Virus record (IMG/VR): IMGVR_UViG_3300032163_000008
Coordinates: 1-64,000 of that record
DNA: 64,000 nucleotides
Origin: a virus
Strand: one strand, 5' to 3'
Part shown: positions 1-64,000 of the stretch, piece after piece
How the letters are laid out: the number at the start of each line of letters is the position of its first letter
How positions within the stretch are numbered: the stretch's first letter is position 1
Translations under genes and position numbers: made by a program
The notes under the pieces: generated by a model
What the model was told of the DNA's origin: nothing
The model's input: the letters and a program-made list of their open reading frames with translations, nothing else
Databases searched by the model: none

Positions 1-96
1 AGAACCAGTGAGAAACTGGTATAGGGCCCAGCTTGAGTATACAGTAGGGTTTGAGCATAGGAACCACAGAGTGTTCTTCTACTCACCACTACAGAA

Positions 97-408
97 GTGG
101 CAAAAATAATGGAAGAGTTCCTATCAGGAATGCAAGACAACCTCGTAGAAGACGAGCAGAGGTTTGCGTACTTTGCCCTGAATAAGGAAGACGAGCCCAA
201 GCGGATAGTAAGAGTAATCGATTGGAAACAAGTCGCAGACAGTAGGAGATACAGCATCTACATCAGAGAGAGGAATGCCTACTTTGAGATAGAGTTCCAA
301 AGAGGCACGCGTAACTACTTACACCTCGACATACACGGCAAGGATATACTCAAAACTGCTATGTACACGTATGAAATGCTCAATGAAATAAAGAGGAGGA
401 TTCCATGA
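97..408 (+). CDS. hypothetical phage protein
   Basis: 103 aa ORF, stop overlaps next start (ATGA coupling). Confidence 0.65.
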   Translation: MAKIMEEFLSGMQDNLVEDEQRFAYFALNKEDEPKRIVRVIDWKQVADSRRYSIYIRERNAYFEIEFQRGTRNYLHLDIHGKDILKTAMYTYEMLNEIKRRIP

Positions 409-752
409 ATAGACGTATGCAAGAAGCCAGAGAAGATATGAACACAGTACTAGAGAACTTGAGTAGGGGTATCGATGCCGATTATGGTGAGGTACTTACA
501 AAGAAGAACAGCAGAATCCGTGAGCTGACAGAACAATTGGCGCGTGCGGAACACGAGTGCGCCGTGAGGAAAGAAACATCGGAGCAGCAGCAACTGGCCA
601 ATGACTACATGAGGAACCAACTCAAGGAAACATCGGAGCAGCTCAATACATGCCATCCCGAACTACAAAAGGATAACGAGGAACTACGCCTGGAGATAGG
701 AAGCCTGAGGAGAGATCGCAAGACGCGGCAGAGCAGGCAATGGAAGCGCTAG
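405..752 (+). CDS. hypothetical coiled-coil protein
   Basis: GAGGAGG RBS; helical/charged; internal KETSEQ repeat. Confidence 0.7.
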   Translation: MNRRMQEAREDMNTVLENLSRGIDADYGEVLTKKNSRIRELTEQLARAEHECAVRKETSEQQQLANDYMRNQLKETSEQLNTCHPELQKDNEELRLEIGSLRRDRKTRQSRQWKR

Positions 753-1006
753 AAGCGCTGGTAGAAGAACTGGAACTCAAGGAGTACTGCCTCGAGGGGG
801 AAGTACGGACACAAGCAGATAAGTTGAAGATCATAGAAGGTATATGCGACAGCACAAAGATGAGGGCGGCAGGAGTTTGCACAATGTGGAGATCCTGCAG
901 ATGTTTTGGAAGTGCCAGCCGGAGACCAAATGATGTGGCCCCTGGCAGTAATAGTGTTAATTTGCATAGCAAGAGTAGCGTACAGCCTATCAAGGCTAAA
1001 CAATAA
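740..1006 (+). CDS. hypothetical protein
   Basis: ORF in tightly packed + strand run. Confidence 0.55.
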   Translation: MEALEALVEELELKEYCLEGEVRTQADKLKIIEGICDSTKMRAAGVCTMWRSCRCFGSASRRPNDVAPGSNSVNLHSKSSVQPIKAKQ

Positions 1007-1020
1007 AATGGAGGCGAGTT

Positions 1021-1305
1021 GTGAGTACAAAGTTGAGCCCCGAGGCTAAGAAGATCATAGGGCATATGGCGATCAGAGCAGTGGAGTTCGATCGTACAGG
1101 CACACTAGATATCGTTGAATTAGTTCAGACCCTATGTGAGGTCCACGAGAAGTATGGACTGAGACTAGAGGACATGAGTAGGGCTCAGACCTTCGACTTC
1201 TTCCACGACATCTATGGTATCACACAGAACTACAACAGGGAAACGAAGGAACTTGAGAACTGTTTCAGTCCGAGGTACGAAGTAAACAACGTACAGCAGA
1301 TGTAA
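1021..1305 (+). CDS. conserved phage protein (DUF6874-like)
   Basis: GGAGG RBS; C-terminal FDFFHDIYGI..NRET..LENCFSPRY pattern recalled from that family. Confidence 0.65.
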   Translation: MSTKLSPEAKKIIGHMAIRAVEFDRTGTLDIVELVQTLCEVHEKYGLRLEDMSRAQTFDFFHDIYGITQNYNRETKELENCFSPRYEVNNVQQM

Positions 1306-1470
1306 TGATACAACACGTAATGATGATAGATGGGATAGATGTGGTCTTTTCTGACAAGGAGTTGTATGATCAAGTCCTGGATTGGATACACGAAGCCAAG
1401 CAAGATCCGGGTTTTGTAGTAACAGGGGCCTGGATCAAGGAGATAGTGCAAACTATACAGGAGGAAGACA

Positions 1471-1803
1471 ATGCATAAGCCGCTAAAAATGTATGACATA
1501 GCAGGTGAGGAAGAAAACGTGGCAATTCTGAGTAAGGACAAGCAGACGGTTATCTTCACAGATAATGAAGCTGTGCACACCATACATGGCATAGATGACC
1601 CCGTGCTAGGGGATGGTACGACAACCCGACAGATACTCCTGACTAAGTCCGTAAAAGTCAAGGACCTGGGGCAATGGGTGCGCACATTTGGAGCACGCAT
1701 CGAGAACAATTATGCCATGTTGCTACATAGCATCAAGGAGTTGGGGCTAGACCCGGAGGACTACCCACGTTTCAAGCACTGTTACGAGAAAGTACTGTTA
1801 TGA
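1471..1803 (+). CDS. hypothetical protein
   Basis: AGGAGG RBS, 110 aa. Confidence 0.7.
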   Translation: MHKPLKMYDIAGEEENVAILSKDKQTVIFTDNEAVHTIHGIDDPVLGDGTTTRQILLTKSVKVKDLGQWVRTFGARIENNYAMLLHSIKELGLDPEDYPRFKHCYEKVLL

Positions 1804-1982
1804 AAAAGTATAGAATCATAAACAATCGTTGGGGAACCCTGACACCACAAGTACAGAGGTTTGGTTTCTGGTTTGACATATTTGTGCCAGAAGCACCACT
1901 TAGTGGTATGGGAACGCGTGGTATGTGCGAGTTTGCAATTCTCGCGCATAAGAACAAAGGAAAGGTAGTGAAGTATGGCTAA
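1800..1982 (+). CDS. hypothetical protein
   Basis: ATGA overlap with upstream stop. Confidence 0.55.
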   Translation: MKKYRIINNRWGTLTPQVQRFGFWFDIFVPEAPLSGMGTRGMCEFAILAHKNKGKVVKYG

Positions 1983-2301
1983 GCCACCAAAGAGTAAAGT
2001 AGTAGAGGTTAAGAAGACGGCAGACCTGGGGCATAAAGTAACGAAGAAGCCTCCCCAGGAAAAGGAAGCACACAAGCAGATGAAGAAGCAGACACACCTG
2101 CTCAAGCGCTTCGACGCAAATAAGAGCAGCTTGAAGGAGCTGGCGACTCTAATCAAGAGGGGCGTAGTTAGCATAGAAGATACGGTTAGGCTCAGCGAGC
2201 AGCGCAAGGCAGAGCGTCTCATCAAGCGCAAGGAAAAAGAGTACCAGAAGCGCCTGCATACATCAGCAGCACACAAGCAACTCATGGAGGTAACGTCATA
2301 A
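1975..2301 (+). CDS. Lys-rich basic hypothetical protein
   Basis: 108 aa, strongly basic, coupled to neighbours. Confidence 0.65.
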   Translation: MAKPPKSKVVEVKKTADLGHKVTKKPPQEKEAHKQMKKQTHLLKRFDANKSSLKELATLIKRGVVSIEDTVRLSEQRKAERLIKRKEKEYQKRLHTSAAHKQLMEVTS

Positions 2302-2663
2302 TGACACACGCACAGGCACAGGCATTGTTTGCTATGCACAGGGAATTGAAGACTGAGGTGGAAACACTCAGACAGAGGAGTGGAGTGAAGCGCAGAGAAA
2401 TAGAGCAGCGCTTCGAAGCACTGGAAGAGGCTTTAGAAGAAATCGGAGACCAGCACCTAGAAGAGGATATGCTAAACCTAGAGGTTATAGCAAACCTAGC
2501 CGAGGAGAACGACAAATTAAGAGGGGACTTGAAAAGCAGCCAGGAGCATGTCAAAATGCTACAAAACGACAACTACCAGGACCTACTACGTACTACGGAA
2601 ATAGAGTATCAGAGGGGCACAAGAGTTTGCACCTCTAATAGAGGTTATATTACCCCTTTTTAG
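2301..2663 (+). CDS. hypothetical coiled-coil protein
   Basis: GGAGG RBS; heptad-like composition. Confidence 0.7.
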   Translation: MTHAQAQALFAMHRELKTEVETLRQRSGVKRREIEQRFEALEEALEEIGDQHLEEDMLNLEVIANLAEENDKLRGDLKSSQEHVKMLQNDNYQDLLRTTEIEYQRGTRVCTSNRGYITPF

Positions 2664-2814
2664 ACTACACCCGTTACACGAGTATAACGATGTAATTATC
2701 GATAATTAGACGTCAGATGACGTCTCTGATGTAAGATATCAATTATACGTTTCAAATCGCTATAACAGTTGAATTCACTACGATTAGATGATTATATCGA
2801 TGCTATGAAATAGG

Positions 2815-3050
2815 TGTTGGGGATAACCTGGGGGAAACCCAGGGGGCTTCGGCTCGAGAGTCCCCCGGGGTACCCCAGAACCCCGGATCCGCGCAGAATG
2901 CGGGGTGGGGGAGGGGGATGTCGGGAGGGATGATACGCATCTTCCGCGCTATCAGCGGGTTTGCTGTGCCGCCTCAGATATTCTCACATCGCCTGGCACC
3001 TCTTTAGGTGCTGGCAGAGGGTCCACGGGGCCGGGCAGAGCCGGGTATAG
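2815..3050 (+). other. GC-rich structured non-coding island with G-quadruplex motif
   Basis: hairpins cctggg-ggaaa-cccagg (2827-2843), ggc-ttcg-gct (2845-2854), ggggtacccc; five G-tracts at 2902-2929. Confidence 0.55.
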
Positions 3051-3129
3051 TGCGACAAATTGATTTTTTGTAATGAATTGAAATTATTTCATATAGATAT
3101 CTTTATCATATTTGAGGAGGAAATAAATT

Positions 3130-3624
3130 ATGGCAACAGTAGAAGTGAACGTATCAGACATCAGTTTTGACAGGCATGAGTACATGGATGTCCTTGACAA
3201 CCTTGACGGTGAGAAGGTTCTGGAGTGGGTGCAGGACAATTTCAGCACCGAAGACATCTGTGAGGGCCTAGACACCTATAAGGTGCTAGAGGCCCTGAGC
3301 CTTGATACCAAGGACGTGCTAGATGCGCTTGAAGGCGCTAATGGCAGGCGAGACGAGATCAAGGCATGGATCGGTGAAGAGCTTGAGGTTGATACAGTTA
3401 ACCGCTTAATGGCGGGGTCTGCGCGACAAGCTGTCATAGCCCATGTGTTGAGCAAGGTAACACTGCTCGAGATCGGTCTGGCGCTAGTAGCGATGGCCAC
3501 TCCACCAGTGCCAGCAGTTGAGCAGGTGGAGCCCACTAAGCAGCATGCTGCGTTAGGGGCGGTAGCTGATGACCTGGTGACTATCCTCGATAATGCTGAG
3601 GAAGAGGTCCTAGTGTTGCGTTGA
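3130..3624 (+). CDS. acidic hypothetical early protein
   Basis: promoter motif and GAGGAGG RBS upstream. Confidence 0.8.
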   Translation: MATVEVNVSDISFDRHEYMDVLDNLDGEKVLEWVQDNFSTEDICEGLDTYKVLEALSLDTKDVLDALEGANGRRDEIKAWIGEELEVDTVNRLMAGSARQAVIAHVLSKVTLLEIGLALVAMATPPVPAVEQVEPTKQHAALGAVADDLVTILDNAEEEVLVLR

Positions 3625-3788
3625 TGTTGCCTCTTAAGTATCACTCCAGGTATGACATAGGTATAGACATGACAATAACAGCGCAAGCGCAAAGATGAAG
3701 AGGCAGCTACCCTTTGTGACAAATTGAAGATTTGTAATGTATTTTTTGAGTTCTAATAGAACTACTCATCAAACGCAAGGAGGTAATT

Positions 3789-3890
3789 ATGGATTGGCGA
3801 CTATTATTTTATATTATAGGCTTTCTCCCGTTAACCATTGTAGTGATTATGGCTTGTATGCCGGAGAATGATGGCAGCGTAGATCTTTAG
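3789..3890 (+). CDS. 33 aa membrane microprotein (MDWRLLFYIIGFLPLTIVVIMACMPENDGSVDL)
   Basis: promoter motif at 3735 and AAGGAGGT RBS; one hydrophobic segment; not in ORF track. Confidence 0.6.
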   Translation: MDWRLLFYIIGFLPLTIVVIMACMPENDGSVDL

Positions 3891-3899
3891 GAATACACG

Positions 3900-4280
3900 T
3901 CAAACATAAGTGGGGGCAACGATGAATAAGGAAATCGTAGTAGTGGCAGCTTTGGTTGTCTTCCCCATCTTTGATATGGGAAGCTTCACTACCTCCTTCA
4001 CTCCCTTGGAGTAGAGATAGGTGATTATAGCACCACGGAGCTCCACGATAATAGCGTTCTGTTTGCTAACCCAGAAGTCCTCTATTAGAACCGCACTGAT
4101 GTGAGAGGGTAGTAGAGGTATGAGCTTCCCGTATAGCTCGAACACTCTCTGGTATGGGTCTCTTCCGGAAGTCCTAATGGTGTACTTCTCGTGGGTTTGT
4201 GTCTGAGGATCCCAAATGAATATTCCTGTGCTGTTTGTACCCAAATCAAGACAAACAATTTTTTGGGGCAATAAAGACAT
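3900..4280 (-). CDS. RuvC/RNase H-fold nuclease-like protein, C-terminally short (possibly inactive or pseudogene)
   Basis: IVCLDLGTNSTG first strand, VLIED second acidic residue, ELRGAI helix; no C-terminal DxxD helix. Confidence 0.65.
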   Translation of the reverse strand: MSLLPQKIVCLDLGTNSTGIFIWDPQTQTHEKYTIRTSGRDPYQRVFELYGKLIPLLPSHISAVLIEDFWVSKQNAIIVELRGAIITYLYSKGVKEVVKLPISKMGKTTKAATTTISLFIVAPTYV

Positions 4281-4349
4281 ATCTTAATTGTCGCTCCCAA
4301 AGCAACAGAAAGTACTGAAATACACAAGAAATAGTATATGATAGACAAT

Positions 4350-5140
4350 AACAGCGTTGCAACGCTGCTTGTAGTTGGCAGACTTCACTGCCCTCTGGTC
4401 CTCTACTGCCAAACTAGTAGATTGAACTTGCGCCAAGGCCGGCAAGAGGGGTTCATCCATTCCCCTGATAAAATTGGGCCCGCTCTGGGACACTGAGACG
4501 TCGTCGGTCCGCTTCGTAATAGACCGTGTTTTTGCTCTAACACCGGGGGTGACCCCAACTACTGAGTGTTTGCATGGTCCCACTGACTCCTAGGCTAGGT
4601 GGGACCGAATAAACTTTTTGTCTGATAATTAAACCGTCAAGGTGGTACGGGCCGTTCTTCGGATATAAGTGCAAGTTTGCAAGCTGAGACAAAGATACGC
4701 GGAGTAGTGCGGTTTGCTTATCAAGAGTTTGTTTTTTCTAGCCACCTTGAGTGGCTTTTCCGGTTTGCTGGGACAGAATCTGTCAAAGTACCAAAAGGTT
4801 ATAGTTATAGTAGTAGATGTTATGGATTAGCAGCCTTTTCATAAAAGTGCGGCTACTGCCTGGGTAGATATGCCCTGGCCGTCCCCCGTGAAAGCACGCC
4901 TAAAGTCAGGACGTTAAGAAGGTGATGGAGGCAAGGTCATGCCGGAGAGATCCGACAACGATCGTTACCGATCGTTGGACTCGTTGAAAAAGTACGAGAC
5001 CGAAAGGTTCTGTGACCCCTTACTGAGTTTGGATCCCGCATAATCAGCGGGTCAGGCATCAGCGAGCGGGTCATACTATATGCATTACCCATGTCATCTA
5101 TTGCATCCATGACATGGGTTGCCTAGAGACCTAGTGCCGC
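4350..5140 (+). ncRNA. candidate large (~800 nt) structured non-coding RNA
   Basis: no credible ORF; dense hairpins such as agcgttgcaacgct, ggtcccac..gtgggacc, cgtg-aaag-cacg, caacgatcg..cgatcgttg, acc-GAAA-ggt, tgaccc..gggtca. Confidence 0.55.
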
Positions 5141-5276
5141 ATGTGCATCCAACCATATTTTGTAATGAATAGAAATTTTTTAATATAGTAATACTCATAC
5201 GTCACAAACAAACAAAAATAAGTTTGTGACCACTTTGGAGGAGGTGAGACGAGTGCAAAAAGAAAAGGAGTCTATT

Positions 5277-5654
5277 ATGGACAAAACAATTGAGCTAGTA
5301 CAAGAGAACGGTAAAGAAGTTTGCTATGCAAAGGTAACATCGGGTAAGCGCGAGGGCGCGATCATCCGTGTGTACTACATCCGAGCCAATGACGGAGTTG
5401 TCGTGGGCAAGGACATCCAGACTAAGAAGGTCATAGCTGTGGGCAAGGGTTCGATGAGTGAAGAGTTCAGAGCCCACTACAACTTGACAACTGGCCGTAA
5501 GGGTCAAAGCTACGACAGCATCCTTGCTGAGCTCGGCAAGGCAGTTGAAGCTGTGCAAGAGGAAGTACCTGAGGTTGTAGCTGAGCCAGAAATGGCTATG
5601 GCAGAAGCAAGCGTCGTCGCTCCTAAGAAAGCTACGCCACGCAAGCGTAAGTAA
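5277..5654 (+). CDS. KOW/SH3-like small protein, paralogue 1 of three
   Basis: AAGGAG RBS before ATG 5277; aligns by eye with the products at 9849-10130 and 11684-11980 (ENGK..Y..G..G..R.Y.IR.DG..G..IQ..SEEF..SYD.IL). Confidence 0.8.
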   Translation: MDKTIELVQENGKEVCYAKVTSGKREGAIIRVYYIRANDGVVVGKDIQTKKVIAVGKGSMSEEFRAHYNLTTGRKGQSYDSILAELGKAVEAVQEEVPEVVAEPEMAMAEASVVAPKKATPRKRK

Positions 5655-5683
5655 TTTATTTCCGCTAGGGTGTATGCCTCCAC

Positions 5684-5748
5684 GTCACCCTAGCATCCCC
5701 AATACGTCCAACCAAGTCACCCCTAGCATCCCCAATACGTCCAACCAA
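5684..5748. repeat. tandem duplication, 32/33 bp x2
   Basis: gtcaccc(c)tagcatccccaatacgtccaaccaa twice. Confidence 0.9.
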
Positions 5749-5999
5749 ATTTTATAATGAATGTAAATTATTTTATATAGTATTACCTATATAATAAGTA
5801 AATTATTATTATTGATCCTTGGAGGAGGTGATACAAGTGTCAGACAAGAAGCATGACATGACAGACATGTGCGGGTGGATGTATGCAGCAGGGTTCGAGC
5901 CATGCAACTTCGGTTGTGACGGCTGTCCGATCTATGATGCAATTGAGGAAGCGAAAGAGGCAGTGGAGACAGAAGAATAAAACGGTGGGAGGCACCAAG

Positions 6000-6473
6000 A
6001 TGACAAATAAGTATAGCATGCTCAACGAGCAAGGCCAGTATGTGGAAGTGACTAAAGAGGTGTTTGAAGCGGACACCAAGGCAAGGGAAGATAAGTTTGC
6101 TGCAGCGCTGGCGATCACACAACCTGATCCCGATAGTTTGCATAGAGCAGTTACCATGAGCAATCACAAGATCGAGGTATGGGCGCTACCATTCCACTTC
6201 GATGAGCCGTTCAAGGTAGGGTATGCGTACAGCATGCTGGACTGCATGAAGATGATAGTTAGGTTCGAGCAAGAGGCCTACGACTGCGAAGTGACCCTAG
6301 AAGAGTTATTCTTCTTCAAGCCTAGCAGTGTGGTAGAATACTACGGCAATATCGAGATAGCACTGAATGAGGAAGTGGTTAGCTTCATTGAGCGCGTCTC
6401 TGATAGGATCGTAGCAGCGATCAGTGTTGACTGGGATGAAACTGACACCTATGTAATGGTCAAGGAAGCCTAG
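6000..6473 (+). CDS. hypothetical early protein
   Basis: GGGAGG RBS before ATG 6000 (track start 5883 probably too long). Confidence 0.75.
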   Translation: MTNKYSMLNEQGQYVEVTKEVFEADTKAREDKFAAALAITQPDPDSLHRAVTMSNHKIEVWALPFHFDEPFKVGYAYSMLDCMKMIVRFEQEAYDCEVTLEELFFFKPSSVVEYYGNIEIALNEEVVSFIERVSDRIVAAISVDWDETDTYVMVKEA

Positions 6474-6587
6474 TCATGTGGGACGCGGATGCCAGGCATC
6501 CGCGTCCATCTATTTGAAATTTTTAATGAATGTAAATTATTTTATATAGTATTGTCATATATAATATAAAATTATATAAATTGAGTC

Positions 6588-6649
6588 ATGGAGGTGACAA
6601 TAATGGATCGGTATTTAAATGGAGGTGACAATAATGGATCGGTATTTAA
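6588..6649. repeat. tandem duplication, 31 bp x2, of an RBS-ATG unit
   Basis: atggaggtgacaataatggatcggtatttaa twice. Confidence 0.9.
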
Positions 6650-6658
6650 AAGGTGGAG

Positions 6659-6925
6659 ATGATGAACCTGAATGCGTACGATCAAGTCGAACTTGTGTCG
6701 TACGATCCAGAGATGTTCGTAGGGGTGGATGAGTACAGAGATTCGATCATAGAGATTCAGCCAGAAGGACATGCACACAAGTATGACTTCAATGAGTGGA
6801 TCAGCGATCGCGAGGGTGAGATTGCTCACTGGGAAAGCATGGAAGGTAACACCGAAGAGGATGAGTCCTTTATCAAGATGCTTAAGGGAGACCTTGAGAC
6901 GATGCTAGCTATGAAACAATTCTAA
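6659..6925 (+). CDS. acidic hypothetical early protein
   Basis: AAGGTGGAG RBS; downstream of promoter motif at 6524. Confidence 0.7.
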   Translation: MMNLNAYDQVELVSYDPEMFVGVDEYRDSIIEIQPEGHAHKYDFNEWISDREGEIAHWESMEGNTEEDESFIKMLKGDLETMLAMKQF

Positions 6926-6929
6926 GGAG

Positions 6930-7130
6930 ATGAATACTATGAGAAGTTTGCAAGAGCTACAGAAGGTGCCGTTTGCTAAGATGACGACAGAGGAAGAGTG
7001 TTTGTTTGTTCCTCCCGTCACGTCCAGGTTTGCACAGACCATGAATGAAGTTTGTAACAATGAAGTTTGTCATGAGGAAGATCACGAGGCCTACATGCAG
7101 TTTCTAAGTTTGGAGATGAGCCAGCTATGA
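6930..7130 (+). CDS. hypothetical protein
   Basis: operonic with neighbours. Confidence 0.6.
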   Translation: MNTMRSLQELQKVPFAKMTTEEECLFVPPVTSRFAQTMNEVCNNEVCHEEDHEAYMQFLSLEMSQL

Positions 7131-7411
7131 AGAGTTATATCATAATGAGCCAGTACCATGACTATGGGAACATCGAGACCTTCCTGAGGAGAGGGTCCTT
7201 TGCAACTGAGAAGGATCTTTTCAGAGACGTGTTCAAAGCTTCCCTGGATCAAGAGGATGAGCAGGGAAACATTATTGGAGAAGTGTTCAATAGGCTAGAG
7301 GGTGAGGAGCTCATGGATTACATCTATGAGACGCTCGTCGATCCAGACCATGAGTTTACGTTAACAGTCTTTGAAGAGGAAAGCTTGGAGCTTGTCCTAG
7401 AAAAGAACTAA
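7127..7411 (+). CDS. acidic hypothetical protein
   Basis: ATGA coupling; followed by 15-bp-stem hairpin at 7416-7459. Confidence 0.7.
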   Translation: MKSYIIMSQYHDYGNIETFLRRGSFATEKDLFRDVFKASLDQEDEQGNIIGEVFNRLEGEELMDYIYETLVDPDHEFTLTVFEEESLELVLEKN

Positions 7412-7615
7412 TTCCTTTGACATGACAGAGACAGAGACCTCCACCTCTGTCATGTCAAATCTCTTTACCACTGTGAGTCCAACTTCCTATACATGTGAGT
7501 CCAACTGTGAGAGATCACATATTTGAAATTTATAATGAATATATATTTTTTTATATAGATGAGTCATATAATAATTTTTTATTATAAATTGACTCACTGA
7601 GGAGGTGACAAGACG

Positions 7616-7822
7616 ATGGACAAGATACAAGCAGCAATTGACAGCAACGAGGATCTGCGCGAGGTTATGGCGTTTGTGCCAGTCAGCGACGCGGAGAGCT
7701 TCAACGACTGGGATCAAGCAGAAGGTTACGGTGTGTGTTTGCCACTGGTAACGGGTATAGTATGTGAGAAGGCTTTGGAGGAAGCTTACAAGGATCTAGT
7801 GCAGAGGTTTGAGAAGAGATAA
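7616..7822 (+). CDS. hypothetical early protein
   Basis: promoter motif at 7533, GAGGAGGTGA RBS. Confidence 0.75.
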   Translation: MDKIQAAIDSNEDLREVMAFVPVSDAESFNDWDQAEGYGVCLPLVTGIVCEKALEEAYKDLVQRFEKR

Positions 7823-7845
7823 AATAAAAGTGGGAGGCACTTAAT

Positions 7846-8439
7846 ATGAGACTAGACGACAGGTTCGTAATCAATGTCAATGCAGAGGATAGAGAAGTTT
7901 ATTGTGAGGATAGTGATAATTCAATGTCCAAGGGTGAGTATGTGGGGTATTGTGAAGATACATCAGGTCAGATGATAGGAGACGTCATCATCAGGTTCAA
8001 CGGTACTGAAGAGGGTTTGTATGACGTGGTAAGTCAGTATTGTGGTGATGAGGATCTGGAAACGGTTAAAGAGTTTGTTAGGGGGAAAGAGTTTGTGGAA
8101 GTGTCAGAGTTCAATGACTACGCCATATTAAGGATGTCAGTGAAGCTCCGAGATGCTTGGGAGCGGATAAGGGAAATAGAGACTAAGTGGGAAGCAGATC
8201 TGAGGATAGTGACCGAGAGGCACAACAAGGGTCTTACAGAGGAACAGAAGCTGAGGTTCTGGGCATATGTGTCTGACTTCTGCTTCAGTGGCAGATATGG
8301 TATAGGGAGTTACTACAGTGACTACGTCATGCTTAATACAAGTGACGGTCACGTGTGTGATGATGAGGATTGGTACTATGGGTACGAGGCTGATGTACTG
8401 AAGGTACTAGAGGATGCGGGCATAGAAGTAGTCAGCTAA
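7846..8439 (+). CDS. acidic hypothetical early protein
   Basis: GGGAGG RBS, 197 aa. Confidence 0.8.
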   Translation: MRLDDRFVINVNAEDREVYCEDSDNSMSKGEYVGYCEDTSGQMIGDVIIRFNGTEEGLYDVVSQYCGDEDLETVKEFVRGKEFVEVSEFNDYAILRMSVKLRDAWERIREIETKWEADLRIVTERHNKGLTEEQKLRFWAYVSDFCFSGRYGIGSYYSDYVMLNTSDGHVCDDEDWYYGYEADVLKVLEDAGIEVVS

Positions 8440-8597
8440 TACTGAAGGGTCCTTCTCTGGGTATGAGACAGAGAAGGGTCCGGGGGATGAACTTTAAGCG
8501 ACCACATATTTGAAATTTATAATGAATGTAAATTATTTTATATAGTAGGGTCATATATATTAAAAATATATAAATTGACTCATGTGGAGGTGAGACT

Positions 8598-8786
8598 ATG
8601 TACGACGATCAAGATTATGATGACGCGTTCGAAGAGAATCCAGAGTTCGCAGAAAGATACTATGCAGCACGGAATGCAGAACCGACACATCCATGTCCCC
8701 AGTGCGGAACTGAAAATGTGTTGAATGATGATGACGTCAGACGGGGTTACCGTTGTGATGCCTGTGCCGATGAGGCTGAGAGATAG
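8598..8786 (+). CDS. small Zn-ribbon protein
   Basis: CPQC..CDAC; promoter motif at 8520, GGAGGTGA RBS. Confidence 0.75.
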   Translation: MYDDQDYDDAFEENPEFAERYYAARNAEPTHPCPQCGTENVLNDDDVRRGYRCDACADEAER

Positions 8787-8845
8787 AACCTAAGGGTCCA
8801 GGGCCCGGGTCGAAACAAAAGTTTGTTAAAGGAGTGGAGGCACCT

Positions 8846-9178
8846 ATGAAGGATATAAAGTTTGTTAAGGCAGTGCAGTTTAAGGTTCACGTCTATGGTC
8901 AAAGCGAGGATGTGATCTTACATGTGACTGAGGATGATCCGATCGCTACGACTAATTACTGTGAGCCCAATGATGAGGGTGGTTACAACAGTGAGGAAGA
9001 TGAGTATGAGTGGGATAAGAATGACACGATCACTCACAGGTCAGAGACTGAGGGCAAGGACTGTGATGGCGTTACTAGGCATACGTACAGTCAAGACTAT
9101 ACGATCAGTACAGGCACGTGGGGTAAGATCTATCACGAGCGCTGCTATGATCAATATGCTGAGGCCGCAGGCTACTAA
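8846..9178 (+). CDS. acidic hypothetical early protein
   Basis: GTGGAGG RBS before ATG 8846. Confidence 0.7.
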   Translation: MKDIKFVKAVQFKVHVYGQSEDVILHVTEDDPIATTNYCEPNDEGGYNSEEDEYEWDKNDTITHRSETEGKDCDGVTRHTYSQDYTISTGTWGKIYHERCYDQYAEAAGY

Positions 9179-9421
9179 AGCGTCTTAAGATGTAACTGGG
9201 TCCCTGATCAGAGTGGGGATCCAGATTACATCCAACCATAAATTTTATTGTATTTATTTTTTATTAAATAGATGGACCCTTTGAGTATTCCCAAAGCATC
9301 CACCCATGAAAATTAATGAACAGATTTTATTTTAAATAGTAGTGTCTCGAAGGGTCCTGGGACCACAAGTTTGCTGAGTCCGCATCCCTGTTATTTTCGA
9401 TTTTAATAAGTTTGTTTAGAA

Positions 9422-9601
9422 GTTTGTATGATCTTATTAAAAAGTTTTTCTAATCGATTTTTGCAAGAAGAAACGTTTGTTTTAGTTGAAGTTTGTTTAA
9501 CTATGTTTGTTTGTATGATCTTATTAAAAAGTTTTTCTAATCGATTTTTGCAAGAAGAAACGTTTGTTTTAGTTGAAGTTTGTTTAACTATGTTTGTTTG
9601 T
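9422..9601. repeat. exact tandem duplication, 87 bp period
   Basis: units start at 9428 and 9515 (atgatcttattaaaaag...tgtttgtttgt). Confidence 0.9.
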
Positions 9602-9631
9602 TTTTATTTATTAATAAGTTTATTAATGAGG

Positions 9632-9814
9632 TTTGTCAGAGTCGTTTGTCACTCGTGTTTGTTGGTCAAGTTTGCTGGGGACGTTTGTCTGGGTGAGTTT
9701 GCTAGAGGAGTTTGCTCTGTAGGTTTGTCGCAGGAGTTTGCTGCATTAAGTTTTGTTGGACACAGTTTGCCCAGGGAGTTTGCTAGAGGAGTTTGTCAAG
9801 CGGTTTGTTAAAGG
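9632..9814 (+). repeat. 13-bp periodic array 1 (KTTTGYY + variable 6 nt)
   Basis: TTTG at 9632, 9645, 9658, 9671, 9684, 9698, 9711, 9724, 9737, 9752, 9766, 9779, 9792, 9804. Confidence 0.9.
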
Positions 9815-9850
9815 ATGCGAGCGGGTTTGTGGCCCGCTCGCATTTTGTTT
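9815..9850. terminator. hairpin/terminator between array 1 and paralogue 2
   Basis: atgcgagcggg-tttgtgg-cccgctcgcat followed by a T-run on the + strand. Confidence 0.75.
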
Positions 9851-10130
9851 ATTCTTCGGTTTGGAACTTGTCCATTATCGCGGAATAGTCCTTACTTGCA
9901 CGCGCACTTGCTGGCTTGGCTCCAACTGCTTCCAGGAACTCTGGACTGAAGTTAGACCTGCCGATGTACTTGACTCCAGCGATCTTCTTACCGTTCTGGA
10001 TTACTGATCCGCCGATGATGCCATCTTTACGGATGAAGTAGAACCTGAATAGCTCGCCTTTATAAGTGCCACCCACTGGACGCGTGTAGTAAGCGTCCTT
10101 TCCATTTTCGGACTGCTTTACTACTGACAT
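9849..10130 (-). CDS. KOW/SH3-like small protein, paralogue 2
   Basis: GTGGAGG RBS before ATG 10130; near-identical to 11684-11980. Confidence 0.85.
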   Translation of the reverse strand: MSVVKQSENGKDAYYTRPVGGTYKGELFRFYFIRKDGIIGGSVIQNGKKIAGVKYIGRSNFSPEFLEAVGAKPASARASKDYSAIMDKFQTEE

Positions 10131-10400
10131 ATTATGCCTCCACATATATTTATTATAATTTATTTATTTTAATAAATATTAATTTAAATTTATTATATTA
10201 TTAAATTATTAAAATAATATAATATTAATATTTATATATATAGCTAGTGTCAAAAATTTATATACATTAAAAAATATCGATATATACGAAATATTTAATG
10301 TATATAAATATTATTATATAGGGACCAGGTTCGAGAATCCAACCATAAAATCTAATGAACATAAATTTAATTAAATAGCAGGGTCCCGCCTGGATCGGAG

Positions 10401-10424
10401 CCCGGGACGAAGTCCGGGGTGGTC
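10401..10424. repeat. 24-bp dispersed repeat, copy 1 (copy 2 at 12262-12285)
   Basis: cccgggacgaagtccggggtggtc identical at both sites. Confidence 0.85.
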
Positions 10425-10516
10425 GAAGACTCCTAGAATTAATTTAAAATATTTAATGTATTAAAATTTAGAATTATAGTACTACACATAACTACACATT
10501 AACGGGAGGAACCAAA

Positions 10517-10669
10517 ATGAGTAGAGAGCACTTAGAAGAGCAGTACAAGATCAAGTTAAGGATTCTCGAACAACTGAGGGTATTCGTGAATGCAGAGGAT
10601 GATCTAGTAAAGTTGGCACGGATCGAACAAGAAATCAATTCGTACATAGGGGGGAAGCACAATGGATGA
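10517..10669 (+). CDS. 50 aa hypothetical protein
   Basis: promoter motif at 10454, GGGAGG RBS; MSREHLEEQYK... Confidence 0.65.
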   Translation: MSREHLEEQYKIKLRILEQLRVFVNAEDDLVKLARIEQEINSYIGGKHNG

Positions 10670-10817
10670 TGATGTAATAAAGATCGTAGAAGAAGCTCAC
10701 AGGGAGTGGGAGCAGTTCAGTAAGGAATATGATCGCAACATAAAACCTAACATTACGGTACCATTCGTAATGGATTTCGGTACAATAGCGATCGAGTTAG
10801 AGTATTCGAGGAGTTAA
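10662..10817 (+). CDS. 51 aa hypothetical protein
   Basis: overlaps upstream stop; MDDDVIKIVEE... Confidence 0.55.
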   Translation: MDDDVIKIVEEAHREWEQFSKEYDRNIKPNITVPFVMDFGTIAIELEYSRS

Positions 10818-10892
10818 GTAAGGAAAAGATAGAGTATAGTAGTAGGCATACAACCGTATTAGGAATAACAAAGTACTAATACGTCACCTCAT

Positions 10893-10949
10893 GATCGGTA
10901 GGAGGTTCCCTCCCTCCCCATTCCTCCTACCGATCTTCTTTCTTTCCTT
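10893..10949 (+). terminator. intrinsic terminator with C-rich loop
   Basis: gatcggtaggagg...cctcctaccgatc followed by a T-rich tail. Confidence 0.7.
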
Positions 10950-10982
10950 ACATAGTATTATATAATTACGGAGGCGATACAA

Positions 10983-11144
10983 ATGAAAGATTACTTTAAG
11001 TGGCTGTTCGAGGATGCGATACCAAAGATGATGATCTTCTTGGGTAACACGCTCGTGTATATCATCAAATTAATATTCGCGTTCGCGATCGGGTGGATGA
11101 TAGGAGCTGTTCTCTTTGGAGGTAACCATGATCAAGAGAATTGA
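10983..11144 (+). CDS. 53 aa membrane protein
   Basis: GGAGG RBS, TATAATTA at 10961; hydrophobic core. Confidence 0.6.
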   Translation: MKDYFKWLFEDAIPKMMIFLGNTLVYIIKLIFAFAIGWMIGAVLFGGNHDQEN

Positions 11145-11301
11145 GTCGGCTGTCGAGAACTACTTGCGAGCGAAAAGAGAGAATCCTAACTTCAAGCAGT
11201 ATCGTCCTAGCGTTCAACTCACTGCAAAGGACAAAGCTCAGAAGAGGAACAACGCAAAACAGATCTTCCGCAAAGAATTAGAGGAAGAATGGCACGCTTA
11301 A
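11128..11301 (+). CDS. basic hypothetical protein
   Basis: GGAGGT RBS before ATG 11128. Confidence 0.65.
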   Translation: MIKRIESAVENYLRAKRENPNFKQYRPSVQLTAKDKAQKRNNAKQIFRKELEEEWHA

Positions 11302-11390
11302 CCGGGAATTTTCCCCTGGATGAAGTTTGTTTGCTATAGTTGATAGTACAGATCGAAGTTTGCTATCAAAATCGTTTCTAGGTGATGGGT

Positions 11391-11648
11391 TTTGTCAGGT
11401 GTTTGCCTGAGATTTTGTTTCTCTGGGATTTTGCTATGAAATTTGTCATAGGAGTTTGTTGATCACTTTTGTCAGACTGTTTTGTCAGGTGAGTTTGTTA
11501 GATTATTTTGTCAGGTCAGTTTGTTGGACTATTTTGCTTATCGGGTTTGTTCGGGTGGTTTGTAAAACTCTTTTGCCACTGAGGTTTGTGGGATCAGTTT
11601 GTCCAGAGAGTTTGCTTGGGGGTTTGCTAGAGGAGTTTGTTAAAAAAC
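11391..11648 (+). repeat. 13-bp periodic array 2 (KTTTGYY + variable 6 nt)
   Basis: TTTG every 13 bp at 11442, 11455, 11468, 11481, 11494, 11507, 11520, 11533, 11546, 11559, 11572, 11585, 11598, 11611, then 11623 and 11636; looser units from 11391. Confidence 0.92.
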
Positions 11649-11649
11649 T

Positions 11650-11690
11650 GGGGACAAGTTTGTTAGACTTGTCCCCTTTGTTTTTATTCT
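11650..11690. terminator. bidirectional hairpin/terminator between array 2 and paralogue 3
   Basis: ggggacaagt-ttgttag-acttgtcccc, preceded by an A-run and followed by a T-run. Confidence 0.75.
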
Positions 11691-11980
11691 ATTTCTTCAG
11701 CAGGTTTCTCGAACTTGCTTAAGATATCGTCGTAAGACTTTGTACTACGTGCAGTTGCTGGCTTGGCTCCGACAGCTTTTAGAAATTCTTCAGAGAAGTT
11801 CGATCTTCCGATGTACTTGACTCCTGGTAACTTCTTACCATCTTGTATAACCGACCCACCGATAATCCCATCCTTGCGGATGAAGTAGAATCTGAATAGA
11901 TCACCTTTATACGTACCACCCTCTGGCCGCGTGTAGTACGCGTCCTTTCCGTTCTCGGACTGCGTTACTACTTCACTCAT
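11684..11980 (-). CDS. KOW/SH3-like small protein, paralogue 3
   Basis: GTGGAGG RBS before ATG 11980; near-identical to paralogue 2. Confidence 0.85.
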   Translation of the reverse strand: MSEVVTQSENGKDAYYTRPEGGTYKGDLFRFYFIRKDGIIGGSVIQDGKKLPGVKYIGRSNFSEEFLKAVGAKPATARSTKSYDDILSKFEKPAEEIE

Positions 11981-12631
11981 GTTATGCCTCCACATATTTA
12001 TTATAATTTACTTATTATTAAATATTTAATTTAGATTTATTATATAATTAAATTATTAAAATTATATAATATTAAATATTTATAAATATATCTAGGAAGT
12101 GACAAATCAATACATTACAAAATATGAGTCAATTAACTTGAGACATATTGATTATTTATAATGTATTGATATTATTATAAATAGAGAGTCCACCCATAGA
12201 GTCCAATGTATAGAATTGAAATCATATAGGGGATTCATATACCCCAAAAAGTGGTTACGTGCCCGGGACGAAGTCCGGGGTGGTCACGTAGTGACTAAGG
12301 TCAACGGGTAATCACATATACCCCAAAAAATGGGTATATGTCGGGTCGAAGGAAAAAAGTAGCGATGGCGTACCGGGTGGTCGCGTAGCGACTCCTGGAT
12401 CGGTGACAATTAAGATATGAACACAAAGAAAGGAAAGGTGGTGATGGTATAGGTGAGAGAATTTGAAGAAGAGTCTACGTTCTACAACGGCGTAGCTTAA
12501 GTCAGCATAGTAGCCCTGCTACTACATCATGAAGTGCTGATAGTCAGAAACAGTAAAGTACAATTTCCAATATAATATAGAGGTACATGCAGAACTCCAG
12601 GGTTCCGCTAAAATCATTACAGGGAGACACC

Positions 12632-13693
12632 ATGCAAAACAGAGTGTTAGCGCTTGAAGAGGTTATATGGGAAATTACCAGTAAGTGCAACAATGGGTGC
12701 AGTTACTGTGGAAGTGCTGCGTATTTGAATCAAGCAGAAGATGATACATGGAAGAGGATCATTGAGAACATCATTGCTATGAAGACCATTAAAGAGGTTA
12801 ACATAAGTGGTGGTGATCCTCTACTAGTAGACATGGACACCCATTACACAATCACAGCAATGCTCAAACAAGAGGGCATCAAAGCAAAGATCATAATCAA
12901 TCCAATTAGCTTGCAGACAACCCAGAATGTTGATGCAGAGGAAATCCTTCGCATGTACGACTGGATAGGAGTAAGTGTAAATAATATCAGGGAGTATAAC
13001 AATTACAAGGTCTATCTAAAAGACTTTGAGAACGTCACACTGATAACAAATATCAATGTTAGCAACTACCACATGCTGGATGCAATCGCAGCAGAACTAC
13101 CCAAAGACAGGATCTGGACCATACAGTTCACAATAGCTGATAATAACAATGCTATCTACAGAGATGAGAGCTTGGCGGCACTGGTAAGGGTAAAGCTACA
13201 TGCAGCTATAACAAATGGACTGAAGATAGTATTTGGAGACAATTGCAATAAGGCTTTGTGTGGAGCAGGTTCAAGAAGTGTGGGTATAACTTTTGACGGA
13301 GTAGTACTTCCATGTTTGAGTATGAGGAGTTGGTGGACAGAAGACGAAATACATTTGTGGAGCATGGATGAAAGTCACAGTCTAAATCATAGAGCACTCT
13401 CAAGTATTTGGAGAGATAGCTTTGATGGCTATAGGTTTGAAGAATTTAAGTGTTGTAAAGATGCGTGTGATAATAGGATACTAGAGGTTCAACCTGCCTT
13501 TATCAAAAGAGATATAGGAGAAAGAACTGGACCGTATGCACCAGTAGATTGGCCAGAGCCTAATTGGCCTCCAAGGAACAATCAGGTAATGATGTATGGA
13601 GTAACAACGGGTCCGGTAATGGTATACGGAGTAAAGGATAGTTGGAGTTCAGGGGTATCTTACACAGGAGCGACAGGAGAACCACCACAGTGA
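12632..13693 (+). CDS. radical SAM enzyme, splicease (PlpX)-like, with C-terminal XYG repeats
   Basis: VIWEITSKCNNGCSYCGS (CxxxCxxC), SGGDPL, CGAG..GITFDG..LPC auxiliary-cluster motif; tail VMMYGV..VMVYGV. Confidence 0.85.
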   Translation: MQNRVLALEEVIWEITSKCNNGCSYCGSAAYLNQAEDDTWKRIIENIIAMKTIKEVNISGGDPLLVDMDTHYTITAMLKQEGIKAKIIINPISLQTTQNVDAEEILRMYDWIGVSVNNIREYNNYKVYLKDFENVTLITNINVSNYHMLDAIAAELPKDRIWTIQFTIADNNNAIYRDESLAALVRVKLHAAITNGLKIVFGDNCNKALCGAGSRSVGITFDGVVLPCLSMRSWWTEDEIHLWSMDESHSLNHRALSSIWRDSFDGYRFEEFKCCKDACDNRILEVQPAFIKRDIGERTGPYAPVDWPEPNWPPRNNQVMMYGVTTGPVMVYGVKDSWSSGVSYTGATGEPPQ

Positions 13694-13941
13694 TATTAAG
13701 TGTTAAACAGAAGAGAGTGTTAAAAGAAAGAGTAGCAGAGAAGTTCCCTAATGCGGAACTGCTACGTATAAGATCGGTACAGAAAGCATATACTGATAGT
13801 AAGGTAAAGATAATCCTGCTTGAAGCAGGTAAGGAACAGACACATTACTTAGACTTAGCTTATCTCAGAGATGAGAAGGGTAATGGTGTACTGAAGAAAA
13901 AAGGAGGCAGAGATGTCAACACTAGCAGTAGAAGTATGTAG
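13690..13941 (+). CDS. basic hypothetical protein
   Basis: GTGA coupling to the radical SAM stop; AGGAG RBS. Confidence 0.6.
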   Translation: MILSVKQKRVLKERVAEKFPNAELLRIRSVQKAYTDSKVKIILLEAGKEQTHYLDLAYLRDEKGNGVLKKKGGRDVNTSSRSM

Positions 13942-15013
13942 CGTAGATAAGATAGAGCCGATTGAGAAAGCAGATAGCTTAGAGCTTCTGTACGTCAAGG
14001 GTTGGTGCTGTGTAGCACAGAAAGATGCCTTCAAAGTAGGAGATCTGTGCGTGTACTTTCCAATAGACAGCATCCTCACAGAAGAACTAGAGAACCGTAT
14101 CTTCGGGCTTGAGTCTAAGATCAGACTAGAGAAGCATCGCATTAGAACAATAAAGCTTCGTGGACAGATCAGCCAAGGGCTGGTAACTAAGTTTGATACA
14201 CTGGGCATTACTCCAAGAAAGCTTGGAGACGACCTTACTAAAGAACTTGGTGTAACTAAGCATGAGCCACCCCTAAGAACAGGACCTCAGTCTAACATCA
14301 AGCAGGCATCAAAGAAGCAGGTTAATCCTCTATTCCGTAAGTACACAGACATAGAGAACTTCAAGAACCATGTCACGGTATTTGAAGAAGGTGAGCAGGT
14401 ATCAATAACTGAGAAGGTACATGGTAGTAATGTCAGATTCGCATATCTGCCAACTGCTCCATCTACACTGTGGAAGAAGATACTGAAGTTCATTGGGATG
14501 CTGCCAGCATACGAAATATGCATAGGTAGTCATAACGTACAACTCCAGGATAAAGGTAAGAACACAAAGACCTTTCACGGTGGTAACATCTATAGAGAGA
14601 TGTTCGACAAATACGAGATAGAGCAGTACCTGGCTCCGGGCTGGGCATTCTATGGAGAAGTCTATGGAAGCTCTGTACAGGGCGGGTATATGTATGGATG
14701 CAAAGAAGGTGAGCGTAAACTCTGCTTATTCGATATTATGGTAGATGGGGTGTGGATGGATGCTCCTGACTTTCAGGTATTCTGTAGAACTCATGGACTA
14801 CCAATGGTACCAGAACTCTATAGAGGACCTTTCAATGCTGAAGCTGCTAAAGCTCTGACTGCTGGTAACTCAGTAATAGCTCCTACACAGAAGGTCAGAG
14901 AAGGCGTGGTCATTAAACCTTTGAAGGAAGAACACTGCCGTATAGGGCGTAAGGTGCTAAAGCTGATCAGTGATGAGTATCTCCTAGTAAAGGGGAATAC
15001 AGATTTCCACTAA
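13913..15013 (+). CDS. RNA ligase, DRB0094/Rnl2-like
   Basis: N-terminal IEPIEKADSLE..GDLCVYFPIDS, motif I TEKVHGSN, FYGEVYG, LFDI, REGVVIKP, LKLIS. Confidence 0.9.
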   Translation: MSTLAVEVCSVDKIEPIEKADSLELLYVKGWCCVAQKDAFKVGDLCVYFPIDSILTEELENRIFGLESKIRLEKHRIRTIKLRGQISQGLVTKFDTLGITPRKLGDDLTKELGVTKHEPPLRTGPQSNIKQASKKQVNPLFRKYTDIENFKNHVTVFEEGEQVSITEKVHGSNVRFAYLPTAPSTLWKKILKFIGMLPAYEICIGSHNVQLQDKGKNTKTFHGGNIYREMFDKYEIEQYLAPGWAFYGEVYGSSVQGGYMYGCKEGERKLCLFDIMVDGVWMDAPDFQVFCRTHGLPMVPELYRGPFNAEAAKALTAGNSVIAPTQKVREGVVIKPLKEEHCRIGRKVLKLISDEYLLVKGNTDFH

Positions 15014-15189
15014 GCCCAACTATAACGGTCCTCACAGTGACTTCCATGACAAGTTCTGGGCTAACTACATATATAGGTCTACCTTTGGTCAGCATGTAGC
15101 AGTGAGTTCAGAAGCTGTATACATAGGTAGAGCAATTAGTGTAGCGCTCGCTGATAATTATGATAGCCAAGGAAAGCAGGAGGACGAAT

Positions 15190-15471
15190 ATGTTAGTAAT
15201 AGATAAGCACGCGTATGGGAATCATTGTGGGGATGTAATCAACACAGAAGATGATGTATTGGTAGAAGATATCGACGTAGATATGATGGTAATCTTCACA
15301 CCAGGAAATGTGACTGCAAAGGGTCTAGTAAAGATCCATGGTATTACGTGTCACACATTTACACTTGAAGAGCACAGTGAGGCAGTACTTAAGACATTGC
15401 GCACTAAAGTAGCACCAGTAGTACCTACAGGTAGTATTCTTGCTTGCAACGACAAACAGATAGTAGTATAG
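15190..15471 (+). CDS. hypothetical protein
   Basis: AGGAGG RBS before ATG 15190. Confidence 0.65.
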   Translation: MLVIDKHAYGNHCGDVINTEDDVLVEDIDVDMMVIFTPGNVTAKGLVKIHGITCHTFTLEEHSEAVLKTLRTKVAPVVPTGSILACNDKQIVV

Positions 15472-15472
15472 T

Positions 15473-15661
15473 ATGTGGGTTCCAGTAGAAGAGAGATTGC
15501 CAGTACAGACGGGATACTACAACTGTAAGTGTATCCTAGAAGATAGCGATCCTCTTCCTGAGCCCCGTTCCGCGATAGAAACAATCCTCAGCATTTACTT
15601 TGCTAATGGGTCTTTCGCGTACAACCCAGACACAACAACAATCATAGCCTGGCAGGAATAG
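15473..15661 (+). CDS. DUF551-like small phage protein
   Basis: WVPVEERLP start, IIAWQE end. Confidence 0.7.
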   Translation: MWVPVEERLPVQTGYYNCKCILEDSDPLPEPRSAIETILSIYFANGSFAYNPDTTTIIAWQE

Positions 15662-16255
15662 ATGGCTTCATTCGGTATAGGTGGGATGTTCACTAGTGTT
15701 ACTAAAGGGGTAGCGGCTAATCCCATATATCATGAAGGCGAGGGTCCTGGAGCAGGTAGGTCTCTTCCAGAGTTCCACTTGGGTCAAAATGTGTACAACT
15801 GGATAAGAGCCACCCAAGGTGCTCCATTCGTGTTGGAGTTTAGGAAGCGTAGTGATGGGGTCATTAAGGCTATTAGGTGTAAGTCACTACTGCATCAAGG
15901 TCTCTCAGGACATGGTAGAAGGTATAACGCAGCTGCTAAGAACCTTATAACTGTATTTGATATTGGTGCTGGTGGATGGAGATCTATACCTATAGAAGGC
16001 ATCATCTATATGTCAATGCGAGGTGAACACTTGCCTTTCGTAGATCCTAACGCTCCTGTGCATACGTTGGATGCTGAAGAAGAGAGGTATAAGACAGGGG
16101 ACATACTAACACAAGAAGAGAAAGACTTCTTCGCAGCTGGGATCGATTATGGAGAGGCTGATGACGTAGGTGAGATAGACTTCGCTGACAGTGCACAAGT
16201 AAGTGACCTTAGTGAGTACAAAGGCATAAAGAACTTTAACTCTCCCTTCCTATAG
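15662..16255 (+). CDS. WYL-like/DUF2693 SH3-barrel protein with acidic tail
   Basis: FVLEFRKRSDG..ITVFDIGAGGWRSIPIEGI. Confidence 0.6.
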   Translation: MASFGIGGMFTSVTKGVAANPIYHEGEGPGAGRSLPEFHLGQNVYNWIRATQGAPFVLEFRKRSDGVIKAIRCKSLLHQGLSGHGRRYNAAAKNLITVFDIGAGGWRSIPIEGIIYMSMRGEHLPFVDPNAPVHTLDAEEERYKTGDILTQEEKDFFAAGIDYGEADDVGEIDFADSAQVSDLSEYKGIKNFNSPFL

Positions 16256-16952
16256 AGGCTGCACCCAGCTCAAATCGAGGTCGCCATTTAGGGGGGCTGT
16301 AATGAGGTCGGGAACTGGGCATGATTACGTAGGCTGTAAGAAACACGTCTTATAATAACCCAGTCTTACGATTAAATGTCGATTAAATTGTCTGTGTTAT
16401 ATTTGTAGCAGTATTCCACCCCCGTATAAACCCCCCAGTAATCCTCAGTGGTTCTACAATGAGTGCCATCACTATTCCCTACCGATTAAATTGTCTGTGT
16501 CTTATATCCTATTGTCTTTGTATGAGTATTGATTGTGGCCTTGGTATGCATTGCACCTCTGTGTATGATGAGCGTTGGTTAGGATGAGGGTAATGATACA
16601 TGAGTTAGACATTCGTGGTGTACGAGCCTCCAGGTCGAGAAAACCCCTTTTCCACCCTATAGGAGTTTTAAGTAGGAGCTTTTTCACGCAGAAAAATTTT
16701 CACCAAATCTGTTTGCCGGTCGAGGGTCCAGTTAATGAGTGTCATAGTGTGGTGTTTACGCTAAAAAACCTAGGAACCCCACTTAATCCCAGGGAAAAAC
16801 GGCCGCAGAAAATTTTAGGTTAAAACGGTTTTGGAGTTAAAACGGCTGACGACGCCCTGCGTTAATTCCATCTTTGTAGTCTTTCAGCGGCCAATTGGGG
16901 TTGCTGTGTCGTGCATGGTCTTACCACTTTTAGCATGCACTGTGTTCTAGCA

Positions 16953-17180
16953 TTACATCCTGTTAATAACTACTCGCCTGGGCTTGCCCTTTTTGGCCTT
17001 ATACGCGTCTAAGCGGTCTTCGGCGCTGGGAGTTGCCTTGAGTTTGCTCCCACTCCGAAGGGGACCCTCTACCTCTACGTCATTGGGAGCAGGTATGTCA
17101 TCGCCTGCTCTGTGATTGTTGGCATCATAACTACTCAGCTTAAAGGCTTTAACCATGTCTTCAAAATCTCTGGCGTACAT
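16953..17180 (-). CDS. putative internal head protein
   Basis: GAGGA RBS before ATG 17180; MVKA motif. Confidence 0.6.
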   Translation of the reverse strand: MYARDFEDMVKAFKLSSYDANNHRAGDDIPAPNDVEVEGPLRSGSKLKATPSAEDRLDAYKAKKGKPRRVVINRM

Positions 17181-17181
17181 A

Positions 17182-17703
17182 TTAGTCCTCTTTCTTAAGC
17201 AGATGGCCTCTGCGTTTACTCGCATCGATGATCTCTACTTCTTTTTTAGTGCGTTTAACTTCTACGGGAGCAATGACCTGTTTGGTGCGATCCTTGTTCC
17301 AGATCGGTATAAAGAACTTCTTCTGTTTCTGAGCAGCAGCGGGTTCATCCGGCTTACGTATCCACTCACTACCAGTGCCTTTGATCTTAGCAGGATCACT
17401 GCCGAAGCTGCCAGTACTAAGCATATACGCTTTGGCGAAGTTCTCGGCGAAGTCCGCCCATAGCTGCCTGTACAGGGGATCCAAGTTGTAACTCTTATTC
17501 AAATAATCTTGGTTCTCTAGGACGATGCCAGCAAAGATCTCCGTGACAAATCCTGGGTCGGCAAACCCGGTAAAGCTCTTGTTGAGTTCGTCATAGAAGT
17601 ACACCTCTCTGCCCGCGCTGATATCAGCGAGTAGGGGTTCAACACAGCCCTTATAAAGCTCTGTCATTCTCGGATCTCTGAGGTAATCGCTGTAGTTATC
17701 CAT
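17182..17703 (-). CDS. putative internal head protein
   Basis: LYKG, LNKS, FAKA motifs; operonic. Confidence 0.7.
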   Translation of the reverse strand: MDNYSDYLRDPRMTELYKGCVEPLLADISAGREVYFYDELNKSFTGFADPGFVTEIFAGIVLENQDYLNKSYNLDPLYRQLWADFAENFAKAYMLSTGSFGSDPAKIKGTGSEWIRKPDEPAAAQKQKKFFIPIWNKDRTKQVIAPVEVKRTKKEVEIIDASKRRGHLLKKED

Positions 17704-18104
17704 TATTTTTCTGGGTACTTCAGAGGTTGTATGCTGAGGACGTTGTCACCCTTTTTAACCAGCTCATTATGCAGCTGTGCATGATGATTAGCTTTGGCGT
17801 GTTGGTGCCGGGCCATGTTTATATGTGCATGCATATAGTTATCGGCTTTGGCTTGGGCGTGATGATCGGCCTGATCTTCCCAACTTGCATTGGGATTACT
17901 CTTATCCTTGGGTATATCCAGAGCTTGACCCGACTTCTTGGCATAGTCTTCGGCTCCGTACATCCAGGTGTGAGCATTGTGTGCGTGACCCAGTGCTCTG
18001 TGATAGTGATGCTGCTTCTCATGCTCACGGCTCTGAGCCATGTGGTCATTCGCTTGTTTCGTATGATCTCTGTATTGTTGAAACGGTGTCATTTGCTTTT
18101 CCAT
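17703..18104 (-). CDS. His-rich protein (putative virion-internal)
   Basis: very high His content; TATAATTA at 18123-18130 upstream on the - strand. Confidence 0.7.
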   Translation of the reverse strand: MEKQMTPFQQYRDHTKQANDHMAQSREHEKQHHYHRALGHAHNAHTWMYGAEDYAKKSGQALDIPKDKSNPNASWEDQADHHAQAKADNYMHAHINMARHQHAKANHHAQLHNELVKKGDNVLSIQPLKYPEK

Positions 18105-18131
18105 GTTGTACCTTCTCTTTCCTAATTATAC

Positions 18132-18359
18132 CTAATTGGGCTGTCCATATTCTCGAAACACCTTAAGGTTCTGTCCTTCGATGTTATGGCTCCTATTTAT
18201 ATGGGCCTTGCCCTGAAGTGGTTTTACTTCGGCATTAGGATCGGGGCTGCCTTCAGCCTTAGCCTTTTTTTGCTTGGCTTTGATCCCTGGGCCCAACTCA
18301 TTGATGTGTATGTCGTCAAACTTATAAGCTTTTAGGAGGTCTACGAATGAGTTGAGCAT
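18132..18359 (-). CDS. putative internal head protein
   Basis: LLKA motif; coupled to upstream gene. Confidence 0.65.
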   Translation of the reverse strand: MLNSFVDLLKAYKFDDIHINELGPGIKAKQKKAKAEGSPDPNAEVKPLQGKAHINRSHNIEGQNLKVFREYGQPN

Positions 18360-18991
18360 TAGTTTTGACTCCTACCCTTGCCATAAGTCTTGAAGTCACT
18401 GACATCGTGTTTAAGTGCTGGCTTGTATACAACCTTGGTTTGATCAGGCTTCAAATGAGGGGGTTCGGTGTTTTGTACCCTGGCATTAGGAATCTTTGTC
18501 TCTTTGTCTTCATTGGTGCTATCAAAGAGCTTGCCTCGGGCATAAGCATCACCCTTGGGTACAAAGCTCTTTCTTTCTTCACTGCTATAGGTATTCTTGG
18601 GCCAGCGCTTCTTTGAAGGCGGCTCAGGAGTCTTGGTGCCATTAACTGCATCCTTGATTTGACGGTTAGCATCTCTGCGGTCTCTTCTGAATTGACGATT
18701 CCTAGGACTGATGAACTCATCAAAGACGACAGGCGGATCCTGCATGACATAGGCCTTATTAAGAGGTAGGCCCGGCAGAGCTTTATGGAGTCTAGCACTA
18801 TTGCCTAGACTGGGGTCTCTCCTAGTATTTATTGCTTCACTAGTACCCTTGGCTTGATGGCTCAGGTACTTGGCATAGAGTTGCGTCGAGTTCAGCTGTT
18901 TAGGCATAGGCGTGATTCGGGGCTGACCCATGCCGGTACTTCCACCCATGAGAAGAGCCTTAGTTAGTAGAACAGGGATATCTTTTGACAT
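18359..18991 (-). CDS. putative internal head protein, low complexity
   Basis: TATAATTT just upstream; LTKA, LHKA, LNKA motifs. Confidence 0.7.
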   Translation of the reverse strand: MSKDIPVLLTKALLMGGSTGMGQPRITPMPKQLNSTQLYAKYLSHQAKGTSEAINTRRDPSLGNSARLHKALPGLPLNKAYVMQDPPVVFDEFISPRNRQFRRDRRDANRQIKDAVNGTKTPEPPSKKRWPKNTYSSEERKSFVPKGDAYARGKLFDSTNEDKETKIPNARVQNTEPPHLKPDQTKVVYKPALKHDVSDFKTYGKGRSQN

Positions 18992-19043
18992 GCTACCTAA
19001 ATTATACCTCAAAGTACTAAAATAATCTTTTATAGTACTAGTC

Positions 19044-19325
19044 GTGAGTAAATACTTGTGTTATATAATTACGGGCTACGAGGGTCTAACAGCTCGAGAC
19101 CTCGAAGACCTTAGAGCACAGGACGTTTGTCTCGACGACTGGGATTATATGCTTGTCCTCCCCGCAGATGTCCTCCACGTCGAAACTGATGAGTGGGGAA
19201 AACCGTATTGGACTACTTCAGACTATGACCTGCAAAGACTGATGACTGGATGCTGCGACAATACTTGGTATAAAATTAAGTATAGGGGTCAAACTAAAGC
19301 CCTGGGAGTAGCTTATCATGCGTAG
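19044..19325 (+). CDS. hypothetical protein
   Basis: ORF overlapping next start. Confidence 0.6.
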   Translation: MSKYLCYIITGYEGLTARDLEDLRAQDVCLDDWDYMLVLPADVLHVETDEWGKPYWTTSDYDLQRLMTGCCDNTWYKIKYRGQTKALGVAYHA

Positions 19326-19551
19326 ACCAACCTTTTGGAACTATGGTTTTTACATGGGCCTATCTAAAAACAAGAGCTTGGAAGTAGAATTTCTCGCCGA
19401 GGATACTTGGTTTGAGTTTTATATTGCACTAATTAGGCATCAAGATCACGCAGGGTTTAACCTGCGAATCGCAGTGCTTAGGTTGAGTTTTAACCTTAAA
19501 TTATATGATAATAGACATTGGGATTATGAAAATAACGAATATGAGGAGTAA
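19318..19551 (+). CDS. hypothetical protein
   Basis: GGAG RBS; YDNRHWDYEN C-terminus. Confidence 0.65.
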   Translation: MRRPTFWNYGFYMGLSKNKSLEVEFLAEDTWFEFYIALIRHQDHAGFNLRIAVLRLSFNLKLYDNRHWDYENNEYEE

Positions 19552-19554
19552 CAC

Positions 19555-19884
19555 ATGGTAGTAATCGTAGTAGAGCCCGCAGTTCCTGCGGAAAAAGAGG
19601 AAAACGTCGCGGAAGTCACAGGGGTACCTAGTAAATTGATTAAGTTTTTTAGAGAGACTTGCAGTCCCTGCAAGCAACTGACGCCTATTTTAAATCATAT
19701 TTTAGTTGACTATCCCCAAGTAGAGGTCTATAATTATGATGCTGATAAACAGCCTGAATTAGTTCAGCAATACAGTGTAACAGCTGTGCCCACATTAATA
19801 TTTATCAAAGATGATAAAGAAGTTGAACGTATACTAAGCCTTAGGTCGGAGGAAGTACTACGTAAAGCGTTTGAAAAACTATAA
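19555..19884 (+). CDS. thioredoxin
   Basis: CSPC active site, VTAVPTLIFIKD cis-Pro motif. Confidence 0.9.
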   Translation: MVVIVVEPAVPAEKEENVAEVTGVPSKLIKFFRETCSPCKQLTPILNHILVDYPQVEVYNYDADKQPELVQQYSVTAVPTLIFIKDDKEVERILSLRSEEVLRKAFEKL

Positions 19885-19894
19885 AGGAGTTCAC

Positions 19895-20293
19895 ATGAAA
19901 CTAAAAGTATTTGATGTATTGAATAGTATTGAACCAATCCGCGAGCTCAATAACAGAGATGATATGCCAATCGGTGTTAGCTTGAACCTAGTTCTAGCTT
20001 CTAAAGCCCTTGAGCCAATTCTCAATGTCATTGACGAGAAACAAAAAGGTCTTGTTGTAAAGTACACTACACCCACAGAGGAAACTACTACGGATGCAGA
20101 AGGTAAAGAAACAACTCAGACTCTTAATAAGTTTAATAGTGATGAGGATCGTGAAGCCTATAGCAAGGCCTACCAAGAGCTTCTTAATGAAGAAGTAGAG
20201 ATCACTGCTAAGCAAGTTGATTCCAGTAAGTTCCCCGAGACTTTTACAATTAGTGCCCAGAAGCTTATGGCTCTGAGCTGGTTGTTAGTCTAA
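19895..20293 (+). CDS. conserved helical phage protein
   Basis: AAGGAG RBS before ATG 19895; hairpin downstream at 20302-20334. Confidence 0.75.
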   Translation: MKLKVFDVLNSIEPIRELNNRDDMPIGVSLNLVLASKALEPILNVIDEKQKGLVVKYTTPTEETTTDAEGKETTQTLNKFNSDEDREAYSKAYQELLNEEVEITAKQVDSSKFPETFTISAQKLMALSWLLV

Positions 20294-20349
20294 ACTTAGT
20301 CAGAGCAGCATTAGATCGACCCCTAGTGCTGCTCTCCTATAATTAAACT

Positions 20350-20538
20350 ATGCCATTAGGATTCCTTGATACATTATTATTGATTTTAATCACACTAAAG
20401 CTACTACATCTAGTCAGCTTTTCCTGGTGGGTAGTATTTACACCTCTTTTCTTATCACTAGCTCTGAATATTGTGGCCTTTGCAAGCATTATCACACTGA
20501 CTCGAAAAATAGTAGATGTCAAAAAGAAGGCTAAATAA
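20350..20538 (+). CDS. small two-TM membrane protein
   Basis: LKLLHLVSFSWWVVFTPL pattern; TATAATTA at 20338. Confidence 0.7.
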   Translation: MPLGFLDTLLLILITLKLLHLVSFSWWVVFTPLFLSLALNIVAFASIITLTRKIVDVKKKAK

Positions 20539-21836
20539 TGGTACATGTAGAGGGTTACGACAGGTTAGATCCAGTTACAGGTAGAGTTGAGCACGTCAAG
20601 CCTCACGAAGACGCCAGACGTAAAGCAACTCCAGTAGTACCAACAGACCAAGGCAAGGGAGTTACAAAAGAAGTTACTCCAGCCCTTCATATAAATAGAA
20701 AAGCAGAGCAGGGTTCCAGTAATGAGCAGCCCGTACCCATTGATAACTCTTTTACCAGAGCCGATACCAAAGGAATGCTTCATTCCATACAGAAGGCCAA
20801 CCTCGAGGATCTTGTAAGCAATGAGCCCATGGTCATTAGTAGCGCAATAAAGCACAGAAACAGCTATAAAATGATAGAGGCCTACGCAAAAAGGCTCGGA
20901 GAAGACCAGGAAGTTCTGATGAATACCTACGATACGACGAAAGACTGGTTGGCTAAAGCCCTATATAGTAATAAGTACCCCGATGGCAGCGAAATATCAT
21001 CCTTTGCGAACAAGCAGAGTGTTGCAGCTAGCTACAGTAAGTTAAGAGCTGAGCTGAGTAAATACGCCGATTATGAGAATTTAACCAAGCTAAAGACTGA
21101 AGATAACATATATGTCATAGGAAATGTCAATCATAGACTCACAGATGAGTTTCTTAAGAGCAGCGATGACTCCGGCTTAAAGCAAGCAGTCACAAATGTT
21201 AAAGACCTCGTTGACTTCATAGACACAAAAACACCAGATATTCGCAAAGAAACTGCGTCTATTATGGAAAAATATGGCATGAAGGACTACGGAGCTGAAG
21301 CTCTGGATTTCACGGCAAATGGCGACCCCAGCTTTAATCAGGCTGTAATGCAAACCATGTATCATAAGGACTATAATCCCATTACAAAACCTCAGCCCAT
21401 AGTAAAGCCTAAACCCGGGTCAAAAGAGAAGGCTGAACCGGAGCCTGTTGATCTAGGAGAATTCAGCACCAAGTACGTTCACGTCAGTTCTGCTGCAAAT
21501 AGGGCTTACCTAAATGCTCAAGGTGTTAAAGAGATGACTTTATATAGAACCCTAGACTTAAACAAGAATCATCCCACATACAAAAAACTAGATAAAGCAC
21601 ACAACGAGACTGCAGCTACTAAGGGTGCAGTACAATATACAGCAGAAGCTGATATCAGTCCAGCATCCCTATGGAGCTCTGTACCTCCTAAAGCTGATAA
21701 GGGTTCAGTGGTAGTAGCTTCTACTATTCCTGTTCATGACATAGTATCTAGCAAGTATACCGACGAAGCTCTTAACAAGGATAATGCGTTTATTATAGCA
21801 AGTCCCCTACAGCGCAAGGTCAGTCTCCATAAATAA
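20538..21836 (+). CDS. putative virion protein with degenerate ADP-ribosyltransferase-like C-terminal domain
   Basis: N-terminal VEGYDR..VKPH; C-terminal TLYR..SLWSS..IPVHDI..KDNAFII. Confidence 0.5.
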   Translation: MVHVEGYDRLDPVTGRVEHVKPHEDARRKATPVVPTDQGKGVTKEVTPALHINRKAEQGSSNEQPVPIDNSFTRADTKGMLHSIQKANLEDLVSNEPMVISSAIKHRNSYKMIEAYAKRLGEDQEVLMNTYDTTKDWLAKALYSNKYPDGSEISSFANKQSVAASYSKLRAELSKYADYENLTKLKTEDNIYVIGNVNHRLTDEFLKSSDDSGLKQAVTNVKDLVDFIDTKTPDIRKETASIMEKYGMKDYGAEALDFTANGDPSFNQAVMQTMYHKDYNPITKPQPIVKPKPGSKEKAEPEPVDLGEFSTKYVHVSSAANRAYLNAQGVKEMTLYRTLDLNKNHPTYKKLDKAHNETAATKGAVQYTAEADISPASLWSSVPPKADKGSVVVASTIPVHDIVSSKYTDEALNKDNAFIIASPLQRKVSLHK

Positions 21837-21869
21837 TAAGTAAGTTTTTTTCTCTTTCTAGTATTCGGT

Positions 21870-22094
21870 ATGAAAATTACCTTACAACTCATATCTTTCG
21901 TTATTTTAATGTTCTTTGCCACAGCGGGATTCATGGCTCTATACGACTATGTCCCTATGACTGTAAGGTTCGCTCACCCCATCATTGCGGGTATAATTTT
22001 TGTAACAGCAGCAGTACTACTATTGACTACAATAATCGATAGTATTCTGTGGTTACTCTTAGAGGAAGGAAGTGGTAGAGCAAAGAAAAGGTAG
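21870..22094 (+). CDS. small two-TM membrane protein
   Basis: two hydrophobic segments. Confidence 0.65.
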   Translation: MKITLQLISFVILMFFATAGFMALYDYVPMTVRFAHPIIAGIIFVTAAVLLLTTIIDSILWLLLEEGSGRAKKR

Positions 22095-22125
22095 AGACAT
22101 CACAAATCATATGAAGGAGAATATA

Positions 22126-23532
22126 ATGGATAAAAGATACAACATTATTCTTGACACAGATAGTTACAAGCAGGGACACTGGAATCAGTATCCCAAGGAC
22201 ACCCAGACAATTTATAGTTATTTTGAAGCTCGTATTGGAGCTGAGTACGACAAAACCGTATTCTTTGGCTTACAGTATATCCTCATGAGTTATCTTGAGG
22301 GTGAAGTAGTCACACAAGCTGACATCGATGAAGCCAAGGCGCTCATGGATCAGCACTTAGGGCCTAACGCCTTCAATCTCGAGGGCTGGCAGTATATTCT
22401 TGATGTACACCAAGGCAAACTTCCTATTCGTATTAAAGCAGTTGCAGAAGGTACACCAGTGCCTGTCGACAATGTTTTAATGACGGTAGAAAACACGGAT
22501 CCTAAATGCTACTGGCTGACCAACTTTGTAGAAACACTGCTTTCACGAGTATGGTATGCATCCACAGTAGCAAGCAAATCCTATAATGTAAAAAAATCGT
22601 TGGAAACCTACTTCGATCGAAATTGTGATAACAGAGACGGCTTAATGTTTATGTTGCATGACTTCGGTAGTAGAGGCGTTTCCTCTTATGAAAGTGCTGG
22701 AATTGGTGGGTTAGCCCACTTAGTTAACTTCATGGGAACTGACACAGTTCATGCCTTGAAGTTTGCACAACAGTACTATGGAGCTCAAGGAGCTGTTGCG
22801 TATTCCGTTCCAGCCACTGAGCACAGTGTTATGACAATCAGAGGTAAAGAAGGAGAAGAGCAGGTCTTTGCTGAACTTCTCGAGAATTATCCTTCTGGTA
22901 TTCTATCAGTAGTTAGCGATAGCTATGACATCTGGAACTTTATCAACTGCTTTGGTGCTAGGTATAAAGAGCAGATCGAAGCCCGAGAAGGTAAACTCGT
23001 CTTTCGTCCTGATAGTGGAGATCCTCTTACCATGGTAACTGGCATTGCGAAGGCTCTCGGTGATATCTTCGGATACACTATGAATAGCAAAGGTGCCAGA
23101 GTGTTGAATCCTAAAGTAGGAATCATCTTTGGTGATGGCTTAGATGAATCAGCTATAGATAGAATCCTCTTTGCTCTTGACCTACATGGCTGGGCAGCAT
23201 CTACATGCGTTTTTGGCATGGGTGGTGGGTTGTTACAGAAAGTTAACAGAGACACACAGAGATTCGCATTCAAATGCAGTGCAACGCAAAGAAACGGCGA
23301 ATGGCACGATGTATACAAGGACCCTGTTGACAAGGGCTTCGTAAAGAACAGTAAGCGCGGTAGATTAATGCTTACCAGGAATGGCGACGACTTTAAAACC
23401 GTCTCAGGATATATGAAGCAGAGATCTCCTGGAGTCTCTTCTTTAGGCTTCGATCTCCTGACTCCTGTGTTTGAGAATGGTGTCATCTTGAAGAAGTACA
23501 GTTTTGATGAGGTAAGAGCTAATGCTCAGTAA
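22126..23532 (+). CDS. nadV: nicotinamide phosphoribosyltransferase (NAMPT)
   Basis: LDTDSYK, LHDFGSRG, SVPATEHS, SVVSDSYD, RPDSGDP, GMGGGLLQKVNRDT. Confidence 0.95.
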   Translation: MDKRYNIILDTDSYKQGHWNQYPKDTQTIYSYFEARIGAEYDKTVFFGLQYILMSYLEGEVVTQADIDEAKALMDQHLGPNAFNLEGWQYILDVHQGKLPIRIKAVAEGTPVPVDNVLMTVENTDPKCYWLTNFVETLLSRVWYASTVASKSYNVKKSLETYFDRNCDNRDGLMFMLHDFGSRGVSSYESAGIGGLAHLVNFMGTDTVHALKFAQQYYGAQGAVAYSVPATEHSVMTIRGKEGEEQVFAELLENYPSGILSVVSDSYDIWNFINCFGARYKEQIEAREGKLVFRPDSGDPLTMVTGIAKALGDIFGYTMNSKGARVLNPKVGIIFGDGLDESAIDRILFALDLHGWAASTCVFGMGGGLLQKVNRDTQRFAFKCSATQRNGEWHDVYKDPVDKGFVKNSKRGRLMLTRNGDDFKTVSGYMKQRSPGVSSLGFDLLTPVFENGVILKKYSFDEVRANAQ

Positions 23533-23932
23533 TGCCATCGAACGTGCTCTCAGCAAGTATAAGAGTGGTAACTGGGATAAGCTGTATCTTGCAGTTGACC
23601 TGCATGGTGTAGTCTGTAAGCCCACCTACTCAGACAAGATTGAGTTCTATGCAGAGGCCTTATGGCCTCTGCAGCAGCTCTCCAAGAGTCCACATATTGT
23701 TTTGATCACCTTTACTGGTAGTCATCCCAAGGATGTGGCTAAAATTGCTAAGAGGCTCAAGGAAGAGTGGCAGATTGAATTCAACTACTTCAACGACAAC
23801 CCTGAAGTAGTAGACAATAAGCTCAGTTGTTTTTATGCGAAATTTTATTTTGACTTACTATTCGACGATAAAGCTGGCTTTGTGCCATACGATTGGTTCG
23901 ATGTTGTCGACGGATTAAAGGAGATATTATGA
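23522..23932 (+). CDS. HAD-fold-like protein
   Basis: LAVDLHGV first motif, NDNPEV, KFYFDLLFDDKAGF. Confidence 0.7.
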   Translation: MLSNAIERALSKYKSGNWDKLYLAVDLHGVVCKPTYSDKIEFYAEALWPLQQLSKSPHIVLITFTGSHPKDVAKIAKRLKEEWQIEFNYFNDNPEVVDNKLSCFYAKFYFDLLFDDKAGFVPYDWFDVVDGLKEIL

Positions 23933-24837
23933 ATACTAGTAACTACGATTTAGGAGTGATCATTGGCAGATTTCAGGTGCCTGAGCTGCATGATTCCCAC
24001 AGAAAGCTATTTGACTTTGTTTTTAAGAACCATAAAAAGGTCATCTGTATCATTGGATTGAGTCCCCTAAAGACTACGCTAAGAAATCCTCTTGACTTTA
24101 TTCAGCGTAAAGCCATGCTTGAGGAAGAGTACCCTCAATTAACATGCCTCTATGTTAAGGATGTATGGGATGATGGCTTGTGGAGTAAGAGTTTAGATGG
24201 AGTTCTCAGCGATAATATGATGCCTGGTCAAAAACCTCTACTCTATGGATCTAGAGATAGTTTCATTAAGGTTTACTCAGGTAGACATGATACATATGAG
24301 CTTGAAAGTGATAGTTTTATCAGTGGCACGGAGATTCGTAAGCAGATTACAAGGTCTATGCACAGCAGTAAAGACTTTCGTATGGGTGCTTGTTGGTCCG
24401 CAGCCAACCACTTTCCTGTGAACTACACTTGCGTGGATGTTGCTATTATGCGGGATCACCGCAGCAAACTGCTATTAGCACGTAAGTCAGATGAGAACTT
24501 ATATAGATTTGTTGGAGGCTTTACAGATCCAACAAGTGAGAGTATTGAGGCTGATGCGCAAAGAGAGGTTCTAGAAGAGTCTGGCTTATACGTGGATAAA
24601 CCTAAATACATCGCTTCAATGCGTATAGATGATTGGCGCTATAGAAGTGAAGTAGACAAGATCTGTACAACCTTTTGGGTAGCGGATGTGATTAGTGGAG
24701 CGCCCATTGCCGGTGATGATGTGTGTGAAGTACGCTGGTTTGACATGGCAACGCTCACAGAATCCCAGATCATGGTTCAACACAGACACCTCTTCCGAGC
24801 TCTTAAAGAGTATATGGAACCAAAGGTACTCGACTAA
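23929..24837 (+). CDS. bifunctional NMN adenylyltransferase / Nudix ADP-ribose pyrophosphatase (NadM-Nudix, NatV-like)
   Basis: GRFQ..LHDSH, ISGTEIR, Nudix box GGF..E....AQREVLEESGL, AGDDV. Confidence 0.92.
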   Translation: MNTSNYDLGVIIGRFQVPELHDSHRKLFDFVFKNHKKVICIIGLSPLKTTLRNPLDFIQRKAMLEEEYPQLTCLYVKDVWDDGLWSKSLDGVLSDNMMPGQKPLLYGSRDSFIKVYSGRHDTYELESDSFISGTEIRKQITRSMHSSKDFRMGACWSAANHFPVNYTCVDVAIMRDHRSKLLLARKSDENLYRFVGGFTDPTSESIEADAQREVLEESGLYVDKPKYIASMRIDDWRYRSEVDKICTTFWVADVISGAPIAGDDVCEVRWFDMATLTESQIMVQHRHLFRALKEYMEPKVLD

Positions 24838-24838
24838 T

Positions 24839-25333
24839 ATGGGTAGAGTACTCATATGGTCTGACCTTCACTTAGGTCATAGTAAGATTATTGAGTACGA
24901 GAATCGTCCCTTTACAGATGTGTATGAGATGGATAAAGAACTACTTGACAACTGGCGCACATTTGTAAAGAAGGATGATACCCTTATTAACTTAGGAGAT
25001 CTCTCCATGTATATTAACAAGGAGAGGATGATAAAGCTCCTCGCCAACCTTCCTGGAAAGAAGATCTTAATCATTGGAAATCATGATCGCAGTAAGCCGG
25101 TGAAGTGGTGGTATGAGGTGGGCTTTGATGAGGTGTATAAACATCCTTATGTCTATTGTGATAGGTTTATATTAAGCCATAAGCCCCTTGAAGGTGACCT
25201 TGGAGGTTTCCTAAATATACACGGACACACTCACAGCCAACGCGAAGACGATAATCAACATAGGTGTGTAAGTGTAGAAAAGACTGGGTATAAACCCCTG
25301 CTATTTGATGACGTTATAAGGAGTTTCAAATGA
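24839..25333 (+). CDS. calcineurin-like metallophosphoesterase
   Basis: SDLHLGH, LGD, GNHD, HGHTH. Confidence 0.9.
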   Translation: MGRVLIWSDLHLGHSKIIEYENRPFTDVYEMDKELLDNWRTFVKKDDTLINLGDLSMYINKERMIKLLANLPGKKILIIGNHDRSKPVKWWYEVGFDEVYKHPYVYCDRFILSHKPLEGDLGGFLNIHGHTHSQREDDNQHRCVSVEKTGYKPLLFDDVIRSFK

Positions 25334-25680
25334 TAAGAGACGCAGCGCAGCTAGGTAATCAGACTATTCAAGACATTAAAGCGGAGAAGGCCCGACAGAT
25401 AGATAAGTGGGGGATACAGGATAGGCCTATAGCGGATTGGTTAGCTATTTTAGGAGAAGAGGTGGGGGAGTGCAACCGAGCCTACCTAGAGATGATGTTT
25501 GACAAAAACTACGATAATTATGACGGACACTATCAGGAGCTCATAGATGAGTTGATCCAAGTTGCCACAGTAGCTGCGAATGTAGCAGACGCTTTGCGGT
25601 TGACTAAGGTAAGGAAGAAAGATATGTTTCAAGCCCTTAAAGATATAATTACGGATGCCTGGACAGGACCAAAGAACTGA
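25330..25680 (+). CDS. MazG-like nucleotide pyrophosphohydrolase
   Basis: ILGEEVGE..DELIQVATVA. Confidence 0.8.
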   Translation: MIRDAAQLGNQTIQDIKAEKARQIDKWGIQDRPIADWLAILGEEVGECNRAYLEMMFDKNYDNYDGHYQELIDELIQVATVAANVADALRLTKVRKKDMFQALKDIITDAWTGPKN

Positions 25681-25853
25681 TGAGAGACCCTAAACGCATC
25701 GAAGAAATCCTCGTAACTCTAGGCCACATTTGGATGAAGCATCCCGATCAGCGCTTTTGCCAACTACTCTTCAATATAGGGCTGGCACAAGACCTCTTTT
25801 ACCTAGAAGATGATAAACTGCAAGTAATGCTAGATAAAGTCAAAAAGGAGTAA
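25680..25853 (+). CDS. 57 aa DUF1040/YihD-like protein
   Basis: MRDPKRIEEIL..IW.KHPDQRFCQLL..DLFYLEDD; not in ORF track. Confidence 0.75.
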   Translation: MRDPKRIEEILVTLGHIWMKHPDQRFCQLLFNIGLAQDLFYLEDDKLQVMLDKVKKE

Positions 25854-25859
25854 ACTGCC

Positions 25860-26012
25860 ATGGATGAATGTGAAAACTGCAAGAAACTGGAAAAGAAGCT
25901 TAAGGACGAGTATGTGAAGATTAGGGCATTGACTACACTATTCTTACAACTAACTGAAGATCACTTGGGGCAACTAGAGACTACTATGAAGGATGCGGAT
26001 GTACCCTTCTAA
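25860..26012 (+). CDS. 50 aa hypothetical protein
   Basis: AAGGAG RBS; MDECENCKK... Confidence 0.55.
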   Translation: MDECENCKKLEKKLKDEYVKIRALTTLFLQLTEDHLGQLETTMKDADVPF

Positions 26013-26223
26013 ACTAGTTACTGAGAAGTTGCAGGAGTTACGGAATGAGCCCAACGAGACTCTGTCTAGGATGAGCTTTGAGGAGTATACTGATGCTGTA
26101 TGGAATGCAGCTATTGAGCATTCTGTAAACACTAGACAGATTCAAAATCTTATTGAGGATGCCTATAGTGAAGGCTATGAGAATGGATGGGAAGAAGGAT
26201 GCGAAGAGTATGACAGCAAATAG
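25993..26223 (+). CDS. hypothetical protein
   Basis: AYSEGYENGWEEG repeat typical of phage ORFs. Confidence 0.6.
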   Translation: MRMYPSKLVTEKLQELRNEPNETLSRMSFEEYTDAVWNAAIEHSVNTRQIQNLIEDAYSEGYENGWEEGCEEYDSK

Positions 26224-26455
26224 TTTAAAAGCGGATAGCAGAGACCTTATTGAGCATCTTGATAAAAGAGGACTCTCATATAAAGAGTCTAATGGTGGAC
26301 AGTTCCATAAAAGTATCGCGATAGGGAGTATTGAGAAGCTTAGGGAAGGCTATAAGATAGCTAACTTATTCAATACGGTAACGAATGAGAAGTTCTTGAA
26401 GGCCTTAGAGGTATCACAGAAGGCTGCCAATATGATACTTCAAAACAACAACTAG
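26210..26455 (+). CDS. hypothetical protein
   Basis: likely ATG at 26210, overlapping upstream stop. Confidence 0.55.
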   Translation: MTANSLKADSRDLIEHLDKRGLSYKESNGGQFHKSIAIGSIEKLREGYKIANLFNTVTNEKFLKALEVSQKAANMILQNNN

Positions 26456-26464
26456 TATAATTAA

Positions 26465-26698
26465 GTCACTCACGTACCTAGTGTACGAGGAGCTATTAGG
26501 ATGCTTGCATCCTTTTTAGAAGAGGCGTGTTGGGGATGGTACACGGCTAATCGATGCTCAGCTTGAGCAGAGTGGGGGATGCCCCAAGCGTGTGCTGGCT
26601 CATGGTAACCAGACTACCCCAACTTAGGCGGACACGCCGCTCTATCGAGGTTTTGGGGGTGTACCCGGTAACAAAACACCCCCTCACACAAAACTTAG
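26465..26698 (+). ncRNA. candidate ~230 nt multibranch structured RNA between two late promoters
   Basis: TATAATTA at 26456 and 26702; stems ggatgc/gcatcc, ggcgtgt/acacgcc, ttgggg..ccccaa, tgctca/tgagca, gggggtgt/acaccccc. Confidence 0.6.
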
Positions 26699-26713
26699 CC
26701 ATATAATTAGTAT

Positions 26714-28732
26714 ATGCGTCCTGGGTTACTCATAAAAAATGATCCACATAAAAAGGTTATACTACACGATGGTCTCCGTATCCACGTAGAATGGCTCAAA
26801 GGTTCTATACGATCATACAAAAATTCCGATTTTAAGAAGCTCATGCACGCCGATTATGGTTACATACACGATACCACAAGCCGTGACGGAGAGGACATTG
26901 ATGTATATGTAGGCTCTGATCAAGTTACAGAAAAAGTGTATAAAATAAAACAACTAAAGTCTGAGTATGAGGCTGAGAAGCAAGGTGGTACTGCTTATGA
27001 GTCTTTTGATGAATGGAAGTATATGCTTTTCTTTCCCTCAGCGAAGGCAGCAAAAGATTGTTATATAAAGTGTATGGATAAGAAACTTTTTGGCGGTATT
27101 GATGAGATGTCCTGGAGCACCTTTAAAGGGATAGTCACTCGCAGTAGACCAAAAGAACTATCTAAGGGGGTACAATTAAAAGAGAAACCCGAGTACAAGG
27201 AGACTAATATGGATGACGGCAAAATAGAGTTATGGTTAAAGGCAAAAACGTCTAGTATCATTATACCTCATAAGGATTTTACTCCTAAGAAACCCAAAAT
27301 AAACTTAAACCCTTTTAAAGCAAAAAAGGAATCTCCTGATACTATTATGCCTCTTTCGGCAGACCTAACAAAGAACCAGCACGATGACCTGAAGATAAAG
27401 AAGGGTAAGACTGTTGAGCGAAATTTTGATCCCAAAACTCACTACATAAATAGGGATGGTAAGGTTACTAAGAAGGTTCCCGCTGCCCAACGCATCGAGC
27501 AACTTTCGAGCCACGATCAAGTCGAGCATGCAAAAAATCCAGAAATAGAACTAAAGGATCCAGACCTTAATCCAAAAGGACATGAGGGTGGACCAGTTAA
27601 AGTTTTCAAATTAGAAAAGAGCGCACAGGAGGCTAACATGATAGAGTACAGAGATGGGAATAGTGAGATAGGTTACCAATTACTAGTAAAAAATGCTACA
27701 GACAGGGCTGAGCTTATCAAAACTAACTTCATGGAAGAGTTTACATACGAAGAGACTCCCTCTCAAGAGCTGTTTAAAGGCTGGTCAGAGGATCAAGAGT
27801 ATGGAGAATACCTATCAAAACGTAGAGGTAACATGGTAAAAGATGCTCCTATCTACAAGATGGCCGATTTAGAGCCGATTGAAGTCTCTCCAGAGCTTAT
27901 TGCTTTATATAAAGGGGATACTTTTGGTATTCCTTCTGAAGGTGAATTTGATCTAGTGGATTTCGTCAAGAATAGCCAATTAAGTGAGTTTGAAGGCTCC
28001 CCAGTGGCACAGCAAGACGCTGACCATCGAGCATTAGCGAAGATGGCTGAGCTATATAATGAGGTATGGACGCCTTTATTAAAGAAGGTTGCAGAAGAGC
28101 TTGAAGAAAAAGAAAAGAAAAAAGACGAGGACCTCGAAGATGTTGAAGTTGATTTAGATGGAGAGGACGAGGATACTCCTGAAGATGACACTATCGATGA
28201 AGCTGCAGATAAAGAGGATAAAGTAGACTTTAAGAAGGAACTTCATAAGGGTCTAACGGACCGTGGTGTTGTAGACGTTAACAAAGTTGAGCGCATATTT
28301 ATTAAGATGCTACTTGAGGGTGGAGAATCCGAATTACAGAAGAAATATGCAAGTTTTAGTAAGCTAGTCAGCAGACTCAAGAAGAGTACTGAGATGACCA
28401 GTGACCAAAAGCCCCAAGTGGTTAATGGTAATCCCGTTGCCAAGAAGTTTGACTCAAAGTCAAATACCAAAGCTACAATCATTCACAGAGCCCCTACAAA
28501 GAAGAAGGGTATTTCTGAGAGCGTTTTAAGTGATGAAGAAAAATATTTTTTCAGTCCTAAAAACCCAGATAATAAAGGGTTTAGAAAGTCTTTTGACGCA
28601 CTTTTAGAGCGTTTTGACGGCCTACAAAAGGATTATCAGCATACCACGAAGCCAAAAGGTAGACCCGTGGGCTCCAAAAATGCAGTAGTTAAACCTGAAG
28701 TTGAAAAGATTGAGGAGCAAAGGGAAGTATAG
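26714..28732 (+). CDS. large internal head protein with N-terminal inorganic-pyrophosphatase-like domain
   Basis: HADYGYIHDTTSRDGEDIDVYVG..FDEWKYML; many hydrophobic-x-K-[SAG] motifs. Confidence 0.7.
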   Translation: MRPGLLIKNDPHKKVILHDGLRIHVEWLKGSIRSYKNSDFKKLMHADYGYIHDTTSRDGEDIDVYVGSDQVTEKVYKIKQLKSEYEAEKQGGTAYESFDEWKYMLFFPSAKAAKDCYIKCMDKKLFGGIDEMSWSTFKGIVTRSRPKELSKGVQLKEKPEYKETNMDDGKIELWLKAKTSSIIIPHKDFTPKKPKINLNPFKAKKESPDTIMPLSADLTKNQHDDLKIKKGKTVERNFDPKTHYINRDGKVTKKVPAAQRIEQLSSHDQVEHAKNPEIELKDPDLNPKGHEGGPVKVFKLEKSAQEANMIEYRDGNSEIGYQLLVKNATDRAELIKTNFMEEFTYEETPSQELFKGWSEDQEYGEYLSKRRGNMVKDAPIYKMADLEPIEVSPELIALYKGDTFGIPSEGEFDLVDFVKNSQLSEFEGSPVAQQDADHRALAKMAELYNEVWTPLLKKVAEELEEKEKKKDEDLEDVEVDLDGEDEDTPEDDTIDEAADKEDKVDFKKELHKGLTDRGVVDVNKVERIFIKMLLEGGESELQKKYASFSKLVSRLKKSTEMTSDQKPQVVNGNPVAKKFDSKSNTKATIIHRAPTKKKGISESVLSDEEKYFFSPKNPDNKGFRKSFDALLERFDGLQKDYQHTTKPKGRPVGSKNAVVKPEVEKIEEQREV

Positions 28733-30040
28733 ATGCTCGAAGGAACTGGCTATCTGTCAAGGTCTTTTGCTAGTGCCCTGGATGCTCTTGAAGACATCAC
28801 AAAGGGATTAGATCATAGCCTACTCTTATCCGAAGATGAGATAAGAGAATCTATGCACGAGCCTGAGCACCAAGCTATCAATGTGAAGACAGAATCGGGA
28901 GGGTGGAAACCAGCTCGTAGTCCCCTTGAATATGACCCAGACCTAAAAGATCATCATATCGAGCACAATATAAACGATAATGCTACAAAACCTGGTAAAG
29001 CAAATAAGAAGGTTAAAGGTACAGATCTTTCTGAGCACATGAAAGTCTCTGTGACTCATAAGCCTCCCTTTAAGCAGCTTAAGGAATACCCAGTAAATGA
29101 AGCTATGAGGGATGCTAATAACAAGCATCAAGAAGAGAAATTACATAAAGGAGTGGAGAGCATGGACAACGACATTACAGATTACGACGCAAACACGGCA
29201 TATGTACAATATGTTATCGAGGAAAAGCTCAGCAGCCTTTATAAGGGTGTAGTCGTACCCTGCTTAGAAAATATTACTACTCCAGACTTTTATTTCATTG
29301 ACGAAATGAGAAAAGGCTTTATTTTAGCTGGGGTAGAAGATCTTGATGAAGTAGAAGAACTCTTTAAGAGTGCGCTTCTTGATGAGTACGAGGTTCTCTC
29401 TAAGAACTATGAGGGATTTGACCTCCTTGCTGAGGCTATAAGTGAAGATTTCTTTAAGAATGACGAGCCATCTTCTGGTATAGATAAATACCGATCAAAA
29501 TATGAACAACCAGGATTTACACCCCCTCCAGAAAAGGTTATAAAAGTTCCTGAAGCTGGTGGAAGAGGGCGTCCAGCTAAGCCCCTTACAGAGTCTGAGC
29601 ACGCTGATCAACGCAGAAACATTAAAAATGCCCTATTAAACGGACCTGCACCCAAAAATGAAAAGGGTGAGTACGATACAAAGAAAATGACTGAAGAGGG
29701 TAGAATAGGCCACGAGGATGCAAAATTTAAGCAACACAAGAAATCTAAAGACGACTCCTATAAAAAGGACCAGTCTAGCGTTATTATTGAGGGTAAGCAT
29801 TACAAATATGTAAAGCGTAAAGGGAGAGCGGGAGGCACAGAAGGCCAGACTCTTCAACAAATTATTGCTAGACACGAATCTGATAAGGCAAAACACGCAG
29901 CAAAAGCTAATACATTACCAAAAGCAACACCAGAGCAAGAAAAGTTTGTAGCGGATGCCAACGAAAGATATGCTAAAGCGCAAGAGCGAAAAGCGGCACA
30001 GCAAGCTAAGTTTGACTCAGGCTCAAAGAAATTCTTTTAA
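28733..30040 (+). CDS. putative internal head protein
   Basis: ITKG, LHKG, LYKG, MRKG, LFKS motifs; located upstream of protease. Confidence 0.7.
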   Translation: MLEGTGYLSRSFASALDALEDITKGLDHSLLLSEDEIRESMHEPEHQAINVKTESGGWKPARSPLEYDPDLKDHHIEHNINDNATKPGKANKKVKGTDLSEHMKVSVTHKPPFKQLKEYPVNEAMRDANNKHQEEKLHKGVESMDNDITDYDANTAYVQYVIEEKLSSLYKGVVVPCLENITTPDFYFIDEMRKGFILAGVEDLDEVEELFKSALLDEYEVLSKNYEGFDLLAEAISEDFFKNDEPSSGIDKYRSKYEQPGFTPPPEKVIKVPEAGGRGRPAKPLTESEHADQRRNIKNALLNGPAPKNEKGEYDTKKMTEEGRIGHEDAKFKQHKKSKDDSYKKDQSSVIIEGKHYKYVKRKGRAGGTEGQTLQQIIARHESDKAKHAAKANTLPKATPEQEKFVADANERYAKAQERKAAQQAKFDSGSKKFF

Positions 30041-30046
30041 TATAAC

Positions 30047-30967
30047 ATGCCAGTAGCAGCACTAAAGGGTATCGCCAAGAAAAATAAGACGTCCGTAAGG
30101 GCTGTTGAAAAGGATTGGAAAGAGGCTAAAGGTGTTGTAAAGGGTCAAAAGGGCACTGCAGAGGGTAATTGGGGTCTTGTCAACTTTATCACTCAGAAGA
30201 AAGCTCATGCACATGTTCTTGAGAAAAGCGATGAATTACTTAAGAGCATAGCTAAAGCAGAGTCTAAGAAGAAAAAGACAAAAGACGCAGACGAGCCTCT
30301 TACAGAGATCCCTGAAATTGATTTTGAGGAAGTTCTCGATGACTCTGAAGCATACAAGAAGGCTAAAGAAGAGACAAGTAATCCATCTCTATATCCTAAT
30401 ACACTACTCTTAAATGCTGATCGCGCCTATAGATACGGAGTTTATAGCGGAAAAATAGATCCTGATAACTTTGATCCTGATTACAGTGGGCAGACCGTAG
30501 ACAAGATGCTCAACAGAAAGTCCATAAAAGAGATCGCTATAGAGGATGATCAAGAAGTTAAGCATGAAATTAGGGACTCATATATACCCGCCACCGTTAT
30601 ACAGAGAATAAAAGAGAGAGATGCAGCTACACTAGATTTACCTAAAAAAGTTGATACAGATTCCCCAGAAGATGATGAGTCCGAAGATAAGACGGGTAAT
30701 AGAGGCCTTCAAAAGAGAGCGGCCCTTCCTGGAGGAGACTCAGGTCTAGCAGCTAAAGCTAAGTTTAAGGCCAAAGATGCTAACCCCCAAGAACTTAAAG
30801 AGGGTATTAAGTTTGAGAAAGAGCACTCAAGTGATCCAGCCGTAGAAGAGGAAATAGCTTTGGACCATATCTCAGAAGATCCTAAGTATTATGATAAACT
30901 GAAGACAATGGAAAAGCATTTGAAAACGTGGGACTCAATGACAAAGTCATGGGTTGAGGTATTTTAG
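30047..30967 (+). CDS. putative head protein with C-terminal DUF5661-like domain
   Basis: ELKEGIKFEKEH..EEIALDHISEDPKYYDKLKTME. Confidence 0.7.
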   Translation: MPVAALKGIAKKNKTSVRAVEKDWKEAKGVVKGQKGTAEGNWGLVNFITQKKAHAHVLEKSDELLKSIAKAESKKKKTKDADEPLTEIPEIDFEEVLDDSEAYKKAKEETSNPSLYPNTLLLNADRAYRYGVYSGKIDPDNFDPDYSGQTVDKMLNRKSIKEIAIEDDQEVKHEIRDSYIPATVIQRIKERDAATLDLPKKVDTDSPEDDESEDKTGNRGLQKRAALPGGDSGLAAKAKFKAKDANPQELKEGIKFEKEHSSDPAVEEEIALDHISEDPKYYDKLKTMEKHLKTWDSMTKSWVEVF

Positions 30968-31035
30968 ATAGTAAGGGTGTTTCTGCCCAAGGGGTAGAAG
31001 TAGATTAGCGCTCTGTATAATTAAGGAGAACAACC

Positions 31036-32619
31036 ATGACTGACACTTTTAATTTTGGATTTGATTTAGTAAAGGGAAAAGAAGAGGGGGGTAAACGATA
31101 CATTTATGGTATCGCGTCCTCAGAGAGTCCTGACCAAGCAAATGAGATCGTGGAAGCGGCTGGACTAAAGAAGTCTGCTGAATTCTTCATTAAAAAGGGT
31201 CTCATTGACTACGATCACCAAAGCCAGATTAAGAAAGATCCTTCCGCTATTATAGGTAAGCCTATGAATGTGCATTGGGATGACCAGAATCGCATGCATC
31301 TCAAAGCCGAGATATACAAAGGTGTAGCAAAAGCTGATGCAGTATGGGATCTCGTTAAAGCAGGAGCTCCACTTGGCTTAAGTGTCGGTGGTAAGGTTCT
31401 TGATAGATACCAAACCTATGATCCAAAATTAAACAAAAATGTAACCCGTGTTACCAGAGCTATGATCAATCACGTTGCCGTAACACCATTCCCTTGTAAT
31501 GAAGACACTATGGTAACTAATGAATCCTACGCATCCTTCTTCAAAAGCCTATCAACAGGCTCACGACTCTCAGAAGACGAGTTTGAAGACATACTAAAAA
31601 ATGAGGCGTGGGAAGATTCTGATAACCTACAAAAAGATATGGCTGCAATGGGTAATCCAGTGTCTGAAGGCTCCGGTGGAGTTCAACAAGGCGTTAATCC
31701 CATAGTACGACAGGATCTAGAAGCCCAACATAAAGTAGAGGGGGCTACACAAGAGGATAAAAAGAAAAAGAAGGTTGTCAAATTGAATAAACACACAGTC
31801 GAATTCGACGGCTCATATGTTACTATAAATACCACAGACAACTCAACGGACGTTATGGAAGATCGCGAGCTTGCTAAAGCAAGTGACGCAGACAAAGAAA
31901 AGATCGTTGAGTGCTATATCAACTTGGTTAAAGCTATGAGTGACGGCGACAAAGAAGCCGTAAATGTAGACTCTTTTCTTAAGAGTAGGGACCTAGACCG
32001 GTACGGCCGCAGAATTATTAAGAGGCATCTGGTTAAGAAGTTTTCGGAAGTGTTTAGTAATGACAATTTTGTTAAGAGCTTATACGCCGATTCCCCTCTA
32101 GGTCCCGATATCGCCAATGCTTATGTGAACCCTATGAGTGCCCCTTATAAGAAAGATGGTGTTATATATGGTGCTTATGAAGATCCTAGTTTTATCCCTG
32201 TGCACGTACCTTCTATACCTCTTACAGAAGAACTTACCTCCCAGAATCTAGACGTTAAGGTAAGAGACAGTATCCGTGGAGAAGCTGAAGCAGCTAACGA
32301 CGATCACAAAAAGTATATCCTAGACAGTATCAATAGAATTGATGCAAATACCCTTTCTGAAGCTGAAGCGTTGAAAAAGTTCAATGATGTCAGATCTAGT
32401 TATGGTAAGGAAGCACTTAAAGCAGCTAACTTCGCCAAGTTGTGGAAAGAAGACAAGTACGCCATACAAAGCGTTATTCGCGAGTTTGCTGAGATGATGA
32501 AGAAAGAGGTTGAAGGTGCGCTTAAAAATGCTGTAAGGCAGATAAAAGACCACGTAAATCCCGATCCTCGTGATACTCAGAACATCAAAGACTTTAGTCA
32601 GGTTCGCCCCATTCAGTAA
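31036..32619 (+). CDS. prohead protease with long C-terminal extension
   Basis: YIYGIASSESPDQANE, IDYDH, LGLSVGG, VAVTPFPCN; lies before scaffold and capsid. Confidence 0.88.
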   Translation: MTDTFNFGFDLVKGKEEGGKRYIYGIASSESPDQANEIVEAAGLKKSAEFFIKKGLIDYDHQSQIKKDPSAIIGKPMNVHWDDQNRMHLKAEIYKGVAKADAVWDLVKAGAPLGLSVGGKVLDRYQTYDPKLNKNVTRVTRAMINHVAVTPFPCNEDTMVTNESYASFFKSLSTGSRLSEDEFEDILKNEAWEDSDNLQKDMAAMGNPVSEGSGGVQQGVNPIVRQDLEAQHKVEGATQEDKKKKKVVKLNKHTVEFDGSYVTINTTDNSTDVMEDRELAKASDADKEKIVECYINLVKAMSDGDKEAVNVDSFLKSRDLDRYGRRIIKRHLVKKFSEVFSNDNFVKSLYADSPLGPDIANAYVNPMSAPYKKDGVIYGAYEDPSFIPVHVPSIPLTEELTSQNLDVKVRDSIRGEAEAANDDHKKYILDSINRIDANTLSEAEALKKFNDVRSSYGKEALKAANFAKLWKEDKYAIQSVIREFAEMMKKEVEGALKNAVRQIKDHVNPDPRDTQNIKDFSQVRPIQ

Positions 32620-32788
32620 ACTGTGGGGTATCATTCGGTCATATCACCGCTATAATTAGGTTGTTAGTAATAACATTATAAGGCTTGCCTGAAAAAGGTA
32701 GGTAACCTAAGGTCGAGCTGCTAGTAATAGCTCAAATATAACTGAACAAGTTGCAAAAAATTAAAGTAAAGGTAGGTGAAAAGTAAAG

Positions 32789-33754
32789 ATGAAAATTTTG
32801 GAAAGATTCATTAAGTCGTTAGGTGATGATCAGGAAGAACTGACACTTAACAAGGCGATTGATGATTCACAGAGCTCTATCGAGCGTATGTTGAACATTA
32901 TCGATGGTGCGAGTGAGTTAAATAAGTCAAACATTCCGGAGGAAGCAGACGCAAAGGCCGAAAAGGAAGCTGCGAACGCAACTGACAGTGTCTTTACGGT
33001 AGAAAAGAAAAGGGAAGATCAGGGAAAGGGTATTCAAAAGAGCCCAGACTCATCTGTTCCTGAGGAAGCTGACATTGCTGCAGAAGATGAAGCAGCAGAC
33101 GCAACCGACAAAGTATTTTCTGTCGAAAGAAAATTAGGTGAAACTCCTAAGTCTACGAAGCAAGCTGAGGTTCATCTTCGCAAATCCGATAAAAAGGAAG
33201 AAGAAGAGGAATTAGAGGATGTAGAAGAAGACGAAGAATGTGAAGAAGATGATGCTAAAGACGCTAAGAAAAAGGTCAAAAAAATTGAAGAAAAGTTAGA
33301 AAAAAGTTCCGATATGTACAAGAGTTCCGACTCTGACACAATGGAAATGTTCGACGTTTCTTTGCCTTTAGAAGAGCTCAAAAAAGCTATCGATTTCCTT
33401 GCTGAAGAAATCATTTCTCTGCGCAAAGGTCACGAAGTAATTCAAGACTCTATCTCGGCAATCGCTGAAGTAGAAGCAAAGGGTTTTATTCTCAACAAGA
33501 GTATCGCTTCTGCATTAGATGATCTAGGAAGTACACCAAACCAGCCAAAAGGCCAAGTTAGTGTATTCCACAAGTCATTTGATCAAGGTGATCAAGGTCT
33601 CCCATCAGTTCAAGAATTCTCTGACGTTATGTATAAAAGCATGATCGAAGGAAAAACTTCCGCAGACGTAGCTTCAAAGCTAATTGCGAATGCAGAAGCT
33701 TCTGGACAGGTTGATCCTTCTTATATGTCCTATTTCACACAGGCCAGTAAGTAG
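32789..33754 (+). CDS. acidic scaffold-like head assembly protein
   Basis: between protease and capsid; E/D/K-rich; 12 hydrophobic-x-K-[SAG] motifs. Confidence 0.75.
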   Translation: MKILERFIKSLGDDQEELTLNKAIDDSQSSIERMLNIIDGASELNKSNIPEEADAKAEKEAANATDSVFTVEKKREDQGKGIQKSPDSSVPEEADIAAEDEAADATDKVFSVERKLGETPKSTKQAEVHLRKSDKKEEEEELEDVEEDEECEEDDAKDAKKKVKKIEEKLEKSSDMYKSSDSDTMEMFDVSLPLEELKKAIDFLAEEIISLRKGHEVIQDSISAIAEVEAKGFILNKSIASALDDLGSTPNQPKGQVSVFHKSFDQGDQGLPSVQEFSDVMYKSMIEGKTSADVASKLIANAEASGQVDPSYMSYFTQASK

Positions 33755-33815
33755 TAGTTTTTAGTGTGTGTTAAGTTTGAAAAATTAAAACAATTGAAAG
33801 GAAGGTGAGAAAGAC

Positions 33816-35204
33816 ATGAGTAATATTTTAGGTGGCGTTTTAGGTGATTCTTTCGGAGTCCCAACTCAAGAGTTGAACGATCTCGCGAAAGCATTAGGAA
33901 CTGGTACAGCAAACACAAGTACATACGTACAAGGTGGAGCTCCTTTCCGCGTTCAGAGCTTAGAAGGAATTTTGAAGGTTGTAACGTATCAAGATAGAAA
34001 CATCGTCTTTTGGAAAGATATTCCTAAACTACAGGCTTTTAACACTGTAGAAGAATATAACCAATTAACATCGTACGGTTCTACAGGTAGTGGGTTCTTC
34101 AGTGAAGGAGGACTTCCAACCGAGGACGACAGTACTTATGTTCGTCAAACAGCTTTAGTGAAATTTATGGGTACAACTGGTGTCGTAACACATCCTTTAA
34201 CATTAGTGCGTTCTGCGCATGGTGATGTTATCGGTCGTGAAGCGAAGAACAGAACTCTGTGGCTGTTACAGAGAGTAGAAGAAGCACTTTTCGGTGGTAA
34301 TTCTGCAATTAATCCATTCGCATTTGATGGTTTAGAAAAGCAAGTTGTTACTGCTAATGCAGCTTCACAACTTCAAGAAAACGTAATTGACCTTCGTGGT
34401 GCTGCACTTGATGAAGAGACAAGTGAAAATCTATCTCGCGTCGTTGCAGACAACTTCGGTACTCTTACAACTCTATATGCTGGAAACAAAGTCCTTACAG
34501 ACCTTTCCAAGCAGATTCTTCCAAATGGTCGTTTCAGTCTACCTTACGGTGACAAAGAAGGACGTCTTGGATACAGAGTTCGCTTTTTTGATTCGCAGGT
34601 TGGTTCCTACGAATTGAAGCCAAACGTATTCCTTAAAGCAGGCGGACCTTGTCCTACTGTTGCAGACGCTGGTACATCAGCTACAGGAACAATCGTAAAC
34701 CCACTACTCGTTGGTGGTATTGCTAAGTCAGCTATTACACAAACATCACAGTTTACTGCTGGTGCAACGTACAGCTACAGAATCAGTTCCATTGGTGCAG
34801 CCGGAGAAACAGTTCCTAGTGGTCAACTCGCTCAAGCAGTTGCAGGTAGCACAGAATGTGTACAACTTGTAATTACTAACGTGACTGGTGCTACAGGATA
34901 CAAGGTTTACCGCGCTCCTGCTGGTACAACAACTGGTCATCTACTTATGACAACAATTCCTGCTACTGTTGGAGCAACAACAACTTTCGTTGATGCTAAC
35001 GCAGATCTTCCAGGAACGTCAAAAGCATATGGCGTAATGATCGATCCAGACCAAGGTCTAGCTTTCAAACAGTTAGCTCCTTTGATGAAGATGGATCTTG
35101 CAACAGTTGCTGCAAGCTATCGTTTTATGGTTCTTCTTTATGGTGTACCGATTGTTTACAGTCCTCTTAAACAGGTTGTAATTAAGAATATCGGGAATCT
35201 ATAG
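33816..35204 (+). CDS. major capsid protein (SPO1/Twort-like)
   Basis: LAKALGTG..GGAPFRVQSLE..FWKDIPK..TVEEY..FFSEGG..FDGLEK; FN3-like insertion YKVYR. Confidence 0.9.
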   Translation: MSNILGGVLGDSFGVPTQELNDLAKALGTGTANTSTYVQGGAPFRVQSLEGILKVVTYQDRNIVFWKDIPKLQAFNTVEEYNQLTSYGSTGSGFFSEGGLPTEDDSTYVRQTALVKFMGTTGVVTHPLTLVRSAHGDVIGREAKNRTLWLLQRVEEALFGGNSAINPFAFDGLEKQVVTANAASQLQENVIDLRGAALDEETSENLSRVVADNFGTLTTLYAGNKVLTDLSKQILPNGRFSLPYGDKEGRLGYRVRFFDSQVGSYELKPNVFLKAGGPCPTVADAGTSATGTIVNPLLVGGIAKSAITQTSQFTAGATYSYRISSIGAAGETVPSGQLAQAVAGSTECVQLVITNVTGATGYKVYRAPAGTTTGHLLMTTIPATVGATTTFVDANADLPGTSKAYGVMIDPDQGLAFKQLAPLMKMDLATVAASYRFMVLLYGVPIVYSPLKQVVIKNIGNL

Positions 35205-35231
35205 AATTTAGAATCTTAGGTTAGTTTCTTG

Positions 35232-35260
35232 GAGGGCCCCGAAAGGGGCCCTCTTCGTTT
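35232..35260 (+). terminator. intrinsic terminator after capsid gene
   Basis: gagggcccc-gaaa-ggggccctc + ttcgttt. Confidence 0.85.
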
Positions 35261-35387
35261 GTAAAGTACTATTTTTTTCCATTACAGTCTAATGTATGTT
35301 CATTCCGATTACCAAGTCTAATACTGTAAGTACTCCTACACCCTCTCCCAGTGAGGATGAGGAATTTATTATCATGGAGGAAGCAAA

Positions 35388-35633
35388 ATGAGTGAATGTA
35401 GCTGTGAGACCTGTATAATGGGAAGACGTAAGCGAGATATAGTTGCTACTCTAGAGAAGGAACCTATAACTCCTGGCGTATTAAAATTAGTGGTAGATCT
35501 TATTGAGGAGTTAGGAGAGCTCTGGATAAATGAGGGATTTGAGGCAGATTGTCAAAAATGGGCTAAAGAACAAAGAGAGGCTCTGCTGGATAAGCACGGT
35601 ATCGTGTGGAGAGGTACAGGCGTGTTAGGGTAA
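35388..35633 (+). CDS. hypothetical protein
   Basis: GGAGG RBS; CSCETC N-terminus. Confidence 0.65.
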   Translation: MSECSCETCIMGRRKRDIVATLEKEPITPGVLKLVVDLIEELGELWINEGFEADCQKWAKEQREALLDKHGIVWRGTGVLG

Positions 35634-35655
35634 TATTACCCACGACAATTAAGAT

Positions 35656-36318
35656 ATGAACTCAATACTAGATCAATTAGATGGAGATGAGGCTCAAAGA
35701 GCCTTCCAAGAGGGAGGAATATACCTTGCTCGTCTCGATAGCAATAATGAGCCCATGGAAGAAACCTTTGTACCTTTTCAGGGAGGCATTGTTAGGTATC
35801 CCGACGTACTTACACTTCACACAGATTTCCCTGAGAGAGATTATAAACTGTCTCGTCCTGAGAGGATCGGGGATATTGTGATGATTCAGCCCGATGGTAG
35901 CAAAAAGATAATCAGCCAGGAACAGCTTGATGGTGTGATAAAGGCTAAATGTGTGGAGGCTCTTCCGAAAAGTACTCCCGACGTGTCTATATTTGAATTT
36001 GGGCTCGTATCAGCTCTAGACACGCTCAGGCTACGGTACAGTATTGACCCAATCAAGGTTTATGAGGGTTACATTGGAAATAGTTTCTATAGAATACACA
36101 TAAACCACGAGGTAAAGAATACTTTTATAGCCTTTAATAAGGGGACTGTAATGGATGTATTACTTGTGGCAGAGCTTTGTGCGATGTGTAGTGACTATTG
36201 CAGCGCTATGAAATATGAATTTAAGATAGGAGATTATTATGAGGACAGAACAAGTGAACCTGAGACTACCGAAAGAGCAGATTCAGGCACTCAAGGTGAT
36301 AGCAGCAAAACTAAGTAG
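35656..36318 (+). CDS. hypothetical protein
   Basis: 220 aa ORF. Confidence 0.7.
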   Translation: MNSILDQLDGDEAQRAFQEGGIYLARLDSNNEPMEETFVPFQGGIVRYPDVLTLHTDFPERDYKLSRPERIGDIVMIQPDGSKKIISQEQLDGVIKAKCVEALPKSTPDVSIFEFGLVSALDTLRLRYSIDPIKVYEGYIGNSFYRIHINHEVKNTFIAFNKGTVMDVLLVAELCAMCSDYCSAMKYEFKIGDYYEDRTSEPETTERADSGTQGDSSKTK

Positions 36319-36397
36319 TGAGGTTGGTGGGAGGCTATCCTACCAAGATGTTATTCGTCTAGTTTTACAAGAAAAGTTTGAAGCTGAGATACAATAG
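36239..36397 (+). CDS. ribbon-helix-helix (CopG/Arc-like) DNA-binding protein
   Basis: MRTEQVNLRLPKEQIQALKVIAAKLSSEVGGRLSYQDVIRLVLQEKFEAEIQ; AGGAG RBS; not in ORF track. Confidence 0.7.
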   Translation: MRTEQVNLRLPKEQIQALKVIAAKLSSEVGGRLSYQDVIRLVLQEKFEAEIQ

Positions 36398-36471
36398 TGG
36401 TAGTAATATCATATAACCCTCCTCTATAATTAGGACAGAGCCTTAGGGCAAAATATATAGGAGGAAGAAAA

Positions 36472-36948
36472 ATGGCATTGTTACACCCGATCGCGAATAA
36501 GTTAGATAGATACCAACCAGCATTTAAGAAAGTTCACTTTGAGGATATTCTCACAGATTTATCAACACAAATTGATAATATTGAAGTAGGAACAGTTGCA
36601 GATAACTCAATTACTGCAGCAAAATTAACAGCTGACTCTGTGTCGTCAGTGAAAATAATCAATGCAAACGTAACCCTAGCCAAATTGGCTCCTGGGATCA
36701 CTCCTTCACATATCGTTGTGAAAGCTGGGTCAATCACTTGGTCAGGAAGCGGAGCAAGTCTTGCAACAACAATTGCTGGAGTCGCTGCTACTGATATCGT
36801 TATGTGCACCATTGCTGTAGCTCCTACACAGGCTGCCTACATTAAAGCTGCTGCACCTACGCTGAACACGATCACAATTGTACTTTCTGCTGCAAACACA
36901 TCTAATGATGCTGAGATCAGTTACCAAGTATTAAGAGCCGCTGCATAG
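36472..36948 (+). CDS. virion structural protein (head decoration/fibre-like)
   Basis: own late promoter and terminator; ADNSITAAKL repeats. Confidence 0.75.
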   Translation: MALLHPIANKLDRYQPAFKKVHFEDILTDLSTQIDNIEVGTVADNSITAAKLTADSVSSVKIINANVTLAKLAPGITPSHIVVKAGSITWSGSGASLATTIAGVAATDIVMCTIAVAPTQAAYIKAAAPTLNTITIVLSAANTSNDAEISYQVLRAAA

Positions 36949-36972
36949 TAACTCTTAGTTAGTTTGATCTAC

Positions 36973-36999
36973 AAAAAGGCCTCTTCGGAGGCCTTTTTT
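36973..36999. terminator. bidirectional intrinsic terminator
   Basis: aaaaaggcctc-ttcg-gaggcctttttt. Confidence 0.9.
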
Positions 37000-37104
37000 A
37001 TTGTCTCCATCCCGTCTATAATTAAATTGAGTGGCATGCCAGCTCAAACCGGCGGTCACTTGGGCGTGAGCCCTAGCGAAATAATCAAATAAAAGGAGTC
37101 GAAG

Positions 37105-37428
37105 ATGAACAACAATAACCCCAATGCTAGAAATGGTTTATCACGCAGTGATATAGAATATAAGAAGTTTTTTAAAGATCAGTTTGGAATGCCCGCAATT
37201 AGAGTTGGAGCAGACGATATTGACACAGTTACTGCACTAGTCTATGTACAAGCAGCAGATATTAGTGCTGATTATATGGCAGGTAGTGTGGGACAAGTAA
37301 AGACTATTACTGAATACCAAGCTGGTGCTTTAACAGGAGCGCCTACTAAAGTAACAACTCTTACCTACACGGATCCAGTTTATACAACAAAGCCTACAGG
37401 TATTGTAGTGGTTCAAGGGACCCTATAA
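37105..37428 (+). CDS. virion structural protein
   Basis: late promoter at 37017, AAGGAG RBS. Confidence 0.7.
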   Translation: MNNNNPNARNGLSRSDIEYKKFFKDQFGMPAIRVGADDIDTVTALVYVQAADISADYMAGSVGQVKTITEYQAGALTGAPTKVTTLTYTDPVYTTKPTGIVVVQGTL

Positions 37429-37934
37429 TGAATGTCGTTGATATTGTAAAACAGAGTGTATTATTTCCTATAGCAGTGTCAAAATCTGCAGTAGGTCTAG
37501 ACAATGTAGATAACGTCAGACAAGTTGCACAATTTAATTCAGCAGTAGGTTCTAACCTATTCTCAGGCATCTACTTCAATATGACAATGAATAATAACCA
37601 AATTCACTTTGGTGATGTGTTGACAGTAGGAGCAGATGGCTACGCAGTACAAGCAAAAGCCGACAGTGCAACAACGCTGCCTGCCGTGTTTATGGCGTGT
37701 CAGACGGGCTTTGATCATCCACCACAACAAGCTCTTGTAATGAGTCAAGGGTTTCTAGATAAATCTACCTGGAGTTGGACTCCTGGACAGCTTTTATATG
37801 TATCTGATGCTACCGAAGGTCTTATGACCGCTACTAAGCCAGTAGGTGCAGGGAAGTTCGTGCAACCTGTAGCAATAGCTATGTCCGCTACCAGAATATT
37901 CTTCAATCCTAGTCTTAGCATGGTGGCGTTGTAG
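37428..37934 (+). CDS. structural protein with capsid-cement-like beta domain
   Basis: VGLDNVDN motif; WTPGQLLYVS..G..TATKP..FVQPVA. Confidence 0.7.
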   Translation: MNVVDIVKQSVLFPIAVSKSAVGLDNVDNVRQVAQFNSAVGSNLFSGIYFNMTMNNNQIHFGDVLTVGADGYAVQAKADSATTLPAVFMACQTGFDHPPQQALVMSQGFLDKSTWSWTPGQLLYVSDATEGLMTATKPVGAGKFVQPVAIAMSATRIFFNPSLSMVAL

Positions 37935-38473
37935 TGAATACATTGCCACAAGGATTTGGGATTAAAGAACTAGTGCCTCCTGAGACGTTTGCTCTCGGAG
38001 AGGATAAAGCTCTAGCTCTTATGGATCAAAGGCTACTAGATGTCTTAGGACAGCTTAAAGCTGCTTTTGGATACACCATGATCATTGACTCTTGGGGTTT
38101 TGCCTCTCGCAAGTATGACGAAGCTACAGGTAGCCCCTACAAGTACAGTGGTTATCGTCCCGTTGGCTGTAATGTCGGGGTTATTGGTGGAGCCCACTAC
38201 AAGGGAATGGCCGCCGATATAAAGTTTTACGATGCAACTGGGAAACGCATTCCTACGCAGACTATGCAGAAGCTTATTATACAGAATATGGCTAAGTTTC
38301 CTAAGCTAGTTGCTATGGAGCTTAATGTTAGTTGGAACCATATTGACGTTATGACAGAAAAAGATAGCTCTTCACGCGGTGGAGTAGTACCTGGAAAGAT
38401 TTTTATGTTTAATGTAACAGATAACAGTAAGAGCTGGACGGCTACAAAGCCAGAGGATTCAGCTCGAGTATAG
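37934..38473 (+). CDS. peptidase M15 family (Zn D,D/L,D-peptidase; endolysin-like)
   Basis: SGYRP..GAHYKGMAADI..WNHID (H-x6-D ... H). Confidence 0.85.
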   Translation: MNTLPQGFGIKELVPPETFALGEDKALALMDQRLLDVLGQLKAAFGYTMIIDSWGFASRKYDEATGSPYKYSGYRPVGCNVGVIGGAHYKGMAADIKFYDATGKRIPTQTMQKLIIQNMAKFPKLVAMELNVSWNHIDVMTEKDSSSRGGVVPGKIFMFNVTDNSKSWTATKPEDSARV

Positions 38474-38486
38474 AGAGGGAGCTAGT

Positions 38487-38822
38487 ATGAATTTAAACGC
38501 AGTAAGAGGAGATACTTTTACTCTACCCATTCAAATAAAGAACAATGGGATTCCTATGGATATCTCTGGATGGACCTTCTTCTTCACAATGAAGAACAAG
38601 ATTAACGATTCAGACGCTAATGCGGTGCTTAAGAGGGATATTGTTATACACGTGGATGCAAATCAAGGCAGAACTCAGTTAGTATTAAGTGCTACTGATA
38701 CAGCAAACTTTGTAGGAAGCTACGTATACGACTTTCAATTTAGGGACATAAATGGTAATGTTGGTACATTTTTGCTGGGAACTATGAATTTTGTAAAAGA
38801 CGTATCTAGGAGAATAGCATAA
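38487..38822 (+). CDS. BppU N-terminal-like adaptor/baseplate protein
   Basis: RGDTFTLPI..FTMK..LSATDT..GSYVYDFQ. Confidence 0.7.
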   Translation: MNLNAVRGDTFTLPIQIKNNGIPMDISGWTFFFTMKNKINDSDANAVLKRDIVIHVDANQGRTQLVLSATDTANFVGSYVYDFQFRDINGNVGTFLLGTMNFVKDVSRRIA

Positions 38823-41800
38823 TGGGAGTAATCACACCAGTTGAAGTAAGTTTAACACAACCAAATCCCATTATAGTGGACATCCTTAGCGATGGGTCCT
38901 TAATGGCTGGCTCAGGCTCAGGATCGGGAAGTACTATTAACGTATTCCAGCAATTTGGAGTATATAATAGCTTACTTCATGCCTACATAACTACAGACAA
39001 TTACAGACTAACGGTAGATGAGTACTTTAGCTGGCAGCAACCTATTATATCAATACTGAACACTCCTCCAGATCTTCCTACAGTAGGAGATAGGTACATA
39101 GTAGGAACTGCTCCTACAGATATTTGGACAGGGCATGAGAAGGCGATCGCATGGTTTGACGGGCTTAACTGGAATTATGACGTACCCTCAACTGGGTGGG
39201 TGGCGTTTAACTTAGCGACCCTATCTCTCTACTATTACACAGGGACTTGGGGTGCTTTAGACACTACAGTTAAGGCTGATAAGGTAGCTGGTGCGGTAGC
39301 TGGTAACTTTGCTGGGCTCGATGTTACAGGAAATTTAACGGATAGTGGTTTTGATTCGGCTAGTTTTGACCTTTCTGGTACAACTACAACTCATGCCAGC
39401 TTAACTACAACTCACGGAGTTAGTGGACACCTTGTTGGAACTACTGATATACAGACTCTAACTAATAAGACCTTAACAAGCCCCAAAATAAACGAAAATG
39501 TTGCTTTAGTAGCAACTTCAACGCTTCTCGACGACGCTGTAGCAAAAAGACACTCACAAAATACAGATACAGGTACAACAGCCAGTACCTTCGTCATTAA
39601 CTCCACCTCAGGAACAAAGAGACTAACTATAGACACCTCTACACTAACACATAACATGGTGTTCGATCCCACAGCGTATATAACTACCACTAGTATATCT
39701 ACCCTAACAAACAAGACTATCCTGGCTCCTTGGGGATTAGTGAGTAGTGATGTAGGCTTAGGAAGCGTAGACAATGTCCAACAGATGCCTTTATCCTACT
39801 TAGATGCAGATAGCGCATTAACAGCCAATAGTGATGTTAAAGTAGCGTCACAGAAGGCAACTAAGGCTTATGTAGATGCCGCTATTACTGGATTAAGCTG
39901 GAAGCAGTCAGTAAGACTCGCCACAGCCAGCTTAAATGTGACTCTAACAGGCACTCAAACCGTTGATGGAAAGTCAACTGTTCCTGGAGATCGAATCCTG
40001 GTTAAAGATCAATCGAATCCAGCTGCTAATGGCATATACGAGGCCTCTGCTGCGGGATGGACAAGATCCGCTGACGCTAATACCGCTAATGAACTCCTAC
40101 AGATGGCTGTATTTGTTCGTGAAGGTGATAGTTTGGCTGATACCGCATGGGTATTAACAAATAATAGTATTACATTAGAATCCACAGCTCTAACATACGC
40201 TCAGTTTGCTGGTAGCAGCACCTATGTTGGTGGCTATGGTATCCTTGTAAATGGTAACCAAATAAGAATCAACACAAATGTTACAACACTAACCGATATA
40301 CAGACTCTAACTAATAAGACTCTAACGAACCCCAAGATAAATGATGTGGTGGCTTTATCAGCTTCCTCAACAGCTATTGACGACGCAGTTACAAAGAAGC
40401 ATACTCAGAATACGGATACAGGAACTTCTTCTACCTCTTGGATAGTTAACTCAGCATCAGGTACTAAGCGATTTACGATAGATACGTCAGGGCTGTCAAC
40501 CGCCACAGTAATCGACGCTAGTAAGTTTGTTACTACTGATAATTCAGTAACACTAACAAATAAGACTCTTATTACTCCTCTAGGTCTTGTAAAGGGAGAC
40601 GTAGGCTTAGGAAGCGTAGACAATGTCCAACAGATGCCTTTATCCTACTTAGACATCGATGGCACTCTTACAGCTAATAGTGATATCAAAGTAGCTTCGC
40701 AAAAAGCGATCAAGACTTATGTAGATGCCCAAGTAGTGGGTACAGGACACCTACAGAACACCGACACAGGCACAGATAAAACCTCTTGGATTATTAATTC
40801 CACCTCAGGCACAAAGAAACTGACCCTTACAACAGCGGGATTATCGGCAAGCCTATCAATAGATGGCAATGACATCGTTACGAGATCTGCCGAACAAACC
40901 CTAACAAATAAGACTCTTATTACTCCTCTAGGCCTAGTGAGTAGTGACGTAGGTTTAGGAAATGTTACTAATGTGGCACAGATGCCTTTATCCTATCTAG
41001 ACATCGATGGTACTCTCACAGCCAATAGCGATACTAGAGTGGCTTCACAAAAGGCTGTTAAGACATATATTGACGCTCATGGATCAGGTGGAGGTCATGT
41101 ACAGAACACAGATACAGGCACTACACAGGTTACTTGGATCATAAACTCTACATCCCTTACGAAGAAGTTAACTCTCGATACAACAAACTTATCAGTAAAT
41201 ACTACAGTAGATGCTGTTAAGCTCGTAACAACGGACAGCGCGCAGACACTAACCAATAAAACAATTACAGCTCCTCTGGGATTAGTAAGCGGTGACGTAG
41301 GATTAGGAAATGTTACTAATGTAGCTCAGATGCCTCTGTCATATCTTGATACTGACGTGGCTCTAACAGCCAACAGCAATCTTAAAGTACCTTCTCAACA
41401 TGCCGTAAAGACTTATGTAGATAGTGTGCTTCAGGGTGTTGCTTGGAAGCAATCAGTAAAGCTCGTTACGGCAAACAATGAGCAAATGAACTTCGTTGGA
41501 CCAACCTTTGTCGATGGCAGACAAGCATCTAGTGGAGATCGAATCCTAGTTAAAGATCAACAGGATCCCGCTCAAAATGGTATTTGGGTAGTATCTAACA
41601 CTGGGTGGACAAGGGCTACTGACGCAGACACCCCGGCAAAGCTGCTACAAATGGCTGTGTTTGCTCGAGAAGGTATCACTAATGCAGATACTGGATGGAT
41701 GCTTAACGCTGATGCGATAACTATAGGCGTAACTCCACTTTTATATGGACAGATTGGTAGTGGTGCAGCATACACAGCAGGTACAGGAATATCAATAAGT

Positions 41801-41995
41801 GGTGTGCATGTAATTAGCATTAACTCTACTGTTGCAACTCTTACAGGAGTTCAAACCCTAACTAATAAGACTCTAACAAGTCCTAAAATTAATGAAGACG
41901 TAATATTAACGGCGACATCCACGCAATTAAACGCAGCAGTGGCCATAGCAACCAGCTACAATCTAGCCTTGGGCTGTGTAGTAATGAACTTATAG
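38822..41995 (+). CDS. fibre protein with DUF2793-like domain and internal repeats
   Basis: TPP..GDRYIVG..W.GH; repeated QTLTNKTL, HxQNTDTGT, WKQSV..GDRILVKDQ..NGIY. Confidence 0.8.
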   Translation: MGVITPVEVSLTQPNPIIVDILSDGSLMAGSGSGSGSTINVFQQFGVYNSLLHAYITTDNYRLTVDEYFSWQQPIISILNTPPDLPTVGDRYIVGTAPTDIWTGHEKAIAWFDGLNWNYDVPSTGWVAFNLATLSLYYYTGTWGALDTTVKADKVAGAVAGNFAGLDVTGNLTDSGFDSASFDLSGTTTTHASLTTTHGVSGHLVGTTDIQTLTNKTLTSPKINENVALVATSTLLDDAVAKRHSQNTDTGTTASTFVINSTSGTKRLTIDTSTLTHNMVFDPTAYITTTSISTLTNKTILAPWGLVSSDVGLGSVDNVQQMPLSYLDADSALTANSDVKVASQKATKAYVDAAITGLSWKQSVRLATASLNVTLTGTQTVDGKSTVPGDRILVKDQSNPAANGIYEASAAGWTRSADANTANELLQMAVFVREGDSLADTAWVLTNNSITLESTALTYAQFAGSSTYVGGYGILVNGNQIRINTNVTTLTDIQTLTNKTLTNPKINDVVALSASSTAIDDAVTKKHTQNTDTGTSSTSWIVNSASGTKRFTIDTSGLSTATVIDASKFVTTDNSVTLTNKTLITPLGLVKGDVGLGSVDNVQQMPLSYLDIDGTLTANSDIKVASQKAIKTYVDAQVVGTGHLQNTDTGTDKTSWIINSTSGTKKLTLTTAGLSASLSIDGNDIVTRSAEQTLTNKTLITPLGLVSSDVGLGNVTNVAQMPLSYLDIDGTLTANSDTRVASQKAVKTYIDAHGSGGGHVQNTDTGTTQVTWIINSTSLTKKLTLDTTNLSVNTTVDAVKLVTTDSAQTLTNKTITAPLGLVSGDVGLGNVTNVAQMPLSYLDTDVALTANSNLKVPSQHAVKTYVDSVLQGVAWKQSVKLVTANNEQMNFVGPTFVDGRQASSGDRILVKDQQDPAQNGIWVVSNTGWTRATDADTPAKLLQMAVFAREGITNADTGWMLNADAITIGVTPLLYGQIGSGAAYTAGTGISISGVHVISINSTVATLTGVQTLTNKTLTSPKINEDVILTATSTQLNAAVAIATSYNLALGCVVMNL

Positions 41996-42005
41996 AGGAA
42001 TATAA

Positions 42006-42482
42006 ATGACAAAAATATACGTACCGTCTTTATCTAATTTCGAGTGGCAGCCTACAGTTCTAGCTAAGGATGTTAACACTCCTCCCGTAGCCCCACAACC
42101 AGGGGACAGATATATTGTCGGAAGTCATCCCACAGGCATTTGGATAGGCAATCCTCTATGGATTGCTTGGTATACAGGCACTGAGTGGGAATATATCGAG
42201 CCTAAAAATGGTATGACTCTCTACATTGTAGACCTTGCAGGTCTTTATACATATCTCGACGGCTACTGGGTAGTTCTGCTAATGGGCAAGTACACATTCT
42301 ATCAGAATACCCTATCAGACACCTGGAATATCAACCATCCCCTTAAAACCACAGACCTTCAAGTTTCTATCTGGAGTGATACTAATACCTCTATTATTGC
42401 TAATATGCAAGTAATAGATGCGAATAATCTCATGCTTTCCTTCACATCGGAACAACAAGGGAGGGCTATACTGATAGGATAA
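42006..42482 (+). CDS. DUF2793-like structural protein
   Basis: WQP..TPP..GDRYIVG; C-terminal WNINHPL..G.A.LIG. Confidence 0.75.
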   Translation: MTKIYVPSLSNFEWQPTVLAKDVNTPPVAPQPGDRYIVGSHPTGIWIGNPLWIAWYTGTEWEYIEPKNGMTLYIVDLAGLYTYLDGYWVVLLMGKYTFYQNTLSDTWNINHPLKTTDLQVSIWSDTNTSIIANMQVIDANNLMLSFTSEQQGRAILIG

Positions 42483-42526
42483 CTGAACGATAATATAAGT
42501 AGCAGACTACAAAAAAGGAGAAAATA

Positions 42527-44281
42527 ATGGCCATAATCAATGCAGATGTAACCATCTATGGGCAGTTAGAATTAGGTAAAACAAACAAAGTAATATTAAG
42601 TAACGCATCGCAGACAGCGAACAGGACTTTCACGATTCCTGATACGGCAGGGGACATTGTTGTTGATGTAGCTTCTCAAACGCTTACAAACAAGACTCTC
42701 ACAAGTCCTAAAATCAACGAGAACGTAGTTCTCGCAGCAACTTCAACGACATTAGACGATGCCGTTGCTAAAAAGCACACACAAAATACAGACACAGGTA
42801 CAACTGATGCTGGATTTGTTATTAACAGTGGATCATCAGTTAAAAAGTTCACGATCACTACTGGTGGTCTAGCAGCAAACAGAAGCTTAGACGCAGCAGA
42901 TATCGTCGATCTCTCTACGAATCAGACTCTAACGACTAAGACAATCAACGCAACGAACAACACAATCAGTAATTTAACGACAGGGATGTTCGCAGCCGGC
43001 GTTATTGATACTGATGGAACTCTCGCGGCAAACTCCGATACGGTACTAGCTACTCAAAAAGCTATCGTAACATATGTAAATCATCAAATTGGTGATCAAA
43101 GCTTAAACGGCCTATCTGACGTTGTAATCGCTACTCCAACAGTAGCACAGATGATTCTGTTTGATGACTCTGATGCTCTTTGGAAAAATGTATCAATGTC
43201 TGGTGACGCTGTCACTACTAAGCTAGGCGTTGTTACAGTTTCGAAAATTGGTGGAAAATCAATTAGCCTTGCTAACTCATTCACTACTACAGGCAACTTC
43301 GCAGTTACCTTAGCAGCAGGAGCTACAACAAGCTTGACCCTTCCAGCTTCTGGAACTCTTGCAACTCTCGCTGGTGTTGAATCTTTCACAAACAAGACTC
43401 TTACAAGTCCTAAGATTAATGAAGATGTAGTACTTGCTTCTACATCAACTCAACTAGACAGTGCAGTTGCTCTAAAGCACACACAGAATACAGACACAGG
43501 TACAACTGCATCATCATTCAACATCCTTAGTGGTGGGACTGGTGTTAAGTTAAAGGTTGCAGCTGGTGGAGTTCTTGAGCTTCGTAATCTAGCAGATAAT
43601 GCTTACGCAGACTTCAAAGCAAAGAATGCTACATTCACAGGTAATGTAACACACATTGATTCAACAGACATCTTAATCGCTGACCCGATCATCACGTTGA
43701 ATTCAAACCTCGCTGATAATGCAAACAACGCAAGTGGTGGTATCGAAATCAAGAGACTTGATGACGAAACCGCAACAGGTAGAGCAATCGAATCAATCAC
43801 GAAGCTATCTAATGTTTTAGTAGTTAGTGATGCAGGTCATGGTATCGTAGCAAGTGATCGTATCCAACTCGTTGGATGTACTAACCCTCTAAATGATGGT
43901 TACTATGCAGTAGCAAGTATTGATGGCGCTTCGATCACAATCGACCCAGTCTTCCAAGAATTCGCTGCAGACCAAGCACTTCCAGCTGGTACGGTTGCTA
44001 AGGCAGTTAACGCTATTATCGAATGGAACGAAGGCGATAAATTATGGGAAGCTGGGTATAACACCCTTATTCTTCCAATTGTTCGTAGAGTCGTGATTCC
44101 AAAGACTTCTAGCACAACTTGGACACTAACACACAACTTAGGTGTAAAAGAGGTTTCAGTGGTAATTTATGCCTCTGATGACACTCAAGTTTACCCTGAT
44201 ACTGTTACGCTAACAAGTACTTCTGTTACGACAGTAACTTTCCATGACGCTCAAGCAGGATATGCAGTAGTTATTGGCTAG
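42527..44281 (+). CDS. fibre-like structural protein
   Basis: shares TNKTLTSPKINE and HTQNTDTGT modules with 38822; WTLTHNLG C-terminus. Confidence 0.8.
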   Translation: MAIINADVTIYGQLELGKTNKVILSNASQTANRTFTIPDTAGDIVVDVASQTLTNKTLTSPKINENVVLAATSTTLDDAVAKKHTQNTDTGTTDAGFVINSGSSVKKFTITTGGLAANRSLDAADIVDLSTNQTLTTKTINATNNTISNLTTGMFAAGVIDTDGTLAANSDTVLATQKAIVTYVNHQIGDQSLNGLSDVVIATPTVAQMILFDDSDALWKNVSMSGDAVTTKLGVVTVSKIGGKSISLANSFTTTGNFAVTLAAGATTSLTLPASGTLATLAGVESFTNKTLTSPKINEDVVLASTSTQLDSAVALKHTQNTDTGTTASSFNILSGGTGVKLKVAAGGVLELRNLADNAYADFKAKNATFTGNVTHIDSTDILIADPIITLNSNLADNANNASGGIEIKRLDDETATGRAIESITKLSNVLVVSDAGHGIVASDRIQLVGCTNPLNDGYYAVASIDGASITIDPVFQEFAADQALPAGTVAKAVNAIIEWNEGDKLWEAGYNTLILPIVRRVVIPKTSSTTWTLTHNLGVKEVSVVIYASDDTQVYPDTVTLTSTSVTTVTFHDAQAGYAVVIG

Positions 44282-44299
44282 TTTTAGGTAGACACAGCG

Positions 44300-44340
44300 A
44301 CCCCTTCGTGTATTGTAAAAAGTACACGAAGGGGTTTATA
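44300..44340 (+). terminator. hairpin/terminator
   Basis: accccttcgtgta...tacacgaaggggt. Confidence 0.7.
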
Positions 44341-44353
44341 TTAGGAGAAGTAC

Positions 44354-46747
44354 ATGCGGCATAATAGTTCGGACAGCTTTCAAGGCACAGTCAATAAAAT
44401 TACACTAACTCCACCAACTAATGGAGCTACCCTAACTTTAGCAGATGGCAAGACTCTAGCAGTTGACAATAGTTTAACTCTTAGTGGCACGGATGCTTCC
44501 ACATTAAATATTGGTACAGGTGGTACTCTAGGAACTGCAGCTTACACTGCCTCGACAGCATATGATGCTTCTGGAGCAGCAACTACCGCAGTCAGCAATC
44601 ACGCAGCATTACAAACGGGTGTTCATGGAATATCAATTACGGCTGCAAAAACTCTTACAGTTAGCAATAGTTTAACATTAGCAGGGACAGATGGCAACTC
44701 TCTGACTATCGGCGCTAGTGCATCAGTAGCTGGATCCAACACAGGCGATGTAACCCTAGCAACTAACCATGGCCTAGCTCTAACGAATCAGGTCATTGGA
44801 ATGGGTACACCTTCAAGTATAACTGACACATCGACAAACGCAGTAACAACGACAACGCACACTCATGCCATAACAGGTTTTGAGGTCACATCCAATAAAT
44901 CAAATAACATTGCAACGGATGCTGCTTCTACGACGAAGTATCCTTCTGTAAAAGCCATAAAGGACTATGCAGATGGATTGGTCGTAGGCCTTCTTGACTA
45001 CAGAGGTGGATACGATGCCTCAGTTAATACCTATCCAACAACGGGTGGGTCAGGGTCTGCTGGTGCGGTTCTAAAAGGTGATATGTATGTAATTTCCGTT
45101 GGTGGTACTCTTAGTGGAGTAGCAATTCAAGTTGGAGACATGATCATCGCAACCGTAGATACTCCTGGACAGACAGCAGGAAACTGGAATACCTTAAATA
45201 CGAACATATCCTACGTGGCAGAAGACGTCGCCAATAAAGTTACATCTCTATCAGGAGCTTCAACAAATACTCAGTATACTGGTGCAAAACTAGTTTACGA
45301 TCAATTGGCTCTAAAGGCTAACCTAATAAGCCCAGCATTTACAACGCCAAGCCTAGGTGTGGCGACAGCAACGTCTATCAACGGTGCAACAATCACATCA
45401 GGAACTCTAAATGGTTCTGTAACAGGGACAAACACAGGGGACGTCACACTAACAGTAAATAGTGGTATGGCTCTTACCGGTCAAGCCCTAAATATGGGTA
45501 CACCGTCCACTATCACATCAGCTACAACAAATAGCGTCACTACTACAACACATACACACGCTCTAACAGTTACGAAGTCCGATGTAGGACTAGGTTCTGT
45601 AGAAAACACAGCACTATCTACATGGGCAGGCACTGCTAATGTCATTACATTGGGAACAGTCACAACTGGTACATGGAATGCAGCAACTATTGCTGACGGG
45701 AAGATTGCCACAGCTCTTACAGGCAAGACATATAATGCTCTAACACTGACAGCACTAGCAACCGGATTTTCTATTGCTGGTGGAACGACATCAAAAACTC
45801 TAACAGTTTCAAATACTCTGACTCTTGCCGGTACGGATGGAACGACAATGACGTTTCCAACTACCTCAGCAACCTTAGCCAGAACGGATGCCGCTAATAC
45901 TTTCACAGGACACCAAACAATTGAAGGGGTAACTTCAACAGGTGCAACTGGCACAGGTAATCTAGTATTCAACGGTACTCCTACTCTATTAACTCCAGTA
46001 TTTACAGGTCTTCCAACAGGAACGGGTGTATCAAGCACTGCAACCGCTTCAACCCTAGTTGCTAGAGATGTGAATGGTATGACTACTGCTGCAGGACGTA
46101 TAACATCAGTAACCTCTACCGCTACAGCGGCCGGTACAACAACTCTAACTTCTAGTAGCAACTACTACCGGGAGTTCACGGGTACGACTACACAAACCCT
46201 GGTTCTTCCCAACGCAACGACACTATCTGTAGGAGCTGAATACAAGATATTTAATAACTCCACTGGTGGATCCATAACAATCAATGTAAATGGTGGAACA
46301 CTGCTTTTAACTCTAACGTCAGGATCAGTCGCTACTCTCCTTCTTACATCGAATGGATCTACAGCTGGTACTTGGGACACCACAGTAAATATCCCTGTAT
46401 ATAGTAATGAAGTCTATTCTGCTGCTACTTTTACTGGTACTGGTGCCGATGCTCTCGTTACTGGTATGGCGATAACTCCACCAGCGGGTATCTACAAGGT
46501 ATTTTTTGAAGCTCCCTGTGATTCAACAGTTGCGGGAGGTGTTAACGCAACACTTACCATTCGTGCTGGTGGGGTAGCAAACACTAACTCAACGAGGGCA
46601 TTGATGTTAAGAACGGCAGCTAGAGGATCAATAACTACGGCTGCAATAGTAACGGTTAACGGTTCTCAGGTAATAGATGTCTATGTTAATGCTCCGAATA
46701 CAGTAAGTGTTTACAATAGAAGACTTGAAGTAATAAGAATAGAGTAA
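44354..46747 (+). CDS. Thr/Gly-rich fibre protein
   Basis: NTGDVTLATNHGL and KSDVGLGSVENTALSTWAG modules. Confidence 0.8.
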   Translation: MRHNSSDSFQGTVNKITLTPPTNGATLTLADGKTLAVDNSLTLSGTDASTLNIGTGGTLGTAAYTASTAYDASGAATTAVSNHAALQTGVHGISITAAKTLTVSNSLTLAGTDGNSLTIGASASVAGSNTGDVTLATNHGLALTNQVIGMGTPSSITDTSTNAVTTTTHTHAITGFEVTSNKSNNIATDAASTTKYPSVKAIKDYADGLVVGLLDYRGGYDASVNTYPTTGGSGSAGAVLKGDMYVISVGGTLSGVAIQVGDMIIATVDTPGQTAGNWNTLNTNISYVAEDVANKVTSLSGASTNTQYTGAKLVYDQLALKANLISPAFTTPSLGVATATSINGATITSGTLNGSVTGTNTGDVTLTVNSGMALTGQALNMGTPSTITSATTNSVTTTTHTHALTVTKSDVGLGSVENTALSTWAGTANVITLGTVTTGTWNAATIADGKIATALTGKTYNALTLTALATGFSIAGGTTSKTLTVSNTLTLAGTDGTTMTFPTTSATLARTDAANTFTGHQTIEGVTSTGATGTGNLVFNGTPTLLTPVFTGLPTGTGVSSTATASTLVARDVNGMTTAAGRITSVTSTATAAGTTTLTSSSNYYREFTGTTTQTLVLPNATTLSVGAEYKIFNNSTGGSITINVNGGTLLLTLTSGSVATLLLTSNGSTAGTWDTTVNIPVYSNEVYSAATFTGTGADALVTGMAITPPAGIYKVFFEAPCDSTVAGGVNATLTIRAGGVANTNSTRALMLRTAARGSITTAAIVTVNGSQVIDVYVNAPNTVSVYNRRLEVIRIE

Positions 46748-46758
46748 AGGGGAGAAAA

Positions 46759-47028
46759 ATGGCAATTCAGTTAGAAAATTACGAGACACCGTTTGGATTT
46801 GTTATTCCATACGCATATTGTCGCTTAGACAGTATGATAGGAGATAAGTATACAGTCACAGCTAGGGTAAGAGCCTATACCACACCTACAGCTTTTGGTG
46901 AGGGTAAAGAGGGTGTACTTATGGGAGACTTTAGCTTCACTCCAGCAATGGATGCTGACAACTACATTGCCCAGGGCTATGGCTACTTAATGACTTTACC
47001 TCTGTTCTCTAGTGGAACATGGGTATAG
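46759..47028 (+). CDS. small fibre-associated protein
   Basis: GGAG RBS; NYIAQGYGYLMTLP C-terminus. Confidence 0.7.
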   Translation: MAIQLENYETPFGFVIPYAYCRLDSMIGDKYTVTARVRAYTTPTAFGEGKEGVLMGDFSFTPAMDADNYIAQGYGYLMTLPLFSSGTWV

Positions 47029-47140
47029 GGAGGGTGAATCCGGAGAAAGAGCTTATACGCAGCTTAACTAGACCATATAGTACTTCCATCAAGGTGTATA
47101 ATTAAGTAGATAAGTCACGTAAAGGAATTAAGCACTAAAG

Positions 47141-50100
47141 ATGGTTCAAAAATTAACTCCTCCAATCCTCTCAGCTGATGAGATTGCAGCCATAAAAAAT
47201 GCTGTCAATCCATCTGGAGCCAATCCTTTCTCTACTGGAACCGATGTAACTACTATAGCAGAGAACCTAACAGGTACTACTGCTGACTCCTTCGATATTA
47301 AAAAGAATGGTCCTGCGGGAGTAAAACTTAAAAACTCCAGTGGTGATGTCCAATTTAGAAATCTCGGTGACACAGAATTCGCAAGCATTGAGGCTAAGAA
47401 TGTAACAGTTCATGGAACCCTATTTGCTGACGGTGCCAGTGTAGATCTCGAAGTTGCAACTCTTGAAGTCAAAGACAAAAACATCAGTGTAAATAAAAAT
47501 GGTGGTGGAGCTGCTGCTCCTGGTGCAGGTTTTACAGTACTAGGAAATGGTAATTCTGCCTTAGCGGGGATCTTTTACGATCCTACAACAGCGAGCCTGT
47601 TTACGGCTGGTGATGCAAGTGCTCCAGTAGAGCTCGTAAATATCAACGCGTCACAAGTCCTAACGAATAAAACATACAACGGTGTTCTAGCTAACGTAAC
47701 AGCAACTACGCAGGCTCAGAATGATAATAGCACAAAAGTTGCAACAACAGCTTATGTGGATAGTGCTGTTGCCCCCGAAAGCATGTGGGATCGTGCTGGT
47801 GGAGTAATAACTCCTCATACAGCTGGAGACACTTTAAGTATTCTTGGAGACGTAGAGCTAGCAAATAATAAGTTTATAATTCGAACTGCAACAGGAAACG
47901 CTTCATTGACAGGAATTTTAACCGCTACTGGAGGTTTCGTAGGAAATCTGACTGGTAATGTCACTGGTCTAGTTAAAACAGGTTCTAGCCTCGAAAATGG
48001 AGTTACAGCTTCAACCCAGTCACAAAACGACAATAGCACAAAAATAGCCACAACAGCGTATGTAGATGCGGCGATTGCCCCAGAAAATATGTGGGACAGA
48101 AGTGGGACGATTATATCTTCTCGTACAGCCGGAGATAGCTTGTACGTAGATGGTAACTTCAAGGTAAACACAACGAAGTTTGTAGTAGATCCTATAACAG
48201 GTAATACTACACAAGAGGGTACAGCAACAGCTATTTCTTTTATAGGACCTCTGACAGGAAATGTAACAGGAAACCTAACTGGTATACTCCAAGCCGGATC
48301 TAGTATTGCGGGTACTGTTACGGCTGTAACACAAGCACCTCTTAATAATTCAACAAAGATTGCTACTACTGCTTATGTAGATGCAGCACTTTCTGGTGAG
48401 AGCTTCTGGGATAGGGCTGGTAACACAATAACATCCCTTGTTCCTACAGACAACTTGAGTATTGGTGGAAACATCGTTATATCAAATACAGGAACACTGA
48501 CTGCTGGAACTAATTTTGTCACAAATAGCGCGGGTACCCTTACTAAGGTAGACTTCATCGCTCAAAAATACTCGTCTATAGGAAAAGATATCACGAGCAT
48601 TGACCATAATGTGTCACCAGAGGCTGTATTAGTACTAGGCAAGTCCAGCTATTTCGCTAGTACTGACTCTTATTTTAGAATTGACAGTGTGGCGAATGCT
48701 AGAATCTTAGAGTTAGACCACTTAGGAGCACTTCGATCTACAGGCAATAAGTTTATATTAGATACTACAACAGGTAACATAACAACCACTGGAACAGTTG
48801 TAGCAAATAACATTTCTGCAACACTTACAGCTGGAAGCTACTTAGCAGACGGCGTTATGTCAACAACCCAGCCAGTAGGAGACGGGTCCAATAAGGTCGC
48901 TACTACGGCATATGTTGACAATGCCCGATATGTTGTAGATGAGATATGGGATAGAGACCCGACTCTACAGAGGGTATATCTCCACAACTGGGGAGACACT
49001 ATTGAGCTCTCCGGTCTTATCACATTCAACCAATTAACCCTAATCGATGATACTCCTGTTAATCTAAGAAATGGAAACAGTACCGTATATTCAGGAGCGG
49101 ATGGTTACTTAGACTTTCATGCTACAATAGGTTTTAGATACAATACATCATTAATAACAATAGACGCTGTAACAGGTGACACCTTTATAACCGGTAAACT
49201 GGATATAGGAGATAGCTTCACAGTAGCCACAACAAAATTCATGGTTGACAGCGCTACAGGGAACACCACTATTGCTGGTACTCTTGATGTGGCTAAGGAT
49301 GTTGCAGTAGCTGTAGATAAGTTTAATATTGATTATCTCACAGGTGACACACTTATTGCAGGTACGCTGGGTGTAACTGGCATCACAGATTTAACTAGTG
49401 ATCTGAGAGTAGCTACAACAAAGTTCACAGTAGCTTCAGCAACAGGTAATACTGTTATTGCAGGTACGCTGGATGTAGCTAAAGACCTCAAGGTTAACAC
49501 AAATATGTTCACCGTAGCTAATGCTACTGGTAATACAATAATAGCTGGTACATTGGATGTGGCCAAGGATTTCAAAGTAAACACAAATGTATTTACTGTT
49601 GCATACGCCACAGGCAACACCTATATAGACGGGACTCTAAATGTACATGGCATAACTGACTTAGACAAGGATTTACGAGTAAATACAAACATGTTTACAG
49701 TAGATAGTGTTACAGGTAATACTCTGGTGGCTGGCACACTTAATGCCACAGGAAGTTTTAAAGTAAATACAAATATGTTTACCGTAGATAGTGCCAACGG
49801 TGACACACTTATTGCTGGTACGTTAGGTGTAACTGGCATAACCGATCTCACTGATGACCTGAGAATTGCTACAACAAAATTCACAGTGGCGGCCGCAACT
49901 GGTAATACGGTTGTTGCAGGTACCCTAGATGTGGCCAAAGATCTTAAAGTAAACACAAATATGTTTACCGTTGATAACACTAATGGTAACACCCTTGTGG
50001 CTGGGACATTAAATGTTACTAAGAGCCTCTATGTAAACACTAATATGTTTACAATCGACAGCACTAATGGTAATACAGCTATAGCAGGTACACTAGATAT

Positions 50101-53100
50101 AGCCAAGGACTTCAGAGTAAATACAACGATGTTCACTGTGGCATATGCTACAGGCAACACTCATGTAGACGGAACTTTTAGCGTAAAAGGTATAACTGAT
50201 CTCACAGACGATCTGAGAGTAGCTACAACAAAGTTCACAGTAGCTTCAGCAACAGGTAATACCGTTATAGCGGGTACATTGGATGTAGCCAAGGACTTCA
50301 AAGTAAACACAACGATGTTTACAGTGGCCAATGCTACTGGTAACACACACATTGCTGGAACATTGAATGTAGTAGGGCTATCCACACAAAACGGAGGCAT
50401 ATCAGTAACTAGTGCCACAGGAGTACAAGTCGCTCAAGTAATGGGTGATAGCTATGCTCTTGGAGGTGTAGGTAATAGCCTTGTAATGACAGACACTCAA
50501 ACCAACGCCTTGATGGGTGTTCAAGTAGACATGGGTGCTTCAAGCCTAGTTCACCACGCATTTCAAGCAAGGGGCTCAAATAACTCAGCAGCCGTTGCCT
50601 TCTGTGCAGACATGCAGACAGGATTTACCGGGATGCTGTACCACGGCATGGTTAACTCAGTCAATAAGTTTATAGTAGACTATCAAGGCAACACGACAAT
50701 CGCAGGTACTCTAGGCGTAACAGGCATAACAGATCTATCTGGAAACTTTAGAATATCTACAGATAGATTTACTGTGGCAGCTGCCACAGGTGACACGATT
50801 ATAAAAGGAACTCTAGATGTAACTGGAGCCTTGACTCTAGCAGGGTTATCTACTCTAACAGGTGGAATAAGTATAACAACTGCCACAGGAACCCAAATAA
50901 CTCAGGTAATGAGTAATAGCTACGCTTTGAATGGAGTAGGAACAAGTATTTCTATGGGAAATACGCAAGTTAATCCTCTAATAGGATTAGTTGTGGATAT
51001 GGGGTCTTCAGCGATTGCACACGATGCCTTCAAGGCTAGAGGGTCTAACGCAGCTGCAGCTGATGCCTTTATGGCGGAAATGCAAACAGGCTTTACTGGT
51101 AACCTATTCCATGGTACACTAAACTCAGTCGATAAGTTCGTAGTAGACTATCAAGGTAACACAAATATTGCTGGGACTTTAAATGTAGTAGGGTTATCCA
51201 CTCAAAATGGTGGTATCTCTGTAACTAATGCCACTGGAACTCAAGTAGTTCAGGTAATGAGTAATAGTTTTGCATCGGGGGGTATAGGTCAATCCGTAAC
51301 GGTTGGTAATACTCAAACCAACGCCCTAATAGGTAACCAGGTAGATTTAGGATCTTCCACAGTTACACACAGTGCCTTCGTAGTAAAGGGATCAAACACA
51401 GCAGTAGCCAATGCATTCTATGCGAATATGCAGACAGGTTATACTGGAAACTACTTCTTGGGTGTACTGAACGCCGTAGAGAAGTTTAAAGTAGACTACC
51501 AAGGTAATGTTACTATTGCTGGAACAATCGCAGTTACGGGACATACAACTTTCGAGGGGGTTACTTCTACAGGCGCAACTGGTACTGGAAAGCTGGTATA
51601 TGACACAGCTCCTTCCTTCTCTTCAACAATTAATGTGGTAGGGTTATCTACTCAAAATGGTGGAATAAGTATTACTAACGCCACTGGAACTCAAGTAGTT
51701 CAAGTAATGAGCAATGCTTACGCTTCTGGTGGTATTGGAAATAGCATAACACTAGGTAATACACAGTCAAACGCCCTAATAGGTGTTCAAGTAGATTTAG
51801 GATCTTCAGCAGTAGCACATAGCGCTTTCACAGCTAAAGGATCAAATGCCACAACTGCAAACGCGTTCTACGCAAATATGCAGACGGGCTTCGCCGGAAG
51901 CTTATTCAATGGTGGAGTAAATGGCGTTAATAAGTTTAATGTGGACTACTTAGGAAATGTATCCAATGTAGGTACTCTAATGACTACAGGAATTATTTCA
52001 GGGGCAGCTGGGGCACCTGCAAACGTAGCAGTAACTTCTCGGTATGTTGGAAATTCCACAGACCTCAATACAGCTCTAGCTAATCTAGATGATTCTGAGT
52101 TTTATAAGGTTATGTCAGGGTTCGCTCAATGGGGAGTTGAAGCTGGATATTATTCTATAGCTTCTGGGTTCTTTACTCTTCTTAAGAGTGGTTTTGGTTT
52201 TATTAAGGGTAAAAAGGTATCTTGGGCAGCCAACCAAGTAACGTCAGCAATCCTACCAGCCCATACGGCTGGATGGCTCTACATCGACAGTTCAGGAATA
52301 CTACTGCAAACACCATCAGTTGGGTCCATATACACAGATGCAATTCCTTTGTTTTACTACTGGTTTGACGGAACCAATTATTTTGTAGAAAAAGAAAATC
52401 ATCCCTACTCCTTCCACACAGCTACAGCCACATTCTTCCACCGCACAATCAATGTTATTGTTCGAGGATCAGGAGTAGTAATTTCCAGAGTAGGTTCTGG
52501 TACAGGAACCCTCGCTGCTGATAGGCAGATACAAACAAACGGTGTGGATTCCATAGATGACCACGGTCTATCAACAGCAGTTCCACTTACTAATCCGGTA
52601 TCTTGGATAGTTGTTAATACTAACAGCTCTGCACAGTGGGTGCAAAATATCACAGCTACAGAGCTTCCAATTAAATACAACAATGGAGGCACTCCTACAG
52701 CGCTAGACGCTGTTAATGCTTACGCAGTATATACTCTGTATGCTTTACAAGATGACCTAGCCACAGCCACACCGAGGTTTATGGCAGTTATGGATACACA
52801 GGTATTCACGACGCTGCTCGCAGCTCAACAAGCAGTTGCCAACGGCGCTGTCGCGGTTGCCGCGGGTGAAGTAGAAACAATCGAGCCATGTCAATTAGGT
52901 TATGCAATTGTAGCATACAGCGCAACTGGTGGGTATGTTGCAGATTATGCCGTGGCAAGAAACACATTTAATCAGTCCTTAGTTGGTGGTGGTGCCGGTA
53001 GCTCACAAGATCATGCTTTCTTAACGGGTCTAGATTATGCAAGTGCGGGTCACACAGGGTTCACAAGTCCAGCTTCCGTGGATGTGTTCACAAATAAGAC

Positions 53101-53818
53101 GTTTGACACGGCCGCAACAGGCAACGTATTTAAAGTTAATGCAAATCAGATAAATGCGTACACCGGTACAGGTGCGACAGTAGTACTATCAGCAAGTCCA
53201 ACCCTTACAGGAAGTCCTCTAGCACCTACTCAGACAGCACTGGATAATTCAACGAAGATTGCCACTACGGCTTACGTTGATTCAGCAGTTAGTGTAGAGA
53301 ACCTCTGGGATCGCGCAAGTACCACAGTAACATTACGCAACTCAGGAGATACTTTAAACCTCAGTGGCGACCTACAGATCGCAACAAATAAAGCAGTAAT
53401 TGCAGCGGCTACAGGAAATATAACGAATGCGGGTAACATTACAACGGCAGGCATGATATATGGTCCAGCAGGCTTAACTTACTCAAGAAAAATGACTGGT
53501 CAGGTTAATGGAACAATAAATATTGCTACTATTGGTGCTGCTGACGCAGCATATAGTGGTCTTATCACAGTACAAGCCTGGAAGGCTGGTAAGGCAGTCT
53601 CTCAAACATACAGCGTTGAGGGCAGATATGACGATGGTGGTAATATCACTCAATTAGGATCTATCAACAGAACCAGTGAAACTTGTGTACTTAACATCAC
53701 AGGAACATCGACTAATGTAAAAACACTCAGTGTTACAATTGCTGGTTTTGATGCAGCTTTCGTATTAACCGTTGGAGCTCAGTTATTTGGCGATGGCATT
53801 GTAGCCACAAACCTATAA
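47141..53818 (+). CDS. very long (2225 aa) repetitive fibre protein
   Basis: STKIATTAYVD repeats; tandem F.V..TGNT.IAGTL.V repeats; four KF.VDY.GN-ending domains. Confidence 0.85.
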   Translation: MVQKLTPPILSADEIAAIKNAVNPSGANPFSTGTDVTTIAENLTGTTADSFDIKKNGPAGVKLKNSSGDVQFRNLGDTEFASIEAKNVTVHGTLFADGASVDLEVATLEVKDKNISVNKNGGGAAAPGAGFTVLGNGNSALAGIFYDPTTASLFTAGDASAPVELVNINASQVLTNKTYNGVLANVTATTQAQNDNSTKVATTAYVDSAVAPESMWDRAGGVITPHTAGDTLSILGDVELANNKFIIRTATGNASLTGILTATGGFVGNLTGNVTGLVKTGSSLENGVTASTQSQNDNSTKIATTAYVDAAIAPENMWDRSGTIISSRTAGDSLYVDGNFKVNTTKFVVDPITGNTTQEGTATAISFIGPLTGNVTGNLTGILQAGSSIAGTVTAVTQAPLNNSTKIATTAYVDAALSGESFWDRAGNTITSLVPTDNLSIGGNIVISNTGTLTAGTNFVTNSAGTLTKVDFIAQKYSSIGKDITSIDHNVSPEAVLVLGKSSYFASTDSYFRIDSVANARILELDHLGALRSTGNKFILDTTTGNITTTGTVVANNISATLTAGSYLADGVMSTTQPVGDGSNKVATTAYVDNARYVVDEIWDRDPTLQRVYLHNWGDTIELSGLITFNQLTLIDDTPVNLRNGNSTVYSGADGYLDFHATIGFRYNTSLITIDAVTGDTFITGKLDIGDSFTVATTKFMVDSATGNTTIAGTLDVAKDVAVAVDKFNIDYLTGDTLIAGTLGVTGITDLTSDLRVATTKFTVASATGNTVIAGTLDVAKDLKVNTNMFTVANATGNTIIAGTLDVAKDFKVNTNVFTVAYATGNTYIDGTLNVHGITDLDKDLRVNTNMFTVDSVTGNTLVAGTLNATGSFKVNTNMFTVDSANGDTLIAGTLGVTGITDLTDDLRIATTKFTVAAATGNTVVAGTLDVAKDLKVNTNMFTVDNTNGNTLVAGTLNVTKSLYVNTNMFTIDSTNGNTAIAGTLDIAKDFRVNTTMFTVAYATGNTHVDGTFSVKGITDLTDDLRVATTKFTVASATGNTVIAGTLDVAKDFKVNTTMFTVANATGNTHIAGTLNVVGLSTQNGGISVTSATGVQVAQVMGDSYALGGVGNSLVMTDTQTNALMGVQVDMGASSLVHHAFQARGSNNSAAVAFCADMQTGFTGMLYHGMVNSVNKFIVDYQGNTTIAGTLGVTGITDLSGNFRISTDRFTVAAATGDTIIKGTLDVTGALTLAGLSTLTGGISITTATGTQITQVMSNSYALNGVGTSISMGNTQVNPLIGLVVDMGSSAIAHDAFKARGSNAAAADAFMAEMQTGFTGNLFHGTLNSVDKFVVDYQGNTNIAGTLNVVGLSTQNGGISVTNATGTQVVQVMSNSFASGGIGQSVTVGNTQTNALIGNQVDLGSSTVTHSAFVVKGSNTAVANAFYANMQTGYTGNYFLGVLNAVEKFKVDYQGNVTIAGTIAVTGHTTFEGVTSTGATGTGKLVYDTAPSFSSTINVVGLSTQNGGISITNATGTQVVQVMSNAYASGGIGNSITLGNTQSNALIGVQVDLGSSAVAHSAFTAKGSNATTANAFYANMQTGFAGSLFNGGVNGVNKFNVDYLGNVSNVGTLMTTGIISGAAGAPANVAVTSRYVGNSTDLNTALANLDDSEFYKVMSGFAQWGVEAGYYSIASGFFTLLKSGFGFIKGKKVSWAANQVTSAILPAHTAGWLYIDSSGILLQTPSVGSIYTDAIPLFYYWFDGTNYFVEKENHPYSFHTATATFFHRTINVIVRGSGVVISRVGSGTGTLAADRQIQTNGVDSIDDHGLSTAVPLTNPVSWIVVNTNSSAQWVQNITATELPIKYNNGGTPTALDAVNAYAVYTLYALQDDLATATPRFMAVMDTQVFTTLLAAQQAVANGAVAVAAGEVETIEPCQLGYAIVAYSATGGYVADYAVARNTFNQSLVGGGAGSSQDHAFLTGLDYASAGHTGFTSPASVDVFTNKTFDTAATGNVFKVNANQINAYTGTGATVVLSASPTLTGSPLAPTQTALDNSTKIATTAYVDSAVSVENLWDRASTTVTLRNSGDTLNLSGDLQIATNKAVIAAATGNITNAGNITTAGMIYGPAGLTYSRKMTGQVNGTINIATIGAADAAYSGLITVQAWKAGKAVSQTYSVEGRYDDGGNITQLGSINRTSETCVLNITGTSTNVKTLSVTIAGFDAAFVLTVGAQLFGDGIVATNL

Positions 53819-53836
53819 TTAAGAAGGATATAATAA

Positions 53837-56800
53837 ATGACAGGTAGTCGCTATAACAGTAATGTATATGAGAGCTGGACTTTAAGCAAAGACGCGGGGG
53901 GAAGTGACCTAGCAGGGTTACTCTTAGGTACTGGTGCAGCAACTAATGACACAAATCTATATAGAAGCGCAATAGGTACTCTAAAGACTGACGGCATTTT
54001 CACAGTTGGTGGAGCACTCAATGCCAATAGCACTCTAACCGTTGCAAGCACTCTAACAACTACAGGCTTTACAACTGGCTCTGTACATTTTACTGGAGCA
54101 GCTGCTGCCTTAACGCAAGACGCTACTAACTTCTTTTGGGATAACACAGACAAAAGACTGGGTATTGGAACGAATGCTCCAAGTGCAATTATTCACTCAT
54201 ACACGACAGGAGCCATAGATCAGCTATGGGTTGAGCGTTATGGTGGTAGTGCAGCTACTAGAGGTAAGTTAAGGATCTGGCACTCTAATATTGGCTATAG
54301 TGGTGGTACTGGTGCAGATACGCTTCACACTGCCGATTGGGGACATGCTTTTCAGGTAAACAACCAATCTGCAGCAGCCTACGCCATGACTATTACGAAT
54401 GGTGGACTTGTTGGTATTGGTACCACAGGACCATCTAACCTACTGACAGTACAAAACGTCTTAAACAGTGCTTCAGCGATTGCAGTATTACAACAGAATC
54501 AAGCGAGTACATCCAATCCTCTGGCACGACTAGATTTACTAGGAGTCTCAGGAACAGGATCTGCTGGTGGTGTTATATATCTTACTGAAGGTACTTATCC
54601 CACATATATTAAAGGCATCAGAGATGCGTCTCTAACAAAATCAAAGCTTATATTTGGAACAAATAATGGTGGTGGAAACACAGTAACCGACTGGATGACT
54701 CTAAACAGTGTTGGTGAGTTAATACTAACCAGCACCTCAGTGTCGAGCTCTACAGCAACGGGTACTTTAATTCTCAGTGGTGGTGCCGGTATCGCTGGTG
54801 CAGTATATATTGGTGGAGCATTAAATGTAACAGGAAATATAACAGGAACCCTAGCCACAGCAGCCCAACCGAATATTACGAGTGTGGGTACACTAAGTGC
54901 TCTTACAGTTACTGCAACGATCACAGGAAGCGTTAGTGGATCTGCGGCAACGGTTACAGGAGCTTCTCAAACAGCTATTACAACTCTATCAAATCTTGTA
55001 TCAGTGGGAGTAATTACAACAGGTACTTGGCGCGGTACAGTCGTAGAATCGGTCTATGGTGGTACTGGCGTAAATAACGGTGGTAGAACTCTAACGATTG
55101 CAACACAGAGTGGTACTCTAACATTCACAGGAGCATCTCTAACTATTGGTGCTAGCGCATCAGTAGCTGGCTCAAATACCGGCGATGTAACTCTAGCTAC
55201 GAATCATGGCCTATCATTAACTAATCAAGTAATTGGAATGGGAACTCCTAGCACAGTTACAAGCGCTACGACAAATAGCGTTACAACTACAACACATACC
55301 CACGCCCTAACGGTTACGAAGTCAGATGTAGGATTGGGCAGCGTGGAAAATACAGCACTATCTACTTGGGCAGGCACTGGAAATATCACCACAGTAGGTA
55401 CAATTACATCTGGTACTTGGACAGGTGGTGTAATAGGTGCGACTTATGGTGGTACAGGTATAAACAACGGTGCTAGAACTCTAACCATTAGTACTAATGC
55501 TGGTACGCTATCTTTCACGAACGCAAGTACAACGCTGACTATAGGTACTGCAGCAGCTTCAGTTAGCAACGCTAACACAGGTGATGTAACTCTAGCTACG
55601 AATCATGGTCTATCACTAACTAATCAAGTAATTGGAATGGGCACACCGTCCACAGTGACAAGTGCCACAACAAATGCTGTAACAACTACAACACACAGCC
55701 ACGCTCTAACAGTTACTAAGTCTGATGTAGGCTTGAGCGCCGTGGAAAATACAGCACTGTCCACATGGGCAGGTACTGGGAATATTACCACAGTAGGTAC
55801 AATTACATCTGGGTCATGGACTAGCGGCGTAATAGCCTCTAACTATGGTGGTACTGGCGTAAATAACGCAGGTAGAACCCTAACTCTTAATACAAATTCG
55901 GGTACACTAGCATATTCTAGTGCAAGTTTAACTCTAACAGTTGCAGCGAATGCTACCGTTAGTGGATCAAACACAGGGGATCAAACAACTATAACAGGTA
56001 ATGCTGGATCAGCAACATACGCGTCAAATACAACCATCACAGATGATACAACAACGGCAGCTACAATGTATCCTACATGGGTTACAGCTAATACTGGAAA
56101 CATACCTCAAAAGGTATCTAGTACGAAGCTTAGCTTCGTGCCTAGCACGGGAATTTTAAGTGCTACGGGCTTTGCAGGACCTCTGACAGGAAATGTAACA
56201 GGTAACGTCAGTGGATCGGCTGGATCGGTGACTTGGGCTAACGTGTCAAGTAAGCCTTTTAACTATAGTGGCCAAGCTGGGCAACCGTCATGGTTATGGG
56301 GTACAAGCGACGGAGTTGCATACTATGTGTGGAACCCTAGTAACTTTAATGTAAATTCCGCAACTACGGCTACTAACGCCACTAATGCCACATATCTAAA
56401 TGTCGCAGATACCAGAGATACAGCACTTACTCCAAACAGTATGATCGCAAATAAGGTGCAGTCAGCTTTCACAAATATGAATGGTGGAGGTTGGAGATCT
56501 TTCTTAAACATACAGGGTTGGTCAAGTGGTTATGCTTCTTGGAGAATTATAGGGCCAGCAAATGCAAGTAATGATGACTTATGGTATCTACAGGGTGGCG
56601 TAAATACTACTTGGGGTACTCAACACACAATCATGCACAGCGGTAACATTGGGTCATATGCACCAACTCTAACGGGTGGTGGTGCCAGTGGTAACTGGGG
56701 CATCAATGTAACAGGAACAGCGGCGTCTACTACGAGATTCTTCTCTACGAGTCACCCTACATCATACTATCTAGAGCATACTTGGGATGGCACGTATTGG

Positions 56801-57265
56801 TATATTAATGGTAACCATCCTACTAATCCTGGTGCCAGAGTTGCACGTGCCGATACAGCCGGGTCAGCTACAACTGCTGGATCTGTCACTAACTCTCTAA
56901 CAGCAGGAACAGGACTATCCGGTACAGCCTTTAATGGTAGTGCAGCACAGACTTGGAATCATGCTAGCGGTAACGGATATAATCATATTCCGACGGGTGG
57001 TCAATCTACATATGTTCTGACGTGGGCATCTAGTGGTGCAGCGACATGGGCAGCACCTACAGGTGGAGGTTCTAGTGGATGGACTTATTACAGAGACTCT
57101 AGTGGTATAAATGCTACGGCACCCGTCATTAGAACGAATGCGCAGCAAATTGATGCAAACATAACGATGCTAGCCACAGAGAATGGTTTATCAGCAGGAC
57201 CCATTACTATTAGCAGTGGTGTTACTGTCACTATTCCAAGTGGGGCTTCTTGGTCTATTGTCTAA
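53837..57265 (+). CDS. tail fibre protein
   Basis: RLGIGT/VGIGT repeats; C-terminal SAGPITISSGVTVTIPSGASWSIV. Confidence 0.85.
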   Translation: MTGSRYNSNVYESWTLSKDAGGSDLAGLLLGTGAATNDTNLYRSAIGTLKTDGIFTVGGALNANSTLTVASTLTTTGFTTGSVHFTGAAAALTQDATNFFWDNTDKRLGIGTNAPSAIIHSYTTGAIDQLWVERYGGSAATRGKLRIWHSNIGYSGGTGADTLHTADWGHAFQVNNQSAAAYAMTITNGGLVGIGTTGPSNLLTVQNVLNSASAIAVLQQNQASTSNPLARLDLLGVSGTGSAGGVIYLTEGTYPTYIKGIRDASLTKSKLIFGTNNGGGNTVTDWMTLNSVGELILTSTSVSSSTATGTLILSGGAGIAGAVYIGGALNVTGNITGTLATAAQPNITSVGTLSALTVTATITGSVSGSAATVTGASQTAITTLSNLVSVGVITTGTWRGTVVESVYGGTGVNNGGRTLTIATQSGTLTFTGASLTIGASASVAGSNTGDVTLATNHGLSLTNQVIGMGTPSTVTSATTNSVTTTTHTHALTVTKSDVGLGSVENTALSTWAGTGNITTVGTITSGTWTGGVIGATYGGTGINNGARTLTISTNAGTLSFTNASTTLTIGTAAASVSNANTGDVTLATNHGLSLTNQVIGMGTPSTVTSATTNAVTTTTHSHALTVTKSDVGLSAVENTALSTWAGTGNITTVGTITSGSWTSGVIASNYGGTGVNNAGRTLTLNTNSGTLAYSSASLTLTVAANATVSGSNTGDQTTITGNAGSATYASNTTITDDTTTAATMYPTWVTANTGNIPQKVSSTKLSFVPSTGILSATGFAGPLTGNVTGNVSGSAGSVTWANVSSKPFNYSGQAGQPSWLWGTSDGVAYYVWNPSNFNVNSATTATNATNATYLNVADTRDTALTPNSMIANKVQSAFTNMNGGGWRSFLNIQGWSSGYASWRIIGPANASNDDLWYLQGGVNTTWGTQHTIMHSGNIGSYAPTLTGGGASGNWGINVTGTAASTTRFFSTSHPTSYYLEHTWDGTYWYINGNHPTNPGARVARADTAGSATTAGSVTNSLTAGTGLSGTAFNGSAAQTWNHASGNGYNHIPTGGQSTYVLTWASSGAATWAAPTGGGSSGWTYYRDSSGINATAPVIRTNAQQIDANITMLATENGLSAGPITISSGVTVTIPSGASWSIV

Positions 57266-57275
57266 GGAGTGATGT

Positions 57276-57674
57276 ATGAAATTAAATGTTAACACCATTA
57301 AAGGCATAACAGCAGCCACCCCAACATTTAAAAACGCTCTTGGGGCGGAGTTAGGTCAGCCCTGCAAGGCTTTTATCGCCTTCAACGGATCTACAGGGGT
57401 GGTTAATTCCAACTTTAACATGCCATCAATCACAAAAGATGGCACAGGAAACTATAGGGCAAATATAACTCCAGGGACTTTCGCCACTGCAACATTCTCT
57501 ATAGCAGGGACGTCTGTTATGCTCCCAACTTCGACTTTTAACCCACACAGGAGAGGCCTAGGAGTAGGAGCCATATCGACATCAGTAGTCTACTGTAGTA
57601 CAGGGTATGTGACAGAAAGTGCGAGTACTTATGAAGATATGATGGTCAGCGTTGTCCTATTTGGACACGGATAA
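57276..57674 (+). CDS. fibre-tip-associated protein, paralogue A1
   Basis: CKAFIAFNG..FN.PSITKDGTGNY..NPHRRG..YED. Confidence 0.75.
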   Translation: MKLNVNTIKGITAATPTFKNALGAELGQPCKAFIAFNGSTGVVNSNFNMPSITKDGTGNYRANITPGTFATATFSIAGTSVMLPTSTFNPHRRGLGVGAISTSVVYCSTGYVTESASTYEDMMVSVVLFGHG

Positions 57675-57678
57675 TATA

Positions 57679-58068
57679 ATGAGCACATTGGCAACAGATA
57701 GTATCTATAGCGTACAGAACACAGTTCCTCCAGTGTTTAGGAACTCTACAGGAGCCGAGATTGGGAAGCTATGCAAGGCTTGGATATACTTTGATGGGGT
57801 TGCTCTAGGTATGGTAGCCTTCAACGTATCTTCAGTTACTAAGGATGGAACTGGTATGTACAGAATAAATATACCAGTGGGAATATTTGCAGATGCTAAT
57901 TACGCTATAATGGGCTGTAATAGTGCGAGTGGCACATATAACCCTCATAGAAAGGGAATCGGTTTTGCGGCTCAATCGGCTACACAGCTTCCCTGCAATT
58001 CTGGGTATGTAACAGAAAATGCTACAGCCTATGAGGATCATCCCATGCATGTTCAGATGTGGTCATAA
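57679..58068 (+). CDS. fibre-tip-associated protein, paralogue A2
   Basis: CKAWIYFDG..FNVSSVTKDGTGMY..NPHRKG..YED. Confidence 0.75.
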   Translation: MSTLATDSIYSVQNTVPPVFRNSTGAEIGKLCKAWIYFDGVALGMVAFNVSSVTKDGTGMYRINIPVGIFADANYAIMGCNSASGTYNPHRKGIGFAAQSATQLPCNSGYVTENATAYEDHPMHVQMWS

Positions 58069-58077
58069 GGAGATAGT

Positions 58078-58479
58078 ATGCCAGTAAATGTACAAACAAT
58101 TCAGAGTCTAACGACAGCTCCTCCAGCGATTACAAACTCTTCTGATGTTGTAAAGGGTAAGTTATGCAAGGCTTGGGTGAACTATAACGCAATAGGAACC
58201 GTGCCCGTTCCTATCAGGGCTTCTTTTAATATTCCTTCAATCACTAGAAATGGTGTGGGTGGGTATATGATTAATATTACTCCTGGTGTTCTTGCAGACA
58301 CTAATTTCTGTCTCATCGGAAGTCAGACATACCCTCAAGGTGCATATGATCCTCATAGAAACGGCACGGGATTATCAATTCAGTCATCAACACTAGTATA
58401 CCAATCGATGTCTTGGGTATCTGAGGGTTCAAGTGGTTTTGAAGATATGACCCAGGGTTGTATTCAGATATATACTTAA
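58078..58479 (+). CDS. fibre-tip-associated protein, paralogue A3
   Basis: CKAWVNYN..SFNIPSITRNGVGGY..DPHRNG..FED. Confidence 0.75.
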   Translation: MPVNVQTIQSLTTAPPAITNSSDVVKGKLCKAWVNYNAIGTVPVPIRASFNIPSITRNGVGGYMINITPGVLADTNFCLIGSQTYPQGAYDPHRNGTGLSIQSSTLVYQSMSWVSEGSSGFEDMTQGCIQIYT

Positions 58480-58532
58480 AGTATAAAAAAGCTCCCGTGA
58501 TAGGGATGCATGTAAGATAGGAGGAAGAACTT

Positions 58533-58967
58533 ATGAATATAGTATGGAGAAGACCTGATGGTGGAATATCAACTACACACCTAGCTAGCAATGCAGGGAC
58601 TCCTGAGGAGCATGCTGAGGAATTGAAGCAGTGGGGAAATATTCCTGAGGATTGGGAGGTAGTTGCAACTCGCTATGACCTTCCAATGGAGCATCCCGAG
58701 TATTTTAACGCTTGGGAATGGCATGAGCAGGATGGGATTATACACAATATGGGTAAAGCCGCAGAGGTAACAAAGGAGCGTTTACGACGTGAGCGTGCAC
58801 CTCTCTTAACTGCGCTCGATGTTGAACACTTCCGTGCAGATGAGGCTGGCGATACCGTTGCTAAGGCGGAAATCTCAGCCCGTAAGCAGGCGCTAAGAGA
58901 CGTTACAAAGAGAGTTCATAATAGGCTCACAATAGAGCAAATGAAGGCTATTAAGGTAGGGGAATAA
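58533..58967 (+). CDS. tail fibre assembly chaperone-like protein
   Basis: RRERAPLLTALDV..RADEAGD..KQALRDVT. Confidence 0.7.
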   Translation: MNIVWRRPDGGISTTHLASNAGTPEEHAEELKQWGNIPEDWEVVATRYDLPMEHPEYFNAWEWHEQDGIIHNMGKAAEVTKERLRRERAPLLTALDVEHFRADEAGDTVAKAEISARKQALRDVTKRVHNRLTIEQMKAIKVGE

Positions 58968-58968
58968 T

Positions 58969-59469
58969 ATGGTATCTACAATATCAGCAGTTGATTTGAA
59001 TTTTACTGGGAACATTACAGTAGCTGGAAACACAGTTATATCAGGAAACATGTCTGCTGCAGGCACAATATATGCCAACTACGCCGACTTAGCGGAGTAT
59101 TTTGATGTTAAAAAGGACGTCGTCCTGAAGCCTGGGGATCCCACGTCCATTGCAGGCCTTCGTACACTCACAACCTACAATGGAAAGAACTACGCAGGAA
59201 TAATTAGTACAGAGCCAGGAGTAATGCTAGGTAGGAGTCGCACTCAAGCCATAGCCCTAGCCCTAGCTGGCACGGTGCCTGTAAGAACTTCTGACACAAG
59301 CATAAAAATTGGGGACACCCTAGTATTAACAAAAAAGGGTAAGATTATTCGAAAGCGTTTTTGGAGCTTATTTTTGACTGTGGTAGGGATAGCGCAAGAG
59401 AAATACAAGAAGACCTCGTTTGGTCCCAACGGCAGTAGTGAGACTCTTTTGAATTGTTTATTAGATTAA
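58969..59469 (+). CDS. stand-alone peptidase G2/IMC-like domain, paralogue B1
   Basis: YADLAEYF..GDP..AGIIS..PG..ALAGTVPV..IGD.LV. Confidence 0.7.
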   Translation: MVSTISAVDLNFTGNITVAGNTVISGNMSAAGTIYANYADLAEYFDVKKDVVLKPGDPTSIAGLRTLTTYNGKNYAGIISTEPGVMLGRSRTQAIALALAGTVPVRTSDTSIKIGDTLVLTKKGKIIRKRFWSLFLTVVGIAQEKYKKTSFGPNGSSETLLNCLLD

Positions 59470-59478
59470 GGGGTATAG

Positions 59479-59841
59479 ATGACTTTTTCATTCGTTGATA
59501 TTTCTGGATGCACCTCTGACACTAATAACGGGTTTAACGGCTCTGACTTTAAATATAAGATCGCACTATTCGCAGAGCTACTAGACACAATTCTCAATAT
59601 ACTAGATGTACCTAGCGCCTCAGTGTCGCTGGCTATCGGAAACGATGATCCTAGTACACTTGAGGCATTCGCAGTAGAACTAGAGAAGGGTCTCATAACT
59701 CTGCATAATAGAATAATAGGTACACAATGGACACCCAAGGAAATGACTTATGAAGAGCGTCTCAATATGTGTCTGGTGCTCTCAGTGTCAATGCTCGACA
59801 ATAATTTAGATGGAGACAATAATGGTATCAACCCTAAATAG
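59479..59841 (+). CDS. hypothetical protein sharing an N-terminal motif with the Cys-rich protein at 60696
   Basis: MTFSFVDISGCTSDTNNGFN. Confidence 0.65.
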   Translation: MTFSFVDISGCTSDTNNGFNGSDFKYKIALFAELLDTILNILDVPSASVSLAIGNDDPSTLEAFAVELEKGLITLHNRIIGTQWTPKEMTYEERLNMCLVLSVSMLDNNLDGDNNGINPK

Positions 59842-60247
59842 TAATATTGAGATAACGGGGAACTTAACTGCTGGAGGCACGGTAAGGGGAACCTATTCGG
59901 ATCTAGCAGAATACTTTCTTGTGGAGGGCTCAATTCTGTGCGGAAACCCTACATCTATAGTAGGCTTTCGAAAAGTTGGGAAGTACAGTGGAAGAGCCTA
60001 TGCAGGTATCAGAAGCTTTAGGCCAGCTATGTCGATGGGTGGAGACATTAGTAAGAGCAGCATTCCAATAGCCCTCAGTGGGTCCGTAAAGGTTAACACT
60101 AGAGACCGAAGCATCAAATTAGGAGACAAATTAGTAGTTACAAAGCAAGGTACGGTTATCCGTAAGAGATGGTATCATTTGGGTTTACCTCTTGTTGGAG
60201 TGGCACAAGAGGATTATAGGAAGAACTCCGTAATGACTTTGGTATAA
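59822..60247 (+). CDS. stand-alone peptidase G2/IMC-like domain, paralogue B2
   Basis: MVSTL start parallels B1; YSDLAEYF. Confidence 0.7.
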   Translation: MVSTLNSNIEITGNLTAGGTVRGTYSDLAEYFLVEGSILCGNPTSIVGFRKVGKYSGRAYAGIRSFRPAMSMGGDISKSSIPIALSGSVKVNTRDRSIKLGDKLVVTKQGTVIRKRWYHLGLPLVGVAQEDYRKNSVMTLV

Positions 60248-60262
60248 TTAAAGGAGAATAAT

Positions 60263-60694
60263 ATGACATCAACTCTAACAGCAGCAGACTTATATATTTC
60301 AGGAAATGTTACCGCTGGTGGTACTGTGCAGGCCAACTACGCGGATCTAGCAGAGTATTTCCTTACTAAAGATACAATTGCTTGCGGTGACCCCGTTTCA
60401 ATCACTGACTTGCGTACGGTAGGAAAATATAACGGAAAATCCTATGCAGGGGTGAGAAGCACTATCCCCGGTTTTTCTATGGGCGGTGAGATGGGCGGAG
60501 GTATTCCAGTTGCCCTAATCGGCTCTGTTCCAGTTAACACTAGAGATCAAAGCATCAGGATTGGAGATAAGTTAGTTTTAACTAGAAGTGGAAAAATTGT
60601 AAAAAAGAGATGGTTTCACGTGTTCACTCAGTATGTGGGAATTTCTCAAGACGCATATAAGGACGGCCAAGTAATGTGCCTATTAGGGGTGTAG
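60263..60694 (+). CDS. stand-alone peptidase G2/IMC-like domain, paralogue B3
   Basis: late promoter at 60243; YADLAEYF. Confidence 0.72.
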   Translation: MTSTLTAADLYISGNVTAGGTVQANYADLAEYFLTKDTIACGDPVSITDLRTVGKYNGKSYAGVRSTIPGFSMGGEMGGGIPVALIGSVPVNTRDQSIRIGDKLVLTRSGKIVKKRWFHVFTQYVGISQDAYKDGQVMCLLGV

Positions 60695-60695
60695 C

Positions 60696-61238
60696 ATGGC
60701 ATTTACATACACAAATGGGTCAGGGTGTAATGCCAACACATCGAACACGTATAACAGCACGATACTTCCAACTAAGGGCTACATAAGAGCAGCTCATACA
60801 AACGAGCTGAGAAAGGCTCTTGAAGACTTCTACGCACAACATCAAGTAACTGCTCCAACATGGGCTGACACACCTACAGGAATGCCTGCTGGAACTCTAG
60901 TTAGAAACCCAGATATTAACGAACTAAGAACAGCTGTCAATAAAATACGACAGCTGGTATATCGATGCACTTGTGATTCAAACGGGTGTTGCGTCTGTCA
61001 TAATACTGGAGGTTGCTGGATGGGAAGTACTTGCGTCTCCCAGTACTTTTATAACTACTCTTCTACTATGGCATTATACACATTCAGTAATGAAACCGGA
61101 GACACCTCAGGGGCAGGTACACGAGTGACAACGAATGCAGTTGATAAGAAGTTTATAAACCAGATCAGGAATGCCATAGATGCGCCAAACTCTAATACAG
61201 CTCCCGCTTACTGGCAGAACTACAACCAGGCTTTCTAA
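60696..61238 (+). CDS. Cys-rich protein, candidate radical SAM substrate
   Basis: HTNELR/DINELR/FINQIR repeats; CTCDSNGCCVCHNTGGCWMGSTC; stop overlaps the rSAM start. Confidence 0.7.
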   Translation: MAFTYTNGSGCNANTSNTYNSTILPTKGYIRAAHTNELRKALEDFYAQHQVTAPTWADTPTGMPAGTLVRNPDINELRTAVNKIRQLVYRCTCDSNGCCVCHNTGGCWMGSTCVSQYFYNYSSTMALYTFSNETGDTSGAGTRVTTNAVDKKFINQIRNAIDAPNSNTAPAYWQNYNQAF

Positions 61239-62698
61239 TGAGAACTATTAATTTTATAACAACTAACAGCTGCAACGCTAACTGTTCCTTCTGTTTTGAG
61301 CAACATAAAAGGGATTTTAAAGCAGTAGCTATTTCAAATGAGGTCGTCGACAAGACTCTCGAGTACTTCTTCAACTTATGGGGGAATACTGACATAATTT
61401 CCATAGACCTCTTTGGCGGAGAGCCCACTCTTGCAGAGGACACCTGCGTGTACACAGTTAATCGCGCAACCGAGATGGCTCGGGAGTATCGGATTAGTCT
61501 GAGATTCTTATTATTCACCAACTGCTTTGTATTTCCTGAGAAGCTAGTAGAGGTACTCTTAGAGTCAAAAGCACTGGTTACAATACAGATATCTAATGAG
61601 GGTGTTGACAATCATCTTAAGGATCATAACAACACCACTCTTAGGGAAAAAATTCATAGTAACATCGAGAGGTACGTTGCAACGAAGCTTCCCGTTATTG
61701 TGAGAGCAACCATGAGTAGTGAGAGTCTAACTACTGCAGAAAACCTCCTAGAATCTGTGAAGCTAATGGTCTCTCTGGGATTAGATTCCTTCTACTTCTT
61801 TCCTATTATGGAGCATGGATGGCAGGAGCACCACTTTAAAGTTTGGCGAGATGGCTTCCACCTAATCGCGGACTACTTATTCGAGTTACATAGTAAGAGC
61901 CCAGAGATACCCTTTAATGTTGGTAACTTTCTTCACGAAGTAACTGAGGAGATCCCCCCAATGTGCGCAGCAGGAGAGGACTATGTGTCAGTTAATACCG
62001 ATGGTGAGGTGTATGCCTGTCAACGATTCTTGCCTATAGCCACAAACACACCACAGTCTATGGGGAGCGTGTTTACTGGAGTGGATTTAAAGCTTATTGG
62101 AGAAATAGGTGCCCATGAGGGCTGCAGAGAGTGTAGGGTAAAAAACTGCAAGATCTGCCCAGCAGTATCTTATGTGGCTCAAGACGACAGGATCGTGATA
62201 GGTAGGGGAGACTACTGCAGAATTCGGCTGATAATGTGGGACGAATACATGTACTACACAGAAAAGATGCAATCTATAGGGCAATATAACCTTCCAACTT
62301 CTGAGCAGCTTGAAGAATTGGATTTAGTGCAATACATCGAAACAATGTTCTATAAGCTGTTTAATGTACCTAACCAGGATGCTGAGTCAGGTTACAACAT
62401 ATACAACACTAGGACTTCATACATGACTAATATTATCCGATACTTCCTGAGGATGTCTAGAGTGTTTATAGACCTTACTGAGGGAGAGCTTGGGCTAGAC
62501 ACATCTCTTACTGATGAGAGCCAGATACTGACCTACCTGATAAAATTTATCGAGAGCATTCTCTTTGAGATATACAATACAAACCCTCAGGTAACATACA
62601 TATACCACGACAATGCTACGAGTCTAACTAGTCTCTCAGCGATGCTAGTGCTATTACTCGAGGAGAAAGGCCAACGCTATGACAGAAACAATATATAA
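61238..62698 (+). CDS. radical SAM/SPASM-domain enzyme
   Basis: CNANCSFC, FGGEP, CAAG..VNTDGEVYAC, CRECRVKNCKICP..C. Confidence 0.9.
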   Translation: MRTINFITTNSCNANCSFCFEQHKRDFKAVAISNEVVDKTLEYFFNLWGNTDIISIDLFGGEPTLAEDTCVYTVNRATEMAREYRISLRFLLFTNCFVFPEKLVEVLLESKALVTIQISNEGVDNHLKDHNNTTLREKIHSNIERYVATKLPVIVRATMSSESLTTAENLLESVKLMVSLGLDSFYFFPIMEHGWQEHHFKVWRDGFHLIADYLFELHSKSPEIPFNVGNFLHEVTEEIPPMCAAGEDYVSVNTDGEVYACQRFLPIATNTPQSMGSVFTGVDLKLIGEIGAHEGCRECRVKNCKICPAVSYVAQDDRIVIGRGDYCRIRLIMWDEYMYYTEKMQSIGQYNLPTSEQLEELDLVQYIETMFYKLFNVPNQDAESGYNIYNTRTSYMTNIIRYFLRMSRVFIDLTEGELGLDTSLTDESQILTYLIKFIESILFEIYNTNPQVTYIYHDNATSLTSLSAMLVLLLEEKGQRYDRNNI

Positions 62699-63407
62699 AG
62701 TAGATGACAACGAACTTCTTAAAAAGGTTTACAGCAACGTAAAATTAGCACATAGAGACATATACAATACTACGATTGCGTATCTAAGTGACTCGCAATT
62801 TCAGTACATATTCGATCTAGTGGTATCCGTAGGAGATCTCAAGAAATCATACGTGGTTGTAGTCAATAACGAAGCCAATATTCAAAAGCTTAAGAACTTT
62901 CTTGTGTCAAAAGGAGTTCCCAGTAGCTTCATATTTAGGCAATATGATGCAGCAATAGTATATGTCTTGAGAATGGTTATAACGGATGGGGTAGTTAGTG
63001 GGATAGAACCAGTGTATCTACAAGGGCACCTACCCGATGGATTTACTCTTGAGTATCTGTCAACTTTCACACCAGACATTCACCCACCTTTTGAAGGTGT
63101 TGCTTGGGTAGAGGGTGATGATACCTTCGGATACCAGTTCACAAACACAGCTTTCTTTGACTCTGTTCAAGCCAGCCATGGTACAGTATATGATAAATTC
63201 ATGGCCACGTATCCCGGACTAGACCTGACGAGACTCTACGGAGTACTGGATGCAGGCGTCCTTAAGTTCTATTATTACACAGCTTATAGAGAGCCTACCG
63301 ACATATCAAATGGGTATTACACGAAGGCAGTTTATGATGAGACCACCGACGCTTTTATTATTCACGAATATACCGGGTATTATAACGAGAAAAAAGTCAT
63401 AGGCTAG
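62679..63407 (+). CDS. hypothetical protein in the rSAM operon
   Basis: overlaps rSAM end; 242 aa. Confidence 0.7.
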   Translation: MTETIYKVDDNELLKKVYSNVKLAHRDIYNTTIAYLSDSQFQYIFDLVVSVGDLKKSYVVVVNNEANIQKLKNFLVSKGVPSSFIFRQYDAAIVYVLRMVITDGVVSGIEPVYLQGHLPDGFTLEYLSTFTPDIHPPFEGVAWVEGDDTFGYQFTNTAFFDSVQASHGTVYDKFMATYPGLDLTRLYGVLDAGVLKFYYYTAYREPTDISNGYYTKAVYDETTDAFIIHEYTGYYNEKKVIG

Positions 63408-63462
63408 CAGCACTTACTCCTATAATTAAACTAAAGCATTTTAATTACGCATAGGAGTACTA

Positions 63463-64000
63463 ATGGCATCGGTATTTACGTGGTTTTGGGGGGTTCTTCT
63501 AACTCTTGCGTCTCATGCCCCTGCCATACTCATATTACTACTATTTTTAGCGCTCGTTATTGCGAGCTTTTATGCCTATCACACTCTATTCGTAGCTCCT
63601 GCTTTCACGGCCACACTCAGGACTATCCAGGATAAATTCCTACTAGGGATCTCCCAAGTAACTGGTGGAATTGAGTCAGTAGAAAACACGGTAAAGGCTT
63701 ATAAAGATAACGAGGACATAAAGCACAATCAAATAGAGACTAAGATGGAAGAGATTCATGTGGGTATACGTGCTAATAATGAGCAGTTACTAATTATAAA
63801 GGATGACATGAACACGTACAAAATAGTTAACCACGAGGTGCTTAGTGATGAGTTGGATAAGATAGGCGCGGTGGTATACTACTCCTCAACAGCCGCTACA
63901 AACATTTTATCAGAGGCCCTTATCAGCTTCAGAGATCATCCAGAGAGAGTAGTCATAAGTAACGACCAGTTACTCCATGACATTACAAAGGATGTTCAGA
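63463..64000 (+). CDS. N-terminally membrane-anchored protein (partial, runs off window)
   Basis: TATAATTA at 63421, AGGAG RBS; MASVFTWFWG.. hydrophobic segment; frame open to 64000. Confidence 0.7.
   Translation, partial: MASVFTWFWGVLLTLASHAPAILILLLFLALVIASFYAYHTLFVAPAFTATLRTIQDKFLLGISQVTGGIESVENTVKAYKDNEDIKHNQIETKMEEIHVGIRANNEQLLIIKDDMNTYKIVNHEVLSDELDKIGAVVYYSSTAATNILSEALISFRDHPERVVISNDQLLHDITKDVQ

Follow-up and report, generated by a model that had tools for sequence, protein, structure and literature searches.

Two arrays of the word GTTTGY, set on a 13-base lattice in the early region of an uncultured phage, are most likely landing sites for an RNA- or DNA-binding protein. The lattice, the selection acting on it, the strand and region specificity of its word and its promoter and terminator context were shown in the window, that is, the whole stretch of 64,000 nucleotides analysed, and in the 79,204-base record to which it belongs; this record is about 48% of the genome, and searches of the record cover this part. 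The phage comes from sediment and bears a distant likeness to Bacillus phage SPO1. Its DNA is present in two public runs, both of them DNA runs from sediment metagenomes, and none of the relatives found carries these 13-base TTTGY arrays. The coordinates of the features are reported in Table 1.

Table 1. Position, strand and basis of the features in and around the two array modules.
Feature	Position	Strand	Basis
Third paralogue gene, 133 aa, long form with acidic linker and basic tail, no lattice	5253-5651	+	protein comparison
Small ORF with 8 GTTTG words in all three frames	6939-7130	+	word count
Degenerate early promoter motif, ends in TTAAATAG	9246-9271	+	not an exact TAATGWAY-N13-WATAG
Exact early promoter TAATGWAY-N13-WATAG; would drive array-1 RNA	9314-9339	+	motif match
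AT-rich tandem repeat, 87-base unit, 2.3 copies, irregularly spaced GTTTGT words	9422-9621	+	repeat and motif scans
Array 1, 14 TTTGYY units on a 13-base lattice; TTTGY starts 9632, 9645, 9658, 9671, 9684, 9698, 9711, 9724, 9737, 9752, 9766, 9779, 9792, 9804; intervals 13, 13, 13, 13, 14, 13, 13, 13, 15, 14, 13, 13, 12	9632-9816	+	motif scan; comparison with array 2
Terminator hairpin and T-run, apex GTTTGTG, common to array 1 and convergent gene	9812-9846	+	terminator scoring
Paralogue gene, 93 aa, pI 9.5; start ATG at 10130 behind a GGAGG site	9849-10130	-	ORF list
Near-pure A/T leader of the 93-aa paralogue gene	10131-10245	-	module alignment
Variant early promoter TAATGTAT-N13-ACTAG, TTGACA hexamer within the spacer	10244-10269	-	read from sequence
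GC-rich 25-base element (small hairpin), copy 1, downstream of + promoter at 10353	10400-10424	+	identical in both modules
Operon of four small ORFs (50, 51, 53 and 57 aa), promoter at 10454	10517-11301	+	ORF list, promoter motif
Loose cluster of 7 TTTGY words upstream of array 2	11326-11429	+	motif scan
Array 2, 17 TTTGYY units; first start 11430, last 11636; intervals 12, then 13 fourteen consecutive times, then 12, 13	11430-11648	+	motif scan
Bidirectional terminator hairpin, apex GTTTGTT	11650-11676	both	scores on + and -
Paralogue gene, 98 aa, 81% identical to the 93-aa paralogue	11684-11980	-	protein comparison
Conserved A/T leader of the 98-aa paralogue gene, with variant promoter TAATGTAT-N13-CCTAG at 12092-12117	11981-12117	-	module alignment
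GC-rich 25-base element, copy 2, downstream of + promoter at 12159	12261-12285	+	identical in both modules

Units, spacing and conservation of the arrays

An earlier note on this DNA had described two TTTGY arrays of 13-bp period, with 14 and 16 units. The observation is confirmed and proved stronger than described there; the first count is right, and array 2 has 17 units when the one at 11430 is counted. Lattice runs of at least three TTTGY units occur nowhere on the - strand and nowhere else in the 79,204-base record, and a generic scan for any 4-mer (periods 9-30, at least 8 units) returned only these two arrays. Since the chance of a single TTTGY, computed from base frequencies, is about 1.8e-3 per position, a phased run of 14 units is not explicable by chance. 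TTTG is kept in 31/31 units of the two arrays; position 5 is C or T in all 31 and position 6 in 29, and the base preceding TTTGY is G in 23 of the 31. The spacers are purine-biased, with a consensus of about TTTGYYAGRGGAG and a mean pairwise identity of just 0.34-0.36, and three units are identical to one another. Despite spacers near saturation, only 6 of the 29 intervals of both arrays together differ from 13. Looser GTTTGY clusters lie upstream of both arrays (9370-9600 and 11326-11430), and part of the first is held by the 87-base tandem repeat. The copy number of this repeat varies by sample, a contig from a second sediment study omitting exactly 87 bases (9421 to 9509); the array sequences are identical in that study.

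The arrays belong to a duplicated module, the layout of which was confirmed by alignment: in both copies the order is array, hairpin, convergent gene (93 or 98 aa), AT-rich block and GC element, the last measuring 25 bases. Between array 1 and array 2 the TTTG core is identical at 54 of 56 positions (96%) and position 5 in 11 of 14 units; the spacers agree at 55/105 positions (52%), no better than codon position 3 of the adjacent gene (54/93, 58%) or the terminator (19/37). Because TTTG was kept at 96% while the spacers drifted like silent codon positions, motif and phase are selected, and the alignment supports the earlier claim that the spacing was maintained by selection and not produced by recent slippage. 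In the A/T leader upstream of the paralogue gene the two modules agree at 90%, far over the neutral level. These comparisons also bear on a decayed tandem repeat, in which a 13-base unit would have been amplified by slippage and would later have drifted with no function. In its favour, a faint spacer consensus remains, and runs of 13-spaced TTTGY or GTTTGY in public viral and cellular contigs are mostly plain tandem repeats; however, drift would not spare four bases in 31/31 units with spacers at 52% between copies, nor would it enrich the same word and its following pyrimidine over 12 kb of one strand, and this already disfavoured reading is barely credible.

The word and the transcription signals of the early region

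With the arrays excluded, GTTTG is the top over-represented 5-mer of the early-region + strand (42 observed against 20.6 expected, z 4.7), where its density is 4.7 times that of late DNA (66 kb in these counts); no enrichment was found on the - strand (8 vs 8.2 expected) or in the late region (50 vs 53.2). The next base is C or T in 34 of the 42 scattered copies (p 6e-7), which fall in all three reading frames and between genes. Three GTTTGY words are antisense to the - strand ORF 3900-4280, so that the word follows the genome strand and not each gene's sense strand; a + transcript that starts at the 3735 promoter and reads through could account for them.

Strict one-strand orientation together with region-wide over-representation is the classic signature of a Chi-type signal, and GTTTGY could be a polar single-strand DNA signal read by a moving enzyme, either a Chi-like word taming a host end-processing nuclease or a priming site. 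In the priming version, TTTG-Y-Y could be the template for an RCAAA primer that begins with a purine, its last base being cryptic, as at the T7 and T4 primase sites, and the invariant part, five bases and a pyrimidine, fits a primer template. However, the phase has been maintained, although a 13-base lattice is required neither by Chi nor by priming; the word lacks enrichment in the late DNA, and no primase was seen within the window region examined. We hold a signal of this kind to be improbable.

Units of promoter, small gene and stem-loop follow one another along the early region, and a single promoter motif, TAATGWAY-N13-WATAG, recurs in them. Exact matches to it number 12; every one is on the + strand, in the interval 3071-12159. 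Two early promoters had been claimed upstream of array 1: the one at 9314 is exact, whereas that at 9246 proved to be a degenerate copy. The exact promoter lies 300 bases upstream of the array and a strong + strand terminator, also claimed before, immediately downstream; in between, no ORF with a ribosome site and no credible gene were found. From its own promoter, the lack of a credible gene and the terminator it is fair to infer, in agreement with the earlier note, a repeat RNA of about 500 nt. Array 2 forms the 3' untranslated region of the operon 10517-11301, with just a weak hairpin between the two and a strong terminator after the array; the last ORF of this operon is very basic (pI 10.0), and family searches with its four ORFs gave zero matches. 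The terminator stems of the two modules differ in sequence, the GTTTGT apex is kept in both, and further TTTGT words occur in both T-runs at the same distances (22-23 and 18). The predicted folding of the + strand array RNAs is no more stable than that of shuffled sequences (z 0.02 and 0.95), which would leave the words accessible.

The arrays could instead act on the - strand, where transcription from the convergent gene would yield an unstructured, C-rich and G-poor RNA in which CAAAC-YC recurs in steps of 13 nt, serving as a Rho-type back-up terminator. In this direction an intrinsic terminator, weak in module 1 and good in module 2, comes immediately before the array, which could keep the paralogue transcript out of the + units. 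C makes up 28-34% of the - strand RNA and G 11-13%, and this RNA is predicted to be nearly structureless (-22 and -19 kcal/mol over 185 and 223 nt), and Rho covers about 13 nt per subunit. Moreover, in an unrelated phage (L006), which holds the sole other variable-spacer arrays found (TTTTTGTY, 13-base period), the arrays too lie directly behind the terminators of - strand genes. On the other hand, the - strand version of those arrays is A-rich and C-poor, the scattered words of our phage lie in + strand genes with no known - strand transcription, and TTTG is highly conserved although Rho loading is not known to need an invariant CAAA word; we consider Rho-type termination quite improbable.

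The paralogues beside the arrays

The paralogue family is tiny and metagenome-only, with three members in this phage. The proteins are basic, and their invariant residues include Tyr, Phe and Arg; the 5' leader of the third gene carries an inverted repeat, GTCACAAAC...GTTTGTGAC, at 5201-5231. The paralogue model (pLDDT 80.7) is a five-stranded small barrel with two helices, closest to KOW/SH3 barrels, and its best structural matches are the KOW domains of NusG and Spt5 (Z 5.5-5.0, rmsd 1.5-1.9, 45-50 residues), where a Z below 8 may mean merely a common arrangement and not kinship. Among SH3-like small barrels, which also include those of Sac7d, Sm/Hfq and Rof, the predicted one superposes best on these domains; unlike NusG and Spt5, the protein lacks an NGN domain, and it carries two additional helices at its C-terminus. 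The Pfam search with the 93- and 98-aa paralogues (E up to 1) found no family, KOW (PF00467) included, and Foldseek with the model gave nothing at or under E 1e-3, its weak rows including the DNA-kinking barrel proteins Sac7d and Sso7d. Sequence-family searches of the paralogues returned no family backing RNA binding, and PADLOC models did not match the neighbouring proteins. The KOW-like nature proposed before therefore keeps a weak fold match and loses the Pfam domain, and the model weakly suggests a small SH3/KOW-like barrel.

A functional link between array and gene, as proposed earlier, is weakened. The two array-gene pairs derive from one duplication event and so are not independent evidence for it. 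Arrays missing beside homologous genes had been named among the findings that would together speak against the proposal, and this part of them was observed: the third paralogue has no array, nor is there one beside the gene of the sole outside homologue with readable DNA (L003).

Two possible readings: an RNA lattice or a DNA lattice

Tentatively, we favour the reading that the arrays are transcribed into repeat RNAs, and that on these a protein which reads early mRNAs as well finds GUUUGY sites set in a lattice. They would be the high-density end of a strand-specific word system of the early host-takeover region, in which GTTTGY runs in sense orientation through the early transcripts and is twice stacked as a 13-nucleotide lattice. 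RNA 1 would be non-coding and about 500 nt long, from the promoter at 9314 to the terminator at 9846, and RNA 2 would be the 3' untranslated region of the operon. Both could be unstructured scaffolds for a single-strand RNA-binding protein, one protomer per 13 nt, each gripping GUUUGY, and could form a high-capacity sink or timer for a factor also bound to the scattered GUUUGY of early mRNAs. Such a factor could control the stability or translation of early mRNAs, or drive the switch away from early expression. The most obvious candidates for the reader are the basic SH3/KOW-like paralogues, whose genes lie tail-to-tail with the arrays; a host protein is just as possible. That these RNAs are produced and that the protein recognises RNA and not DNA are inferences, as are the identity of the reader and the effect of its binding. 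Against this reading, so strict a phase is seen more often in DNA iteron or centromere arrays than in the sponge RNAs described so far, and the array placement in L006 suits a DNA reading at least as well. The three antisense words, the single duplication event behind the gene-array pairs, the array-free homologue and third paralogue, the weak fold match (Z 5.5) and the lack of a sequence family backing RNA binding also weaken it.

Among known RNAs, the proposed ones resemble the CsrB/RsmZ sponges in being non-coding, with their own promoter and terminator and some 15-30 copies of a short word, and could likewise titrate an mRNA-binding protein, but the word is GUUUGY and not GGA, does not sit in hairpin loops, follows a strict 13-nt lattice and is phage-encoded; an Rfam cmscan of positions 1-20000 (E up to 1) gave no CsrB/RsmY/RsmZ-type match, with one noise hit elsewhere. 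ToxIN-like repeats are structured, about 34-45 nt long, and lie upstream of and co-oriented with a toxin endoribonuclease gene. A type III toxin-antitoxin or pseudo-antitoxin repeat was ruled against by the 13-nt unstructured unit, the convergent gene and the lack of a PADLOC match. The chain of promoter, small gene and stem-loop recalls the PeSL cassettes of T4-type phages, but these are promoter-terminator modules and not phased arrays of a 5-base word, and explain the cassette layout, not the lattice (PMC2839356).

In VIPR systems, the vrRNA consists of 9-16 YNNGG units with a 5-nt period, next to a gene for a Vipr protein with a RAMP fold (RRM core, G-loop) (10.64898/2026.04.26.720920). 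Its protomers align one per short RNA repeat in a helical filament, a precedent for the RNA lattice, with a conserved structured tail closing the RNA (10.64898/2026.04.26.720920; 10.64898/2026.04.26.720927). Like vrRNAs and TIGR arrays, those described here are tandem units encoded by a phage, with variable bases between the copies of a short conserved word; unlike VIPR, the unit is 13 nt instead of 5, the word TTTGYY instead of GGY, the spacers drift neutrally, no gapped target was found and the array neighbour, from a fold of the paralogue alone, models as an SH3/KOW-like barrel and not a RAMP. By analogy, TTTGYY might be the protein handle of a guide-type repeat RNA in which 7-8 variable bases per unit jointly specify a target and the SH3-like protein is the protomer. 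The 14-17 units are predicted to be transcribed and are closed by a conserved hairpin, and VIPR shows that gapped codes exist in phages (10.64898/2026.04.26.720920). However, the spacers diverge at the neutral rate and share a purine-rich consensus, three units are identical, the arrays were unchanged in the second sediment study, and the surroundings showed a small barrel as neighbour and no RAMP- or Nop-like protein. Gapped matches in the phage's own 79 kb never beat shuffled unit order (target periods from segment length to +7 bases, both strands), and one three-spacer scan of IMG/VR found nothing. We consider a guide function very improbable, and the processed short RNAs suggested earlier lose ground with it, these scans giving no sign of a processed guide.

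Nearly as likely as the repeat RNAs, although in itself doubtful, is a double-stranded DNA iteron lattice, in which a phage protein, possibly the SH3-like paralogue, would occupy GTTTGY every 13 base pairs in a superhelical filament, each site being turned about 86 degrees from the previous one. The lattice could act in replication, as an origin or an activation complex, or as a centromere; it could also be a transcriptional roadblock or insulator that separates convergent units, or a signal for terminal repeats or injection. The exact phase of 14-17 direct repeats speaks for it, as do the AT-rich 87-base repeats and near-pure A/T blocks adjoining the arrays as in iteron origins, the presence of Sac7d and Sso7d among the weak Foldseek rows, and the L006 arrays, which lie between the terminator and the next promoter of their genes. 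Cooperative coating into a superhelical complex is known for parC of R1, tubC of pBtoxis, ori iterons and phi29 p6, with similar periods (tubC 12 bp, parC 11 bp, p6 contacts every 12 bp). Our arrays share with parC, tubC and iteron arrays the phased direct repeats (theirs of 11-13 base pairs) beside a small-protein gene; unlike parC and tubC, the period is 13 against about 11-12 bp, the gene is convergent, and its fold is neither ribbon-helix-helix nor winged helix. Furthermore, the word is also scattered one-way through 12 kb, which is needless for a duplex-binding protein, and both arrays stand inside transcription units, exactly between promoter or operon and terminator. Profile searches for Tubulin and AAA_31 found no match in the 79-kb record (48% of the genome), and the centromere proposed earlier thus lacks a tubulin or ParA partition motor in this part; a ParM profile had no match in the record, but the same model matched none of the control genomes either, which makes this negative uninformative. 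As for an iteron origin, repeats and AT-rich blocks are present, but GC skew makes no turn at the arrays, family searches revealed no recognisable initiator, and known initiators are much larger than the adjacent protein. The large virulent phage T5 has conserved repeat blocks that are not translated; they lie in the part of its genome expressed first, for host takeover, where its terminal repeat has its inner end, and this likeness too favours a DNA lattice (10.1101/866236). The T5 blocks are thought to bind protein and mix inverted repeats, palindromes and DnaA boxes, in contrast to the one-word lattice found here (10.1101/866236).

Going beyond the transcribed lattice that we favour, the arrays might belong to an undescribed phage ribonucleoprotein system, in which small, basic SH3-like protomers, or else a host protein, would form a polymer along the 13-nucleotide GUUUGY lattice and tag every early transcript by way of the scattered GUUUGY words, with the TTTTTGTY arrays of L006 as a second instance of the same reader logic; we consider this unlikely. 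If true, the phage would have a private code marking its early RNAs for timed shut-off, protection or localisation.

Form and selection of the phased arrays

Both arrays are found in the early region, the first ~12 kb of the record, and consist of + strand TTTGY units arranged on a 13-base lattice; their positions and those of the neighbouring features are listed in the table. The interval between units was 13 bases in 23 of 29 cases and 12, 14 or 15 in the remainder. TTTG was identical in 31/31 units, position 5 was a pyrimidine in 31/31 and position 6 in 29/31, and G preceded TTTG in 23/31; the other bases of the unit are biased towards purines and have a pairwise identity of 34–36%. G+T predominate on the + strand of the arrays (C makes up 11–13%), and both arrays are preceded by looser clusters of the TTTGY word. 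The 14 units counted for array 1 in the earlier note were found again, whereas array 2 held 17 units, starting at 11430, rather than 16. On both strands of the whole record there were no further phased TTTGY runs, and a scan of the record for any 4-mer at periods from 9 to 30 gave nothing beyond the two arrays.

Coordinates of the arrays and of the features around them
Feature	Position	Strand	Remarks
Inverted repeat in leader of third paralogue	5201-5231		9-base arms
Third, longer paralogue (133 aa)	5253-5651	+	
87-base tandem repeat	9422-9621		2.3 copies; holds part of first loose TTTGY cluster
Array 1 (TTTGY starts)	9632-9804	+	14 units
Hairpin at 3' end of array 1	9812-9846		16 pairs, T-run
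Convergent gene (93 aa), module 1	9849-10130	-	
A/T leader, module 1	10131-10245	-	
Promoter-motif variant, module 1	10244-10269	-	ends CTAG
GC-rich hairpin element	10400-10424		25 bases
Operon 5' of array 2	10517-11301		
Array 2 (TTTGY starts)	11430-11636	+	17 units
Hairpin ending array 2	11650-11676		
Convergent gene (98 aa), module 2	11684-11980	-	
A/T leader, module 2	11981-12095	-	
Promoter-motif variant, module 2	12092-12117	-	ends CTAG
GC-rich hairpin element	12261-12285		25 bases
GC-rich hairpin element, partial third copy	near 12369-12395		
Radical-SAM/SPASM protein	12587-13693		
RNA ligase + OB domain	13913-15013		PF21189 + PF09414
NAMPT-type nicotinamide phosphoribosyltransferase	22072-23532		
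Major capsid protein	33816-35204		

Coding repeats were ruled out, since 13 is not divisible by 3 and the ORF at 9428-9811 lacks a ribosome site; curvature from phased A-tracts is unlikely with a 13-base period, which is off the helical repeat, and the word does not fit the NusG TTNTTT pause motif. In the contig of a second study of sediment, the 87-base repeat upstream of array 1 is shorter by one copy, therefore its copy number is polymorphic in nature.

The module had been described as duplicated, and indeed the alignment of the two copies takes in array, hairpin, convergent gene, A/T block and 25-base GC element. Between the copies the TTTG core is identical at 54 of 56 positions and position 5 at 11 of 14, as against 55/105 in the spacers, 54/93 at third codon positions in the adjacent gene and 19/37 in the terminator. 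These values show that drift in the spacers has gone on at the neutral rate, whereas word and register were kept, and they bear out the proposal that spacing and motif are selected. The arrays are thus a real, selected lattice of a five-base word; that they are a decayed repeat devoid of function is very unlikely. Moreover, the A/T leaders of the convergent genes (~115 nt each) are 90% identical, compared with 58% at the silent sites of the genes, which identifies the leader as a second, strongly constrained regulatory element. The GC-rich hairpin element, identical in its two full copies, lies just 3' of two + strand promoters.

A strand-specific word in the early region

The window covers the initial 64 kb of a record of 79,204 bases that CheckV estimated to be 48% complete, and the proteins of the window are also listed on a 171,862-base contig in the protein database. 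The major capsid protein shares 35–39% identity with its counterparts in SPO1-like Bacillus phages and at most 42%, over a full-length match, with any IMG/VR relative, so that the phage is an orphan, distant SPO1-like myovirus. The stretch is present nearly unchanged in two sediment metagenomes of different studies; among the sequencing runs listed only two, both of sediment DNA, contain it, and no RNA run does.

The promoter-like motif TAATGWAY-N13-WATAG occurs in twelve exact copies within 3071-12184, all on the + strand, and is absent from the other 67 kb of the record. From 3071 to 12159 its copies separate small genes and stem-loops, in a cassette layout like that of the PeSL regions of T4-type phages (PMC2839356), so this part looks like an early, host-takeover region. 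Since the motif is unlike a standard sigma-70/sigma-A promoter, it is possible that a phage-specific sigma factor or RNA polymerase reads it. No match was obtained on scanning IMG/VR for the early promoter word or on comparing the DNA of 9240-12390 with phage records, and searches for tRNAs and Rfam families revealed nothing relevant. Past the early region, the larger genes begin with one for a radical-SAM/SPASM protein and one for an RNA ligase with an OB domain; a gene for a NAMPT-type nicotinamide phosphoribosyltransferase was also recognised further along.

Words in the early region were counted leaving out the arrays and their flanks, with a Markov model as expectation. GTTTG was the most over-represented 5-mer of the early + strand (42 seen vs 20.6 expected, z 4.7) and the one with the strongest early-versus-late enrichment (4.7-fold), whereas it occurred at expected levels on the early - strand (8 vs 8.2) and in 66 kb of late DNA (50 vs 53.2). 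As in the arrays, C or T follows GTTTG in 34 of the 42 scattered copies (p 6e-7); the copies are spread over intergenic DNA and all three reading frames. Given this enrichment, with its trailing pyrimidine, the arrays form the densest part of a strand-specific system of words, of which the earlier account had caught only a part. Eight of the GTTTG copies lie in the ORF at 6939-7130 (63 aa), in all three frames within 190 bases; since this is far above chance, a constraint acts here on nucleotides within coding sequence.

The neighbouring protein family and relatives of the arrays

The products of the two convergent genes share 81% identity. Beyond the three paralogues of the window, only three further members (P0003, P0004 and P0006), all metagenomic, came to light when 1.8 billion representative proteins were searched exhaustively with HMMER and 5.8 billion by means of a word index. 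No homologue was present in 50,697 phage records, in the IMG/VR scans or in ten distantly related large IMG/VR records, and no longer or fused family members were found. Neither the paralogues nor four small ORFs matched Pfam, PHROGs or PADLOC, and a sequence profile search of the PDB with the paralogues gave nothing below E 0.19.

The fold predicted from two sequences was poor (pLDDT 43), whereas the AlphaFold model from six sequences reached a pLDDT of 80.7 and shows five strands followed by two helices. Foldseek returned nothing at E <=1e-3 with this model; an exhaustive structural aligner placed the KOW domains of NusG and Spt5 at the top with Z 5.5, which, as the tool warns, may be merely a common arrangement, and the rows from the ESM Atlas, obtained with a poor model, were at best weakly KOW-like. 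Thus, the KOW-like character previously ascribed to the gene holds weakly at the level of the fold and finds no Pfam sequence match. The paralogues have a basic character (the 93-aa form has a pI of 9.5), Tyr, Phe and Arg are among their invariant residues, and the model suggests a new small-barrel protein family.

Arrays beside homologous genes had been proposed as a test of the association, and they were not found: L003, the sole source of an outside homologue with readable DNA, has no array at that gene, and beside the third paralogue there is just an inverted repeat with GTTTGTG in the leader plus five GTTTGY words upstream. For this reason, the link between array and gene is only suggestive, and relies on one duplication. 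The inverted repeat (GTCACAAAC...GTTTGTGAC) holds the only two CAAAC words of the + strand near the third paralogue, and could serve in autoregulation or as a stabiliser hairpin at the 5' end. Directly 5' of this paralogue, ~800 GC-rich bases (4340-5150) contain no credible ORF or Rfam match and, on the + strand, five GTTTGY words (four GTTTGC, one GTTTGT); they could be a large non-coding RNA.

The periodicity scan of related phages proposed at the outset was equally negative, with no TTTGY array in ten distant SPO1-like large IMG/VR records and, by a generic periodic scan, no phased array of any word in two complete relatives. Scans for five phased TTTGY/GTTTGY units in IMG/VR and 185,579 species genomes gave, among the matches listed, almost only plain tandem repeats. 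The exception among them was L006 (395-4350), an unrelated phage fragment (IMGVR_UViG_3300030328_003898) in which six consecutive intergenic gaps, always on the same strand, carry 8–14 TTTTTGTY units apiece with a spacing of mostly 13 bases. Each of these arrays lies between the terminator hairpin of one gene and the conserved promoter-like box GTATATAATAC of the next. No paralogue homologue was found in L006, nearly all small genes of which end in GGDE. The common core and period may point to readers of one kind, or may be coincidental. The arrays of the window could not be assigned to any known RNA or repeat family tested, and their lattice is so far unique, having been seen in a single phage lineage.

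Transcription of the arrays and their possible readers

An exact copy of the promoter motif at 9314 sits 300 bases 5' of array 1, the stretch between them is free of ORFs with a ribosome-binding site, and a hairpin with a T-run closes the array, in agreement with the transcription unit without a gene previously proposed. Array 2 begins 25 bases past the stop of the final ORF of an operon, which encodes a basic protein of 57 aa (11128-11301), and is ended by a hairpin with a terminator score on either strand. The terminator stems of the two modules are unlike, with GTTTGT at both apices and a second TTTGT in each T-run, at equal distances. Ahead of the convergent genes is the - strand variant of the promoter motif, followed by the conserved A/U leader. 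Folding of the arrays, on either strand, was no better than that of shuffled sequence.

We infer that the arrays would function either as a protein-binding repeat RNA or as an iteron lattice. Tentatively, we rank first their action as + strand RNA, because the word tracks the transcribed strand over 12 kb, promoter and terminator frame both arrays, the terminator apex retains the word though the stem has changed, and the array RNA is unstructured. A further reason is the precedent of VIPR, a phage repeat-RNA/protein system in which protomers can align one per short RNA repeat (10.64898/2026.04.26.720920,.720927). In that case the arrays would serve as a sink or scaffold for a protein whose targets also include the scattered words of early mRNAs.

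A lattice of iterons in duplex DNA is a close second, possible though not probable: the strict 13-base phase, the A/T-rich neighbours of the arrays and the placement of the L006 arrays between terminator and promoter-like box would suit it, but the scattered words all have one orientation, no motor or initiator gene was recognised in the 79-kb record (48% of the genome), and the GC skew stays flat across the arrays. It is improbable that the word acts in single-stranded DNA as a Chi-like or primase-site signal, and slightly more so that the - strand provides a Rho-type back-up terminator. Even less credit can be given to a gapped guide RNA similar to VIPR, since the spacers drift neutrally, no target was found in the 79 kb of the phage's own genome and a three-spacer scan of IMG/VR was empty.

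Most of what large virulent phages carry in their host-takeover regions is unexplained, and a selected word offers a clean, testable handle on its reader protein. Under either the RNA or the iteron reading, the array is a ready affinity bait with 14–17 sites. If the reader binds DNA, it would represent a new family of small-barrel proteins that bind iterons, and a new nucleoprotein structure would be added to those of SPO1-like phages; if it binds RNA, the phage would encode in the array a sponge or filament RNA of new design, which would give a view of how early messages get marked.

Follow-up and report, generated by a model that had tools for sequence, protein, structure and literature searches.

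Spliceases of the PlpX type are radical SAM enzymes that start with the sequence WEITxxCNxxCxxCGS. The described representatives of this group (PlpX/PlpY/PlpA, PcpX, RhaX/RhaA, RcsX and RasX) have a SPASM-type domain and a tyrosine-centred motif in which the tyrosine is preceded by a hydrophobic residue; several sites per precursor are possible, leader-free action has been seen and fusions have been engineered. At X-Y-G, where X is naturally Met or Leu, spliceases cut out tyramine (PMC11414181, PMC10533398, PMC11626197, PMC9811515), and they are covered by the family model TIGR04103, which has been described as InterPro entry IPR026482 (PMC11002830). The triceptide synthases (XncB, YhhB, HaaB, HtkB and ChlB) recognize an Omega1-X2-X3 motif with a conserved aromatic residue and a conserved X3; the site of ChlB is YDR and that of HaaB is HAA (PMC11499958). 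Further options for tyrosine-centred chemistry are offered by PqqE and MftC (PMC8326336), SPASM enzymes that start C-C chemistry on a peptide at the Glu-Tyr pair of PqqA and the Val-Tyr pair of MftA, respectively. The fusion of a modifying enzyme with its own core peptide is known from the borosins (OphMA and dbOphMA), autocatalytic precursors in which the C-terminal core is part of the enzyme's polypeptide and is modified iteratively, in trans, within a homodimer (PMC8429565).

Here we describe a gene of an uncultured sediment phage whose product carries a tyrosine-centred motif in a C-terminal tail. The gene lies in the window, as we call the whole 64,000-nt stretch of DNA that was analysed, taken from a 79 kb IMG/VR record that is ∼48% complete. 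Its product resembles the spliceases in being a radical SAM enzyme, apparently of the SPASM type, with a hydrophobic residue before the tyrosine and more than one candidate site. It differs from them in that it would carry the substrate in its own chain, lacking a Nif11/NHLP leader as well as a Y protein and a separate A gene, and in belonging to a phage-restricted family with an apparently dispensable Gly at position +1 from the tyrosine, a nearly invariant Val at +2 and five conserved auxiliary cysteines. The Y-[G/A/S]-V motif falls within the definition of the triceptide sites, although the phage tail is fused to the enzyme instead of being a separate precursor and its conservation extends to positions −3 and −1. 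The motifs of PqqE and MftC differ from the phage one in sequence, position and multiplicity, and the phage enzyme has no PqqD or MftB partner. The likeness to the borosins would be one of architecture only, as the enzyme class is different: borosins are SAM-dependent N-methyltransferases with another chemistry and are found in fungi and bacteria, not on phage genomes. The literature searched contained no radical SAM enzyme from a phage with a tail of this kind and no radical SAM precursor fusion.

Gene and domain organization

The open reading frame that ends at position 13693 has two in-frame ATG codons, at 12587 and 12632. A word-based search retrieved 36 homologues with 34–43% identity, and their N-termini, of the form MQxxxLKLxEIIWE, match the product of the second ATG, which was therefore taken as the start (Table 1). 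A previous reading of this DNA from the sequence only had listed the N-terminal VIWEITSKCNNGCSYCGS, which contains C19, C23 and C26, the block CGAG..GITFDG..LPCLS, the Pro-rich linker and two YG motifs 10 residues apart; all of these features are in place, and so is the spacing of VMMYGV and VMVYGV. The block corresponds to C210-x12-G223-x4-C228, and the downstream CCKDAC contains C274, C275 and C279. In the alignment of the 36 homologues, the invariant positions include C210, C228 and C275, at least 90% of the sequences have C274 and C279, and P313 of the linker is nearly invariant. Since only five auxiliary cysteines are conserved, the enzyme is likely to bind a single auxiliary Fe-S cluster, as twitch domains do.

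Table 1. Features of the radical SAM gene and of the region upstream of it (window coordinates).
Feature	Position	Strand	Remarks
TAATGWAY-N13-WATAG early-type promoter motif, two copies	12159–12184, 12204–12229	+	∼400 nt upstream; copies nearest to the gene
Radical SAM/SPASM-type enzyme with motif tail, CDS	12632–13693	+	353 aa plus stop; from the ORF list
CxxxCxxC (C19, C23, C26), binding of the radical SAM [4Fe-4S] cluster	12686–12709	+	Invariant in both alignments
SGGDP (residues 59–63), glycine-rich motif, presumably SAM-binding	12806–12820	+	S59, G60, G61 and P63 invariant (36 homologues); role assumed from general knowledge of radical SAM enzymes
SPASM/twitch-type auxiliary cluster region: C210-x12-G223-x4-C228, C274-C275-x3-C279	13259–13468	+	
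Disordered Pro-rich linker (residues 280–318)	13469–13585	+	pLDDT 35–54; includes conserved P313
Motif copy 1, VMMYGV (residues 319–324; Y322, V324)	13586–13603	+	Y322 invariant, V324 nearly so
Motif copy 2, VMVYGV (residues 329–334; Y332, V334)	13616–13633	+	10 residues after copy 1
Variable C-terminal remainder, KDSWSSGVSYTGATGEPPQ	13634–13690	+	Not conserved; family median after the last motif 27 aa

In the Pfam search, the gene product matched PF04055 (Radical_SAM) with 42.7 bits (cut-off 29.5) and also Fer4_12; with this match and the CxxxCxxC motif, it belongs to the radical SAM superfamily. The SPASM profile PF13186 gave 16.6 bits, below its cut-off of 21.5; this cut-off was passed by eight of the 10 longer homologues scanned, seven of them with scores of 26–37 bits. 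The twitch region of BtrN matches the same profile. PHROGs returned only a generic radical SAM match and the ESM Atlas only generic radical SAM clusters.

An AlphaFold2 model of the monomer is confident for residues 1–290 and shows the tail as a low-confidence coil (pLDDT 35–53). According to Foldseek and VIA-align, the closest solved folds are those of peptide-modifying SPASM/twitch enzymes, with Z scores of 19.9 for SuiB, 19.4 for CteB and ChlB, 19.2 for PqqE, 18.7 for anSME and 18.5 for SkfB; PqqE was the best Foldseek match (3.6e-11), and the ChlB structures 9gmc and 9gm3 (Z 19.3–19.4) were aligned from ChlB residue 3 onwards. Enzymes acting on non-peptide substrates trail modestly, MoaA at Z 17.6 and viperin at Z 17.1, and the structure 3cb8 of the PFL activase was matched at Z 13.6. 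When the protein is superposed on SuiB and CteB, the aligned part starts past the N-terminal RRE domains of these enzymes, so that the phage protein has no RRE domain. The assignment to radical SAM enzymes made in the sequence-only reading is supported, with a domain that appears to be of the SPASM type. In a second model, that of a short-tailed homologue, the motif block reaches a pLDDT of 76, compared with 56–61 in the linker, which hints at docking of the tail. Prediction of a complex of the core (residues 1–296) with the tail (residues 305–345), SAM and two 4Fe-4S clusters gave scores of 0.84, 0.02 and 0.05, with the median below the mark, and counts neither for nor against binding of the tail.

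Relationship to named enzyme families

Searches of NCBIfam placed the gene product near the cut-off of no model, and the same picture was obtained across the 36 homologues. The viperin model NF038283 was matched with 43.8 bits (cut-off 180), the PqqE model TIGR02109 with 35 bits (cut-off 381), the YhhB (triceptide) model NF041707 with 24.7 bits (cut-off 445) and the MftC model TIGR03962 with 22.7 bits (cut-off 265). The splicease model TIGR04103, whose cut-off is 725 bits, gave 28.5 bits with the protein and 27.3 bits in a search of the genome. Weak matches to TIGR04103 were found in 32 of the 36 family members, with a best E-value of 6e-10, and a search with this model of the window's own record and 14 control genomes gave nothing above cut-off.

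The specific splicease identity that had been proposed for the protein is not supported by these comparisons, its TIGR04103 score being no better than those for viperin, PqqE and MoaA. The two other models that had been put forward for comparison do not claim it either. TIGR04133 gave 28.2 bits against a cut-off of 425 and was matched by all 36 members with a best E-value of only 1.5e-14; the match to TIGR03913 was below the cut-off, and 25 of the 36 members matched this model, with E-values no better than 2.3e-10. TIGR03913 is labelled in NCBIfam as a 'GDL motif peptide-associated' maturase, and no paper found in the literature searched links TIGR03913 or TIGR04133 to splicing.

Distribution of the family

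Phages are the carriers of the enzyme family, which hardly occurs in cells. An HMM search of 1.84 billion representative sequences retrieved 255 or more clusters, formed at 50% identity, with E-values of 1e-30 or better, and the best 150 matches were all members of the family. Its cellular occurrence was limited to two MAG contigs among 185,579 prokaryotic species, each represented by one genome. In IMG/VR, the family is found on phage contigs of 80–372 kb; among the cultured phages in INPHARED, neither the protein nor the DNA had a match. Members with 28–31% identity still keep the tail motif, and a search for longer fused forms (796–2270 aa) found none. As for the window itself, it encodes a major capsid protein that shares 39% identity with its counterparts in SPO1-like Bacillus phages, and the DNA of the window is present in sediment metagenomes (two runs, one of which may be its source; no RNA run is listed).

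Conservation and variation of the tail motif

Across the family, the tail motif has the form [V/T/I]-hydrophobic-[V/M/A/L]-Y-[G/A]-V. Counting only the strict version, defined as two hydrophobic residues followed by Y-[G/A]-[V/I], we found 294 copies in the 15,057 tail residues of 158 members, as compared with three in their 43,408 core residues, an enrichment far beyond chance. The strict motif is present in 152 of the 158 members (∼96%), with one to four copies per protein, or up to six by a looser pattern; the commonest spacing between copies is 10–12 residues, and the median distance from the auxiliary-cluster region to the first copy is 35 aa. The motif is missing in ∼3% of members (P0108, P0119 and P0158), of which P0119 is absent from IMG/VR.

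In an alignment of 150 sequences, the tyrosine column of the tail is invariant, like the cysteines of the Fe-S clusters, and the Val at +2 is nearly invariant across the family. With no constraint on the flanks, 316 of the 763 tail tyrosines are followed by G, A or S and then by V. Information content is highest at the tyrosine (4.32 bits), followed by +2 (4.05 bits, counting V or I) and +1 (3.13 bits for G/A/S); upstream, it amounts to 1.71 bits at −1 (V/M/A/L) and 1.69 bits at −3 (V/T/I), and Pro is enriched at −5. When the tyrosine itself was left free (hydrophobic-hydrophobic-x-[G/A]-V), 232 of the 235 cases had Tyr as x and none had Phe, Trp or His, even though Phe makes up 3.6% of the tail residues. 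The exclusion of these residues argues for chemistry at the phenol over a merely sticky strand.

The +1 position is much more permissive. It is occupied by Ala in ∼40% of the copies and by Ala or Ser in ∼43%, and 27 of 148 members (18%) have no Y-G at all, only Y-A-V or Y-S-V. A tree of the core domain shows about 22 independent changes of the G-to-A state, and it is because of these repeated origins of the Y-G-less state that Gly at +1 appears dispensable. There is also co-variation between −1 and +1: Ala at −1 is accompanied by Ala at +1 in 47 of 54 cases, and V, M or L at −1 is mostly found with Gly, a pattern suggesting that the two residues share a pocket. A comparison of core residues between proteins with G-containing and A-only tails gave no convincing association, the best p-value being 8e-5 before correction for multiple tests. 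The earlier suggestion that the enzyme carries its own X-Y-G substrate motifs in cis can be retained in part: the tail looks like a substrate, its tyrosine is invariant and its motif is family-wide (∼96% of members), but X-Y-G as such is not kept, Gly being often replaced by Ala and Y-G being absent from the 27 members noted above. In a few members (L001 and P0074), the motifs are followed by a zinc-ribbon-like C-terminal end of the form CxC...CxxC.

Gene neighbourhood

Clustering of the ORFs at 17 IMG/VR loci and in the window revealed no conserved neighbour gene. Among the ORFs flanking the enzyme gene at these 18 loci, none with two or more motif copies was convincing; the exception, a 230-aa ORF in L003, has two weak motif matches, which we take as chance. 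A search with a tail-only alignment against proteins of 22–228 aa gave no stand-alone tail-like peptides at E ≤ 10; this search is a weak one, with a short motif set against 5.8 billion sequences. No split version, that is, a tail-less enzyme accompanied by a separate motif peptide, was found; by Rosetta-stone logic, such a pair would have established that the tail is the substrate of the enzyme.

Directly downstream of the enzyme gene, an ORF with a GTG start (13690–13941) overlaps its stop codon by 4 nt, and is followed by an RNA ligase gene (13913–15013) with matches to PF09414 and to the PHA02142 OB-fold domain. Neither of these neighbours is conserved at the other loci.

An enzyme–substrate fusion and its alternatives

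The explanation to which we give a little better than an even chance is that the protein is an enzyme–substrate fusion: a radical SAM protein of RiPP-like character that works autocatalytically, modifying its own tail at tyrosine. This reading is suggested by the maturase-like fold with no RRE, the tethered disordered tail, a tyrosine motif exclusive to the enzyme and the lack of a partner gene. The tail looks like a substrate because its copy number and spacing vary as they do in multi-core RiPP precursors, and self-modification seems probable because the design persists across hundreds of phage lineages: in ∼96% of members, the modifying enzyme and the putative C-terminal core reside in one polypeptide. 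A tether of ∼35–40 residues would replace leader recognition, presenting each motif copy to the active site within its own chain or, as in OphMA, to that of a partner chain. Reductive cleavage of SAM would generate the 5'-deoxyadenosyl radical, and this radical would start a tyrosine-centred reaction at each copy of the motif. The enzyme–precursor fusion envisaged in the sequence-only reading is retained as a probable architecture, with a conserved tyrosine motif in variable copy number and no separate precursor, RRE or partner; the splicease identity attached to it is not. Candidate roles of the modified tail include an inhibitor warhead, a constrained binding peptide and a protein-derived cofactor, the role of protease inhibitor being speculative. 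Counting against the fusion are the low-confidence coil of the tail in the monomer model, the failure to find a split version, the ∼3% of members in which the motif is missing, the modest structural margin over MoaA and viperin, and the conservation at −3 and −1 combined with a regular spacing of 10–11 residues, which fits a repeated binding motif as well.

If the tail is the substrate, its chemistry may be one of several kinds. Excision of tyramine (C8H9NO) at MYG and VYG, leaving alpha-keto-beta-amides as warheads against host or defence proteases, is attractive in that both X-Y-G sites of the window (X = M, V) resemble the natural splice sites MYG and LYG (PMC10533398, PMC11626197) and that the PlpA-derived tag AVAA-x-YGVVFP has the same look of a hydrophobic run followed by Y-G-V (PMC10533398). 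In addition, PlpX can work leader-free and fusions of leaders or Y proteins to spliceases work (PMC11414181), tyrosine is strictly required in the phage motif, the co-variation of −1 and +1 would fit the joining of the two flanks of the tyrosine, and most family members do match TIGR04103, if weakly. We nevertheless consider such splicing unlikely: many unrelated radical SAM families match the protein just as well as TIGR04103, Gly at +1 was lost time and again, the nearly invariant Val at +2 is no requirement of spliceases and is unexplained by splicing, neither a Y protein nor a leader helix is seen, and the gene context lends no support to a protease-inhibitor role. The Y-[G/A]-V motif would fit a Tyr-Val cyclophane equally well. 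A triceptide-type synthase acting on its own tail would link the ring of the tyrosine (Omega1) to the C-beta of the Val at X3 over a small X2, with a loss of 2 Da per copy, yielding a three-residue cyclophane. The two best conserved positions of the motif are indeed i and i+2, separated by a small interchangeable residue, triceptide precursors carry from one to several Omega1-X2-X3 motifs (PMC11499958), and ChlB is tied among the top structural matches. This tie, however, includes SuiB, CteB and PqqE and is non-discriminating; the score against NF041707 indicates no membership at the sequence level; and a three-residue ring needs neither the conservation at −1 and −3 nor the co-variation of −1 with +1. 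Moreover, ChlB also accepts Phe (PMC11499958), which never replaces Tyr in the phage motif, and we found no characterized example with Val as X3. We thus regard a cross-link between Tyr and Val as quite unlikely, and some other chemistry at the tyrosine as very unlikely.

Alternatively, the tail could be a repeated linear motif by which the enzyme oligomerizes or binds some protein of the host or the phage, or a pseudosubstrate that regulates the enzyme, whose own target would then be a nucleotide or other small molecule, RNA or a different protein. A hydrophobic, strand-like motif of six residues with P/N/D/G/T flanks, repeated every 10–11 residues, would suit a multivalent beta-strand module; the tail is unstructured in the model, and zinc-ribbon-like ends exist in some members (L001, P0074). 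A target other than the tail would also be consistent with the RNA ligase gene just downstream in the window phage and with the folds of viperin and MoaA, which rank just 2–3 Z units under the peptide maturases. That ligase gene is not conserved at other loci, however, the top structural matches are to enzymes that modify peptides, the motif is exclusive to the enzyme family with no conserved partner gene, and the absence of Phe in place of Tyr from all 235 motif contexts would be unusual for a purely hydrophobic docking strand. We consider a binding or regulatory tail somewhat unlikely. The arrangement found in glycyl radical enzymes was also considered; here the tail of an activase would itself contain the glycyl radical site. 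Glycyl radical sites have the motif RVxG[F/W/Y]. The conserved Gly next to an aromatic residue gives the phage tail a superficial similarity to activase substrates, and the PFL activase is among the structural matches; the Y-G order is nevertheless the opposite of that in the glycyl radical motif, activases do not feature a SPASM-type domain, and Ala takes the place of Gly in ∼40% of the copies and in all copies of 18% of the members. This arrangement, which has next to no chance of being correct, was rejected, the interchange of Gly and Ala at +1 effectively refuting it.

Should the fusion reading hold and the tail be the substrate, the family would represent a self-contained, single-gene system of peptide modification, spread over hundreds of phage lineages but scarcely met with in cells. 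It would join radical SAM peptide chemistry with a fused-precursor architecture so far known from borosins, add a new type of early effector to phage biology and provide protein engineers with a compact, leader-free pair of enzyme and tag for installing a tyrosine-derived modification. One could go further and view the gene as a one-gene RiPP factory of large phages, in which the tyrosine motifs are turned into reactive or constrained units, either ketoamide warheads or Tyr-Val cyclophanes, and the modified protein or a peptide released from it would be directed, at an early stage of infection, at a host target, for instance a defence based on proteases. This is a distinctly unlikely extension; if true, no autocatalytic precursor with a radical SAM enzyme would precede this protein, and it would found the first phage-specific RiPP-like class.

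Putative early promoters

The enzyme gene is situated in an early-looking region of the window. A scan for sigma-70 promoters and terminators around the gene gave nothing above chance, and a search of its 5' leader against Rfam returned no match. The window does contain 15 matches to the early-type motif TAATGWAY-N13-WATAG, where 1.2 would be expected, and the two copies closest to the gene (Table 1) may drive its expression.

Sequences flanking the radical SAM gene

We counted 15 copies of the motif TAATGWAY-N13-WATAG in the window against 1.2 expected by chance, and nearly all of them lie on the + strand within the first 12 kb (3071-12229). This pattern fits a putative class of early promoters distinct from the sigma-70 type. 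The stretch that follows the last of these motifs and leads into the radical SAM gene (see the table) contains two copies of the internal repeat CATATACCCCAAAAA and a GC-rich hairpin, GCCCGGGACGAAGTCCGGGGTGGTC, that recurs at 10391-10424; its fold z-score is -2.2 and an Rfam search with it gave no match. Other repeats in the window include an 87-nt segment duplicated perfectly in tandem (9422-9508, 9509-9595) and two arrays of GTTTG-containing units spaced by 13 nt (9627-9812 and 11437-11656).

Features around the radical SAM gene and a family member in a cellular assembly
Feature	Coordinates	Strand	Description
ORF-free stretch	window 12230-12630	+	~400 nt, between early-type promoter motifs (12159, 12204) and radical SAM gene
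Small ORF	window 13690-13941	+	83 codons; GTG start overlaps radical SAM stop codon (GTGA)
RNA ligase gene	window 13913-15013	+	PF09414, 77.8 bits; directly downstream of radical SAM gene
L019 family member	JBAZWP010000016.1, 4845-6185		MAG of Candidatus Paceibacterota, 18-kb contig

Because its start overlaps the radical SAM stop and GGAGAA lies 9 nt upstream of its GTG, the small ORF appears, judging from these signals, to be translationally coupled to the radical SAM gene. Its product had no match in Pfam and the ORF is not kept beside radical SAM homologues. The RNA ligase begins with a PHA02142 OB-fold domain (79.2 bits) and carries the KxHG nucleotidyl-transfer motif as EKVHGSN; its gene is likewise not a conserved neighbour of the radical SAM gene across the other loci.

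Variant and cellular members of the family

Some family members (L001:5109-5402 and the homologous protein P0074) extend beyond the Tyr motifs into a zinc-ribbon-like CxC...CxxC C-terminal segment. At its N-terminus P0074 bears, in addition, a DUF7919 domain (111.5 bits); another homologue, P0075, carries an additional ILYGIS close to its N-terminus. The cellular genome assemblies yielded only two matches to the family, one of them the L019 member, which has four copies of the Tyr motif and whose contig probably represents either a prophage or phage DNA that was binned with the MAG.

Follow-up and report, generated by a model that had tools for sequence, protein, structure and literature searches.

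Organization of the locus

The window, by which we mean the whole 64,000-nucleotide stretch of viral DNA analyzed, is part of the 79-kb record of a large uncultured sediment myovirus, and the presence of identical fragments of this phage sequence in a second sediment study indicates that the sequence is real. Positions 60263-63407 are a late cassette within the structural module of this phage, with fibre-like genes upstream and tail fibre (phrog_772) and tail sheath (phrog_279) genes downstream. Genes are named here by their first coordinate.

58969..59469 (+): free-standing IMC/peptidase-G2-like paralogue 1, 166 aa, directly 5' of 59479
59479..59841 (+): 120-aa ORFan with N-motif MTFSFVDISGCTSDTNNGFN (C11, D14), outside the TATAATTA-bounded cassette
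59810..60247 (+): free-standing IMC/peptidase-G2-like paralogue 2, likelier start 59822 (MVSTLN...)
60243..60250 (+): TATAATTA motif, candidate late-promoter element, immediately 5' of the four genes of the cassette
60263..60694 (+): free-standing IMC/peptidase-G2-like protein, 143 aa, with an ADLAEYF motif; first gene of the conserved cassette
60696..61238 (+): 180-aa proposed substrate; N-terminal Cys motif, three NELR-type helices, Cys-rich insert
60696..60755 (+): N-terminal motif MAFTYTNGSGCNANTSNTYN of 60696, in which C11 and N14 form C-x-x-N
60966..61034 (+): Cys-rich insert CTCDSNGCCVCHNTGGCWMGSTC, residues 91-113 of 60696, 7 Cys in 23 residues
61238..62698 (+): radical SAM/SPASM enzyme, 486 aa, no N-terminal RRE, PF04055 match
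61271..61294 (+): CX3CX2C (C12, C16, C19) of the radical SAM [4Fe-4S] cluster, invariant in 8 homologues
61964..62218 (+): SPASM region; invariant Cys at seven positions (C243, C261, C296, C299, C304, C307, C327; alignments A6 and A8)
62204..62695 (+): C-terminal five-helix extension of 61238 (residues 323-486), no known family
62679..63407 (+): 242-aa protein of no known family, 20-nt overlap with the end of the enzyme gene

The conserved core of the cassette consists of the IMC/peptidase-G2-like domain protein, the NELR-repeat protein 60696 and the radical SAM/SPASM enzyme 61238. As the preliminary description had proposed, 60696 is coupled to the enzyme gene, through a TAATG stop/start overlap at 61236-61240. 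The late promoter assigned to this pair held up in part: the TATAATTA motif is over-represented in the window (18 copies vs 4.6 expected, mostly on the + strand and just 5' of genes), but the nearest copy precedes 60263 rather than 60696, and the following copy lies at 63421-63428. Pfam and PHROG profile searches of 58.5-63.5 kb found no peptidase or ABC exporter.

Among the IMC-like genes, 60263 matches phrog_19602 (tail fibre) at 1.8e-5 and shares 39% identity (E 1e-25) with the protein encoded directly upstream of a bacterial Cys-rich gene. Paralogue 2 matches the same PHROG family at 3e-4 and shares 49% identity with paralogue 1 in alignment A9, where paralogue 1 aligns with the other IMC-like paralogues; 59810 and 60263 match PHROG tail-fibre families only, with no PF11962 match, and the PF11962 match of 58969 (26.3 bits, cut-off 25) covers only profile positions 32-101 of 228. 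Within the shared [AS]D[LY][AG]EYF motif, D40 and E43 are invariant in 5 sequences. At the other end of the cassette, 62679 is coupled to the enzyme gene, and its conservation in related cassettes is not demonstrable: the sole homologue found was P0013 (30% identity), comparison with the genes next after the bacterial enzymes gave no significant similarity, and the protein atlas returned nothing useful.

The radical SAM/SPASM enzyme 61238

The assignment of 61238 to the radical SAM enzymes was borne out by a PF04055 match of 40.7 bits (cut-off 29.5), a GGEP motif at residues 60-63 and a SPASM Cys pattern kept without change by 8 homologues. SPASM domains, which bind two auxiliary [4Fe-4S] clusters, follow the pattern CX9-15GX4C ... 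CX2CX5CX3C ... C; in 61238 this corresponds to C243-X12-G256-X4-C261, C296-X2-C299-X4-C304-X2-C307 and C327, with spacings of X4 and X2 instead of the canonical X5 and X3, and the Pfam SPASM score (15.3 bits) is under its cut-off of 21.5. The C-terminal helical extension is present in all full-length members of this enzyme family and is modeled by AF2 with pLDDT of ~80-90 (78 for the model as a whole); searches of Pfam with it gave no credible match (best E 0.096, 13 bits).

The top Foldseek ranks of the model were CteB, anSME, ChlB and SkfB. CteB, the SCIFF maturase (5WGG, 5WHY), is the closest solved structure both by sequence (5WGG, 2.8e-25) and by Foldseek (8e-13); its SPASM domain is complete and holds two auxiliary clusters. 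Unlike 61238, CteB binds a leader by an N-terminal RRE (residues 1-96), and its substrate is a peptide of 45-50 residues. The alignment of 61238 starts at CteB residue 97, that of the SCIFF maturase profile at position 104, and the radical SAM core of 61238 begins at residue 2, leaving no N-terminal RRE (PqqD-like) domain.

The best NCBIfam matches of 61238 were PapB, the CXXX-repeat maturase, the SCIFF maturase and QhpD. PapB (freyrasin, NF047865), which links Cys to Asp by thioethers within short C-x-x-x-D rings, came first (1.8e-37, with almost all of the 330-position profile aligned), scoring 129.3 bits against an equivalog cut-off of 340; its substrate PapA is a short leader-plus-core peptide, unlike the 180-aa helical 60696, and 61238 adds a helical domain of 165 residues. 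The CXXX-repeat enzymes (TIGR04115/TIGR04119) were second at 1e-25 (91 bits vs a TIGR04115 cut-off of 350), and unlike their targets 60696 has CxC and CC spacings and no CXXX repeat. The match to QhpD (TIGR03906) was weak, at 7e-13 and 48 bits vs a cut-off of 453. Taken together, the nearest sequence relatives (CteB, PapB, the SCIFF maturase and QhpD) are all Cys-to-carbon thioether formers; for no named maturase family does 61238 come near the curated cut-off, and its chemistry is therefore not fixed by homology.

The Cys-rich protein 60696

Searches with 60696 matched no Pfam, NCBIfam or PHROG family, and its homologues are P0001 (58%), P0002, two proteins of a Marinamargulisbacteria genome (G001) and one of a second phage (L063). 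The AF2 model has three helices, with an overall pLDDT of 54 and low confidence in the Cys region. The Cys string CTCDSNGCCVCHNTGGCWMGSTC does lie among NELR repeats, as first noticed, with both exact copies (residues 36-39 and 75-78) ahead of it and a third, degenerate copy after it (NQIR at 155-158; ELR or EIR in homologues). This is the densest Cys cluster of the record (7 in 30 residues, where the median Cys content is 0.6%). Every homologue keeps the insert, one bacterial homologue having ~15 Cys, and C93, C98, C99, C101 and C107 are invariant in the five-sequence alignment of the family.

The N-terminal motif is similarly well kept: across five homologues M1, F3, C11 and A13 are invariant, while position 14 is N in 4/5 and D in 1/5. 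An hhalign comparison (probability 92%) places the motif opposite QCSSN of the Omnitrophota-type proteins, and one secreted bacterial homologue has it right behind its predicted signal peptide. The preliminary description had taken this motif for a leader shared with 59479; its invariant Cys and its position behind a signal peptide do not resemble a removable RiPP leader, and it is better described as an element of the substrate family with an invariant Cys (C-x-x-N/D). Nor is 60696, with 180 aa and three predicted helices, the short precursor with a removable leader that defines a classical RiPP. The locus likewise differs from classical RiPP systems, since 61238 has no RRE, 60696 does not take the form of a short leader peptide and there is no peptidase or exporter. 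Rather than the long regular Cys repeats of other targets, 60696 has three NELR helices, a short Cys insert and, in addition, the N-terminal Cys motif.

The same gene set in other phages and bacteria

The preliminary description had made its proposal depend on whether the pairing of Cys-rich protein and radical SAM enzyme is conserved, and it is, in a second phage, a bacterial chromosome and distant clusters. The order IMC/peptidase-G2-like, NELR/Cys-rich, radical SAM recurs in the 85-kb phage contig L063 and in the Marinamargulisbacteria chromosome. In L063, a Kelch protein with an IMC-like C-terminus is followed by a 194-aa homologue of 60696 (N-motif, three ELR helices and Cys insert) and by a radical SAM enzyme with C-terminal helices, all surrounded by baseplate and fibre genes. 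The bacterial contig (G001:C25, 25 kb) carries a chromosomal multi-rSAM cluster with TatC, in which an IMC-like gene precedes a Cys-rich protein, rSAM2 and a 211-aa gene, and a second set places a Cys-rich protein with a predicted signal peptide near rSAM1 (38% identity). For P0001 and for P0004 (56% to the enzyme), the longest contig was 22,687 bp.

Distantly related radical SAM loci, 7 from bacterial MAGs (6 labelled Omnitrophota, 1 Planctomycetales) and >15 from IMG/VR, also contain an NELR and Cys-rich protein, and this distant substrate family aligns with the 60696 family at an hhalign probability of 92% (E 6e-7). Additionally, at no fewer than 10 viral (IMG/VR) loci the radical SAM gene adjoins fibre-like proteins with CxCNxD hexads; in 8 of those loci the hexads lead directly into an S74-type SD[EIQ]RLK motif, and the three CxCNxD proteins tested all matched Pfam S74. 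The recurrence of the same gene set in another phage and in bacteria suggests that 61238 probably cross-links 60696.

QhpD is a radical SAM/SPASM enzyme that cross-links Cys to Asp/Glu within a protein subunit, QhpC, in the cytoplasm before export. Cross-linking before export offers a parallel to the secreted bacterial homologues of 60696, although 60696 is unrelated to QhpC and the QhpD/QhpC system has no phage or fibre context.

These bacterial loci raise the alternative that the cassette is an acquired accessory module whose modified protein acts outside the virion, for example as a released or host-directed factor. Such a role would suit the signal peptides or Tat-like signals of the bacterial Cys-rich homologues, the TatC gene in their cluster, the chromosomal setting of that cluster (no phage genes were seen on the 25-kb contig) and the lack of a PHROG match for 60696. 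We nevertheless consider it unlikely: the phage copy has no signal peptide, the cassette sits amid fibre and baseplate genes in two unrelated phages, distant relatives fuse Cys repeats to S74 chaperone domains typical of fibres, and the IMC-like domains mark fibre or spike assembly. The gene neighborhood and the Cys-repeat/S74 fusions in other phages are the grounds for predicting a virion location for 60696.

Sites and chemistry of the proposed cross-links

CrpA of Methanococcus voltae, a 28.8-kDa protein, receives ranthionine thioether links at C-X-X-Q/D sites from the SPASM enzyme CrpC (PMC13692751), and the Cys +3 pattern of the 60696 family resembles these sites. In the 60696 family 60% of Cys have N/D/Q/E at +3, as do 64% of those in the viral fibre proteins (background 21-23%), an enrichment that is partly a by-product of the CxCNxD hexad repeat; in 60696 alone, N/D/Q stands at +3 for only 4/8 Cys. 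It is this C-x-x-N/D/Q pattern that points to a Cys-to-carbon thioether as the likely product. The two systems share a SPASM enzyme acting, or here proposed to act, on a whole protein (PMC13692751), but CrpC is a TIGR04463 member that carries an N-terminal RRE, and 61238 scores 36.6 bits against that family, whose cut-off is 525. CrpA, moreover, is an archaeal protein of 17-residue repeats, without the NELR helices, IMC-like partner or phage context of 60696. No description of protein cross-linking by such a radical SAM enzyme in viruses was found in the searchable literature.

The Cys-rich region of 60696 might instead bind metal (Zn, Fe-S) or form disulfides after lysis, with the enzyme performing formylglycine, epimerisation or C-C chemistry on 60696 or another target. 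The CxC and CC patterns are like those of metal-binding motifs, anSME is among the top Foldseek matches, and the scores under the cut-off of every thioether family leave room for other reactions. The tips of phage fibres can bind metal ions, as in T4 gp37 and gp12. This explanation seems to us rather improbable, given the thioether-forming sequence relatives of 61238 and the correspondence of the +3 N/D/Q pattern to known ranthionine sites (PMC13692751). Furthermore, the pairing is conserved over very distant lineages while the Cys count ranges from 8 to ~30, a combination more in keeping with enzymatic sites that are repeated than with a single fixed metal centre.

The upstream protein 59479

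The N-terminal motif common to 59479 and 60696 was confirmed (BLASTP E 2e-4 over residues 1-63), and comparison of 59479 with the 60696 family gave an hhalign E of 0.0018 over residues 1-45. It is also specific: a regular expression for the motif, run over six frames of the 79-kb record, matched the starts of these two proteins only, and a looser version run over 1.4 Mb of fetched loci matched only the N-termini of 60696 homologues, with zero stray matches. From this motif and a body thought to align with the enzyme C-terminus, it had been proposed that 59479 is a recognition adaptor or chaperone presenting 60696 to the enzyme. A published parallel exists in CrpB, which shares its first 47 residues with CrpA and whose co-expression raised CrpA modification (PMC13692751); 59479 is similarly a second protein with the N-terminus of the substrate.

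The resemblance of the body to the enzyme was not recovered, by BLASTP (E at least 1.7) or by HHalign (probability 0.15% against the enzyme family). Moreover, 59479 has no homologue among 5.8 billion proteins and no counterpart in any of the fetched related cassettes, those of L063 and G001 included, and its gene is located 5' of the TATAATTA copy ahead of the cassette. An adaptor role for this ORFan, absent from related cassettes and without detectable likeness to the C-terminal domain of the enzyme, is not supported, and we regard it as very unlikely. The similarity to 60696 extends into the first helix, as expected of a decayed paralogue, and 59479 is more likely a lineage-specific truncated paralogue of 60696 that retains only the N-terminal module; at most it may be a one-site extra substrate or a competitor.

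Proposed mechanism and implications

Beyond what was observed here (the anatomy of the genes, the conserved motifs and gene order, and the family of the enzyme), we infer a model, to which we assign a probability of about one half, in which the enzyme of this late cassette staples 60696, a small fibre-associated virion part, through thioethers. With SAM and three [4Fe-4S] clusters, 61238 would join Cys sulfurs of 60696 to carbons of nearby residues in the reducing cytoplasm, where disulfides would not form. The candidate sites are Cys in C-x-x-N/D/Q, namely C11 of the N-motif and C91, C93 and C113 of the insert, and the links would produce a knot, stapled by thioethers, that lies between helices 2 and 3. 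Because 61238 lacks an RRE, we propose that it would recognize folded or partly folded 60696, perhaps via its family-specific C-terminal helical domain, with no cleavable leader. The stapled protein would then become a small fibre-associated part of the virion.

A broader version, which we offer tentatively and think possible rather than probable, is that leader-independent stapling at the protein level is common to secreted bacterial proteins and phage fibres. The enzyme, lacking an RRE, would dock on the folded three-helix NELR domain via its own C-terminal helices and form ranthionine-type Cys-to-N/D/Q(+3) thioethers in the N-motif and Cys loop, while the IMC-like neighbor would act in assembly of the same structure. 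On this reading, phages would gain an enzymatic substitute for disulfides, one that hardens a fibre-associated, possibly host-contact, part within the reducing cytoplasm.

The Cassette Lies Within a Myovirus Structural Module

All genes from about 20 kb onwards are encoded on the + strand, and the cassette, which holds gene 60696 (a Cys-rich protein of 180 aa), gene 61238 (a radical SAM/SPASM enzyme of 486 aa) and gene 62679 (242 aa), is preceded by fibre-like genes and followed by tail fibre, tail sheath and tail lysin genes; it therefore sits inside a myovirus structural module.

Features surrounding the cassette
Upstream of the cassette, + strand: fibre-like protein, 1057 aa, with PHROG tail-fibre and structural matches
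Upstream of the cassette, + strand: structural protein, 2225 aa
Upstream of the cassette, + strand: repeat protein, 1142 aa
57276-58479, + strand: tandem array of three paralogues (57276, 57652, 58078; 132-138 aa), between the large fibre-like genes and the cassette
Between the large fibre-like genes and the cassette, + strand: protein resembling a tail-fibre assembly protein
58969-60694, + strand: three free-standing IMC/peptidase-G2-like paralogues (1 to 3: 58969, 59810, 60263) with short N-terminal stubs and an invariant [AS]D[LY][AG]EYF motif
Downstream, beyond the window: tail fibre (phrog_772, 1.5e-40)
Downstream, beyond the window: tail sheath (phrog_279, 7e-70)
Downstream, beyond the window: tail lysin

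Of the tandem paralogues, 58078 gave the clearest match to the tail fibre family phrog_11355 (E 5e-9), with a weak hit to it from 57276 (E 0.0022). The three share the core 'KLCKAW...NxxSITKDGTGxY...NPHRxG'. The octamer TATAATTA occurs 18 times in the window against 4.6 expected; 16 copies are in the + orientation, and many immediately precede a gene start (sites include 26702, 31016, 47097, 53814, 60243 and 63421). Four genes, 60263, 60696, 61238 and 62679, lie between the copies at 60243 and 63421. This candidate phage promoter element is what the preliminary description had called a late promoter.

The window is the initial 64 kb of an IMG/VR virus record of 79 kb. The best source for its sequence was a sediment metagenome, with no RNA dataset among the listed sources, and identical fragments occur in a second sediment study; contigs of the sequencing-run set X2 span only parts of the stretch, and proteins of the window were also found on a 171,862-bp contig. 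Among GenBank phages, blastn gave no matches and tblastn returned distant radical SAM enzymes only. In the early region, a + strand ORF at 9428-9811 encodes 127 aa with 10 Cys (7.9%).

The Cys-Rich Protein and the Radical SAM/SPASM Enzyme

The ORF coordinates were borne out by our ORF check, and the TAATG coupling proposed from the sequence is present, with the 60696 stop codon TAA at 61236-61238 and the enzyme ATG beginning at 61238. The 60696 protein contains 8 Cys, namely C11 and seven within residues 91-113, which form the densest Cys cluster of the record (median Cys content of + strand ORFs, 0.6%). NELR is found at residues 36-39 and 75-78, and because a degenerate third copy, NQIR, lies at 155-158 (ELR or EIR in homologues), the Cys insert falls between repeats 2 and 3, in agreement with the earlier placement of the cluster between NELR repeats. 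An AF2 model built from 5 sequences reached pLDDT 54, with the Cys region and the N-terminus unresolved, and the 60696 family had no sequence match in the PDB. NELR-type repeats, with a unit of ~38 residues (e.g., VRAAHINELRxAV) that no Pfam model covers, were also seen three in tandem, and free of a Cys insert, in large secreted bacterial proteins (L002:998-2929, L003:93-611, L004 and L005).

The enzyme carries CX3CX2C (C12, C16, C19) and GGEP, and another seven Cys are invariant and arranged in a SPASM-like pattern. Its best NCBIfam matches were all far below the curated cut-offs: PapB (E 1.8e-37; 129 bits vs. a cut-off of 340), CXXX-repeat maturase (E 1e-25), ScfB-related (E 8e-21), SCIFF maturase (E 3.6e-19) and QhpD (E 7e-13). 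CteB was the closest solved structure both by sequence (2.8e-25) and by fold (Foldseek 8e-13), followed by anSME, ChlB, SkfB, TigE and SuiB. Alignments begin at CteB residue 97, so the enzyme lacks the N-terminal RRE found in RiPP maturases. In the AF2 model (pLDDT 78), residues 323-480 form five confident helices that are present in all full-length family members, and this C-terminal domain had no credible match in Pfam (best E 0.096 at 13 bits, well under the cut-off). We infer that the enzyme binds 60696, perhaps through this helical domain; prediction of the complex scored 0.00, which gives no verdict and speaks neither for nor against binding.

Conservation of the Pairing Between the Enzyme and Its Putative Substrate

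The triad of IMC-like domain, NELR/Cys-rich protein and radical SAM enzyme is conserved across the phage, a second phage and a bacterium, and the pairing itself is also kept in distant clusters. IMG/VR scans with single proteins or with first alignments returned no relatives; these were found by the broader enzyme alignment alone. The close relatives P0001 (58% identity to 60696) and P0004 (56% identity to the enzyme) both have a longest reported contig of 22,687 bp, which indirectly suggests that they share one contig. On the 85.6-kb contig of the second phage (L063), baseplate and fibre genes precede a 470-aa Kelch-repeat protein with the IMC/peptidase-G2-like domain as its C-terminus, then a 194-aa 60696 homologue (MTFSWTNTNTPCSRN at the start, three ELR helices, Cys insert and ...NNLTF end), and then a radical SAM enzyme with the C-terminal helices.

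The same gene order occurs on a chromosomal contig of a Marinamargulisbacteria MAG, where ilvD and gcvP-type genes form the flanks. Here the IMC-like protein, which bears a Tat-like signal, is 39% identical to 60263 (E 1e-25); next come a Cys-rich protein of 207 aa that begins MTFTFSTTGACQAN, a radical SAM gene (rSAM2) and an overlapping 211-aa gene. A second Cys-rich homologue has a signal peptide and a predicted mature end, AFVYSNAGACQAD, that corresponds to the phage N-motif, and lies near rSAM1, which shares 38% identity with the enzyme of the phage; around these genes are TatC and another five genes for radical SAM enzymes. The whole contig (G001:C25, 25.2 kb; L055, L056 and L006) contains at least 7 radical SAM genes, of which two are B12-binding, together with TatC, two NELR/Cys-rich proteins, two 206-aa signal-peptide paralogues and the IMC-like protein, and resembles a large cluster for the maturation of secreted proteins. 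That the bacterial counterparts are secreted and near TatC suggests a wider class of stapled extracellular proteins.

The N-Terminal Motif and a C-x-x-N/D Pattern

The proposed N-terminal motif common to 60696 and the 120-aa ORF 59479 was recovered by BLASTP (E 2e-4). Across six frames of the 79-kb record the pattern matched only the starts of these two ORFs, and a looser form applied to 1.4 Mb of fetched loci matched only the N-termini of 60696 homologues; on this sequence evidence the sharing is not due to chance. The invariant part is a Cys with N or D at +3 (CNAN, CTSD, CQAN, CQAD, CSRN, CSSN). N, D, Q or E follows any Cys at +3 in 60% of cases across the 60696 family vs. 21% in the background, and in 64% in viral CxC-repeat fibre proteins; repeat periodicity inflates this statistic, and among the 8 Cys of 60696 only 4 fit the pattern. 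In the one characterized case of SPASM cross-linking of a large Cys-rich protein, CrpC acts on CrpA at C-X-X-Q/D sites to form ranthionine links (PMC13692751). Taken together, the +3 pattern and the CrpA sites suggest that the N-motif is probably a site of modification in the substrate or one of its structural elements, not a disposable leader. A signal peptide or classical cleavable leader was rejected, as the motif is not hydrophobic and follows a predicted signal peptide in one bacterial homologue.

The enzyme would install Cys-to-carbon thioethers in the insert, and perhaps also at C11, in the cytoplasm. A metal site formed by the Cys cluster, with the radical SAM enzyme performing other chemistry, is an unlikely alternative account of the same residues.

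Partner Genes 59479 and 62679

It had been proposed that 59479 is a recognition adaptor whose body aligns weakly with the enzyme C-terminus. This alignment was not found, no homologue of 59479 was detected among 5.8 billion proteins, and no related cassette examined contains a counterpart; nothing in our analysis supports the adaptor role. The idea is not absurd, because CrpB shares its first 47 residues with CrpA and seems to raise modification in the Crp system (PMC13692751); even with this parallel, we consider it very unlikely. The similarity between 59479 and 60696 covers about 45-63 residues, reaching the first helix (AELLD vs. NELRK), and 59479 follows IMC-like paralogue 1 as 60696 follows paralogue 3. 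The simplest reading is that 59479 is the decayed second gene of a duplicated 'IMC-like plus NELR protein' unit, with C11-x-x-D14 kept.

Gene 62679 is coupled to the enzyme gene through a 20-nt overlap, and its single homologue is 30% identical; it matched no family in Pfam, PHROG or NCBIfam, and all its protein atlas scores were <0.8. The genes that overlap the ends of the two Marinamargulisbacteria enzymes are mutually related (3e-7). Their homology to 62679, considered on the basis of YPGL and YYY strings, was dropped at an hhalign probability of 0.35%, and the L063 gene at the matching position is unrelated.

Distant Relatives Beside Fibre Genes

At a distance of 3 kb from the genes of the next-nearest enzymes (22-24% identity) is a gene for a 251-aa protein that contains 17 Cys and NELR-type helices; this pairing is present in seven bacterial MAG/genome loci (six labeled Omnitrophota, one Planctomycetales) and in >15 IMG/VR contigs. 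Profile comparison of this protein with the 60696 family gave a probability of 92% (E 6e-7), with QCSSN aligned to GCNAN. In L007-L013 and L058-L095 (e.g., L011:4537-9122), the 251-aa protein is followed by three rSAM/SPASM genes in nearly identical clusters; the Omnitrophota loci include Ca. Velamenicoccus archaeovorus, and the cluster may be a prophage or phage of that phylum.

In at least 10 further viral loci, a related radical SAM gene lies directly before fibre-like proteins. In 8 of these (L081, L084, L086, L088, L093, L094, L096 and L097, at about 7100-7900 in each), a helix is followed by C-x-C-N-x-D/V hexads that directly abut an S74-type SD[EIQ]RLK motif, and all 3 proteins tested matched Pfam S74. 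The hexad C-x-C-N-x-D amounts to two interleaved C-x-x-N/D units, and locus L066 joins the Omnitrophota-type and hexad-type proteins (...VNELRTKINELRQDCVCNTDC...). Each of the eight proteins has four CxCNxD-type hexads before the S74 chaperone motif, and C[ST][ST]N at the N-terminus. Locus L057:8269-9488, on a viral contig of 136 kb, encodes two tandem ~200-aa paralogues with about 25-30 Cys each in CxCNCNYxCTC repeats, downstream of a related radical SAM gene (26% identity).

Modified 60696 would be a fibre-associated part of the virion. That the product instead acts outside the virion is quite unlikely.

Novelty and Implications

The known targets of radical SAM/SPASM cross-linking are small antibiotic-like peptides and a very small number of whole proteins, among them QHNDH. 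CrpA (2026) is a whole protein with thioether stapling by such an enzyme (PMC13692751), and a cyanophage paper lists an enzyme of this kind as an unexplained 'antibiotic synthesis gene' (PMC12801897). In the literature searched, no report linked radical SAM/SPASM cross-linking to virus or phage particles. What is new here is a distinct family, in which a putative substrate of three NELR helices and an N-terminal Cys motif is paired with an RRE-less enzyme bearing a helical domain, together with an IMC-like partner and a secreted bacterial counterpart. If the stapling is true, the compact RRE-less enzyme and its defined 180-aa substrate would offer a system, testable in E. coli, for studying the recognition of folded proteins. 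Importantly, if the enzyme staples a fibre-associated protein, this would be a new kind of virion maturation step and would explain the recurrence of such enzymes beside phage fibre genes.
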